DNA of 64,000 nt from Phoronis australis (Eukaryota; Animalia; Phoronida): contig NMRA01000131.1 in the NCBI GenBank assembly GCA_002633005.1, positions 173,798 to 237,797 on the forward strand, in the 5' to 3' direction. Numbering within the stretch: position 1 is the stretch's first letter; every line of letters starts with the position of its first letter. Shown here piece after piece: positions 1 to 64,000 of the stretch. The translations under genes were made by a program, and so were the position numbers. Under the pieces are notes generated by a model. It searched no databases. It was not told the DNA's origin and was given only the letters and a program-made list of their open reading frames with translations.

Positions 1-511
1 CGTGGTACGTAGTCGTAGTCGTAGGTAGGCACTGTGAAAGAGAGTAATAGCCACAGTGTCTCTGGGGCTGAGAGATTAACCAAGATACAATACCGCTGTT
101 TTTGAGACGAGTGAGATTGATTTCAATACGCTGACAGACCGACTCATTCCCAGCTGCAGACATATTCAACACAGTTTTTGAGAGCTCCCTGTAGCCGGCT
201 TTTCGACAACGACTTGCTTGTCGCAGCCAGGCGGAAGTCAGCTTTAAAAGCGGCAAACTAGCGCCACAGCGAAAATTGTTTTAACTCAATTAACATACGA
301 GTTATCAAACCAAAACATTTCAAACTTTGAAAATTGTAGTTTTTTGCCACATACAGTCTTTTTAGGGAAACTAATTATACATAAACTTATAAAATATATA
401 AATAAATGAATATATATAACGTGGCTATAGATAGAGCAATGCGCCCTCTAGTGTTAAAAAGTCAACAAATTGCAAATTGAGCAATCGACTCCTGTCAACA
501 ACCCGAGAAAA

Positions 512-3452
512 ATGTCTTCGTTACTGACTCCAGAAGATTTAACTGCTTCTAAACTAAGTACTCCTGACCTCATTCAACAGGTAATCAATGTGTTGTTTTT
601 AACTTTTGATGAAATACTGGCAGTGAATCAGCAATTCTAATCGCTTTTTATAGGCGTAGTCGTAAAGACTTGAGTCTTGAGTTCTGACTTCTCATCTGCC
701 CTGGTTCTATTCAATCAATCTTTATCAATGACAATGTTTTGGCCGACTGGCTACTCATACAGTCATATAGACAGTGCCACTGTTTCGAACTTCCTGCTTC
801 AGAAGCTTTATACGCCAGACGTGTTTCGGCGAACTTTGCCTCATACTGATTAAAACATCAAACTCATGTTAAGCACAGGCGTCCTCAGCTTCTGATCGTC
901 CCCAATACACTACATATAATACTACAAGGTATGACACTCCCGACTAGAAATTCCACGGGTGTTTCACTTCAGCCGTCCATAGCAAATGTAAAACTCAATA
1001 AATTTACACAAAACAGAGGTTCAACAAACCAGGAAGAGTTGTTCTTTCTCCCAATACCATTCACGGTGTCCTGTTGTGGTGACTTCGTAAGAAATTCGCA
1101 GTCAAAGAACAAAAATGTTCACAAAAAGCTCCCACACACCTTCATCGTGGGCCGCTCGAGGTCAAGGACGGTACGGAAATTGCCAAATTTATCTCTGAAC
1201 AGACCCCAAACTACTGCCACGAACCTTGATAAGTTGGCCTGCCGAACTTTGTAGGCTGCGGTGTGTCCAAATACCAATAAATCCATAGTGAAATAAAATA
1301 AAAACGTTTTTAAAGATCTAAATTGATACAAAATAGGTTTTTTTGTCTTTAATTTTCCAGTTACTAAACTTTTTTTCGAGAAGCCCTTCATTCAGTTGCC
1401 CAAATAGGCAACTGAATGAAGGAATGTGACTATATGTTAATCAATGTGAGGCATAATTTTCTGAAAAGCTTCTGGCCAGTTGAGACAGGACACAGGTCTG
1501 ATTCAGTGGTCCCTGACTTAGAAAACTAGGCAATCACCGAGTAATGAGGGTTCATTATTTAGTGGATGAAGGTGGTTATCTAAATCTGGGACTGCTATCT
1601 GACCATTGCCCATAACATAGACAGTGCCGTACACTACCACCGTCAACTAGCCCCAGAAGAGATGGTACTGTAGATCATCCCATAGGCCCTCCATACGCCC
1701 GAAGCTTTTTGGCGAATTATACCTTTTGTGCTTAGAAGGAATCCTTAGGAGGCTGTTGATGTCTGTAACTCTTCCCAGCTCATGCAAATACTCCCACAAT
1801 CAAACATTTTTGCGATCAGTCTTTCCCGCAATAAACGACAGATAATGTTGCTGTGTACCACCAGATGGAGCAGGCGATTGATTTTGTTGATGTTGGTGAC
1901 AAGTCGTCCAATCATTGCAACACTAGTGACAGCAGTCAATTCAACAATACCAAACTTTGTTATGTACCTAATTGAAGATCACTTTATGTCTTGGCTATTA
2001 CAGATTGCCTGGCTTTACTATATGAAAAAGGGTGGTGAAGCTCAAGGTGCTTTAGAAAAGATCACTGGTCTTCGTGTTGGCTATGAGCTGTATCAGAGGT
2101 TAACAAAAGAGCGTGAAGTAGAGGCATTACGGGTAAATAGTGATGTCTCAGTTTTCATGAGCAAGTTCCAGTTTTCAGTCTATAGTTAATTATATACTAA
2201 AGTATTGAAAGAAAGGGGATCTGCTTCAGAACATGGTGCAGAGATAACATGTCATGATGTTTCCTTTTCATTGACATGTGTTTTAATGGTATTTGTTACG
2301 ACAACCTTGCATGTGGTTGTCTAACCCCTTGCTCCCTTCAGACATCAACAGTAGACTTGCTAGATAAGCAATCTTATGAGCTGTGTTTGGATTCTCTGCT
2401 GTTCAAACCCTTGCCTGAATTGTACGGGAAATCTCATTACCAATGAAGACTCCAGATTTGGATAGTAAAGAGAATGTTATAAAGACTGTCTACTAAATGT
2501 TTACCAAAATTTTCACTTACTATTTAATATGCATTTGCATGGTGACTCCAGTCAAGATCATTTTTTACATCAACATGGTCGGAATATAACTAGGAAAGAA
2601 ATAATTGATAAAACCACTGACTGTTCACTATGTAGAAAATGTACCATTTTGGTTAAAGATTTTGGAGTCTTGAAAAAGCAGTGCCGAATGAGCAGCTCAC
2701 AGGTGTTTACCACACGCTTGCTCTGTTCAGTTAGGCTTGTGAGCTAGTTCCTACCATGTGTGTTAGTTTCACACTCTCTGCTTGCATGCCCTTCTTTCTA
2801 CCTACTGTCACTGTTAATTTCATTGTTTATTTTGCTTCTACCATGTTCATTTTGCCAAGAGCCTGAGGATGAGACATATGCGCTCAAAATATAGAGCCTA
2901 TTATTTTAATTTGTTCATTTGTAATGTCTATTGGCAATTTTCTTTATAACTGCACTCTGGAAGATCCGAAATTGTGCAGAGAGTATGAGTCAGGGTACAC
3001 CAAGCTGTCCAACACAAAGTAAATTTGTGTTTTCAATAAAGTTTATTTGTGATGTAAAATAATACTTCTTTATTTCAGAACACAACGGTGTCAGAAAGGA
3101 GACATTTAGTTTTTATCAATTTCCCTGTAAAAGTATGTAAAGTAGCTAGACCTATAGATAGAGGGAAGCTCCTCAATCGCCCAGTGCTAGCATTCCCATA
3201 CAACCACAGGGGCAGTTAGCTGAGAGCCTCATTAAGTTGGGAAAAGTTCAGAAGTTTAACCCTCATATGGTACAGTGTGCCTGCTGTCACTTGGCCTGAC
3301 ATTAATGAAGTGTTTTTTCTTCTTTCTAGAACCAGGTGATATTGAACATAGCCGAGTTCATCAAAAAGAATCCCAAGGCATCACAAGCTGCTATTGCCAA
3401 AGAGGTACAGTCGCAGATACAGATGTTCGCAGCAGCTCTACAACAGATGTAA
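512..3452 (+). CDS. Uncharacterised small protein, 106 aa, 3 coding exons (512-580, 2004-2132, 3330-3452)
   Basis: ATG at 512. Donors CAG|GTAATC and CGG|GTAAAT, acceptors TACAG| and TTTCTAG|, all phase 0, giving one open frame: MSSLLTPEDLTASKLSTPDLIQQ/IAWLYYMKKGGEAQGALEKITGLRVGYELYQRLTKEREVEALR/NQVILNIAEFIKKNPKASQAAIAKEVQSQIQMFAAALQQM*. CpG-rich promoter-like DNA lies upstream. Family not recognised. Confidence 0.7.
780..1480. repeat. Dispersed modular repeat / decayed transposon, related to 10420-11480
   Basis: 967-1130 aligns by eye with 11256-11420. The modules gcctcaNactgattaaaacatcaaa, its inverse tgtgaggcataattt and ttcagttgcccaaat...ggcaactgaa recur in both regions. Confidence 0.7.
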
Positions 3453-4375
3453 TGACATCTGTGGTGAAACAACTGACTCATAAACTCAGGACTTGTGATG
3501 TCATATGCTCTACAGTTCTGTGATAGTAGTTGTACATGCAATCCTTAGAATTGTGTTGTGTTCTGTGTTGTCCCATCATGTATATATTCATGTTGGTCTT
3601 AAAGCACAGCAGTCTTGTACCCTTAACAACATTGTAATTTTCATTACATGTTGTCAAATGAAGTAGTGTCAGCATTACTGACTGACTAACCTATTAATGA
3701 TGCATTTGTTTTCCATCTCCACTCTGGTATAAGCCAACCTCTTAGGAGCCAACCTCTTAGGTTTGGGTTACTCTCACCTATGAGCCCATGTTTTCAGATA
3801 TAAGCGCATCCCAATTTTTTGGCATGCAAGCCCAGGCTCGCCCCCTATTACCTTTCAGTCCACACCTTAGGCAGAGTTAGCACAAATCTTTAGAAAAAGA
3901 GGCTGCGACAGCACGCGTTCATCTCAAGCATGTCTCATGTCTTAGGGTGTAATATAAATGTCGGATATAAGGCCTTGCCTATTTTTAGAGATCCTCAATC
4001 ACAATCCTAATAAGCTTATACCAGAACAGATGCTGCAAGTCTTCATTCATGGTCATTCTTGATTATCAATGTTGAAATACTTTGGTTGCCATTTTTTAAT
4101 TTGTTCTATTGCTTATTTATAAATTAGTAGATATTGATATTGTATTGAATTGGTGTTTCGTTATGGAGGGTTTTTAATATTCGGTTGTTATATCTGCTTG
4201 TGATTGCATGTTTGGTCATATTTTATCTCTTGATCGTTATTTTCCATAAAAAATTAAACACTTGCTCATTATTTTAGCATTTTTTTCTAAAAAGCTTGGC
4301 AAATAAACCCACATCAAAAATCCTGGTTATGTTGCTTTTGATTTTTTTAAATTTTGTCATATATACAGTGTAAAT

Positions 4376-4892
4376 TTATGTAGAACCTTATCTTCAAGTC
4401 TATGTATTTAGCAAAATATCTACAAAACTGTAGACTTGAACTTCATGGGGAAAAGATTCTAATTTCTGATCATAGTAGAAAGCCTGTCACTTAGTTGCAA
4501 TCGGCCATGAACTGGGTCGTGTGTCTTGTCAATAAAATTTAGCAAACAAAGAACGGTACGTTGATAGTCAACCAAGGTGGTCAATAACATGTCATTGACT
4601 TACTTTTATTTGATAAAAATGTTAAGATGAAATTTCAAAAATGTTGCCATTTTCAAAATTTTCATTTCATTTTATGAAACTTGAAATTTTTCCTGAAAGT
4701 CATAAAAGTCCCAATTTATGGTAGCCCCTCATCCCAAAGTAAAATAGTTTAAGGCTAATTCATCAACAGGTGTTTGGAGAACTATGCAGTAGGCAGTCTG
4801 AAAATTTCATTCTGAATCCGATAAGTTATTTCTAAGATATGATGTTCAGAAATTAGCTAAATTTGAACATTCTTCTGGGGTCCTATATAACA
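4376..4892. mobile_element. Degenerate non-autonomous TTAA-type DNA transposon
   Basis: Right end ggtcctatataaca|TTAA is the near reverse complement of the left end of the 41679 element. Left end is degenerate (ttatgtagaacc) and its position approximate. Confidence 0.45.
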
Positions 4893-5479
4893 TTAAGTGT
4901 AATGGAATACGCGAAATGAACAATTGATCAAGTTTCTGATATATTTTGTTTTCACAAAATTCATCAGTTATAACGAAAACTATTGTCTGTTGCAAGTGGT
5001 TTGATTGAAATTAATTTGATTGTAACTTGATCTGCCTAGTATACTGTGCAATTGATATGTCCTGCTCCTTAATTTGGTATTTGAATTGAATATTGCATGG
5101 TCACTGTGGTAGTATTTTATCAGTGTGTTGTGTCCTTATCCCTCAAGTGCTGATATTCTTTGTAGATGGTCAGGGTGAGATATAAATAAGGCAGGTGACT
5201 AAATGAATAAGATACCAATTTATTTCTAAATACTAATATCTAAAGTGTGTGGAAGCCTCCAGACAATAATAAAATATGCACCTTTACTTTATCTACAGGT
5301 TTCTTTACTACTGTGTGATTGTGGCATAATATCATTAATCTTATAAATTGAAAACATGAATATTTTACACATGCTGTATCGAAATATTTCAAATGCTTTA
5401 CACTGAACAGATCTTTTGAAATATTTACAAAAATTAAAAATTTCAATTGCACTTGGGTTTACATTTTACAACTGGACAG

Positions 5480-8400
5480 TTAATATTGGCGTGGATCTGC
5501 CTTTTGTGGTGATAACGACCTTGTCCGTGTCCTGGTCCTTGTCCTTGACCTTGATCTCGACCTTGAACGGGGGCTGAGCACCATATGAGTAGCGTCTATG
5601 TATCCTGCACGGAAACCGTCCTCCATGTCTTCAAGTGCACTTTCAATTCCAATGGCCGAGACAGTGTGTGCGTGATGTGCCTGCACAAGTTTTTCTAGGC
5701 GAGAAATAATTTCAAAATCAGGTACAGCTAATGTGTTGATGTCTAAGCCAAGCATTCTGGAAATCACTTGTCGAAGATCCAACAGCTGTTTTTCTCTCTT
5801 GGAGGTTTCTTCAAGAGATAGCTTAGTTGTTCTTAATTCACTCGTCAAAGCCTGTACTGCATTCTGGGAAACCGCTTTCTTCTCCCCAAGCTCATTTTCA
5901 GTGAAATCCACTTCATCCTTCAGTTGACTAATCTTCTTGGATTGCTTCACTCGTACCTTATCCAGCTGTTGCAGCTTGAGCTCCAAATTTTCAATCTCTC
6001 TCTCCTGCTCAAGGGTGCGAACCTTCAAGCTAGATGAACCCAGGAGCTGTGCTTTGAGATCAGTTATCTCCTGACGTGCTTCGGCGACCTGAGATTGATA
6101 TTTCTCGACAAGGCGCTGCAGTTTCCTCACCTTCAGCGTCTCTCCATCCTTCTCTTTCTCAATTTCAGTCTTGCCAAGCAGACGTTCCTCCATGGCGGTG
6201 ATTTTCTTTCTCAGTAGGTCCAAATGCAAGTCCTTACTTTCCAGCTGTTCCTTTAGAGACTTGACCTTGCGTTGCAAGTTGTACACGTGAGTGCTGCGAT
6301 CAGCGAGAGCGTCAGCCTCCAATTTGACCAGCTGTTCGGCCCGTGCGACTATGGCTTCTCCGTTCATGTCGTATCCAATCTCGGCAGATATGCGATCCAT
6401 TTTCATGATTTCAGCAATTTTCTCCATAAATCTCAAATACTTCTCCTTGTCTGTTCTCAGTCCGTCGCGGAATACTTCATTGGCTGCGCAATCTCCCTCG
6501 GCTCGTTTCAGACGTTCTTGCAGGTCGGTGTTTTCTGCCTCAATTCGCTGGATTCTGCGCTCTGCTGACTGGCGTACCTCATACTGTCCCTCGAACTTTT
6601 CAGTCATGTTCTTGACTTTGTTTTCAAGCATGTCCACATGCTGCAAGTAGAAAGATATTGGCATCAATAATATTTCCAAATCTCATGCCCAAAGGTCAAA
6701 GGTGTTTATAAACCAGAATGCACTAAAGCCAGTGTATTATTTGCTTATAAAGCTTCCAGCACTTAAAAACTGTCAGATGAACCTAGCAAGCCAATGGTTA
6801 TTAAATGCTTTTTGTAACGTAACAACTTACTACATCTCTATCTCTGTTGGTGGCCTGAAGATGGCGGATCCTGTCCTTAATCCCTTCCTCACTGAGCTCC
6901 ACCTTATGGTATGCATCAGACAATAGATTTGAGAGTGATTCCTTGAACAAAGAATATTGCGTCTTAGAAGCCTGTACAGAGTGAGCCGTCTCGCGCAGAT
7001 CTCTGTCGAGTGTTGACAGACGACCTTCTCTCATTTCAAGTTCACGTTTTGTCGAATCCCAAGCCTTCTGTTTGATGACCAGTTGCTCCCTGATGAGTTC
7101 GAGCTCTCGTTCTAAGTTGTCTTTAGCACGCAAAGCATTATCAAGCTCCTGAAACAACATGAATTTAATTAAAGCTGGTTGTACAAACCGATGTTATCGA
7201 GTTGTCACCTAATTATCATTTGATTTATAAGTTGTCAGTTTTTCCAAGGCAACGAAAATTCAAACTTATACAAAAATCACCTTCATGAAGTGCAAAATGT
7301 AGAGTTCCGTGTTACTCTAGTTTCGTTTCAAAAGATGTACTTACTGCTTTGATGGTGTCCAGCTCAGATGTGTACTTGGTTGAGGACTTCTGTTCACGTC
7401 CAACCTCAGAAACTAGTCTCATGATGGTTTCCCGGCTGGCTTTAGATTCCAGCTCTGTGTTGGCGAGGGTCTCGTTCAGTGTTACTAGTTTACCTCTCAG
7501 CATTGCGTTGTCATTTCCCAGTTCTTTAATCTGGAACAATATACAAGTCCAATTGCAATCAAGTATTGACTGATAACCACTTCTATTATTTTTCTTATCG
7601 TTACTGTCTCGGTCTTTTTCGTTATTAACTTGTGTCTTGTTTACATACATGTAGGTAAACAGCACAAAACAAACTACATTTAATCTACATGACACTTAAT
7701 TCATGCGTAACTAAGTTTTAAATTTCTGTAACTCTAGAAATAAGATGTAGTTCAGTTATTGATTTTTGTCATTAGCATTCACCTAGTAGACAGCTCACCT
7801 TTGCGATCATTGTGTCAGCTGAGGCAGGTACAAATCCTGACACGTCATCACACATCAGAGCTCGGCTGAACCGACTTATAATATCCTTGTACTTGTTTTC
7901 CCATGAGCTTATTTGTTGCTCCTTGGAGTCTCTATCTTCAAGGTTAGACCTGCATGACAAAATGATAATCCTTATTAATATTCTGACCAAAAAAGTTTTT
8001 GCGGTATTGTTTCAACTTGAGGTAAATATCTTAATTGGCTACCATTTCAAAAATTGCATAGATTTTTCTAAAAGTGAGCAGAGACTGCACAGCTAGGTAC
8101 AGAACTCAATCAGTGATATAACATTTTCTACACTTAATTTAACTGACCTTAATCTTGATTCAAGTTCCGAAATTCTCTCTTGGGCCTCCCTATTTTCCTT
8201 CTGAAGCGTTGCTATGGTAACTTCACTGCGAGTTGCGACATTCTCAAGCGAGCCTGTGTTACTCTCTGCCTCCTGCAGCCGTTCTCGTAGCGACCTGACG
8301 AGCGCCGTCTGTCTGGCGTCGTTTTCCTTCTGGTTTTCCAGTTCATTACGTAGTTCCCTGATCTTGGAGTCTTTGCTGTCGTTCTCCAGCTGTGTCTCCC

Positions 8401-9746
8401 GTAATTCCCGTGTGATGTTTTCTATTTTGACCTGGAGTGCAGCTACTTCACTTCTGGCCGACTCGGATGAATAGCGCTCAACACTCATCCAATTATCCTA
8501 CAATGCAATAAAGTAATTAATGTATATGCATTTAGAAGAATGAAAATGTTTCTAAGAAATATAACAATCAGTTAGATATAAAATGTATCTAAGTAAATAC
8601 GATGAATTTTAAATCTATTATAAAACCTAAGCAGATTTTACAAAATAGTTATAATTTTTTATTGAAATACAGGGTTTGTAAATAACATAAATATCATCAC
8701 AGTATAACAAAATTTATTTTGTCCATCATTCTCGTAATAATACAATAGAATAGACTGTAAGTGTAGCGTGTCAGTCTATCAATACCCTACTTTGTAACCA
8801 TGGCGGCTCAATACTGCATAAACAGACCTGTGAGCCTTTGTTTACACAGGACAGGCTGCCATTGGATTCAATTGACCTAAATCAATAAATAGTCATCACC
8901 GGTCAGCTATAACAACATGCAACATCAGTAGTGCCTGGGTTGATTAAATGGACACGAATTATTACTAATAATAATAAACTTCACATTTGTATCTAATGTG
9001 AATTGAAGCTTGTTTACTGATTCGTGCATACCTTCTGCAGTTCAAAACTCCTTGAAGTTGGGTTTCTTGAACTATTTCTTTCACTTTCAAGTGAGGAAAG
9101 TTGTGCAATTAGGTGGTCCTTCTTTTTCATTTCTTCTTTGAACTTTTGAAGTTGTTCTTGCATCTGAAAAGTAATTCACTCGATGAATGGACTGTCTAAA
9201 ATCCACACATCATAAACCCGATGCATAATGTATTTATAAACGGATGAAGTACGTACATCGCAGTGTACATGTACAATGAAGTAGCAATTAAATCATGGAA
9301 AAGTATAATTCAGTACCAATCATTTTAAGATACGTAATGCTTTAAAATGAGTACATCAATTCAAAATATCGCACAACTATAACGATCGGCAGATGTATAA
9401 TTATAACATTCAAAAGAGTAGTGCTGATATTGACTGGTCATTCGTCAATTAAACATTAGATAGCGCGTCGTGTCCGCGATTTAGGTAACATGTCGATACA
9501 TTAGGTAGAATTCACACTCGCACCAACCTCTACAACAGCTTTTCTGCTTTGTGAAGGTGATGATGACCGGTTATAGATTGACGGACTCTGTTCCCTTTCT
9601 CTATAAAGGGACGCCGGTGCAGTAGTGTTGAAGCGCACATGTAAATCATCATCCACAGATGAAACGCATTGCCTTGCCCTTCCATGTGATCGTCGTATGC
9701 TGGGTAGGCCGTCTATGTATTTGTCACCGTCGAGGTAGGAAGCCAT
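5480..9746 (-). CDS. CCDC170: Coiled-coil domain-containing protein 170 homolog, about 838 aa, 7 exons (9746-9528, 9163-9032, 8497-8148, 7949-7799, 7530-7345, 7148-6831, 6640-5480)
   Basis: GT-AG junctions with compatible phases and a long coiled coil. Motifs KASRETIMRLVSEV, KDLHLDLLRKKI and LLDLRQVISRMLGLDINTLAVPDFEIISRLEKLV match CCDC170/C6orf97. Confidence 0.88.
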
Positions 9747-10020
9747 CGCCGATGAAAGCCTGTTACAGTTTTCGCGCTAGAAAATACTGTAAAACGTGTC
9801 CGTACTTTATCAATTCAGATCGAGAAATGCGTTGTGTTCAAGGTGTAGCCAAACAACTACCTGCCAGGTATCACCAGGGGCAACAAGGAAACAAATACCA
9901 CGGTGACACGTGACACGTTGACCTCGGAACTGACGTCACATGACCTGTCCGCACTGCGCCGCCATTTTGGTTGGAAGAAGGAATAGATTGTAGGTGATCA
10001 CATTTTTTTGTGACTTACAC
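9747..10020. promoter_or_regulatory. Compact bidirectional promoter, CCDC170 / COX7A2L
   Basis: 274 bp between divergent ATGs. X-box-like sites at 9870-9884 and 9895-9907, E-box CACGTG 9907-9912, nuclear-receptor half-site TGACCT at 9919 and 9941, CRE TGACGTCA 9931-9938, YY1-like CGCCATTTT 9960-9968. Confidence 0.7.
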
Positions 10021-13000
10021 ATGTTTTACAAGTTTAATTCGTTTTCGCAAAAGCTTGGGTCTGCCACACAAGTCAGCGCATATTTGTCTAAGGTAATTAA
10101 ATACTACCATTGGGAAATAACCGGAACTTGAATTGAAGTCAGACACTTGCACTGTGACTGTGTACGTGACCGTCGTGTCCTAGACGCTAGACGGTAGTAG
10201 TAGTAGACCTAGCACTGGCACCCAGGGGGCTTCGGTGATTTGAGCTTGTGGGGTCCAGGCTCAGGGACTGATACGTTGTAATACATACTAATATTCTGCA
10301 AATTACGCTTCACCCTGGGTAAACCATCGAAGACACGTTGCAAAAGTACCATTCGAGCACAGCCAGGCGTCCCTACTAGAGACTAGAGTAGACAGTGGCC
10401 ACCGTCTCTAGGTGGCCCCAATAGAGACACCTTAAGCTCTTCAGTGAATTATGCCTCACACTGATTAAAACATCAAAGTCACGTTGTTATAAATACCTTT
10501 TAGGCATAGAGCCTACCCTAGACAGACACTTAGCAGGGATATTCTTGGACTGCGCCTTTGCGCCAATACATCAAAAAAAATAAAAAGGTGCAAGTACATT
10601 GCAGTATTTTCTAAGCGCAGCTCTTCCAAAAATGCAAGATTCTTGTCAACTTACAGCTAGTTGGGTAAGATATTGGTTGCAGTCTTGCAGATGTCATTAA
10701 AGTGCTCAGATCAAGTTGACAGGCCGTTTAGGTTTTCCAATATTTGATCGTAAATTACCATTCCTGTGTACAAATGACAATGCGTCACTTGGCTATAGCT
10801 GCAACTTTGACATTCAATTATCTTCCAACACAGCATGGGGTTTCTGTTTCATATGTTACCACTTGAAGTGCATTGAGTCTGCTGGGCACACTCTCATAAT
10901 TAAACTTTTTCTTCCAACAGTCCTTTGTTCAATTGCCCAAATTGGCAACTGGTCATTTTTACACCGCGCATACTCCTATTTTTACTGTGCTTGTGTTAAA
11001 AATGGCCAGTTGTCGATTTGGGCAACTGAACGAAGGACTGCTTGAAGAAAAAGTTAGAGTGTTGGCGGAATTAAATACATCGACGGCCTCTTAAGGTGTC
11101 CCTCTATGCGCAAAAGGTATTTATAACAACGTGATATTTTAATCAGTGTGAGGCATAATTTGCCGAAAAGCTTCCCGCATAGGCAGTTCCTATAGAAGCT
11201 TCACTGTCTCTACTGAAGCCAAGTAGAATTCCACTGGGAATTCCATGGGTGCTTTACTTCAGCCCTCCACATCTAACACAAATCTCAAGAAATTTACACA
11301 AAACAGGGATTCAGCAAACCATGAACAGTTGTTCTTTCTCCTGATAGCATTTACAGCTTCTTGCTCCAGCGAGTTCGCAACAAATTCTCGATCAAAACAC
11401 AAAAATCTTCCCAAAAGGCCGATATGTTGCAACAAGTGTAGATGGGTCGCGTGACTCGGTTCAAGATCAAGTACGGAATTATCTGATGAGTAACCTTCCG
11501 TGATGAACCTGCAATTGCCATTATCCATCTGCAGAGATATACTTAGCCACTCGCCCAGTCGCCAATGCGAGTAAAAGTGGTGGTGTGTGAGTAGAAGTTA
11601 ACTTGCCGGTCGCCCGGTGGCGAGCTAATTTTCAGAGCGCAAAAGCACTATATTATGTTCCCGTTGAACAAAAAGAAATTTTCTCCTCCTTATGCTGTTT
11701 TTATCATCAATTTAATGTTCAGTTTGGTCAACGTGTTGATGCTCCGGCAGTAAAAAAACATTGGTGCTGTGCGATCATACCGATTCAGTAGATGTCACCC
11801 GTTACGCCATTCGTCTAGACAAAAGATCACAGTGTATGGTCATGCACAAAGGAATTTGTGGACTAGTTCGAAACGAAGAAAAGGGGGGAAGGCAGAAGAC
11901 CAATCCATGTGCTCACAGCAATTAAGTGAAATATCTTGGAACTGGGATTGTATTGTGTCTTTCCTGTTCAGATCTCTGTCAACAGGAATCCAGATTATTT
12001 TGTTCACGTAAAAACCACGAATCGAAACTTGATCAGGGTTAATGAGCCCGTGGCCAGGAAGCGCGCGGTAGGGCCTGATACTCTGGCAAATGAACTCTGA
12101 TGACACGCACGCGCTTGTTCACTCGGCTCACACCTGCATACTAACTTCAAACCAAACGTCACGTGACAACAACATGTGTGTTCTTCCAGATTTTTCTCGT
12201 GTTGCAGGGTGCGATCTAGCACAGGGTTGGATTTAATCTGCAGTTAATCCCAACTCCACAGGAACTTAAAAATCCTAGGGGCGCTATTTGGAAAACTTAA
12301 GGAGGATTTAAGATAATTTGTTGAGTCGAAACTGTGTTTTTACTCTAGAATTCAAGTTGCCCTGTCGACGATCGCGAGGCAGCGACGCATCAGTCGGCAA
12401 GTTTTCGCCCTGGGATTTCAGCACATTTTTTAAAAGAGATCGTAATTTAACAATAAAGTTTGATAGCAATGCACCACAGTTTTATCGAAAGTCTGTCATA
12501 GGTTACAGATACATCACGGCGCGTAAATTTGATGAATCCTTGCTTCCGATTTCACCCGTTTTGGAGGACTGCAACAAGCGTCTCCCTTCTGAAATGAAAT
12601 TTTCAAAGCACCCTGGACACTTATTAGGGAGAATACAGTAGCCCTTATAGATGGTGACATCAAGGCACGAAACAATGATTTTTATTTACACTAGCAGCAA
12701 GTTTGTGTTGACAGATGCAAACGGCCGGGCGACTGAACTTTGGGCTGGGCGAGTAGATTTTCTGGCTCGCCCAACTGGCGAGCAGGGTTTTGAAACCTGG
12801 GTATATCCCTGCATCTGTAAATCATTGTGTGTTCAGGAATATTATGTTTTCTGTAGATGACTGTCCATTCATACTTAGTTCTCAAAATCGTAAGTTTTTA
12901 TTTGAAATCGCAAGTGTTTAGTCAAGTTTGTAGTTTGAATCTAAAGGTCATCGAGTGCAAACTTGGACTAGACGCTGTTCTGTGTAAACCACATTATGTT

Positions 13001-15764
13001 AAAGCAGTTGGAAAGTAGACACTTACCTCGAGTTTGTGCACAATTATTATGGAAAATGTTAAAACTTATTTTGAGTTTTGAGAGTAGACGCGAAAGGTTA
13101 CGAAATGTTTACCCAAGACGATGTAAGTTGATTCTGAACTTTTGTCATTGGGAACACACCCATCTATTATATTCAGTTAATACAAAATACAGAAAAAAAC
13201 TTAGTCTAATACTGGAATTTATTTACTTGAGTTTGCGATGTTGCGTCCGTCTCTCACAGACTTCAGCTTGGCTATTGGTGTTGCTATTGTTTTGGTCAAG
13301 CTGAAGTCCGTGAGAGACTGACAAAACGTCCCTTACTCAAGTAGCAAATTCCAGTATTTGACTTATTTTTCTGTTACCTCAACTGGATGTCTCAAAATTT
13401 TAATGCTTTTCTCAGTTAATACACCTTGATGAGTTTACGTATTTGTAGTTTTGAACTGATACAGTGAAGGAGTCAGCTCACTTCCACACAATAATCAGTA
13501 AGTCAAGGTCAACTAATCATTACTAACATAATGTTGATCTTGTTCAGTTCTTTTTGTTGTTTTATTTATGGTAATTCTCCACTAATTTCACTATATGTTT
13601 TCTTGATAATCATGACAGATTTCATAGTTGGCGGATGTAAAAAATTAATTGAGTAACCAAACATCGTCAAATGCCCATATGTGAATTTAACAAAATGTGG
13701 CCTATTTGTTGCAAATGTGGTCCAATTAACTGTCATTAATTAGTTACTTTATCTTATGCTAAGAGTACTTTACCCTGTCATTGGGGAAACTCTCTTTTGG
13801 GCATGTTGCTCTGACACTTGTCCAGGTGGCCGCTTTCAATGCATGTGAAGAACAGCATGAGATATACCATATAAACGGATGAATTCAAGAACCATTAAAA
13901 AAAAAACTTGGGTATGGGTGAATTGACCCACACCACCTCAAGTCTATGGGCAGGACCTATGGGCCAATTTGCAGGACCTATGGGCCTATTTGCAGAACCT
14001 ATGGGCCATGTTAATTTTTATCCTTTTTCCCCCTCCAGTCACAGTATGTCAATGAAATTATTTTTGTTCCAATGATGCAAGTTGCACTCCTAAAATTATA
14101 CCTGTGAATTAAGTGCTTAAATACAGGCTTTGTGCAAATATAGTGAGGCAAGAAACTCCCAACACATAGCCTCGAAATAAATTATCAAAAAATTTTTGAT
14201 GTGCCAAATGCGACGAGTGTGCGAAATAATTGAGCTGTTAATAACTTCAGAACAAAAAGGTATGCATTCATTTGAAAGTTGGTGCAAGTGGAGCTGTTAT
14301 GTATTATTAGTTTTTCTTTTGTTGCTATAACCGAACCTGAAGATTTGTTGTTAGAATATAATCAAAAGTGTTACATTACAGGGGTTTCGTGAGCCAGTTG
14401 CTGAAGCTGAGATAATCTATCCTAATAAACAAAGACCTGTCAACATGTCCAACCAGCCAACGTTGTCCCAGCCTCTTGGTGGAGTTGCGTCCGGACCCAG
14501 CAGCAGGAATCTGGGTGTGGTCCCTGCTGACGAGGGCTACAGAAAGCTGCAGCAGTGGCAAAACAAGTTTATTGTAAGTAGCTTCTTCTCCCAAGACTGC
14601 ATTCCTTAAGGGCATTTCTTGCAAGTTTGGTGAGATATAATTGAAAACTTCATACCAGTTAAAATTCTCCAATTTGGAACAGTCTCTAGAATTTGAAACA
14701 CCGATATTGCAGTAAGCGTATTGCCAAAATCGTGCGTTTTCTTTGAAGGACATGCCCTTGTATTCTAATGTAATGCCATACAAGGTTTCACAGTAATTGC
14801 TTTTTCTTGCCAATGTCTTGGATCATGGAACAGGTCTCTGGCTTATAGTAAACCATTAGTTTTGTCTCAATAAAGAATTGTTGTTACTAGATTAAAGTTG
14901 GTGGACCAGAGTTTGAAAAATTAAGACAGCTAAGATTCATATTAAACTAAATTCATAGTATTTGATAAATCACAACGAATCATGATATTTGGCTGGTTGA
15001 ATAAAATCCTCCATATTGCATGTTCTTGAATTCTGAAACATTAATCGCTTGGAAAAATTAATCAAGGTGGTTGTAAAATGTGGGCCTGATTAATATCTGT
15101 GAATGCAAAGACACGGGGCTTTGAGGATTTCTTACATCCAGATCAAGGATCAGGATTCTTTTTTGATGTATAACATATGGAAAACGTTTTTATTTGAATT
15201 TAAGCTGCCTTCTCATGAATCTTGGGTCCAACAGTTTGAAGATGTTGTACTGCTTTTTGTCCTTTCATTATTGTGAGGTGGAGTACTGTACAAAAGCTCT
15301 GTAGCCCACTTCAATGCTCAAAAGATTGGAATAATTTTGTGCATACAAACACTAGGAATTAATGGCAGTTTATGACTTTATTTGTTATTTTCATGAAAAA
15401 TTATGTAAACGTGCATGGGTGGAGTTAGGCCCCCTTCCAGGCACTTCCAAAAAGCTGTTGACATTCAGTTTTTCTTTGAAAATTGTAGTGAACCCTCTTG
15501 CCACACCCTAGATCCACCTGTCAATTTCCACCTATTGTGTCTATCATACAGTGTTGTTAAATTCAATTTTGATTGTTATGCTGGGGACCAGATACAATGT
15601 TAAATTGTGTTATTATTTTTCAGGCTGATGATGGTCTTCTTGTATGGCAGAAACTTCCTCGTGACCGTATGATGTACAGGGGCTGTCTAGGCTTGCTGGC
15701 TGCTGGCATGGGTCTCGCTGTCTACCAGCTAGTCACTTGGTCCTTGCCAAAGAAGAATGATTAA
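10021..15764 (+). CDS. COX7A2L: Cytochrome c oxidase subunit 7A-related protein (COX7A2L/COX7RP/SCAF1-type), 134 aa, exons 10021-10092, 14382-14573, 15624-15764
   Basis: MFYKFNSFSQKLGSATQVSAYLSK/GFREPVAEAEIIYP...YRKLQQWQNKFI/ADDGLLVWQKLPRDRMMYRG-TM-SLPKKND. The N-terminus resembles vertebrate COX7A2L (MYYKFSGFTQKL...QGLKP). Both introns are phase-0 GT-AG. Candidate polyA signals near 15896 and 16507. Confidence 0.85.
10900..11058. mobile_element. Small MITE-like inverted repeat
   Basis: taaactttttcttccaacagtcctttgttcaattgcccaaat is mirrored by atttgggcaactgaacgaaggactgcttgaagaaaaagttag. It is nested inside a larger inverted pair (about 10423-10505 and 11090-11160). Confidence 0.6.
11532..12811. 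mobile_element. Non-autonomous DNA transposon with 6-bp TSD (hAT-like)
   Basis: TIRs CAGAGATATAC and GTATATCCCTG. CATCTG is duplicated on both flanks (11526-11531, 12812-12817). Subterminal tcgccc/ggcgag motifs occur at both ends. Confidence 0.75.
13951..14008. repeat. Short tandem repeat, about 21 bp x 3
   Basis: caggacctatgggccaatttg repeated about three times. Confidence 0.8.
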
Positions 15765-18700
15765 TGATTGTTAAGTGTAAGTTGAGGCTGTTAGTGTCAT
15801 GGTTTCTTGCTGGAACGTGTGTCTGTACGGACACTTGTATGTCGTGTTTGTAAACAATATTTTCGTAACTTTGTAGTTAAGTTTGTGTGCCCGTGATTAA
15901 AATGTTATCTTCATCTTGAAATGTCTAAGTAAGTAGCATCTGTCAACCCGCAAATGTGTTTGTTTTCTGAAACTAGGAATCAACGTTACTAAATACCAAA
16001 TATGTGATCGCGGGCTACATTTGGTAGCTTATTACTTAGTGACAGTTTGGCACATCATCCATTGTTTATTCCTCCCAGTTTTGCAAGGGACCAGGTCATG
16101 TTCTGATTCTGTCCACGTGTCTGTTTTTCAGGTTAGGTCATTTTGTTAAAGGTTGATTGGAATCATAGATGCAGAGTTGATGAAGTGCTGTGTGTGTCTG
16201 TGGAGTATTTATCAAGGACAAGATGTAGTCTGTGTAGTCACCATTGTGTCACTTAACAGGAACAGTGCAGGCATGAAATTGTGCATGTTTCTTGAGCATT
16301 ACCTTCAACTGTGAATGGAGCAGTTATATACCTCAGGAGCAGTTAACAATGTAATTCTTCTGTTGGGTTTCCAATTTTTTATCGCCAGCATTTTTCTGTC
16401 CATCTGACGGAAGTGTTATGTTTTAGTTGAAATCTAGCTGTTTATTTAAGTTTGGTATTTAGTAAACATCTGGTTAAATTATTGAACATGTACAAAGAAA
16501 AGAAGAATAAACTGTCTTCTCTGTATTTTGCTGGTCTTATTTTATAGTGGCGGTATTTTACCAAGGTCCCCAGATGTTACTACGTTAAATGTAGTGGGTG
16601 TACAGGTAGGCCAGGTGCTCCTCTCATGGGAAAACATTCTGACTTGATGAAGATAACCTTTCACATTGTAAAGGAACTTAGTTTAAGCATTTTACACGTG
16701 AAATGTTTCTCATGGTAAAACCACAATAAGTTATAAGTTACATGTGATCATAGATTATATAGTCTATGATGTGATCGATGAGCCTGGGGGAGGTGCGACA
16801 TGGTGCGTGGATGTATGCATGTTTATGCACAGCATGCAAGTGAAGCCTCTAATGAAGTGAACACACCTGGCATGTGTTCAGTAATACTAGAACCTATGGT
16901 AGGACCTAGCTAAAATTTAACTAAAGTCCCGTGCTCTTACTTAAAATACAGGGAAGTATCTCGGGGTAATCTGGCGAAGCCTGGCTTTTTAGTGAAGTCC
17001 TAGCGTTACTGTCTTTGCAAAACATTTTAGGCGATTGTTTGGCAGCGCAGGTTACCTCCATAACCAAAGATTGAAGTTTTTTGTCTTAAGAGTATTAATA
17101 TTAGTCCCATGAAACTTTGTGTTTATTGATCGTAGAATCTTTTTGTCCCAAGAATTTATACATAGTCGTATATAATCTTTCTATGTGAACAAAAATAATG
17201 ACCAAATTATCGCAGACGTGTGACTGCGTTTTTAATTTTTTTACAGTCAAATTATTTACCCAGAAGTCGTATTATTGGTGGATGTGGCTGTGGTTGGGTG
17301 TCTCTTGCTACATATCCTTACAATATAAATAATGCATCAAACACAACCTGAATTGAACGTTAATGACGTGTCACGTGACTCAAGGCGGGAACTTCATAAC
17401 CTGACCGAAAATCCACTTAACCATGGTCTGCAGCCATTGACCGTCGAAAACGTTCAATTTATTGTACTAAGTACTCGATTGTGTCTCGTGAAATTCGCTT
17501 GATAATTCACTACTTGCACGCTTTGTAGGCGCTGCCAAAATGATTGTGCATTGTTGTTAAGGGCACAGTTCCTCGTGCATCAGTTATAACAACGCAAACG
17601 TGAAAGCGTGCGTGTTCCAAACATGCAGAACCATTTGTAGTTCGGACACAACACCTCGTTTTCAATCATAATCATTATGATTCGCCATTATTAATGGCGA
17701 ATTCGTGCATGTGTGAATAGGGTATAATGCTTGGAAGGAAGAAATGTTTGCTTGACTTTAACCATTTCAGAGGTGGATCTACAAGGGGGGGTTCAAACCC
17801 CCCTCGGGACAGGATCAAAAATATAAATTAAAAAAAATCGCCAAAAAAACAAAATTAGTTACTAAAAACCAAAAAAATCTTACACGGTACGGGGAACCCC
17901 TCCCGACCTTCCCTCCGCGCGGCGCTACCCGCCACTGCATTTTTAAATGGTGCAATGGAAAAAGGAACTATAAAGGTTGCTGGACGCGAATTCAAGCAAA
18001 ATCGAATTTTTCGTATTTTATACATCATATGAATCATGATCCGGGTACAAAAAATCCCTAAAGCCGCGTGCATTCTCTAATACTGACTGCGAAAACATAA
18101 GTGTCCTCAGCTAGAACAAAGCCCAGGTCCGCGGCGATAATTGGGAATGCAAAGACGCGGTTTTCGGGATTTTTGTACTCAGATCAAAGATCATGCATTC
18201 TGCTATTTGCCTCGCGGAATATGCTCGGAATATGGAGAATCTTTTAATTTTCGGGATTTTTGTACTCAGATCAAAGATCATGCATTTATTTTTAAAGGTA
18301 TTCTCTATTTGCCTCGTGGAATATGAAGAAACTTTTAAATGGTATGTAGGCTCTCGTAATACGTTACTGCTTTTGAATGCTATATAGGCTCGCATAATAC
18401 GTTACTGCTTTTGGATGGTATGTAAGCTCCCATAATACTTTACTGCACTGTGTACATGTATTTAAGAGTGACTCCATATAAAAACCAACAGGTAGAGTCT
18501 ATACCCAAAATCACCGATTTTTTTGAAACTTAGCACATGAGTTTGGTTTGTTGAGAAGTAGAAAAACCTCACTTTTTAAGAATTTTCATTCATTATTTTT
18601 CTTTTTATGACCTGTGCCTCCATTTTGCAACAAAATTGGGCGTCGAAGTAGGCATGTTTGAATGCATTTTACTAGCATGTATGATACGGTCAAAACAAAT

Positions 18701-19145
18701 GAATAATACCAATTGAAAGGGCAATGGCTGAATAATTTAATGGCATAACTTTCAAAATCCATTTTTAAATTTATACGTTTTGAATTTGTGAGGCAAAAAC
18801 GGCTATTTTTCAGATTTTCACTGAAGCCATTTNCGCTCTGGGGTACGTTCGGAGGCACGGGTGACAGTAGATGAAGTGCCTCCACTGGCTCCAGTCACTG
18901 TACTGGCCACAGCTCGCGAGGCTTCTCGCTTCAAATACGCACTTCTCGAGGGTGGCGACGGGGCACTGCCGGGAATCAACACAGTTATAACAACGCAAAC
19001 GTGAAAGCGCGCGTGTTCCAAACATGCAGAACCATTTGTAGTTCGGACACAACACCTCGTTTTCAATCATAATGGCGAATTCGTGCATGTGTGAACAGGG
19101 TATAATGCTTGGAAGGAAGAAATGTTTGCTTGACTTTAACCATTT

Positions 19146-19363
19146 CAGAGATGGATCTACAAGGGGGGGTTCAAACCCCCCTCGGGACAGGATCAAAAAT
19201 AAAATTTTAAAAAAATCACAAAAAAAAATTAGTTACTAAAAACCAAAAAAATCTTACACGGTACGGGGAAACCCCCCTCCCGACCTTCCTTCCGCGCGGC
19301 GCTATCCGCCCCGGATTCGCTCGAATCCTAAACCTCCTTACCGAAAACGTAGATCCGCCACTG
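19146..19363. mobile_element. MITE with 5-bp TSD (internally deleted copy at 17768-17937)
   Basis: TIRs CAGAGATGGATCTAC and GTAGATCCGCCACTG, flanked by CATTT on both sides. Confidence 0.75.
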
Positions 19364-19766
19364 CATTTTTAAATAGTGCAATGGATAAGGGAACTATAAA
19401 AGATGCTGGACGCGAATTCAAGCAAAGTCGAATTTTTCGTATTTTATACAGCCTATGAATCATGATCCGGGTACAAAAAAATCCCCAAAGCCGCTTGCAT
19501 TCTCTAATACTGACTGCGAAAACATAAGTGTCCTCAGCTAGAACAAAGCCCAGGTCCGCGGCGATAATTGGGAATGCAAAGACGCGGTTTTCGGGATTTT
19601 TGTACTCAGATCACAGATCATGCATTCTGCTATTTGCCTCGTGGAATATGCTCGGAATATGGAGAATCTTTTAATTTTCGGGATTTTTGTACTCAGATTA
19701 AAGATCATGCATTTATTTTTAAAAGTATTCTCTATTTGCCTCGTGGAATATGAAGAAACTTTTAAA

Positions 19767-19990
19767 TGGTATGTAGGCTCGCATAACACGTTACTGCTTT
19801 TAAATGGTATGTAGGCTCGCATAACACGTTACTGCTTTTGAATGGTATATAGGTTCGCATAACACGTTACTGCTTTTGAATGGTATGTAGGCTCGCATAA
19901 CACGTTACTGCTTTTAAATGGTATGTAGGCTCGCATAATACGTTACTGCTTTTGGATGGTATGTAAGCTCCCATAATACTTTACTGCACT
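19767..19990. repeat. 38-bp minisatellite
   Basis: tggtatgtaggctcgcataacacgttactgcttttaaa, about 6 copies, no spacers. Confidence 0.9.
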
Positions 19991-22922
19991 GTGTACATGT
20001 AATTAATACGTAATTTCCAGCACAAGTGCTGGACCAGAGTTAGGCGAATAAGAGCAATTTAAACCGAATTTTGTGTGCGTTAACTTATACATCGAAACGA
20101 ATCATGAGGATGCGACTGTATCCGCAGCATCACTTTAAACTAGCTGTAAAGCATAGTGTTATTGTATTGGTCGGTGTCATTGGAACATGCACTTAATTCC
20201 AGATATTGGCGCAGCTTTGTTCTGATAAAGGCGCTTGGGCCTATGTAATTTCCGCATATATTCGGTAATGAAGTGCAACTTGAAAAAGGCCCTATAAGCC
20301 AGTTTTGGACGTCCCTGGTTCCCTCCATGTTTTCAGCTGTGAAAGGGAAAATTGCAAAGCACTAGAAAAGATAAGGCTGGTAACACTTACACCATGAAGC
20401 AAACTCACGGTTTAAATCAATTCCACGAGTTCATGGCCTCACTGCCGAGACTAAATTTCGGGAACCTGGACTTCGGACACACGATATCGCCATTTCTGAA
20501 GCAACGTCGTTGTTTTCAACAAATTGTGTTGCAGTCTCTCTTACCTTAATAATATTGGTTCCGTCACGGACGTTTGTTGTCTGTAGCTTCTGTCACTGTG
20601 ACACGTTCTTCAAGACTCCTGCATATACTAGCGCTACATACGTATCTACTAAAAACATCAATGGTTGCTCCCATTTTGGTTGTTTATATATGTTATATAT
20701 TGCTAGTTAGTACTTGAGGAAAGAAAGAACCGGGAGGAGATCACCAATTGTTTCAACGGAAAGTGAAACGTGAGGTGCCCCCCCTCCCTCTGCATCATCC
20801 TAGATCAGTGAAAGAGTGGTGGCCGGGTCAGAAACTTAGGAGTTGTAGTGTATGACCTTACCTATAGATGCCGCAGCAAACATATCTCCATTACCTTGTT
20901 TTGATTCAACACGTACTGGAATATCTGGGAAAGAGTTACATTAACAAACTACGATTTTCTCGCTTTGACGCCTTGAATACGCGGTCTGGTAACTGTAGGA
21001 TAAATCATGTGGTCGTTAAAGGTATCTTTTTACGTTTTTTTAGCTCGGTAAAAAGTATTACGTCCTGATTTTGGAAAATGTAACGGCCGGCGGCAATGAG
21101 CGTAATAAAACTTCGGAAACTCGATTTTGGCAGTCGGGTTAGTGCGCCAAATGCTCCGGTGCCAGCAGTTGAGAATAGATCGCTGTGGGAAGGTCGACAA
21201 ATCCCAACGTTATGCAAGTGTTGCAGAATATATATCTTCGCCTCAGAACTGACCTCATAGATGTTCTCGTTTGAGCTGAAGGGGATTGACCCAGATCATT
21301 AACCAGTCTGGCTATATCAGCAAAAAATCTTTGATACTATAGGGCAAAGGAAAACAATTGCGTATTGGCTGGGGTTTTTCAATGCTCTTGAGTTTCAGCA
21401 TATTGCGTGAACTGGTCTGAAGAAAAACATTAGTGAAGTTCAATCATAACTTTAGACCTACCCATGACAAGTGCCCGCGGCGGCAGCCGCGTATCGTACG
21501 TAACAAGATCGGCTTTCGCGACAGTTCAGCGCCGGACGAACAAGAAAAGTTACGGTTGACTGAAACTTGTTGTAAAAGTGACGCCGTAACGCGAGGTCAT
21601 TTCGGAAAGGAGACATTAGTGGTCAGTACGTTCTTCCGCCTATCCCACGTACACCTGGGTCCCGTGGCCGGAATGCGGCGTGACGGCCGGGAAGCGGCAG
21701 CTCGATCGATCAGATCGACAAACCAAAAAACAATTAAACACCACGATCCCATAGACTTACAACTACAAGACGTTCGTGATTGAACCAGCTCATCTATAGA
21801 ATATCGGTCTGATTGACCTTCCTGTTGACTGATGGTCTCAAATTTCAGATTTGTGTTTTTTTTTTGTTCTCTGAGCGTACGCACGTCAGTGATTCTGAGA
21901 TCTCATCACATTGTCTATATTGAAAAAAATCCTGTTGCACAATGATGCACCCGATCATCTCTTTATGGGCAGCTGTTGAGAGCTCCGGGTTAACATTCAG
22001 AATAATCCCAGCTCAAGGGTGCCTTTTCTGGAACAACCTGCATCGTCTGTCAAGACGTAGTCGGGTAGGGACCTACTTCCCCATCAACCCATCATGTAAA
22101 CGGTCACACTAAGTTCTGATGTAGCGGTACAGTTCTCAGGCAGTTATCTTTTTATTCGCACCGTACCATAATACTCTGCTGTTCGCATTCACATCTCGGT
22201 AAGTCACGCCATCATGGCAGAAAATGCCATACTCAAACCGGCGTCACAAGTTCAGCGAACTGCGTGCGTAGGAGGTTAATCTGTCTCATGTGGAACAGGT
22301 CAGGCTCAGTGAGCTAGAGGGGATGGGGGCCGGGGGGCTCGATCGAACCCTCCCTCCACTCCGCGGAAAGTCCAGCCTGCCTGCTCACGTATCCGCTTCT
22401 GTACTTCAAGTAAAAGTGTATGTTCATGTATGCGTTTCCATTCATTTAAATTTAGCTTGCCTGCTATGTTAGTTACCATACTACTGGCCCCTGATTTTCT
22501 CAGTAAAATCAAACGTTTAGCCGTGTTTTCATGCGGAAAAGTCCGACGGGGACACGGCTGCCTGTTCACACTATTTAAGTAGGCTTAAGACTATTAACAA
22601 GTCTTTGGTCGATAAAAATGATCCTCAGCTGAGTGTCAATGGTGCACGGCCTCTCAGAATGAGCACTGAACTGACTCGATGTGCTGTATGAGGTGTCCAA
22701 CGCCAGAATTCTGCAAAAATATGTTAAAAATTATCGCTCGTCACTCACTGTTGAACTCCTTAGGGCTCCCGAAAAAGGTACAGGGTCGACGCCAGTTTTT
22801 GCGAAATGTCATCAACATGGAGTAATATATTGGTCCTAGTCAACACCGAGAGGTCCACTGTTTTAGAAATTCGAACCACCCTTGGGTAAGCTGGCTACAG
22901 GCCCGGTAACTATTGTCTGCTC

Positions 22923-23991
22923 ATGGTAATGTTTGAGTGCCACGATGTTCAGCCGGTTTACGGGATAATACCCTTTATGCGAGCATATGGAACATGAGGA
23001 CGACATTACGTTGGATAAATACACCACATCACACATTATACTAGTATTTGGCACTTTTGGAACCAAGGCATTACCCCCCTACACAATGTGATCATCGTTC
23101 ACAGGTAGTGTCGGTGCAAGCGAGTAGGCAGCTGCGATGTGCACTTCGACGTTCGTTTCAGTCGTCGACTTTGAAGCACGCGACAAAACCACTGGGCATT
23201 GTCCCGGATAATCCTACATACAAGAAGTTGCAGGAAAGACAAAGGTTGATGACGGTGGGTAAAGAAAGTTCTGTTAGTATATATCATTTATTGTACATAG
23301 TAGGCATTGCCTACACATACATTAATTTAAATCTCGATGTATATTCAGAGTATTTACACAGAGAGCAGTTCTTCACTGAAGTCTGAATATACAATGCTGT
23401 CTTGATTTTTGTGTTGGAATAACCTAACAAGAGAAGAGTTAACAATCACAAGCCCCGGTTGAAGATTTTTTAAGGTCTCCAAGAACAGGACATCGACATG
23501 GAATGAAGTTCATCCCAGATTGCATGTGCCGCATATTCTCTCACTTCTAGGAATACTCTTATATCTACATTTCTCCTAGTCTATACTAAGTGAGTGACCT
23601 GAACATTGAAACTGCAAGTATTCTTCTCGAATAAGCGCTTAAGCAATTCAAATGTTGCTCGCTGACAAGATCACGTTTAATAAGACTATAAAATTCATAT
23701 TTATTTGAGTTACCTATTTCCATAATCTGTTAAAGGTTGTCTCCTCTGTCGTGAAATCATGTTAATACATAAAAATACATTTAATTTGTGGAATATTTAT
23801 TGAACGCTGCGCCCCGGTTCTATTTATAGCGAGACGACGGACTGCTGGTGTGGCAGAAAGGTGGCGCAAGAGACATGATGTTCTACCGAGGTAGCCTAGC
23901 ACTAGTCGTGTTTGGACTGGTGATGGCCGTTAGAATGATATACTTGATGTCCGTCCCTCCTGAATGGAGAGGGGTGAAGACAGAGGACTAA
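22923..23991 (+). CDS. COX7A: Second cytochrome c oxidase subunit 7A paralog (short type); exons 23105-23254 and 23830-23991; first exon uncertain (candidate ATG|GTAATG at 22923-22925)
   Basis: VVSVQASRQLRCALRRSFQSSTLKHATKPLGIVPDNPTYKKLQERQRLMT/RDDGLLVWQKGGARDMMFYRGSLALVVFGLVMAVRMIYLMSVPPEWRGVKTED*. Arg/Ser-rich presequence-like N-terminus, same phase-0 intron as the upstream paralog, one TM helix. Confidence 0.82.
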
Positions 23992-25547
23992 GAAAGTGAT
24001 GTTCTGGTCGGCGCCAAATAATTTTTAGAGTTCCGCCAGAAAGGGTTACTAACACTTTATATGCAGTTTCTTGGTGTGAGTAAAATGTTGTGACAGATCT
24101 GAGGAATGATCATAGTGACTGATGGACTCCATGCATCCGCCGGCGGTGAAAATTTATGTTATCATGCTTTATATATCATATTTATAGGCAACAAACATGT
24201 GTGGCTTTTACGCCAACTTTAGAAAATAAAAGCTTCATTCCTCTTTCTGTCTGATCACTGCTGGTAAAGCCACTGAATACCGTTGCCAAGGGAGCATACA
24301 CTTTTTACCCTTCCCCTTGTCATCACCCGTCATTATACAATTTGTCGTCTAGCCCCTAATTACGTCATCACAGCCAACCGCCTGGTTTAGAAGAACAGGG
24401 TGTCATCGTTATGATCAGCGGTGGCAAAGTCAGTACATGTAATGTGTCTTTATGATCGTAAGTTGCATTTGCCGCTGTTGTGTTCAGCACTGAAATAAAG
24501 TACGCCATTTGTGAGAATCGTAGGGAGGGGAAAACAAAATATTTAATAAGAGCGCCCAGCTGTTTATGCGCCCACATACGTACTATAATTATACGTGGGT
24601 GTATATGTTGTCGCTCTGTCCGAGCGTCCTTCGTCTGCTGCTGTGTGTCATATGACCAAGGAACAAGTTGATACAGATTTTTTATGTTCGGAATATGTCC
24701 CGAAAATAATAGGTGCGTCGCAAGCTCCGTTTCCAGAGATACAAAGGAGACCGTGTATAGGCGATATAAGGTCATTTATTATGACTGATAAGGTACAGAA
24801 ATATGAGTGTACAAATAACATAAAGATAAAATAATAATCTCTGGAAAGATGGGCAATAAAAAGCGCCACGATATAGCGGTAGGCTAAGTGGGCTAAATCA
24901 AAATTTCGCTTCAACGGAACGCAGTTTCATAATCGCTTAAAAAGTATAAACATGAACAAAAAACCAACTCATTTAGACACGTGTATACAAGAATTGAAGT
25001 ATAGCTGGTGTCACTGTAAATGCTAATGACTAATTTGCCATTCCTTTGAGAAAACGCATTATTTCGCATGGCTACACTCGTGTTCAACCTGGGAGTAATA
25101 TACATCGATATTGGTCCTAGGTTCAACCGAGTACCTGGAGATGTTTTATGCAGTATTACACTCGTGGCCGCCCGCCTTGGGGTTCGTGCTCTAAGACGTT
25201 CTTTGAACCCGTTACAACTGATAATTCCCCATTGTCGCAAAAACGCGTTAAACTTTAAGTATCATCCGAATTTGCCGGCATGTGGAGGAAATATGAAAAC
25301 AAAACTACATTAGTCCTTACAGCTTACAATATTGTGTTTTCTAAGTGACGCTTGGAGCACCTGCAAACCCTTCAACTGACCCAAATCGTCCATTGTACTT
25401 ATAAGTCATTGACCCCCGCCCCCTTCACACCTCAACTCGCTGACGTCATTTTTTCACTGGTTGAACATTATAAACGTTGAATTGAAACCATGTGAAAAAG
25501 CGACATGGGTCATTAAAATTTTCAGTGCTGATGGATTCAAGATTTAA

Positions 25548-26848
25548 AGGCGAAGGCAACCTTTTTTCATGTCATTTTTAGCAAAAATAGGTTTCGTTGA
25601 TTATCCCAGACATATTTTCACTTATTTACAGCTTTTCGTAATTTAATTAATTACTCGTCGTCTACTCCGGAAGTTACGTTTTGGGAGGCAAGAATTTCGC
25701 GACAATTTATTTTCATACAGTCTGACTGTGACAGCAGTTGAGTCAGTCATTGTTCTACCTCGGTTATTGTGATAAGTTCGGTCGTAGTTTGCTTTTGTTT
25801 ACGAGTCAGTCAACATGCCACGCTGTTGCTGCCCACTGAGATGTACTCATTATCGTCTCACGTCCAGAGGAATAACTGTCCCACTTGCCCGAGTGGAGGG
25901 TGACTTAAGCACCCAAACTGCTTACATCCCGCCTTGCGATTCCCTCGTCACACACGTGGCACCTTCTAAATAGCCCCAATACAAGTCCACAATAAACTTA
26001 TCAAACTTAGGCGCACTGTTCATTGGATAACGAACTGTCCTTTTCACTCGGTGTCAAACTCGGCCTGTATTCACTCCCACTACTCAACATCGCTGCAGGG
26101 CTGCTTACAGGCTCTGGGCAAGAGACAACAGCACACGGGGAATCGCTACTAGTTCCTGGAATTGCACGCTATGGGGTACGTTCGGAGGCATGACAGTAGA
26201 TGAGGTGCCTCCAGTCACTGTATATAGTGGCCACAGCTTACGAGGCTTCTCGCTTCAAAAAAACGCATTTCTCGGGGGTGGCGATGGGGCACTGCCGGGA
26301 ATCAACAGCGACGGTATAGAACCCTTCTTCAGGCGTTGTTTCGCAGGGACCTTCATTAATTCAGTGTACATATCTCTGTCGTAATTTGACGGCTGAAAAT
26401 GCTTGCCACTGCTTTGTACGTTGCGTGAACGGGTACTAGCGCTGCGTTCTAGCACGAGCGGGAGCTAGCCAAGTACGGCGAAGTGTGTCATCCTTCGGAA
26501 AGCGATGTAAGGTACCCAAAAGCGCGTGTGAGACGATAATGAGTACATCCTGGTACACAGCAACAGTGTGGCATGTTGACTGACTCGTAAACAAAAGCAA
26601 ACGACGACCGAATTTATCACAATCCAGGTAGAACAATGACTGACTCGACTGCTCTCACAGTCAGACTGTATAAATGAAAAGAAATTGGCGCGAAATTTTT
26701 GCCTCCAAAAACGTCACTTTTAGTCCGGAGTAGAGGACGAGAAATTAATTAAATTACGAAAAGCTGTAATTAAGTGAAAAATATGTCTGGGATAATAAAC
26801 AGACCTTGTTTTTGCTAAAAGTGACATGAAAAAAGGTTGCCTTCGCCT
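25548..26848 (-). mobile_element. Kolobok-like non-autonomous DNA transposon with about 285-bp TIRs and a decayed THAP domain
   Basis: TTAA|AGGCGAAGGCAACC ... GGTTGCCTTCGCCT|TTAT. The minus strand encodes, across frameshifts, MPHCCCVPGC..LHRFPKDDTLRRTW..KHF..RLKKGSIPSL (THAP C2CH pattern). Part of it (26167-26308) recurs at 18834-18980. Confidence 0.8.
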
Positions 26849-29334
26849 TTATTGGTAGCGTAATCGCCTCGTGGGCCGAATTTGGGTACTCCAGATTTTG
26901 CATTTCACCTTTTGACACACATTTGATTTCTTCGCTTTGCCGCTGTTGCAATGAGACCGATGATTCATATTTAGTCCAAAGATGCTAGCTCAAGAAACTT
27001 GAGCTGGTTCATAATATTTTCTTGCTAACCATCATGACAACATCTGGCTAGGGAAACGAACTTTTCACGCGGACTCTAATCTCAGCACTATAGTTCAGGC
27101 AATGGCATACTTGAGAAATACATGTATTTCTTCACGCTGGTAACTGATCTGAGTAAAAAACTGGCTTTCAATGCCATCAAATTCACTGCTGTTTCATCGA
27201 TTTAGCAAAATATACAATATTTCATGGAGATTTTTTATATCAATTTTATCATTTTTGGTGGTGTGTTAACCGCCATAGTTAACTTCAGTTTGTTTTGAAA
27301 TTTTGATGGTAAAAGCACAAATACAAACATGTAGATCGTGTATGGCTGTTTGAGTAATATCTATGGATCGATAAAGCTAATTTTATATTTCAAATGATAC
27401 GAACAAAGGGAAAAGAACCGAAAGAGACCTTCAAACTATTTAGTAAAGTAACAGCTAATTCTACACATAGAATGATATTCTGATGCGTTTTATACATAGG
27501 TCAGAGACGAGCATATTGTACATTCTATATACTTTATTCGTCTCACTTCTGGCTAATGAAGGAATACACAGCGAGGAATGACAACAAGCATGCGAGAAGC
27601 TAACAAGGAACCTTTTGTTTTCAGCAAAAAAGTAAACACACAATTACACGACTAATGCGTAACATGGCTTATGTTTTCAGCTGACCCGAGGTCCTTGGTG
27701 TTCAGAGCTCAGTGGAACCAGCCACACGAGCACGAGAAACCCAGGAATGCGGGTTAGTTTCAATTTTCTGTTTAACGATATTGTAATATCAGTTTCAGGC
27801 ACATCATGCATGTAGGTTATAAATAAAGATTTCGTGAAAGCGCAGTTAATTAAAATACTCCTTTTCACTATTAAAAGGGCATTAATGAATCCAGCACTTT
27901 CTGTTCTAAAAACAAGTTTTGATCATGCCACTTGCTTTAAAAATGGTCTTCATCTTGTTCCCTACTCTAGAAATGATCTCTGGGTTGCAGAAGAACTGGT
28001 AGCCTTTATTTATAAACACCAAACAATAACAAACTGTCGGTTTTTTAGAAGCTCTGAAATCACCTGAAATTTAAGTAAGGATTAATCTGAGACCAGTTTT
28101 ATTAGTCAAAACTTTTGTTTGACATAGATGCTGCTTTTATAACTAAGAAACAGATGTAGGTCAATATACTTCATGGGGGTAGTCACTAGGTGGCATATGT
28201 TATAATATACATGTACATATCTATCGAGATAATGTGCCTTAGCCTGGAATGTTCCTTCGTAACAGAATTTCGGTACGAACATTTGTACAGAGGTTAATAT
28301 CCCTGAGGACTTGCTCAATAGTTATTCATCCTCAAATATCCAATGTAACACACAGACGAGCAGTTTGTTAGGAACAATATTGTTGAAAAGCTAGAAATGA
28401 ATGTACTTTGAGAGCTCAGATAGTCCTAATTTATCTCTTTTCGCCACTGACCAGCACCATACATGTTCCAGACAGTCCTATGTAATAGTTCATTGCCACT
28501 TTGTTTTGGCAGCAATGGGCATTGTCATCCCCAGCATCAGTTCAGTTTAAAGTATGGCAAAATTAATCTGTTTTATAGGAATCCTCCAGGAAATACTTTA
28601 TTTTATACTACATTTTATACTATGTTACACTGGTTTTGTAGAATCATTCTTTGAGGTATAGATTGAAGAAATTGTTAGTTTATGCCTAATATACTGTGTT
28701 ACCAAAGAACAGGTCACATTGAGTCTTTGTTTAATGAAGTTATAATTAGTGCATACAGTACGCAAGGTTGTTATATGAAAGTCTATTACTCATGCCAGTA
28801 GTACTTTTCATAATTTGTGATTATAGGTTTCGGAGTTTTAGATATTTAGCATGTCACATTAACACTGTCTATACATTTATTCAGCATTTATTGCCTTATG
28901 CCAACATTAAATTTCGTCTACACTAGGGATAATTTTTTTATCATTTCAAAGTCAGTAAGATATCACAGCGTTCTGAATTGAATTTCATTTTATTTTAGAT
29001 TAAATGAAAAACATTATGGAGGTACCAATTGCTTTTCCATCCATGGCACATTATCCGAGATAGGAGTGAGCTAAATCTTGTTTACACTGTGTATACCCAT
29101 CATAGAACAAAAGGTCACATGATCTGGTAGCAAAAAGTAAGCATATTCGTAACTCCCTACACTCTGGCTACAGACAAGTTATTACAAAGCTATACATACA
29201 GCTTAGTTATGGCATACATTACATCAGTTTTAACAAATTAACACTGAGTCCATGTCATCTTAAAACAACATGGCACACTGATATACACTTAAAACTAAAT
29301 TCAACATTGAGCAATTCAACACAAGCCAGTAAAA

Positions 29335-29644
29335 CAGGGGCGGATCCAGGATTTTGAGTTAGGGGGGGCCAGGTCACAGGAATAATCAGAATTTCAGCAG
29401 ATGCACGCGCCCAGCTTAAAATATGGGGATGCAAGGGTCTCGAATTTTTGGGTTCGTAGACCTGTTGACTAAAAGAAAAAAAGATGGTAGTGGTGTTGTT
29501 CAGGGCCTATGCATTGTTTAGTCACCCCCCAAGCCCCCCTGGTTGCGCGCATGTGCTAGTCAGAAATTCGCACGCGAACTCCCAAATGGTATCTGGTAGA
29601 ATTTTAGGGGGGGCCAAGGCCCCGCCCCCCTAAATCCGCCACTG
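29335..29644. mobile_element. MITE with 5-bp TSD
   Basis: TIRs CAGGGGCGGATCCAGG and CCTAAATCCGCCACTG, TAAAA on both flanks, internal G-run motifs. Confidence 0.8.
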
Positions 29645-31095
29645 TAAAACTCTTAAAATCAACAGATAAATTGCCCAAACTCAAACTGTTAGATGGACAG
29701 CAGTGCTGAGATTTCATTAGACTGTTTTTAAGTTTACTTCATTAACCTCATATTAATTACATCGCCATGACTTTCATGAAACCAGAAATCTATAAAAGAT
29801 GCAAACACTAATTTCATGAAAAAAACAAAAGACTATACCTAAAAAAATCTTCAACAAATATAATTGCTAAAATTGTCATATATCTATTTTTCAGAACATG
29901 GCTTGCCACATTCTTGTAAATACTCAAAAGTCCAGAACGTTGTTTGGTAATAGCTACGCCATACAAACCATTCCAGAAGTAAAACGAACTTTCCTGAAAG
30001 TCAATACCTTTGTTGAGTAATTTGTGTCCCAAACTGTACCTTAAATACTTAACATTTACAACAATTAAAACAGAAAACACCTACAAATCATAGCAAACCC
30101 TACTTCATTGACAATTGAAACCAAATGTGTTAAGATCTGACATTCAAACAAATGTTCCAAAACTAAAACAGTAATTTTCAATGCAAAACTTTTTTTCAGT
30201 AAAGAGATAGCAAACATTTGACTGAGACCATACTTTACATCTCTCAGTTGATATTCAACATAGTCACATTTTTATACAGAAGTAAATGATTGTTAGCTGG
30301 AGTCATTACTTGGTTTAAAGTTGCCCGAATTACTTGAAGCAATTGGCACAACACTACATTTGGGAAAATTTAACATAAGGTGAGAACTTTTAATTTTAAC
30401 CTTGCAAGCTTATTTTGTGCTTGAAGCAAAACCAAGATGTTCAAAGCTTTAACATGGATTGTTCATAACTAAGACAAAGAGAATAGTTTCCGTGCTTCTT
30501 GTTTCAAAGTCTACATAATGAAATATGCACACAATGAAATATGCTTTGTCACTAGATGGCGATAGAGTAGGTGGTGGACAGCATTCAGTGTTCCTGAATT
30601 GCACTTTAGGGAAGCCACCAAGCAGTGAAATTACCACTGCTGCGCAGTGGGATATTCAAATAGCAAAAATACCTTGAAATGTCTGTGACTAAATTTATTT
30701 TTCCCCCAAAAATTCTCCCGGTGTTGCACAACAAAACTTGAAAAAGTTGCAAAGAAAAACATTAACAAAGGAATAACTGCCCATAACATTGACAGAGAAC
30801 ATAGTTTTACTTTCAATATGTTGCCTTCTGGGCTTTCATCATAGCCTAGATGGAAAAAAATCAACAATACACCCAGTTTTATCTAATAACTATTGCTCTT
30901 ACAAAATCGTTAAATCGGATTTGGAGGATTGACAGTATTTTGGGTTAGATCATAAGATTAGATATCTACCATTGAAGTCCACCTAGAGTATTTATGGGTT
31001 TTGCCCCGTGCATTGTTTCGCAACCCTGCTACACTTTACCTATTCACACAACTTGTTGTTCGGCAAAAGGATCCACCCGCACAAAAATTAATTTA

Positions 31096-34000
31096 CTACC
31101 ACCTGACCTTCTCTTTGTATTCGTCCAATAAACTAGCTCGTTTCACAGACTCGTAGCCCAGTATAATAAAGGTAGAGAACACAGTGGACTGTATGAGCCT
31201 GGCCGACAGACCTTTAATAAATATACCGAATCTTTCTTCTCGCCATAGCTGTTCAACGGTGGGAACAAATTGGCTTCTCTCCACCTGAAAACAATGATTG
31301 ACTGATTAGCTTCGAGACTCCCATATACAACACAGCAGCAATGAAAAATTACAGAAAAAAGGAAAAGTTTCCTCAAATTCAAACAAAAATAATTGCTGAA
31401 ATCTCCAGTTTCATTTTCTGTATTCTTAGAACAGTGTTAAAAATATTTAAAATTTTACATTATATATGTAAGTGCTATCTGATGATACCAGCACAGCGAT
31501 AATGATGAAGTCAAAATATTTTCAGAAAATAAAGTTTGACAGAAAATGTGTTAATAGCATCTTTATACAACTCATTAGGCGATTGTTGCCCGTTAAGGAT
31601 GTATTGTGGTAATTGCCATCTTTTGTGAGTATGTAGGTACATCACTCATACATAAAATCAACTGCCATGGTGGATTTTATGACTTGGCATGCAAGCTATT
31701 AAATATCCACCCAACTTGATTCAAATAGTGGTCTCAAGTAATTACTTACTCACACTAGAAGTCATTTTTAAGCTTGAGACAAACTGACATTTTGTTACCT
31801 GCTCTAGATCAGGCTTAATAAGTATGGTAAATTTATTAAGCACATTCACCTCATTTTGCACACTCAAAATTACTTGGAAAAATAATATATTGGCTCTCAC
31901 TTATTTCTCACACGGCGACTTATTGGGAATTCCGTGTCTCTCCTAATTCCCACATGGTAAGTTTGGCACCTGGGAAGTTGTCAATGCAGAGTCTTGTCAG
32001 TAGTCCTATTACAATACACAACTCTTCAACTGTGTTAATAATGTCTGAACTTTGTATATTAACCCCTTAATTCATCCATGCACATGGGATATCTTAAGCT
32101 GTTGTAAACATGAGGTGAAAGGAGTAACTTAGATGAGTGTCCTGCCATTCAGAGGAATTTGCTCAATAGAGCATTACACAAACAATGGGGAAAAGAACTT
32201 TTAATTTGGACCAGGATAAAGTAATTTAATTACAGTTTTAAAATTGGATCATGTTGGCAACCCACAGGTCACATTATGTTAAATCCACATATGGGCATTT
32301 GATGATGCTTGGTTACTCAGTTAATTTTGCACATCCATCAACTAAGAAGTTTGTATTTTTTTCGTATATCACATTGGAAAATATATTATTTTGTGCGAAA
32401 TAAGAGGACTAGAAGGAATGACCATAGGCTTGACCCCGCAGCTCACTAAATGTGAAGCGCATGGCACGAACGGACTGTCAGAGTTATTCCCAAGCCCAGA
32501 AACTATTTCCAGTTTGAAAAATGAACAACTCGAGGCCAATTTTAGAATATTATGTGACCTAAATCAATTTTTGACAGATGTTGTATTTACGGCAGTTTTT
32601 AAGTTAAACTTTATACTTGCCTGAATCCTGGCTCTGACAATATCAAAAGGGTTGGTGAATAGAGCTGCAGATACACCACCTAGTGGTGCTGCTATACACT
32701 GCAACAGTAACCTTGGAACCCACACTGGAGCTAAATTTGACACAATGCCTGCAATGCAAAGAATTTATCAAACAAGAGAAACAACTCCAACTCTCGAAAC
32801 AAATCAATAAAAAAGGCAAACCACAAGACTTTCCTTTTATATTGACAATCAAATTCAGTTCTGGATACTAGCTTTACTTTTGAATAAAACCGATAACAAT
32901 AATTGAGTAATTCAAGAGTCGAATCTTCCGATTGATTTTAATTACAGCTCTCAAACTACATGCAACAATTCTCAATTACACCTTTGATGTAATTTGATTT
33001 TCATATCAAGCATCACAGAAACCTCCAGTTTTAGTTTGAAGTCCATACTACAGTGGTTTCTATATTGCAGCTAAATCCAGATATTAATCTAGTTTATCGT
33101 TAAGCATTTCTGCTGTTTATTGTCTGGCATCACAGCTCACAGGCCAGTTACCTACCACCGTTCAAAGAGTAACTAAAACTGGAAAAGTGAAACCTAAGCT
33201 ATTTATTTTGGCTAAATTTTATCATATTTCCACAACTAAAAATGACCCTAACCTATTTTTTCTCAATAATTTCAATTCCATATGCCAAAAAGTTAATAGA
33301 AAACTCACCAGTTCTAGTCAATGATATATAACTTTATTATAGCCAGTGTTTTATTGTTGTGAAGTCATTGCTGATGCAGTAATTTGCAATGGTCAACACG
33401 ATTTAAGGATGTTAAATCAGTATTTCTGATAAACACGGTTCTCTACAACATTGGGACTTGGTATTGGTACAAATTTATAGACAAAGTACAAAGTGCCACG
33501 AACGAGTTGCTAAATGTATTTCACCTGGACAAATGAAAATGTTCATTATTTGGGTCCCAACGTATTTAAATCTCATAAAAAGTCAGTAATTCAAAAGCAT
33601 TTTAAACACACCAAGCATGGTAACAAATTTGAATAATGTAAAATGCTGAAAAATCATAATGCACGTACCACAGTACAGGTCATAAAAGAACCACCAGAGG
33701 GCACTGTTTGGAGCATAAACAAGAATGGACGGCAAATATCCCTTATAAAATCCCAGAATTCCACTTTGTCTGTAGACTGCGGAACACACAGCAGCTGTTG
33801 CTCCAAACCGCGACTTAAGAGCTTGATCGGATATACTTAGCGGATTTAGCTGAGAGCTCTGGGTTGACTGTTTTGTTTTGTCCACACTTTTGCCTAACAT
33901 CATTAAGTGCTGCGACACAACATCGATAGGTACAATAAAGGTTTGTCCGACTAGAGATGCACAAGCGCCAGCAATCAATGATTTGAGTTTGGTGCTCTCT

Positions 34001-34314
34001 AATGAAAGGAGATGCCTTACTCCTTCGTACGTGTAGATGTAAGCCATCTGTGGAAGGACTAGACCATTGCTGACCCAGAATCCTCGGTAAAGGCCCCTCA
34101 AGCCCTCCATCTTGGTAATCTTATAAAATGCATCAAAAGTTCCATTATATACAGATTTATGCTTCTGGACTTGAATTCTTGTCTTTATGAGAGTAAACGG
34201 GTATAACACAGTACGGATCGCAAATCCATTCACAAGTGCTAACTGGAAATACTTTGTTTTGTTCATCATATCCCACTCAACAACAGTAATATTTTCAACA
34301 CGATCAATCTCCAT
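31096..34314 (-). CDS. SLC25A44: Mitochondrial carrier SLC25A44 homolog; coding exons 34314-33669, 32748-32621, 31284-31096; probable non-coding first exon ending near 35203
   Basis: Three carrier signature motifs (YPFTLIKTRIQ, VPIDVVSQHLM, NPFDIVRARIQ), N-terminal VEWDMMNKTKY, and C-terminal KGLSARL..GYESVKRASL..RW typical of SLC25A44. Confidence 0.9.
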
Positions 34315-35202
34315 GATGACTGTTTTGACACTGCCTTTGATCTACAAAAAAGAATAATTAGTCAATTGGCATTACATCATAGAGAAATTACAGGTCTATC
34401 AAAAAGCTAAATCTGAGATCTGAAGTTAAATGAATTAGCAGCTTGAATGAATAGAAAAATTCATGTGAATTCATAATTTACTTTGTCACAGTTCAGAGTT
34501 GATTTTACGATCTAACAGAAAATCACAGCCAATATGTTAAAGCCACATGCAACACAATCTCCAAAAAACATTGTCTTGGCTAATGTTTTGGGTGGAACCT
34601 TTTGCTTTGGTCCATAAATGAGGCAAAATTAGCATTCGTAAGTACTCCGCAAACTTGATTTGTTTAAAACTAAAAGGATACTAAACCCGATCATTGTTCT
34701 GTCACCAGCCGATGCAGCCACTGGTGTCAATCTTGAAACATAAAATCAGGAATCAGCTAAAGACTCATACTCCCTGTGCCACAGATTTGTTATTATAGAT
34801 CTTAAAGTTAGTGGGTGGACGTGCAATCGCTAAAAGCATAGGTCACAATTGCCCATGCATTGAGCAGACTTTGAAAGGAATTTTCAAATTTTACTCCATA
34901 CTCTTGAGAGTTGTCAAAGGTTACAGAGCTTTATTTTGTTTCAGAGAATTGGATGGAAACTTCCTTTTTAATATCTGGTAACAGGCGGTAGGCCTACAAC
35001 GTAAAAGGCCAAAACCGGGTTTGGTATCCTCCAGATTTTGGCTTAACCCTCATAGTACTGCGTAGGCCTATAACAATGTTCATTAGTATGTGTACAAACT
35101 TGTCATTCAGGAAAATCATAATCATTAGCAATAGTCTATAGATCCAATGCTTCACATGACAAATATTTTACCAAAATAATAAGGCCAAAGGCACGGGTGT
35201 AC

Positions 35203-35992
35203 CTGGAGTTCATTTTGTGTCAAATACAAGAGATAAGTCCCCGAGGAAGAGACAGATCCTATTTAAGACAACCTGCTCTTGGTCGAGTCATTTCAATTCA
35301 ACCAGACACATTTTTGGATCCCACAAGAGTCACAAGACTCCCACAGATCCCAACCAGGATAGGGTGAAGTTCAACAAATGAGCACTGATGAGCAATAAAT
35401 TGTCACTTTTTACATTCGTTAGTCACCTGATAACTCACTTGCAGATTACGGAGCGATCAAACAAAGCAAACGTATTCGGAGCTAAGCTTTCGAAATCCAC
35501 AACCACCATACCCAGAACAGAATGTTACACTACAAATCGAAATAGGGCAGTTGAGGACAGGACTTTTTTGTGCAGCTGAATCAGATGTTGACCTTGATGA
35601 CGTCAAGCTTGTGCCGCGAGAGGGCAGTGCAAATCAAGTAGTCTCAAAAAATAATAAAAATGCACTTAAACTTTACTATTGTTTGTTTTGTCGTAAGTTA
35701 ATTTTGATAATCATTAATATAAAACATAAATGTGCTGCCTTGTACTTAAAAAATATTAATTTACTCTAAAATTGTCTTTTATTTAATTTGCACTTCAAAT
35801 GTTATGCAATTATTTTCCAGTTAAATTTAACGGGGTTAAGTGAAACAAAATGCAATTTCCGCCTTCACTATTTTCAATGTTTTAAAAATGTGAATCATTG
35901 TTTTTTATTAGCAACAAACCAATCATCTGTACGACTTCACATTTGTCATTGCATAATCTCACAACCCATATACGCTGACTGTAATCACGATA
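35203..35992. promoter_or_regulatory. Bidirectional promoter region, SLC25A44 / ACO1
   Basis: Divergent genes less than 1 kb apart. TGACCTTGA (ERR-type element, 35589-35597) directly abuts the CRE TGACGTCA (35598-35605). Confidence 0.6.
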
Positions 35993-38900
35993 ATGGCGGG
36001 GGACGGAAGGAGTAAGTAGTCCGAGCCTAACAAATTCAGTTATGCTTTCATCCAAACATTCTTTGATTTCAAACCGAAATCCTCATTTTCTGTTCCTAGC
36101 TCTGACGTGATCGTTGGAGTAGATATAAGGTGGGGAAGTATTTAAATACATGCTGTTTCGTTGATCGCGTAGATGGTAGACTTTGACCTGTCAGCAGGCT
36201 GAGCTGACGCAGTGTCAAGCTGTTAGCCTTGTTCCAGTACGGTAAAAGTGTCAAACATGGGTCCCTAGGTCCTTCTTTTTTCCTTATATAAACTCACATA
36301 TGTGGGTCGGTTTCAGCAGATAAACATGAGTTATAATTCAGAACAGTTAGAAATTAAGTACCTTTAGCCGAAACACAATTTCCTAATCCAGCCTCGCCAA
36401 AATCTGCTTTGTCTCAAATTGTAGAATCAGAAAGTTTCGCAAGAGTTTCCGTGTCTCAATTCTAGAGATTGTCCCGAATTGGAGAATTTTTTACTGTATG
36501 AGTGATTGTGTCTCAAGTCTGATTCTCCAACTGAGAAAAGGAGATGTTTTTACTTGTTTCGTGTCATAAATTTATTTGTGATTTACCTAAGTAGTTTTTA
36601 CAAAATGTAATTATTTGATTCTTGCCCATGTCTATCACTGGAAAATTATGATACCCATCCTTTTATAGAGTTTACATGAGAAACGTTGTCCTTAAGGAAC
36701 TTCCATGAAAAAGGTTGACTCTTGTGTATTTTTAGATTCAAAACACCACCCGGGTTAATTTCATTTTACCTAACCTTTTCATAGAGTAAATTGTTATATC
36801 ATATTGAGTTCTTTTCTAACCAAAGCTTTGAAAATTTAGTATTACTAACCTTGTGTAGAAAGTGGTGATGCACAATCTACCCTGGCTGGCTTCTGAGTGG
36901 CATGCTCACTGTCCAGTATACTTCTTCTATGAGTACCCCCAGCTCATGCCTCAAAGTTGTTAGAAACTTTCAGTGAGACTCTTACATACTAGTAAAGAGT
37001 CTACTTTGAGTTCATTCTTTAGCTTTAATAGTAATAAACTGGGGAAGTACAGCTTTATGCAATTGTTTACTAAGTTTTGTTCTTTGTATATTTTCAGCTC
37101 ATCCCTATGCAACATGTTTGGAATCCTTAAAACTTGACGACCAGGAATTTAGCTTTTATAACCTTGGGCGTCTTGGTGAAAAATACGGTAAAGTTCTGAA
37201 TAAGATTTTGTGAAGTTAAACTTTTTGGTGATTGTGCCTATGTATATTATAGCAAGTGACTATTTGGAAGAACTTGTTTATAGATTTTAGATGCTTGGGT
37301 GACTATTAAGCCATTTTAAGAATGATTTAGCTTGAAATATTTTTATAAAAATAATTGCAGGTGTTCTGATACATGTTGTACCAGACGTGCGCAGGCCACA
37401 CATGTGGGCCCATTGCACTGATCACCTGGAACCATTTTTACGCTTTATTAATATGTGGTTAAAACCGGGCTGAGGAGCTAGAGACCTGACTCAAGAGTTT
37501 AGCAGTGTGACCTGGTGGGACTCGAACCCACAACCTTGAGTAAACAAAGCAGGCACCTATCACACTAGGCCACAATGCCTCCTCTCTATTTTTTGATGGT
37601 CCGGTACTAGTTATCATCTATGTTATTTATATCATGGACATATGCTATAAAATTTGTCTCTGTAAAGCAAGGCCTTTTGATATTTAAGCACCCACACGTG
37701 TGAGTGCAATTGCAGTCATCTCTGTTTGGGTGTCTAGTGTCCACTGCTGTGTCACCAAAACCCAATAAGGGATCTTCATGAAAGTTGGCAGGTGTGTTCT
37801 CGTGAACTTTATGGCAGACAACACAAATGTGCCCCCTAGTGGCATTACATTTGCCTAGATATCTTTCGCTTGTATTTTCGGATGGGTTTGGTTTGACATT
37901 TTTTCCATTACGTAGTGGTCATTTTTGTGATGCTTTAAACACCCCTTGAAGCACATGTCAGTCACATTTCAGCACTCTGCTTTGCCCTTGTAATTTAATG
38001 TGCCCATGTTAATGTCACACACTAGTCTGAATATATAGTTACATGGCTGACTTACTATCTTTGATTACGTGTACTGTTACGTACATTATAGGTCTATGTA
38101 CATTGTAGATCTATGTACATTGTAGATCTGTGTGTATTGTATAATTATCTACTGTTATGTACATTGTAGATCTGTGTGTATTGTATAATTATCTACTGTT
38201 ATGTACATTGTAGATCTGTGTGTATTGTATAATTATCTACTGTTATGTACATTGTAGATCTGTGTGTATTGTATAATTATCTACTGTTATGTACATTGCT
38301 GATCCCTGTACATTGTAGATCTCTGCTCATTATAGAACCAAATACATTGCAGATCTATGTGAATTCATTGTATATCTACTGTTACATGAATGTTGTAGGC
38401 CTATGTGAATTGTAGTAGATCTTTGCACATTGCACAGTAGATCTGTGCTCATTGTTGATCTATGTCCTTTGTAGATCTATGCGCATTGTAGACATATGCA
38501 CATTGACAATAGATCTATGCACATTGTTGTTGTGCTCATTTTAGATCTGTGCACATTGTAGTTCTATGCATATTGTTGATCCCTTACAGCTAAAGAACAA
38601 TGACATCCTGTTATTGATCACGTGCACTGTTATATGCATTACAGATGCCCTGCCGTACTCGGTGCGCGTGCTTCTGGAGTCAGCTGTTCGAAGCTGTGAT
38701 AACTTTTCAGTGCTCACCAAAGACGTAGAGAACATTCTCAACTGGGCTGAGAACCAGGACAAGGTTGTAGAGATCCCTTTCAAACCAGCCAGAGTCATCC
38801 TCCAGGATTTAACGTATGTAGAACTCTACACATACTGGGCTTAGTGATCCTCTTTTCTGCTATTAAACAATTCATACATTTGCTTAAAATCTTTATTCCA

Positions 38901-41900
38901 AAATACAACTTACACTGGATAAGGAGAGTGGTGTTTGGATAAAAGCACTTGTCTGACTGTTTACCTCTTTGAAATAAATGGACACATTAAAATTCTTGGT
39001 AGTGACAACTTCTTTGGGAACTAACTTGTTGCTTAAGTTGTCCCTGCGTAATTCATCAGTTTGGCTGTTATTCCTACACTTTTCCTTGTTGGTCTATGTT
39101 AATACTCATTCAGTTTACGATTTATTTTTTTTATAAAAAATATCTGATCCTAACTTTAGCATTTAGTAAAATAATAAATAATTCATGTCGTAACTCATCA
39201 ACTTGTGCTGTTGTGCAAGCTTGTGCTCTAGAACTGTTGCAAAGCTCTGTCAATCACAATCAGACTCAAAAATCAATATTTCCTTCTTCAAAGGTTATCA
39301 TCCAGAAATCGTGAATCAGTAAATCAAAATGTTCTCATCTACAGATGCTTCCTTGCACAAGTCCTCATTTTTGCTCTTCTCTTTCTCCAGGGGTGTTCCG
39401 GCTGTTGTCGACTTTGCTGCCATGCGTGATGCTGTCCATAGACTTGGTGGGGATGAGTCCATCATCAACCCCATATGTCCAGCTGATCTCGTTATTGATC
39501 ACTCCGTTCAAGTGGATGTGGCTCGCAGGTAAACTGTATAGCTTTGAGTTGTAGTTTCTGGAGACGATTCTGGCATTCACATAAGGTACTTGTAATTATA
39601 TTGTGTTTCAGATATTATTGGTGATCAGCGGAGTGGTGATTTACTACCAATATGTGAACTTGGAACCAAGAACAGAGATGTTTTTGTTCACAATCGTTCA
39701 CACATCCAATTGTACCCAACATTTGATACTTTCAAAGACGGCACCAGATCCGCTTTAAAGTTACTGTTATAATTAAATCACTAATACCATGTTATCGGTT
39801 GCACATTGTTCAAAAGTGATTGAAAAGTCTTAAAGTTGGAGTCTGAACATTTTTTTTTTAAATTCTGGCTAGGTTATTGTTTAGTTATAAGTGTAATGCC
39901 ATTTAAGGGACAATCACTTCTAAAAATGACCCAATCCAGCAGTGTAGCCATGCTATTCAAATGATTCTCTGGCAAAGCCACAAACATCACCATCTTTGAA
40001 AACCATTGTTTTGGTTCGTGTTTTGGGCTGGAAACCTTAGTTTTGGCTCTGTACTATGTGAGTTAGCATCCCTGATTACACAAAGCGCAGTGGATCAAAT
40101 GCTATTCACCGATTGTTTCAAAGTGAAGATTCACCACATCTGACTTCATTTACAATAGTTGTAAGTTTGTGATTTCAACTTGACGTAATTAACATTGCAT
40201 GGGTTTGGAGGTACAAGATGCCTGCCTCCAGTATTTTTGCAGTGTTACGTTACATTTCAATCAGTCGTGAGCTGTTGTTTTCAGTCCAGGTCGTTTGTAT
40301 TCATGTGTGTTTTACAGCTTATTGAGTAGATACTCCCCAAACCCTGGTGGAGGTGGAAGGCCATGTCAGAAGTCAGGTCAAGGGTCAAAGCCAGGTCAAA
40401 GTTCACGACCAGCGACATGCAATACTTGTACAAATTTAGGGCTTCCCATCACAGATGCAATTTGTCCCTTTCATCGTGAGAAAACACAAGGGTTTGTATT
40501 TGTGTATTAGCCCGGTGTCGTTTTCCTTATATGTGAGCTCAGTTTGTAACCCTAACACTGACAACTCTGTTTTATAACTTGTATTATCCTAGACATGGTT
40601 GAAGACTGTTGAAGCTCTCTCTTGCTGAAGATGTGGCAGGGTTGCATGGTGTATGTAAAAAGTGTCACAGTTGCACACTCTCAAGCATTGAAATGTTCAG
40701 TTAAATGTTTTGGAAAGTCGGAAACATTTATTTAGCTTTGTGTGTTGTTTTTAAAATTTTTAGTTATTGCAAATTGTTGGTTAGTGATGCCTCAAAACTA
40801 GAATCCAATCCCTGAATTCAGACTAGAGCCGATATTGATCTTATTAAAATTGTTCGCACTGTCTTTTTAGAATATTTTGTATAGTTTTACTCTTAGTCAG
40901 TTATATTTTGTAGATATTTTCAACTTGTGTTTGTTTTTAATTTAGTACTAAATCTTGCAAATTTAACTGCTGCAGAAAATGTTCAATTGTGCTCTGGGAC
41001 ATTTTGCTCCCTTCTGGTTGTGTGAACAGTGGATGTCGACCCAGTTGTCTTACAGTTAGCTTTGTTCGCCATTAATCTAAGCACCCGCACCCAGCATGGT
41101 AATGGTTGACTTTCTTTTCTTAAAATCATCAATTTCTGCTGTACTTTTGTTGCTGTTGTGCGAATTTTTGACTTTGCACTAGATCCCTATAGTCAAGAAA
41201 TTGTTCATACAAATAGTCATCACTGTTAGAGCCACACGCAGCCTACGTTTATTTTATTGCCAATTTCTTTAGCACTCTTACAGTATTTCTTTCTTGGTAA
41301 CGCTGCATGCTTCCATAATTTTAACTAATCAGTACAAACGGTGTTAGGCTGTGTTTTGCCCTGTTGAGCTGGCTTGAAAATGAAAAACTTTTTACTCTCA
41401 TAAAGTTGATTTCGTGTTATTCCTTAGTGCGATAGGACTCTTTTCTATTCGCAACGAAAACATCAAAACCATCAGTAACTCTAGAAAACGCTTCGGAGCT
41501 GACCAACCCTAAAACTATGGGTGTGATACTGGTGCCCACAGGCATTCCCTGCACCTTGACTTGCTGGCTCATGGGAATATAATTTAAGATTGAACGAGTG
41601 TTGTATCATTTTGAACCCCAAAACATTTCAGTGAAGAATTCGACATTGACAGCTAAAATGGGCAAAATGCAGCTTTAATGTTATGTAGGACCTTGTTGTT
41701 GGCACGCCTGTGGATTTAGCCAATTATATACAGAACTTTATAATTTAATCACTTGAAAATAAATATTTTCTGAAATTATGTAGCCTAAAGTATTCTCGAC
41801 TTTACACCAATTTCTCATTAAATGAGTCACGTGACCAGGTCTTGTAAAATTTACCAAAACAAAGGTATAATTGTAGCAAAATAATGGTATTGATAACATC

Positions 41901-44900
41901 GCTAAATTTCATTAGATATAAATGTTCAAGAATAAATCATATAAACAATTTTAATTTTCATTTTATGCAACTTTTGATTTTTTTCGGAGAAATCATTAAA
42001 ATCCTGTTTTTGATAGCCTCATGCAAAAGTGCATTATTTTAAAAACGATTCCCAACACCATATTGGAGAACAGTACACAAACCAAAATATGCGAAAGTTT
42101 CATGGGAGTCCAGTCAGTCATTTTTGAGATATGACAGTTTTTGTAGGGTCGTACATAACCTTAGCTTATGTTTCTTCTTTGCTTCATTACTGTTTTTATA
42201 GAATTCACTTCTGGTTTTCATTTGAGGTTGGCACTATTTTGACTTGGCTTTGACCCGACTTGATCACGCCGTGGGATTTGTATTGTGCAGCATTTTCTGA
42301 TAATAGCCACTGCTCTTCTTTCAGGCAATCATTGTTGAATGTTTTATACAAACCTCAGCTTCAGTGCTTAATGTATTGTTAATGAGTGATTACTAAACTT
42401 AGATGACTGTTCTAATTAAACCATTCCTGCTGTGTGTTACTATGGAAACTAATCTAGTCAGCAAGGGCATGCAGCTTATATCATTCATTATTTTGCTTTC
42501 TGTTGCTGACCCTTTCTGTTTCAAAAATCATTCTCGAAATTAAAGAAAAGTTGGAGTGAGATTTTGTCCAAAGTGCATGACAAATCAAAATTGGATAGCA
42601 ATCCAAGCAAATCATTAGAACATTGAAATATCTCCAGAATTACATTTCATTACCTTATTTATACCTATTTTTCTCTCAGTGTGTTTTTAAACACACCCGT
42701 CAACAATATGAACAATTATGTATTTTTGAGCTGTGTGTTCTCATTTAGACTGCTCGCGTGCTTGTACAGTACGTTGAAGTTATTTTAGTTTTGTGAAATT
42801 TATCCATTTTACTTACAGTGTTAAGGGGCAGTAAACCCGTGCCTTTCATCGAAAAACAGTGTTTTATTTAGGTTACTACTGTAACAAAATCAACCTCATG
42901 TTGTTCTATACTGAAATTAGAAATGCTTTCCTAGAAAGTTTGACAGGTCGTTATTGCTCGAGACCAGACCTATTAATTTGCTTTTCGTGGTCCGTTAGTT
43001 TCACTTGGTAAAACAGTATGTCCGTCAAAGGAATACGAGACTTTCAAGTTGCAAATGAATACTGGTGACCTTTAGATTACGAGGAGACAATTTCACTTTA
43101 AGATTTGTTTAGAATGCACCATGTTGCACACGTAATATAACAGGACCTCTCCATAAAGTCAAATGTGTTTCCCTATGTCACCTGCAGCATAGAAAATGTA
43201 CCTCTTATTACTTTTATGGTTGGATATAACATGCCCTCAGTTTGAGAGCCACTTTTCTCCACTGAACAACGAGCATCAAACTGCTTCCCAAAATGCATGT
43301 TGCCTTTTGTTACAGCCAGTCGGCAATCAGCAGGCCTTAGAATTTTCCTCTTTTAAATGGATTTCCTCTTTTTTGGTTTCAATGTCTTCCCGTTTAATAA
43401 TTTCCAGTTTCTTCTTTTTTCTCTTTATCATTATTTTGACTTTATTTGTGCAAAACGTTTAACATATATTTTAGATAAATTTCACAACACGAAAACCATT
43501 TCTATCGCACAAGCCTATTTGTGTAACGATACATCACCTGGAAATTTTTCCTCTTTTTTATCATTGGTCATTCCAAGCTCTGAATTAGAGTCACCAGTCC
43601 CAGATGATCAGCCCCTATTGTTTCCTGAAAATCTCCCATTCCAGCTGATTTACAGTTCAAACAAAGGTTAGGAACCCGTTGATGTTGCTCTGGAGGTGCG
43701 TATACGCCTGACAAGGAAAGTTGATATTTGTTTAATCATCAGCAGAGCATGGTTTAAAGCTTTGTCATAAATTACTCATGAATTGCTTGCAACTCAGTTT
43801 CATTTTCTTGTTCACCTACTAACCACAATGACTCTTAATGATGATTTCTCGTCATTTTTTGTTCTCTCGAGTCCTTGTTGATTATCCATCTGTTTGATGT
43901 ACTTTTTCAGTGCTGACGCCTTACGAAAGAATGAGGAAATTGAGTTCGAAAGAAATAAAGAGCGATTTGTCTTTTTGAAGGTTTGTGCTTCTTAGTATTC
44001 TTAATTGAGTACACATGAGACACAAGTTGTTAACAGTGTTACAATCCATCACACAACTGTTAATAACACTGTTTAACAATACATCGTATAACAGATTATA
44101 ACACTGCTACAATACATCGTATAACAGATTATAACACTGCTACAATACATCATATAACTGTTTATAGCACTAATACAGTGCATCACAAAACTGTTGATAG
44201 CACTGTAGTATACACCACATAACTGTTGGTATTAGAGCTCAAGTTACTAGTCTTTCAATGTTCTACACATTCATTGATTAAGTAGGCAGACATTCTGGTT
44301 GTCCTCGGCATGAGAGACTATGTCTTTTTTGTGTTTGTATTAGTTTGTATTACTGTGTGATCTGTGAGACGAATACCTTCCTGAAAGATATATTGTACCA
44401 AGTGTAGACAAATTTGTAAACATAATACAAATATAAAACCAAAANCACTGCTACAATACATCGTATAACAGATTATAACACTGCTACAATACATCGTATA
44501 ACAGTTTATAACACTGCTACAATACATCGTATAACAGATTATAGCACTGCTACAATACATCGTATAACAGATTATAACACTGCTACAATACATCGTATAA
44601 CAGATTATAACACTGCTACAATACATCATATAACAGTTTATAGCACTAATACAGTGCATCACAAAACTGTTGATAGCACTGTAGTATACACCACATAACT
44701 GTTGGTATTAGAGCTCAAGTTACTAGTCTTTCAATGTTCTACACATTCATTGATTAAGTAGGCAGACATTCTGGTTGTCCTCGGCATGAGAGACTATGTC
44801 TTTTTTGTGTTTGTATTAGTTTGTATTACTGTGTGATCTGTGAGACGAATACCTTCCTGAAAGATATATTGTACCAAATGTAGACAAATTTGTAAACATA

Positions 44901-47900
44901 ATACGAATATAAAACCAAAATAGATGTGGCGTCCTGTGAATTTATTTAGTGAACAATCAAAAGGAGACTGTCGTCAGTTTACAGATTCTTCAGGTCTACT
45001 CTTGTGCTACCTTAATTGTATTGTGTCATATTGTAACATGGACTGGTGGTCTAGTTTACTGAAAGAAACTATTAACTATTAACTGTGGATGACACTGTTA
45101 CAAAACATCACATTATTGTTGGCAACACTGTTATAATACATCACATCAGCTTTCATACAATAAAACCCAATAGGGGGAGCATGACTTGCCATATCAGAAC
45201 TGATAGTGTGAGCTTATGGAAGATGCTCAGACAGAAGAAAATTACAGTTAAAAATTACGTCTTTAGAGTTAAATGTACGCAAAACTGTGACGATGTCTAC
45301 ATCAGAAAACTAATTTCTTAGTGAAATTGTATGTCTTCAACTAATAAACACCCGTACATTTCAGTGGGGTGCCAAGGCACTGCAGAACATGCTGATTGTC
45401 CCACCTGGCTCAGGTATTGTTCACCAGGTAAACCTTGAACACCTGGCTCGTGTCGTCTTCAATAAGGATCAAGTACTCTACCCAGACAGCTTGGTTGGTA
45501 CAGACTCGCACACCACCATGATCAATGGGCTTGGTGTTGTTGGTTGGGGTAAGTTGGACCAGCCTCTGGCTTCACTTCTGTGTTGGATACATGAATGTTT
45601 TGCACGACATTTTGAACCATATTCCTCTGAAAGTTTCCAATTAGTAAATGAAGTAGCCTGAACATTCCAGCTGTTCATCTGTCAACTTGTGTTCATTACT
45701 CTACAGGGCTTAAAATTTTCTACTTTAATAGGATTTCCTCTTTTGTGGTTTCAATTTCCTCTTATTTGATTTCCAATTTCTTCTTTTTTGTCTCTTTTCA
45801 TTATTTTGGCTTCATTGGTGCAAAAAAGACTTATTTCAATTAAACTTTAGAACACAAAAACTATTTTTATCACAAAAGCCTATTATTTGTGGAATGATAC
45901 GTCACATGATAAATTTTCCTTTTTGTCATTGATCCCTCCAAGTCCTGATTACAGTTTGTAGACATGTTACCACATGGATACTCAATGTTATGGCAAATCA
46001 ATGACACGGTTAGTTAAATTGACTGAGAACTAATGGTACATGGTGGCTTTGAATGTGTCCTTGTCTGATGGTACTCTTGTCCACTTGGTCTTCAGGAGCA
46101 TGCCTCTAATTACGGTCACTTGTTGGAACAGTTTTTGATAAAATGCGCAATGTCCAGACCGAACCTATGTACACTAGGTGTGATTTTATTACTAGCAACA
46201 GGACAATTGGGCATAGTCACATGTTCAGCAAAACACACATCCACGATTGAACTTAAAAACTCATAATATGAACTTTACATTTGGTAGTCCCATTCTGTGT
46301 ACTCATTGTGTGAGTGTGTTGGACTAAGTAACTCGTGTGAACTTTACTATCACTAGTCGCTGTCTCCGTACTAATTCTGTATGTGCATTATGCAGGTGTA
46401 GGAGGCATTGAGGCTGAGGCAGTCATGCTAGGTCAGTCCATCAGTATGGTGCTACCCAAGGTGGTCGGATACAAGATTACAGGTGTGATTCACCAACTGG
46501 CCACCTCTACTGATGTGGTGCTTACCATCACCAAGGTAACTAACTGTGAACATCTGGGTTTTGTTGATGTGTAATATTGATAAAATCAAGTCTGTTGCAT
46601 TCATTTGGCAATGTGTTGTTCTTATAAGCTCAGCTGATCATGTAACACGAGTCTTGCCCAGCTGAATAACAGGATTATTCCCTTCATATGTTTCTTTCAA
46701 ATTTGTGTTTAAATACAGTGTCATTATCAAGGACTGGATGGATGTCGTAGTTTGCCTGTATTGTGCCCACAGCTGGTTAGATCCGAAAGAATATAAATTT
46801 AATTCAGCCTTCAGTTTTGTCACACCATATATGTCTGCCCACAGTTTCAGTGGTAGTGGAATGCTATGGTGAACAGTGTTGATTTGTGCAGAGTGTCAAA
46901 ATGTCCATTATTTAAAGTTATTGTAATAGATCAAGCTCTCTAATTGAGTTACTGTTGGAAACAGAAATAAAAAGGTAATGGGTCTTGGCTATCTTTCTTT
47001 GGACTCCAAGAAATATACATTGTGAGAAGTCCCGTATTCAGAATACAACTTTGAAGGGTATTGTAGTCAGATGTTAGATAAAAGTGAACTGAACGTGGAA
47101 GCTGAGAAGCCATGTTTATTCACCATTACACGAGACAGGAACAGGAAACACAGAATCATGGGTAACTCATGAAATTGGGTTACAGTCCAGGGGAGATAGA
47201 TGACCCACTAACTCATAACATTGGCGATAGGTGGCGCCAGTGACAGCCACTTAACAGTTCACAACAAAGGGATGTTGAATAAAACAGCTCTTCTGTCCTT
47301 TGTGCACACGGTTGTAGTAATTAGATTGGAACCTGTCCTAAGTGAATGTATTTGAGTTATAAATGCATGTTACAAAATTTTCAAGTTCTTCCGAATGTGG
47401 TAGTGGACCAAGCCATTTTGAAACTGTAAATAAGGTCCAGCAAGTCTGTTGAATTGATATGCCCCATCAAAACATAATCATCTCTGGTGGCAGGAAAACA
47501 TCAAAATCCTACTTACATGTTTTGGGCAAAATGGCCAGAGATTGGTCAGTAAGGCTACTGCTTGAACTTACATGTGGTGTTACACACAAGATTTACTGTT
47601 GCTAACAGACATGTTGCACCGCTGTACTTGCTAATGTCTTTTATGTTCCTTCCCTTCAGCACCTGAGACAGATTGGTGTGGTTGGCAAGTTTGTTGAGTT
47701 CTACGGTCCAGGAGTTGGTCAGCTGTCCATCGCTGACCGCGCCACTATCTCCAACATGTGTCCAGAGTATGGTGCTACTGTCGGCTTCTTTGCTGTTGAT
47801 GACATGAGTATTAACTATTTGAAGCAAACGGGTGAGTTGGAGCTGTGCAGTGATTGCCTCTTTGAAGGCATAGACTGGTTGAGGCAATTGTATGACTTTC

Positions 47901-50900
47901 ATATTCATGGTTGTTGTGTTACAAATGATCTTGTCTTCTCTCAGACTGTTATTGGTTCTCAATTGGCACAGCATGGGTAAACTGTCCTTATTGTCCAAAG
48001 TTTCGGTCTTTAAAACAATTATTAAGTATTTCAAGTTGATTACGTGTCATCGAAGGCAGTTGTCCATGATCGCAATTGTTTATTTGCAGGTCGTGACGAA
48101 GCAAAAGTGAAAATGACTGAAGCATACTTAAAGGCCAATAAGATGTTCCGTGATTACAATGATGAGTCACAGGACCCAGTCTTCTCTGAGGTGGGTAATA
48201 ATTATTTACTTGTTATTTGACCCATCCAGTCATAGGACTTCACTCTATAAACTGGAATCGTCTTTGCAGCGGTGCACTTCTGATTATAAGCTCTCTTCCA
48301 TGTTCATTTAGACATGGAAATTAGCAAATCACAAGACCACTTCCGTCAATGTTGTTATTCACTCCCATCTGACCTTAAATGTTAGAAACAGCGTTTGTGA
48401 TTAGTGGGTTGCACACTTCTTTAGACTTTGGCTATCTCCTGCAAATATTATAGTGTTGTTGTTAAAATGGCCTAGTGCAGTATTGAGATTTTTTTGAAGA
48501 TATAGTTCTAGAGGTAGAAATTGTCTGCTTTTTGCACTCGTTACTTTGAGAAATGGCTAAGTTTCATGAAGAAGGGATCGTTGATGTAAATCAGCAACTT
48601 GTGCATGGCTACGGACCAATTATTCAGTGATTGCCTGGTCCTCAAAATCAGTGACCATTATATTCGACTAGTGCTGAGAAATGCTCACTAAATCATAAAT
48701 GCTGGTAAATTTAAACGCTGGGTTTTGGAAGGTACGAATGATGTCGACATTCTGCTTAGTCTCAGAGTAACAACAGTGAAAGTGGACCCATGATTGTTCC
48801 AGATACTGTTCAGCACTGCCGATACATTGATCTGTGTGCTGTTGGTGACGATTGTATTCGTCGTCATATGTTTTCCATCTTGTGTCATTTTTATCATAGT
48901 TGACTATTTTTGAAATATTGGCTCTAGATCTTACTTTGTTAAAAATAAAATTAGTCATGTGTCAAGTTGTTTAAAAGGTAAGAATTGGAACAAGTGCCTA
49001 GTGGTTAACCCCCAGTGTAAGCATACTTCTTTTTAAGAGGCTGTCTCTCTGTTAAAGTCTGCAGTTTTCTGCAAATCTGCTATGCAGAATACTACAAAGC
49101 AGTTTTGGTTGTTCACAGGTCTCTGTTCCTTTAAAATTGAATGGAAACCTTGCTCTAAAATGCATTCTTAACTGAATGTGGTCTATGGGTGTTTGTACCA
49201 TAATTTTGGCTGTCTATTAATTTTGTTGTTATTTTCCCTTCAGGTGGTCACTCTTGACCTGGCCACAGTTGTACCGTGTTGCTCAGGACCCAAGAGACCC
49301 CATGACAAGGTGGTTGTCTCGGACATGAAGAGTGACTTTGAACAGTGCCTTAACAACAAGGTTGGATTCAAGGTGGGTGTTTTATACACAGTAGACAGAG
49401 TTGAAGAATATAAAGTACTGTCTTTACAGTTATTCAGTCATTTGTGATAATCTGGCTTAGGAAAATTGTATACCATGTTTTGCTTTGTTTTTTAATATTT
49501 TATTAAGGTTCAGCTATTTTGTGTTGATATAGTCTATATCAATACAAAATATAGATACAAGTCCATTTTTCTCCAGTTTTATACAATAGCCTTTTTCCTA
49601 AATAACAGCGACATTACGCCTAGATGTTAGATGTCGATGGCGTTGTTGGCGGCCTTGGTGCTGCGCTTTTGTGGGAGAGAGGCTAATACTGTGAGATATC
49701 CCAGCTTTAATTCTTTTTGTCGTCATTGTCACTGTTTCGCTGTGGGATAGTTGAGCAATTCACACATAAATGCGAATGAAGAAAAATTTGTTTCGTGCCA
49801 ATCAACTCGGCTGTCTTGCCCACCAAAATTATACAGTTAGACGAACTTACCTTAAGTGAAGGATGACTGTAATTTTATGTATCCCCAGAATTCCCCCAGA
49901 GTGCTAACATGNAGATACAAGTCCATTTTTCTCCAGTTTTATACAATAGCCTTTTTCCTAAATAACAGCGACATTACGCCTAGATGTTAGATGTCGATGG
50001 CGTTGTTGGCGGCCTTGGTGCTGCGCTTTTGTGGGAGAGAGGCTAATACTGTGAGATATCCCAGCTTTAATTCTTTTTGTCGTCATTGTCACTGTTTCGC
50101 TGTGGGATAGTTGAGCAATTCACACATAAATGCGAATGAAGAAAAATTTGTTTCGTGCCAATCAACTCGGCTGTCTTGCCCACCAAAATTAAAGTTGGGT
50201 CAAGTAAGACACTTTTGTACCCTTAAAATGCTAAACAGTTGTATATCGAATTATTCAGAAAGCAAAAACTGTAACTTAAACTCTGTGTGTTCGTCTCCTG
50301 TGACCTGCCATAATTATCACTTTAACTGATGTATGTATTTTTTATTCAATTTAATATTCTTATCCTTGTTGTCACTTTGTAGGGCTTTGCTATTCCTGCT
50401 GATAAACAGGACACTGTCGTCCCATTTGTCCATGACAACCAGGAGTATACCCTCAGCCATGGGTCTGTGGTCATCGCCGCGGTAACCAGTTGTACTAACA
50501 CTAGTAACCCATCAGTCATGCTTGGTGCAGGTGAGTGTTAGATAGGATTACTGGAGCCTTCTAATGTTGGAAGATGGCTCCCAGTTTCCTGCAAAAAACA
50601 AAGTCTGCAGGAAATAAGACCAAGAGTTTTACCAAATGAATGCCATCTTCAGTCTCTATTCCCTGCCTGAGCTGGTCTCCTGTCTCTTTTTTGATAGTTC
50701 TGCTTTTCTTTTATAAATTCACAATTATTAGAAGGGGAAATGACCACGTATTTTGTTTGCTTGAAAACTGTTTACGAAGAAAATGTTTTTTCTTCTAAGC
50801 TTTGACTTATTCACTGATAGTTATGTAATCACTGAATTAGATACTTTTGAGTCTTTGCTGTAGTTCAGATCATTAGCCTTGTTAATACTTCGTTCTCTGA

Positions 50901-53900
50901 TTCTTTGGTTTGATTAGAAATAAGGTTGTGTCAAAATAAAGTTTGTTCTCGTTGAAAAATGTCAAAATTTTTGGTTAAAAATGTTTATTTAATATTCAGA
51001 TTATTTTGTCTGGTTTCCTTCTGTTTTTGCCGCAACATCAACAACTCTGGTCCAATTTTCAGAAATTTGTAATTTTTATCAAATACACCTTCATTGACAT
51101 TATTCGCCTTTCTTTCCTAGGACTGATGGCCAAGAAGGCTGTTGAGGCCGGCTTGATGGTGAAACCATACATCAAGACTAGCCTGTCTCCGGGCAGTGGA
51201 GTGGTCACCTCATACCTGCAGGAGAGTGGGGTTATGCCCTTCTTGGAGAAACTAGGGTAGGTACTCCCTGAGTGAGATGTTGGCAGGATTGCGTGTTTCT
51301 TTTATTGGTCAAGAATTCAATGGAGGTGAAATCACAGTAACATGCGTACAGGTGATACCTGTCTGAGCATACCTGTGAAGCTTAGCAGAGATGTCTGCTT
51401 GTAAAACGTTTGATATTTTTGGAGCAACATTGTTTAGTTTGTTACTGTTTCAGCTAACCTTATATGATGAGGCATAACTGCAAAACTTGCATGGTCACTC
51501 ACTCCTTGACCATGTGTTATTATGTCAAAGTACATTATCTACTATTCTTTCTCAACAGGTTCGATGTGGTTGGTTATGGCTGCATGACCTGTATTGGCAA
51601 CAGTGGACCCCTAGCTGAAGGGGTGGGGGAGGCTATTGAGAAGGTGGGTTGTTGGCCAGGGACTGGCTGGATAGTGTTAACTATGCTCTATCAATCTCTT
51701 TTACATGACTTGTCTAGTTGAATATGTACCCTATTAGAGTAGTTCTCATTGTTTTTGATTGAGTATGCATGCTGAAAAAGCTCGCAGAATAGTTGCATCT
51801 TATTCTTCAAGGTGGCGACCCTCTGTTTCAGTTTTGTACACATTCTGTTGTCAGTTCTCATTTCACAACAAAGCGTTTTTATTACTGTTGTCAACGATCT
51901 TCCAAATTTAGAATTTTCGTTAGAACATAATATGGCTATGATGATTACATTGTCAATTATTACTGTGCATGTCAGACTTTGGTTGACATGAAGCTCTGGT
52001 AATATTAATGTGTTTTGCCATATGAAGCCTGTTGTTCATGTTTAGTCATGTGATGGTCATGTGGTGATCATGTTAATGGTCATGTGTTAATCATATACAC
52101 TACAGTTTCATTATGTAATTCCATCTCACTCTAGGGTGATCTAGTGACCTGTGGCGTACTTTCTGGCAACCGCAACTTTGAAGGTCGCATCCACCCACTG
52201 ACCCGGGCCAACTATCTGGCTTCACCACCACTAGTCATTGCATATGCACTCGCTGGGACAGTGCGCATTGATTTCGAGAAGGACCCAATTGGTAAGGGGG
52301 TGATTATGAACTGACTTAACTTGTGTAAAATATTTTGCTCCATTAATTCATAGAGTATATCAGGAAACTAATTTCTTGAAGAGCAAATCGTTATAGAAAT
52401 GCTTCAACATGGGAAAACCTATTCTTGTTTTTTTTTCTTTTTGCAGTAGAGGGCACCACATTGTAGTGAATTACATTGGAGAATCTAGTATTAATACCTA
52501 TAGGGCCACTGTGTTTGGGGGCTAAGGTTTCATGGTTGTCTAATTGTGGTATTTCCTTCTTCAAGGCTGATGAGTTTCAGTAGTTCTCTTGTTGGTAATT
52601 ACTCTTCAGCATAACTTGTATGGTAAAATTTGCCAGTTTTGGTTGCTAAGGTAATTTTCAGTGTAGAACTAAAACTGGCCTCCAGATGGCTCTAATCACC
52701 ATCACCAAACCCACTCATCCGCCAACAAACCAAACGTGTTTAAAATTATTACTTGTGACTGATGGGTTCAGAAATGGATGGTGGCAAGGTTTGTATCTGT
52801 AACAAATCACACATGTACATTACAGTTTACTTCGAAATTACATACGTTCAATCCATAGTTGGTACAGAAAAAAGGAAATACACCCTTCTCTGAAGCCTGT
52901 CGCTAGCAAAGTGCCTTACACATACAATCGCACCCGCATGCCCATGTAACACAGGTGCACTGAGACGCAACAAAGATATTAGCAATAAGAATATGTAAAT
53001 AATTATTACTAAATAAGCATAACAATAAGGTTAGCGTACAGTTACTTAAGTTCGGTCACAGTATATCATTACTTGCTAATGAATGATTTTCCATCAAGAT
53101 GACCGTCTGTGTGTGTAATTGCAGGTACTGGTTCTGATGGATCACCTGTCTACCTGCGTGATATCTGGCCCAGTCGTGAAGAGGTGCAGTCTATTGAGAA
53201 AGAGTTTGTTGTACCGGCTATGTTCAAGCAGGTCTACTCCAAGCTTGAGGTGGGTGTGGCCTGCTTTGTCAATCATTATTTTGTCTCAGTTTCTTCTTTC
53301 TATTGATGTTCAACATCATCTTTGAAATTGTGTTCTCGTATTTTGTGACCTCTGTGTTACTGTCAGTCATATATTTTAAGTATTTTTATCTTGTGATGTT
53401 TCTGTAGCTTGTCCCTCTTCCTCAAAACTGTAATTCTACGGCAAAGAACTTGAATTGTTGTCTAAGCTTCTGAATAGCTTTGAAATCCTGAAAATTCATA
53501 CCTGAAGTAATAAGTTTATCTGTAATATTCTCAATAGATGGTGTGTGCTGTGATGAATATGTTTTTTTCTAGAATAGGTGCTATTTTTGTTATTCACATA
53601 TCATGTTTTACTTACCTAGCTTTGTCTGCAACCGAGCAAATGTCGTGATATAGTGTTGCATTGTTCAAAAGGAATCTTGTTTCTGTTGTACATACAGCAT
53701 CCACTCTGTTTGTCGTAGTGTTGATGTTAACACTTTCAAACCCCAAGTGTTATGCATCTTTTACAGAAGGGCAACGAGAGATGGAATAACCTTGAGGCAC
53801 CTGATGGTAACCTGTACCCCTGGGACAACAAGTCTACTTATATCAAGTCTCCTCCTTTCTTCGAGACTATGGTATGCTGTGCATCCAGGCGATTATATTT

Positions 53901-56900
53901 TATTCACATCTTAGAGTTTCCTGTTAGAATTGATAGCATGTGTCAATATTTTTCCTTGATGTAAAATTGGCATTGATTGAGACTATTATTTTGGATTAAA
54001 TGCTCGTAACAATTAGGTTAAGTTGGTTAATATGTTTTCCAATCATTTTATATGGCACAATTATGCTTCAGACTGTTGCTCTTGCTGCTGTCCTCCTTTG
54101 CTATGTGACGCTGGGCATTAGTTGTATATCTGGCAGTGTTTTGCACTGAGAGTTGTACAACTCAACATGAACATGGTGTTTTAAATGTTGGTGTTCCCGT
54201 CAGTTTAATGTTAGTTAGAGAAATGGGAATAGTAAATGCTTCAGGTCATGGATTTTCCAAGTTTGGTTTTTCTGTGTGCTGTTTAGACTTTACCAACACT
54301 CTGCCAGGGCTGTTCTTTCATTTTTCATTGTTTCAGTTCTGTGAAGTATATTGTATGGGCCCTTATTCACCCAAGGGGGAAGGTGCCTGTGCCATCTGAG
54401 AGGGAAATTTTTTGGTTGAAGGGAAAATTTTCCTACCGCGGCCACCACCAATTCTACCTTCCTGGTAGCCAATTCTCATCAGCAATGCCAAAGCCAATGT
54501 TTTGCAGAAGTGGTTCTAACCTTGAGGGGATTTTTTAATCATTGGAGGAGAATTTTTGGATCCGATGAGAGAAATTGTACATGTTTTTTACATATTTTTC
54601 ATCGAAGAATGGGGCTGACATGCGACCCCAAAACCCGAGACATCGAGGGCTCTGATTTTACAATGTTGTCCTTTCAGACCAAAGAACTACCAAAGGTGGA
54701 GAATATTGAAAATGCATATGTGTTGCTCAACCTGGGTGACTCAGTGACCACTGATCACATCTCCCCTGCTGGAAGCATTGCTCGCAACAGTCCGGCGGCT
54801 CGTTACCTGGCTAGCAATGGGTGAGAAATGCACATACCTACGCACGCGCATGCACACATGCACGAATACAGCTATTGTTCAATGTAATACTCCGGGAAGG
54901 TTTCACTTATGTTGACTTAATGCAAGTGAGATTCCATTCACATTGACTGGTTAGAAGTATGTGGCATTATCACAGTATGAAAACTAATTAGTGACAAGCC
55001 TTAAGACAAATCCCTGGGTTTAACTTAACTTCCATGTATAAGGAAATGAAATAGCTAGTTCCAAGTCATGTTTACATGTTGTTTTAAATACAGTGTGTTT
55101 AATAATTGCCAATTTTTCATGGAAGTGGATTAATACAAAATAGTTGCGCTTTCTTAAAGTGGTATTACTGTAAAAACGGTATCTAGTCAATTTGTATTTT
55201 GGTAAAATTGAGAGAAAAGTAGTGTAGTAGTCATTAGAAGAGTTAAAGTGCTGATTTGATGTGCTACACTTAACGCTCTTAGTTTACGATACACTAGCTA
55301 CAGCAGTTGAACTCTGTCAGTGTTAATATTCTGTGTGGTGATCTGGTGCCAGTATAGTCAATATGTTACTTTGGGTATTATTCAAACTTCGCTATTAGTT
55401 AATGACACTCTGATCCTTCTGGGTAGAAGGTTAAGTGAAATGATTTGACAAGCAGAACCAGTGGTGGTTGTTGACAGTATCTTTGGACAGTAACTTGGTT
55501 CAAATACCAAGCATCCATAGCAGATGAATGTGACCTACTCGGCTACAGACTTCTGCAACCTCTCTCTGGAGGAGCCTAATGACTGTATTTACGTATAGAG
55601 GGTTCTCATTATGAGTATTAAATCTGGTGTTTCATGCAATTGGCCCGAACTATGTGGCCTGTGCACATTCGATGCTATTCAATGCAATGTTTTTATTAAT
55701 GACAGCACAGTTACTTAGTTTGTTATCTTTCTTTGTCATCATCTGACTTGTGTTTTTCTTGCAGCTTGACACCTCGTGAATTCAACTCCTACGGTTCTCG
55801 TCGTGGCAACGACGCAATAATGGCCAGAGGGACATTTGCTAACATTCGACTGGTCAACAAGTTTATTGGCAAGGCTGGTCCTAAGACTATCCATGTGCCT
55901 TCAGGAGAACAGGTTGGCTGAAGTTCTCAAAGTATTGTTTGTTATAATTTGTTGACAATACATGCTGTAACTTTTTATTTCGTTGACTTGTGTGTTCTGA
56001 AGTGTGTGTGTGTGATTTATGTACTATTCTAGTATGATGTTGTTGATGCTATACCTATTCTGAAGTGTGTGTATTCTGTTCTAGAAGGATGGTGTTGATG
56101 CCACGCCTGTGCTGAAGTGTGTGTATTCTGTTCTAGAAAGACGGTGTTGATGGTATACCTGTTCTGAAGTGGTATTGTGTGTCATATTGCAGATGGACAT
56201 ATTTGATGCAGCTGTTCGTTACAAGAGTGAGAAGCATCAAGTAATTGTACTTGCTGGGAAGGAGTACGGTGCTGGCTCTTCACGTGATTGGGCAGCTAAA
56301 GGACCGTGGATGCAGGTCAGTTTGCTCACACCCCAAGGGGTTTGATGCATTTCTAACTATACTTTATTTAGTCAGATGTTTCTTGATCTCGGTAATTTCT
56401 TTCTAGTCTGTGGTCAGTTCTTTCTAGATTTTCACCATTTCTTGTTAAACTGCCCAGTTCTTTCAAGGATTTGTCCAGTTCTCACTGGATTTAGGTCTGT
56501 TCTTCTGGACTTACTTGGTTACCAGTTGGCTTGACCAGCTCCCCCAAGACAGACAGACAGACAGACACACACACACCACCATTCGCTCTGCTTTTCTGCA
56601 CTGCAAGGTACCTACATACCCAACATTAAAGTATTGAACTTAATATGTGAACACCCCAAGCTTACAACAAGTGTGGCCATTGTATTGGGATTTTTTTTTT
56701 TTTTGATGGCAAGTTTTGATTTTTGTGTTAGTCCAAAGAGATCATCCAGTTTCTGATAAAGTTTATTAACACTTTTAGATTTTTTGCCGCACCACCGCAA
56801 GCTACCTCGCCTAACTCACCACCCTCAAGACCATGTCAAAAGTATCTGTCTATTTTGATGCCATCATTTTGACGTCATATAAATTCTGAGACACTGTTAT

Positions 56901-59900
56901 CGTTGCATATTTTGGACTGTTTCATGTCGCTTCATTCTATGAAAGCCTTTACTAAACCTTAACATTGGATAAGATTTGTTAAGGAATTTTGACTGAACAG
57001 GTTTTTAAGGTTTTTTCAAAGCTTTGTGGATATTCAAATTATAAGCCAGTACATGTTTCATAATAGAAGGCACAAATAACCTTGTGTTTTTGTCTTTCAC
57101 ATTCAACGTTTTTACCTACTATGAGACAATTTGAAAAAAAGAAAATGTCTGTATAGTGGGACTACTAATGGCCACAATGTTGGCATCCAAATCCCATTCT
57201 CAAAGTGTTCCCTGCTTCTGCTTAAAGGGGATTTGCCATAGTTATGCATTTGGGGACACATTTATTTTATCATGAACTGTTATTTTCATTTGGATTTTTT
57301 TATCAACGGTGCTTTGCAACAATATTTGATCAAGTGTACAATGAAGTTGGGAGTGTTATTCATCAGTATGTGTTAGATATGGTATTGATTTATAGGAAGA
57401 CTAATACATGGAATAACTGAAGCGTCGGAAGCATTGTCATATTGCTTCAACAAATGGCCGACAAAGTCAGCCATGGGAAGGGTACAGGAGGGCTAGTCCC
57501 TCCCTCAGAAACTTTTGAGAATTCAAATATTATTTGGTGCATTCTATAGGCCTCAAAATGCCTTTTTGACTTGCTTTATGGAAAATATTGGACTGGGTCA
57601 GGCATTCGTGAATAAGAATAATGGGGTCTGTTATGAAGTAAAAATAACAAACTTACATGCAAGCCATTGGAAATTTAGCACTAAAGGAGAAAAGATGAAA
57701 ACTTATGGAGACTGACGAGTTAAGCAAGGCCACTCGTTAGGAATGGTGATTCTCATTGTTGGTATTATTTTGTCAAACCGTCTCAAACTTCTTGTCTAAC
57801 GATACCTGTACACTAATTTTCAAGGTCACTATAAGAAGAGCAAAGTCTGAGTTGGGGAAACTGCTGTCCACGTATTTTCTCAAGAAGGAGCTTTCAATTT
57901 GGTCCGTGTTTTGTAACGAGTTTCTGATGGGGCAACTAGAGGCGCCTCTCGGTTTTACCTATGTTGACCTCATTTTCAAGGCTATAGTGAGATGATGCAG
58001 TGTATGAAAGCTCAGACAATATTCTCAAAATAGTGATCATTTTCAGATATGTTGGAAATGAAGTGTTACAATGATATTCATCTGGCTTATCTGTACACAA
58101 ATTATTCATTACCCCATAAAATTATGGCATTAAAATTGCGTGCATCCGTAGGTGGCGGAGGCAATTGGGTGTGTGCCAAATACTTGTTTTAGTTTCAAAT
58201 TGCAAATTGTTGGACTTGGCATGTGGGCCTGCTTTAACTGTTACACATACAGATGAGTGGTCATTAGTATTGTGTACCTTACCTCTTATGTTTAGTTCTG
58301 TGCTTATTGTTATCTTTTGTCTTACAGGGGATAAAGGCAGTGATAGCGGAGAGTTACGAGCGCATCCATCGCAGTAACCTGGTCGGTATGGGTATTATAC
58401 CCTTCCAGTACCAACCTGGGCAAACAGCAGATACACTGGCTCTGACTGGCAAAGAACAGTATACTATTGAGATACCACCAGATGTCACTACAGGACAACT
58501 AGTCGATGTCAAGGTGACTAGCCTTTTGTTGATGACTTTTAAATTACCGTAACTTCTAACTACTTGTAGTCTATATTTTGCTAGTTGTCCAATTCTCTGT
58601 TTTGCCGACAAACATGAAGTTCAACACAATATGGCTGTAAATGGGAAGACAGTGGTGCAAAGGATATTTTAGTGATTTTGGTTCTGTTTTACACCATTAA
58701 TTCATTGTCCTTTAATGTCTTGTAAAGTACACGTTGCTGTTCCTGATGGTTGGTGTTCACCTCACATCTGTTGATAACCCCACCTCGTGCATGAATCACA
58801 CTTGGGATGGCCCACTTCAAGAGAGAATAACGGAGCGTTACTTTGAGGGTTAATGAGACTAATAAAGAATTATAATTTTTTAATAACTTTTTGCCATCTG
58901 ATCATACTCTTTGTTTGTTAATAGGTTAAAACGGTGTTAGGTATTCTTTTAAAGCCTTCCTGACATGGATTTTTGTTATTCCATGTGTATTGGGCTGTCC
59001 AGATAGTCCTTTGGCTACCAATGCTTTAGCAACACAAGAAAACACAATTTCTGTTTTGAAAATCCCTTGCATTTATAGCCTTGACCTTGAATAGTCCTCG
59101 ACGATTTTAATTCTAACTTTCAAAGGCCCTCGGATTTCAGCTTTTAGCTTCGAAAATATTTGCTTTTTTAATTTTTTGTTGTTGCTAAAACATATTTTTT
59201 AAAAAATCATGAAAGCCAATTGTTGCCCTGACTCACGTGAGGGAAAGGTGTCTGTGTCTTCTGAGAGGGCAATTTTTTGGTTGAGAGCAAAATTCTTCCC
59301 AGCCCCCTCTGCCATTGTCACTGCCAGTTCCATTCCCTAGCCATTCTCCTTGATTAGCAATACCTCAAGTAGACAAAACTAATGTTTCGTAGAAGTGATT
59401 TTAACCAAGAGTACTTTTTAAATTGTGGGAAGGGAATTTGTGGGCATGATTAGGGGATTTTTTGCATGATTTTTAAATATTTTTTCTTGGGGAATGGGAT
59501 CGATACTTTGCCCCAAAATCAAGAAGTTGGAGGCCTTAAAGACAGCGTCCAGCGGCTAAAACACCTTTTTGACACTAGAAAGGTATGTATTGTTCATAAA
59601 AAAATTTGTTTTTGCTTCTTACATACCACGGAAAGTAATTAATTGCGACACAAATTACACCGCTCATAATTCGTAGCCCCTTCGAGTGCCCCAGAAAAAA
59701 TCTCAACCAATCCGTGTAAAGTGGTTCATATGACATCATCGTGTCCACGAATTTACTCGTGAGCCACACTGCGTAACAGCCGAGTGCCATTTCTTGGACG
59801 TTCTGCACTCGTCGATCTCTGGGCTAAAATGCCTCTTTGCGTGGTGTGCGGGTGTAGCAATGTCAGTGGCAATGGGATACATTTGCACAACTTCCCCACC

Positions 59901-62719
59901 TATCATGTCGTGTGCCGTGCGTGGAATAGATCCGTATCCATGACAAGGCCTAGCGACAAAATTTCCCGATCGGCAAGATCTGATTTAGGCTTGCTGTTAA
60001 GCTGTATACAAAATCTACAGCTTCGGGTCGATGTGGGTAAAAAAGACTAAATAAAATCTGACGCAGAAATAGTGTCAGTAAAATCTACACTGCTCTTTGA
60101 GTAAACCAAATTATTTATTGGTGTTGGAAGAATTATCGTCATTACGGTTTTCCCATTGCTCCCAACTTGTTCGATTCTATAACCCAACAACAAGTTGGGA
60201 AGTTTACTCCTGTAGCGAATATCTTACACGACTGATTAACACCATTCTGGCATTTATGGTTGGAGGGCCAGCTCTCTTTTGTTTGATAATTGCTATAATC
60301 TCCAATAAGATTGTATCTATCCTGACTGGGGTGTACTGTTAAAAATAAAAGTTAAGTTATAACATTTGAACATAAACCAATAGCATTCCTGAAATCTTTG
60401 TCAAATGGTGATCATGTTTAGTTTTTGAATTGCCAAAATCGCCCAACTGCAACCAAAGTTACAACAATCTATTCTTTCCGAATACACCAAGTCACTCTGG
60501 GTTGACTGTGTTCAGAAGTGGTATGTAATAAGCCTGGTAGATAATTGGCCTGCCTGTTGACATAACAGACAAAAGACTGCTTGGCAGTTAACAAAGAAGC
60601 TAGATGTTATCACACGCTCACCACCTTCTACGTCTGGTAAAGGCACTGAACGGGAAAACGATGTCGTGTTCTACCGCTCATCTACTGCTAAAATTGAAGT
60701 GCGCTCTTGGGAGTTGGCGTTTGGCGATTACGTCACTTGACCTGAACAGTTTCTTTTCCCCCTCGGTTTATTCTTCTATCAACTGTTCTTTGCTGCCACA
60801 AGGTTGTGTACTGTCACAAAAAATTGTCGGAACTGGTCTCATTTCGTTACAAGTTATTAGCATTTTGAAGACCATCAAACCAAATTTAGAACAAACTTTA
60901 TTGCTGCTAAGCTGTTATCATGTCCCAAAAGTAGTCGCAAAATTTTAGTACGGCGCGTGCGCGTGTCACAAGCGTACTGACAACAGACTTTCTTTGTTAA
61001 AAAACTCAAAAGGCGGAGAGTAATGCTAGAAAATGACATTTATTAGATTATTCTTCCTTTAAACGACTGGCACTGAACGAGCAAGGTGAGTGTCCGAATT
61101 GTCTCCCAGATTTTGCATTCACCCTGGCCGTCGGTCGTTGGCTCTGCGATACAAGTTTCATGACGAGTTGACTAATACAACTCATACCCGGTCTGTATGA
61201 AATTTCGTGATAGACTACAGTCTATAGTCTAGGGTTTAACAGAGCTGAAGTCACAAGGTTACCTAGCTGTATTTTGGTGATAGTCTTCAAACAGCTAGCT
61301 GGTTGGTTACAAAAAATCTGCAGTGTGCACTTGGATGTTTCGTGTCACTGTTCCGGCCCAGAGTGTAGGGAATCTATTACAGTCACATGCAATGTTGTGT
61401 TGCTGTTAAATTTTCAATTTTTTTAGCTTGACCGAGTCAAAATGGCGGCGATTATGGGTTGCAGCATTTCAAGGCGACTTATTTTGAAAATTGAGTTTCT
61501 AATATAAAATTTTCAATGAATTTGAATATAATTGCATTGTACGAAAAGATCATGCTGATGTGTGCTGTAACGTTTCCAACTATTTTGTACCAAATGAAAC
61601 GGCCTGTTGTCATCTATACCCATACGGGATACACACACAACAGCCGTCCATATTGGAATCGCATAGCGTTCACACCTTCGGCTTCAAAAAGACATGAATG
61701 GAAAGTTACTAACATCAAAGTTTTTGTATCAAACAAATTACACTTTATAATAAACATTGGGAAATTGCTGATAACAATTCAGACGAAGAGTTTTGTTTTT
61801 CCGGCTGTTTTGACGGCACCAGTCACACTCCTGGGGATTCCCATACTGACCCGTATTAGAATGTCTGCTAAATAATTTAATAAAAATTCTAAAGGTAGTG
61901 AATTTGATTAATATTAATATTAACTGACATGAAATGAAAAATTAATGTGTTTCCTTGATTTTCCACGTATTTTGCACTAAATTAAAAAACGAGTCATCTC
62001 TGATTCCAATAGTCTGGAGACACGCTGAAAGCCAAATTCATTGTAACGATGATGTCATAGACTTCGATTAGTGCAAGCGTCGTCTCAAGTTTTTTTGGTG
62101 CTAAATGGGGTTCGTGATGGGGCTACTGTATTGTCGAAGATCTACTTAATTAACGACTGGGGTATGCTATGACACAGTATTTTGATGTTTTTCATCAATA
62201 AATGTATTTCAGATATAAAAATAGTCATTTTGGCACCATACTTGGCCTTTAACTGCCGTTTTTCTTGATATATTGTTTTTGCAGTTAATTAAAAAATTAA
62301 ATCAAATTTTCCACTTTTACTCCCTCAAAGATTATTCCCAGTTGTGAAAGGTGTTGTGGTTACTGCACACAAAGTTGCATGAAAATGACCTTGTATTGCA
62401 ATGAATATGCCTTGAACTACCCTTGAAAGTCCTTGAAACGTCCTGGAATGTTTTCTCAAACTTTTGTGTGAATCATGGATTTCAACACTCAAATGCAAGT
62501 GGTCAAGTGATATGAAGTAGAACTGTATTGAAAAGTGTGTGCTATTTTACAAACCATAATTGATTGTACCTGCTCCTCCACAAAACATTGTTTTTCCAGT
62601 TGAGTGACGGCAGAAGCTTCAAAGTGATAATCAGGTTTGACACCAATGTGGAGCTCACTTACTTCCGCCATGGAGGCATCCTCAACTACATGATCCGCAG
62701 CATGATGTCACCAAAGTAG
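35993..62719 (+). CDS. ACO1: Cytoplasmic aconitate hydratase / iron regulatory protein, 895 aa (953 aa with exon 40318-40491)
   Basis: Exons 35993-36011, 37098-37187, 38645-38813, 39391-39528, (40318-40491), 43911-43980, 45365-45548, 46396-46535, 47660-47831, 48090-48190, 49244-49372, 50383-50530, 51121-51256, 51559-51643, 52135-52291, 53125-53249, 53767-53871, 54678-54820, 55765-55912, 56193-56315, 58328-58513, 62600-62719, all GT-AG and in frame. Motifs [73 protein letters not shown]. Confidence 0.96.
37375..37580 (-). mobile_element. tRNA-derived SINE
   Basis: Minus strand has A-box-like GTGGCCTAGTG and B-box GGTTCGAGTCC followed by a non-tRNA tail. A similar tail piece (tgtggcctg.gcac) occurs near 55650. 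Confidence 0.65.
38060..38600. repeat. Minisatellite of about 44 bp with degenerate 18-bp subunits
   Basis: gtacattgtagatctgtgtgtattgtataattatctactgttat about 4 perfect copies, plus decayed cattgtagatctatg units. Confidence 0.9.
40318..40491 (+). CDS. IRP2-insertion-like exon of the ACO1/IRP gene (58 codons, phase 2-2, skippable in frame)
   Basis: TTTTACAG| acceptor and AAGG|GTTTGT donor. Encodes [65 protein letters not shown] and CPFH match the IREB2-specific insert. Confidence 0.85.
41679..42160. mobile_element. Non-autonomous TTAA-type DNA transposon
   Basis: TTAA|TGTTATGTAGGACC ... GGTCGTACATAACC|TTAG: imperfect TIRs with a TTAA-like TSD. Confidence 0.6.
43331..43582. mobile_element. 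MITE family of about 250 bp, copy 1 of 3
   Basis: TIR CAGG(G/C)CTT...AAGCTCTG and flanks AATCAG/AATTAG. Homologous to 45704-45947 and 63482-63734. Confidence 0.75.
44040..44920. repeat. 33-bp minisatellite plus gap-flanking duplication (N at 44445)
   Basis: Units of acactgctacaatacatcgtataacagattata. About 44085-44444 is repeated at about 44560-44920. Confidence 0.9.
45704..45947. mobile_element. MITE family of about 250 bp, copy 2
   Basis: CAGGGCTT...CCAAGTCCTG with the internal ggatttcctctttt..gattcca body shared with the other copies. Confidence 0.75.
49553..50191. repeat. Exact duplication of about 278 bp flanking an assembly N at 49912
   Basis: 49553-49831 is identical to 49913-50191. 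Confidence 0.9.
54306..54654. repeat. Dispersed repeat, related to 59124-59536
   Basis: Shared ctgagaggg.aattttttggttga, aatgttt..cagaagtg.tt.taacc and ccccaaaa.c.aga blocks. Confidence 0.6.
55990..56180. repeat. Degenerate tandem repeat of about 50 bp
   Basis: ctgaagtgtgtgtattctgttctaga...ggtgttgatg, 3-4 copies, just upstream of the exon at 56193. Confidence 0.7.
56548..56577. repeat. (GACA)n/(CA)n microsatellite
   Basis: gacagacagacagacagacacacacacac. Confidence 0.85.
59540..60050 (+). mobile_element. DNA-transposon remnant with a THAP-domain N-terminus; ends unresolved
   Basis: Begins after a TTAA. From 59829 it reads [27 protein letters not shown], the pattern of a THAP start, and is then truncated. 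Confidence 0.55.
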
Positions 62720-63481
62720 ACTGCTTACCTTTGACCCTGGTACTGTCCAATGGCAGGCTTATTATCCTCTGGGCATTATCACCTGGTCTAGTTCACTTAA
62801 TGTTAAAGTTCTAAAGGAATGACCATTGGTTAGTGTTAACCAATTGGCAGGTTAATTTGTTATTTAGCTACTTGCATGATTGTCTGCAGCATATTAAATG
62901 ATGGTTACACATAAAATTAATTTTAGTTTAATTGTTCCATTTTTGTTATTCATTTAATTCCGAGTTGTATTTTTGTTTCAGATTTGATGATAAGTCAGTA
63001 CAAGTGTTTAATGACAATGACATTATTTAAGAGTGACCAGTTTCGACATAGCAAAAATGAAATAGACTTGAGGTCTTTGCCCAGAAGTTGCTGTTAACTG
63101 CATTTTGATTAGATATGTTAATTGTTGTTGACTCAAACATTCACTCTGTTCATTGCTCTCTCGGAACTGTTGTTGGAAGCAATAATGATAAATAAATGAA
63201 TTGGAAATTATTTGTTATCATAGTTAACCTGTAGATGATCATGACAACCTTTGCTAGTTCAGTGGGTGGAGTTATTGCACCTGGAGTTGCTGTTTTAAGG
63301 TTTCATGAACAGATAGTGGAAGGTGTAGAGTGTACACATGGGGGTAGTGGTTGTGGGGTTAGAAAGTGCAGACAAGGCGCCCGCTTTGTACAACCTGATT
63401 AGGGCGTATATCATGTTTTAGACATTAGTTGTCATGGTTTGACTAAATAATGACTTATACCTGTATGTATACTGTGAGTCA

Positions 63482-63734
63482 TTGGGCTTGAAATTTTCCT
63501 CATTTAACAGGATTTCCTCTTTTTTGGTTTCGATTTCCTTTTATTTGATTTCCAGTTTCCTCTTTTTTCATCTCTTTTTATCATTATTTTGACTTTATTG
63601 GTATAAAAACGTTTATTTCAGTTATATTTTACAACACAGAAAATATTCCTATGGCACAAGCCCGTTTATTTGTGGAAGGATACCATCGCCTGGAAAAATT
63701 TCCTCTTTTTTGTCAGTGGTCCTTCCAAGCCCAG
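63482..63734. mobile_element. MITE family of about 250 bp, copy 3
   Basis: TTGGGCTTG...CCAAGCCCAG with flanks GAGTCA/AAGTCA (6-bp TSD, one mismatch). Confidence 0.75.
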
Positions 63735-64000
63735 AAGTCAGAACAGGGTAAATTGTCCCTTGTCTTTCAAGTAGTGTTTAGTTACTACCTGTACTTCAGT
63801 GACACTGTGAGAACGGCCATGCTGGCTGTGACTGACAAAATTTAAGGCAAGCTGGCCAGATTGTATTAGTTGGATAAGATTTACGAAATACGCCTTGGAT
63901 AACAAAAATGTTTAAGTATGGGGAGTGAAACATTGGACAATTGTATTCCAGTCATTTGGCATTCAATCAAATAAGACTTTCAGTAGATGATTATGAAGTA

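Follow-up and report, generated by a model that had tools for sequence, protein, structure and literature searches.

An alternatively spliced exon of a phoronid aconitase/IRP gene, very probably homologous to the insert of iron regulatory protein 2

The window analysed here, a 64,000-nt stretch of contig NMRA01000131.1 from the Phoronis australis assembly GCA_002633005.1, contains a cytosolic aconitase/iron regulatory protein (IRP) gene in which the fifth coding exon is optional (Table 1). We built the gene model from two mapped homologues together with joints seen in RNA reads, and the exons account for the whole length of these two full-length homologues. Reads back every junction from exon 3 on, exon 2 is backed by loose read ends, and exon 1 (35993-36011) comes from sequence only. 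Exon 5 is bounded by an AG acceptor that ends at 40317 and by a GT donor at 40492, with a further donor following 39528 and a further acceptor preceding 43911, and all three possible joins are in phase 2. It is open through its 58 codons, which include PNPGGG, CNTC, and CPFH, and its splice sites showed no unusual weakness on inspection.

Table 1. Coordinates of the aconitase/IRP gene and of its optional exon (window positions)
Feature	Position	Strand	Description
Cytosolic aconitase/IRP gene	35993..62719	+	22 coding exons; 953 aa with exon 5, 895 aa without
Exon 4	39391..39528	+	Bears the D-H-S active-site segment; donor joins 40318 or 43911
Cassette exon 5 of 22	40318..40491	+	174 nt, phase 2-2, 58 aa; almost certainly a homologue of the 73-aa insert of IRP2
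PNPGGG	40337..40354	+	Near insert start
CxxC (CNTC)	40418..40429	+	11 residues before CPFH
CPFH	40463..40474	+	Equivalent of human IRP2 C201-H204
Exon 6	43911..43980	+	Acceptor used from 40491 or 39528

Splicing of this exon was followed in three raw-read runs of one study, chosen by species label, and in one contig-only run (8% of sampled words). The inclusion junctions 39528>40318 and 40491>43911 were covered by 78, 65, and 101 reads and by 126, 87, and 138 reads in the three raw runs, respectively, and the skip junction 39528>43911 by 90, 52, and 30 reads. All three junctions, each GT..AG and on a single strand, were present in every raw run (3/3), and the contig-only run held the inclusion form alone; for the rest of the gene, the best-supported joints listed formed single GT..AG paths. 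The fraction of inclusion was 0.53, 0.59, and 0.80, skipped reads made up 20-47% of the total, and distinct read starts numbered 45, 37, and 50 for inclusion versus 48, 31, and 21 for skipping. Inclusion differed among the samples (p about 5e-7 on read counts at the shared donor, the reads not being independent). Regulation of exon 5 splicing is only suggested by these data, because the samples come with no stated tissue or treatment and the one with high inclusion is also of another genotype, with run X4 heterozygous where X2 and X3 are not, including one site within exon 5. The sequence-only reading of this DNA had proposed a real 174-nt phase 2-2 exon whose flanking exons can also be joined in frame; splice sites and junction reads agree with it, and the read count that it put forward as a check found the exon both included and skipped in all three raw runs. 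At 40476, a G>A change inside exon 5 replaces Arg with His just after CPFH; it is fixed in the X2 and X3 reads and present in 88 of 177 reads in X4, the run with the highest inclusion.

The body of the encoded protein resembles IRP1. Exon 4 has matches in both human (E 5e-18) and rabbit IRP1 and also in human IRP2; the nearest annelid homologue carries the Pfam Aconitase and Aconitase_C domains, and the best structural match of its AlphaFold model is 2B3X. Residues were mapped via amphioxus and numbered as in the human protein. On this basis, the window protein retains all three [4Fe-4S] cysteines (C437, C503, and C506), which it shares with vertebrate IRP1/ACO1 (2B3X, 3SN2/3SNP), and is identical at 21 of the 22 active-site positions compared. 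Of 18 RNA-contact positions compared, among which the label R260 is wrong, 15 are kept. Differences from vertebrate IRP1 include Asn at R699, among the four cleft arginines named in papers on clams, Ser at N685, Lys at R732, and Ala at Ser138. R536, I507, and S778 are all retained, whereas human IRP2 has K at R536 and N at S778, and shark IRP2 has K at R536 and V at I507, so the loss of active-site residues that marks IRP2 was not found. Judged by these residues, the gene product is of the IRP1 type and not of the IRP2 type. The short form is also insert-free like vertebrate IRP1, but the human and rabbit IRP1 chains have no insert at all, while the long form accounts for about half or more of the transcripts of the window gene. 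The two products had been described in the sequence-only reading as possibly IRP1-like and IRP2-like isoforms. The second description overstates the long form, because the latter keeps an IRP1-type active site and because the insert and its cysteines are dispensable for IRP2 to be degraded in an iron-dependent manner, a process that proceeds via FBXL5 (PMC2267205, PMC3048577).

A search with the 58-aa sequence of exon 5 alone gave nothing at E<=1, which we regard as a limit of sensitivity because a profile made from 13 insert regions and their short flanking stretches gave 58 matches among 7986 candidates; these added annelid, chiton, and millipede sequences and two shark IRP2 clusters. When profiles were made from only deuterostome-invertebrate or only chelicerate inserts, the exon 5 ORF came first (E 1.1e-10 and 1e-5, respectively) when the window was scanned as 3011 six-frame segments, and a chance ORF is thus ruled out. 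Rfam gave no match within window positions 34000-64000. A PDB search with exon 5 alone returned one match, which was judged to be due to chance.

Comparable inserts are distributed widely across animals. A search with exon 4, which is blind to the insert, was evaluated through the best 120 of 2002 matches, and all nine complete inserts that it brought up have both [N/D]PGG and CPFH (the tenth belongs to a truncated model). Long and short database proteins, mostly automatic RefSeq or GenBank models, form pairs that differ solely by the insert block (a junction residue being allowed) in 28 of 30 taxa. Such clean pairs were present in 19 of 20 taxa (five oysters, two clams, three stony corals, and, among deuterostomes, four amphioxus entries, four starfish, and a hemichordate), the exception being the soft coral Xenia, and in nine of ten further species (a tick, two scorpions, three spiders, an abalone, a snail, and an urchin); the comparisons of Ixodes ricinus and of one Larinioides pair failed from differences elsewhere in the protein. 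In the Ornithodoros cluster, all four proteins are long forms. Of the matches listed, those from Trichoplax (2/2), the two full-length ones from Xenia, those of ciliate type, and a single firefly fragment were free of the insert, and the profile matches listed bore no name of an insect, crustacean, nematode, tunicate, or sponge. A search of representatives at 50% identity yielded 15 short ORFs and no further named lineage, and the ESM Atlas gave only leads below 0.9.

From these searches we tabulated 55 inserts, one per genus, comprising 51 from invertebrates (the window included) and four from shark IRP2, with lengths of 27-440 aa. C-P-x-H stands six residues from the insert end in 55/55, shark IRP2 included, [N/D]PGG occurs in 49 of the 51 invertebrate genera and in 4/4 shark IRP2, and CxxC lies within 22 residues of CPFH in 29 of the 51 invertebrate genera and is absent from the other 22, these motif counts being inflated because many rows came via a profile that itself holds the motifs. 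No CxxC is present in the tabulated chelicerates, corals, or shark IRP2, and several gastropods are likewise without it and keep CPxH. Motifs of the PNPGGG and CPFH kind, for which a search in other invertebrates had been advised from the sequence alone, were found there, in this case in database protein models. In sea slugs, scorpions, and spiders (P0212, P0213, P0214, P0196, and P0203), the insert has grown to 110-440 aa with CPFH still six residues from the end, and the inserts of Aplysia and Elysia are without NPGG.

Reviews describe the 73-aa insert as unique to IRP2 and its function as unclear (PMC4056636, PMC2854138, and PMC2267205), and in vertebrates a separate exon encodes it (PMC3048577). 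The insert of vertebrate IRP2/IREB2 (6VCD) occupies the same site, is likewise encoded by an exon of its own, and has PNPGGG close to its start and CPFH close to its end, but the exon is optional in the window gene. The vertebrate facts on which the sequence-only reading drew are in keeping with these sources, namely the separate exon (PMC3048577), C201 as a proposed haem ligand (PMC2267205), and the C201/H204 numbering, which we read from the human chain (6VCD). The alignment of the amphioxus long form with human IRP2 continues across the insert, where PNPGGG and CPFH line up, and the alignments of human and rabbit IRP1 to amphioxus break at the insert site. For the middle region of the IRP2 insert (S157, C168, C174, and C178), no alignment with the invertebrate inserts was obtained, and in its place many of the latter have CxxC. 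A flank-free profile of 45 bilaterian invertebrate inserts gave two shark IRP2 inserts scores of 35.7 and 34.6 bits; the best shuffled versions came to 14.7 and 17.5 bits, respectively, and 0 of 2000 shuffles reached either score. Coral inserts reached about 14 bits with the bilaterian profile (0 and 2 of 2000 shuffles reaching the scores); since these scores are weak, the coral link rests mainly on position and motif offsets. In the reverse direction, the window insert scored 14.3 bits with a shark-only profile (0/2000 shuffles) and 8.2 bits with a coral-only profile (2/2000 shuffles). We are close to certain, from these comparisons, that exon 5 is homologous to the IRP2 insert. The pairs from coral to amphioxus, the fixed C-P-x-H, and the profile score of the shark inserts further indicate that the supposedly IRP2-specific insert was likely already an optional exon before cnidarians and bilaterians split. 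The earlier proposal of an IRP2-type insert that predates the vertebrate duplication is supported in that the profile score, the motif offsets, and the database pairs speak for homology to the insert of IRP2 and for an age far beyond that of vertebrates.

Could the inserts of invertebrates and of IRP2 have arisen independently at an insertion-tolerant loop, or could the skipping be noise? The unalignable middle of the insert would fit separate origins, as would the shark-only and coral-only profiles, which left exon 5 outside the top three in the six-frame scan of the window. Against this stand the identical site, the two motifs at fixed offsets, and the significant cross-clade profile score, while the share of skipped reads and the recurrence of the pair in 28 taxa speak against noise; we consider both explanations very improbable and largely refuted. 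The history of the duplication was approached with trees made after removal of the inserts, in which IRP1 was present only as fragments of 160-165 aa. A quick 44-row tree placed the window with annelids and molluscs (96) and joined a frog ACO1 fragment to shark IRP2 (81); in a careful 23-row tree, the window was unplaced and vertebrate IRP1 and IRP2 formed a clade (86/74). The window gene is probably lophotrochozoan, and a vertebrate-specific IRP1/IRP2 duplication is favoured. An older duplication would instead imply that invertebrates lost IRP2 and that vertebrate IRP1 later lost an optional exon inherited by both lineages. It would agree with a published NJ tree that groups invertebrate IRPs with vertebrate IRP1 (PMC8947174), with the higher score of amphioxus against human IRP1 (1454 bits) than against IRP2 (1282 bits), and with the weak support of the vertebrate clade in both of our trees. 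However, it requires many independent losses, a long IRP2 branch would account for the NJ grouping, and frog ACO1 and shark IRP2 are united in both trees, and an older duplication therefore seems improbable to us.

With the duplication placed within vertebrates, the distribution of the exon can be read as a division of splice forms. The insert is carried by all five members of the shark IRP2 clusters and by human IRP2 (6VCD) and is missing from human and rabbit IRP1 and from both frog ACO1 fragments; the alternative exon is present in unduplicated outgroups, as seen in the window reads and the database pairs. Vertebrate ACO1 is suggested to retain an intron at the insert site, since 16 of 18 genomic-style ORFs with the vertebrate-type DFNR motif end right after exon 4. 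After the vertebrate duplication, the exon probably disappeared from IRP1 and became fixed in IRP2, which would have partitioned the splice forms between the paralogues. Splice forms are partitioned between duplicates in a comparable way in teleost mitf and in troponin I of Ciona versus vertebrates. In these cases, too, a single ancestral gene had an alternative exon and each of its two descendants makes one form; here, the partition would involve the two central iron-regulatory proteins and an exon kept since cnidarians and bilaterians split, and the timing of the duplication is less firm. Shark IRP2 (P0215) keeps the three cluster cysteines and S778-S779-R780 and, among the 22 active-site positions compared, differs from IRP1 at R536K, I507V, and R699N; it may be closer to an active aconitase than human IRP2, with its Asn at S778.

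As to what the exon does, we lean towards an IRP1-type gene whose optional exon 5, the likely ancestor of the IRP2 insert, adds a flexible and putatively haem- or metal-binding CPFH loop beside the iron-sulfur cleft. About 11 residues would separate the loop from the D125-H126-S127 active-site segment ahead of it, and directly behind it would come the position of Ser138, whose phosphorylation destabilises the cluster of IRP1 (PMC3048577). Ligand binding or oxidation at its Cys/His pair would shift the long form between the aconitase and RNA-binding states, splicing would set the share of the IRP pool that carries this second input, and the upstream CxxC, as a lineage-specific addition, could complete a Cys3His metal site. 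The fixed ends and freely varying middle of the insert are what one would look for in a flexible loop that has two anchored motifs. For an annelid long form and the minimal coral long form, AlphaFold models, each made from 50 sequences and for the long form only, gave pLDDT <50 over the insert (residues 132-194 and 132-167, respectively), and hence no folded metal site or docking is predicted. In IRP1, the segment around residues 126-146 may be disordered in the RNA-bound structure, a point that carries no weight here. The Cys-Pro dipeptide lies within the predicted flexible segment, as is characteristic of haem regulatory motifs. Haem binding at IRP2 C201 has been proposed and is disputed, and haem was reported to be bound only to cleaved IRP2 (PMC2267205). 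We find it plausible, but stop just short of endorsing, that a haem- or metal-responsive Cys/His loop, in a proportion set by splicing, biases the switch between the aconitase state and the RNA-binding state. More tentative is a two-tier iron sensor from one gene predating the coral/bilaterian split, in which an active aconitase/IRP gains a haem- or metal-binding Cys/His loop through splicing, inclusion tracks tissue or iron/oxygen, vertebrate IRP1 and IRP2 are frozen splice forms, and CPFH (C201/H204) is the ancestral functional core.

The main rival to a sensor loop accepts that the exon is ancient and regulated and makes it a docking, cleavage, or localisation loop, whose conserved ends would bind a partner or the aconitase surface. 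The insert is required for the tumour-promoting effect of IRP2 with known IRE targets unchanged (PMC2854138, PMC10340119), is cleaved in tissues, and confers cleavage when transplanted to IRP1 (PMC11084215), all of which would suit such a loop. So would its predicted disorder, but the insert is not known to have a partner, and near-invariance falls on a Cys and a His that stand three apart within a Cys-Pro motif. Cys and His in this setting are typical metal or haem ligands. We therefore rank docking or cleavage as a serious but unlikely account. A purely structural role, in which a small Cys3His metal knuckle (zinc most likely) stabilises the loop without any sensing, draws on the spacing C-x2-C-x(8-15)-C-x2-H, found in 29 of the 51 invertebrate genera with the window gene among them; yet corals, chelicerates, several gastropods, and shark IRP2 have CPxH without CxxC, Pfam gave no match for the insert, and there is no confident fold, which makes the knuckle quite doubtful.

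Molluscan orthologues have been studied in both forms, apparently. The ark clam SbIRP-1 is a 942-aa long form, and its authors noted the Ser138-Gly189 segment as absent from vertebrate IRP1, reported that the recombinant protein, from a cDNA with the insert, binds the IRE, and stated that IRP2 is missing (PMC8947174). In the available main text of that paper, "splic" and "isoform" do not occur and the segment is not tied to IRP2. The Cys443 numbering of the razor clam cAH fits a short form, and the text searched of that paper (PMC12896564) contains no splicing, isoform, or IRP2 link for the segment. The insert is also unmentioned in the available parts of reports on sponges (PMC7034838), a chiton (PMC7850002), and a tick (PMC4821805). 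In the text of the open-access literature searched, we found no paper in which the insert is described as ancestral or as subject to alternative splicing. One starfish long form bears the name IRP2 in UniRef, and with this name and the isoform pairs in public annotation, a specialist could have noticed the relationship. As an ancient optional exon, the insert would change the account of how IRP1 and IRP2 originated. It would also be reduced to two short motifs at fixed positions, which points to C201/H204 and not to C168/C174/C178 or S157. Natural pairs with and without the insert on an aconitase-type scaffold, including the 27-residue coral minimum, permit direct tests of function, and studies of invertebrate IRPs may have used different isoforms unknowingly, as with the long form in the ark clam and the apparently short form in the razor clam.

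Several other features were observed in the window. A cytochrome c oxidase subunit 7a-like gene has an exon at 15573-15758 on the plus strand (Pfam COX7a, E 6e-8), and ORFs near 14355-14606 and 23045-23383 are similar to it by eye and have no Pfam match. At about 5600-8500, a coiled-coil gene on the minus strand would be in keeping with Ser/Leu-rich frames on the plus strand, which are typical of the antisense of such a gene. Intronic tandem arrays occupy 44031-44681 and 38081-38581, with periods of 33 bp and 17/44 bp. A dispersed repeat, found in introns and downstream of the gene at about 43250-43590, 45720-45940, and 63500-63580, draws many divergent RNA reads on both strands and is probably a mobile element.
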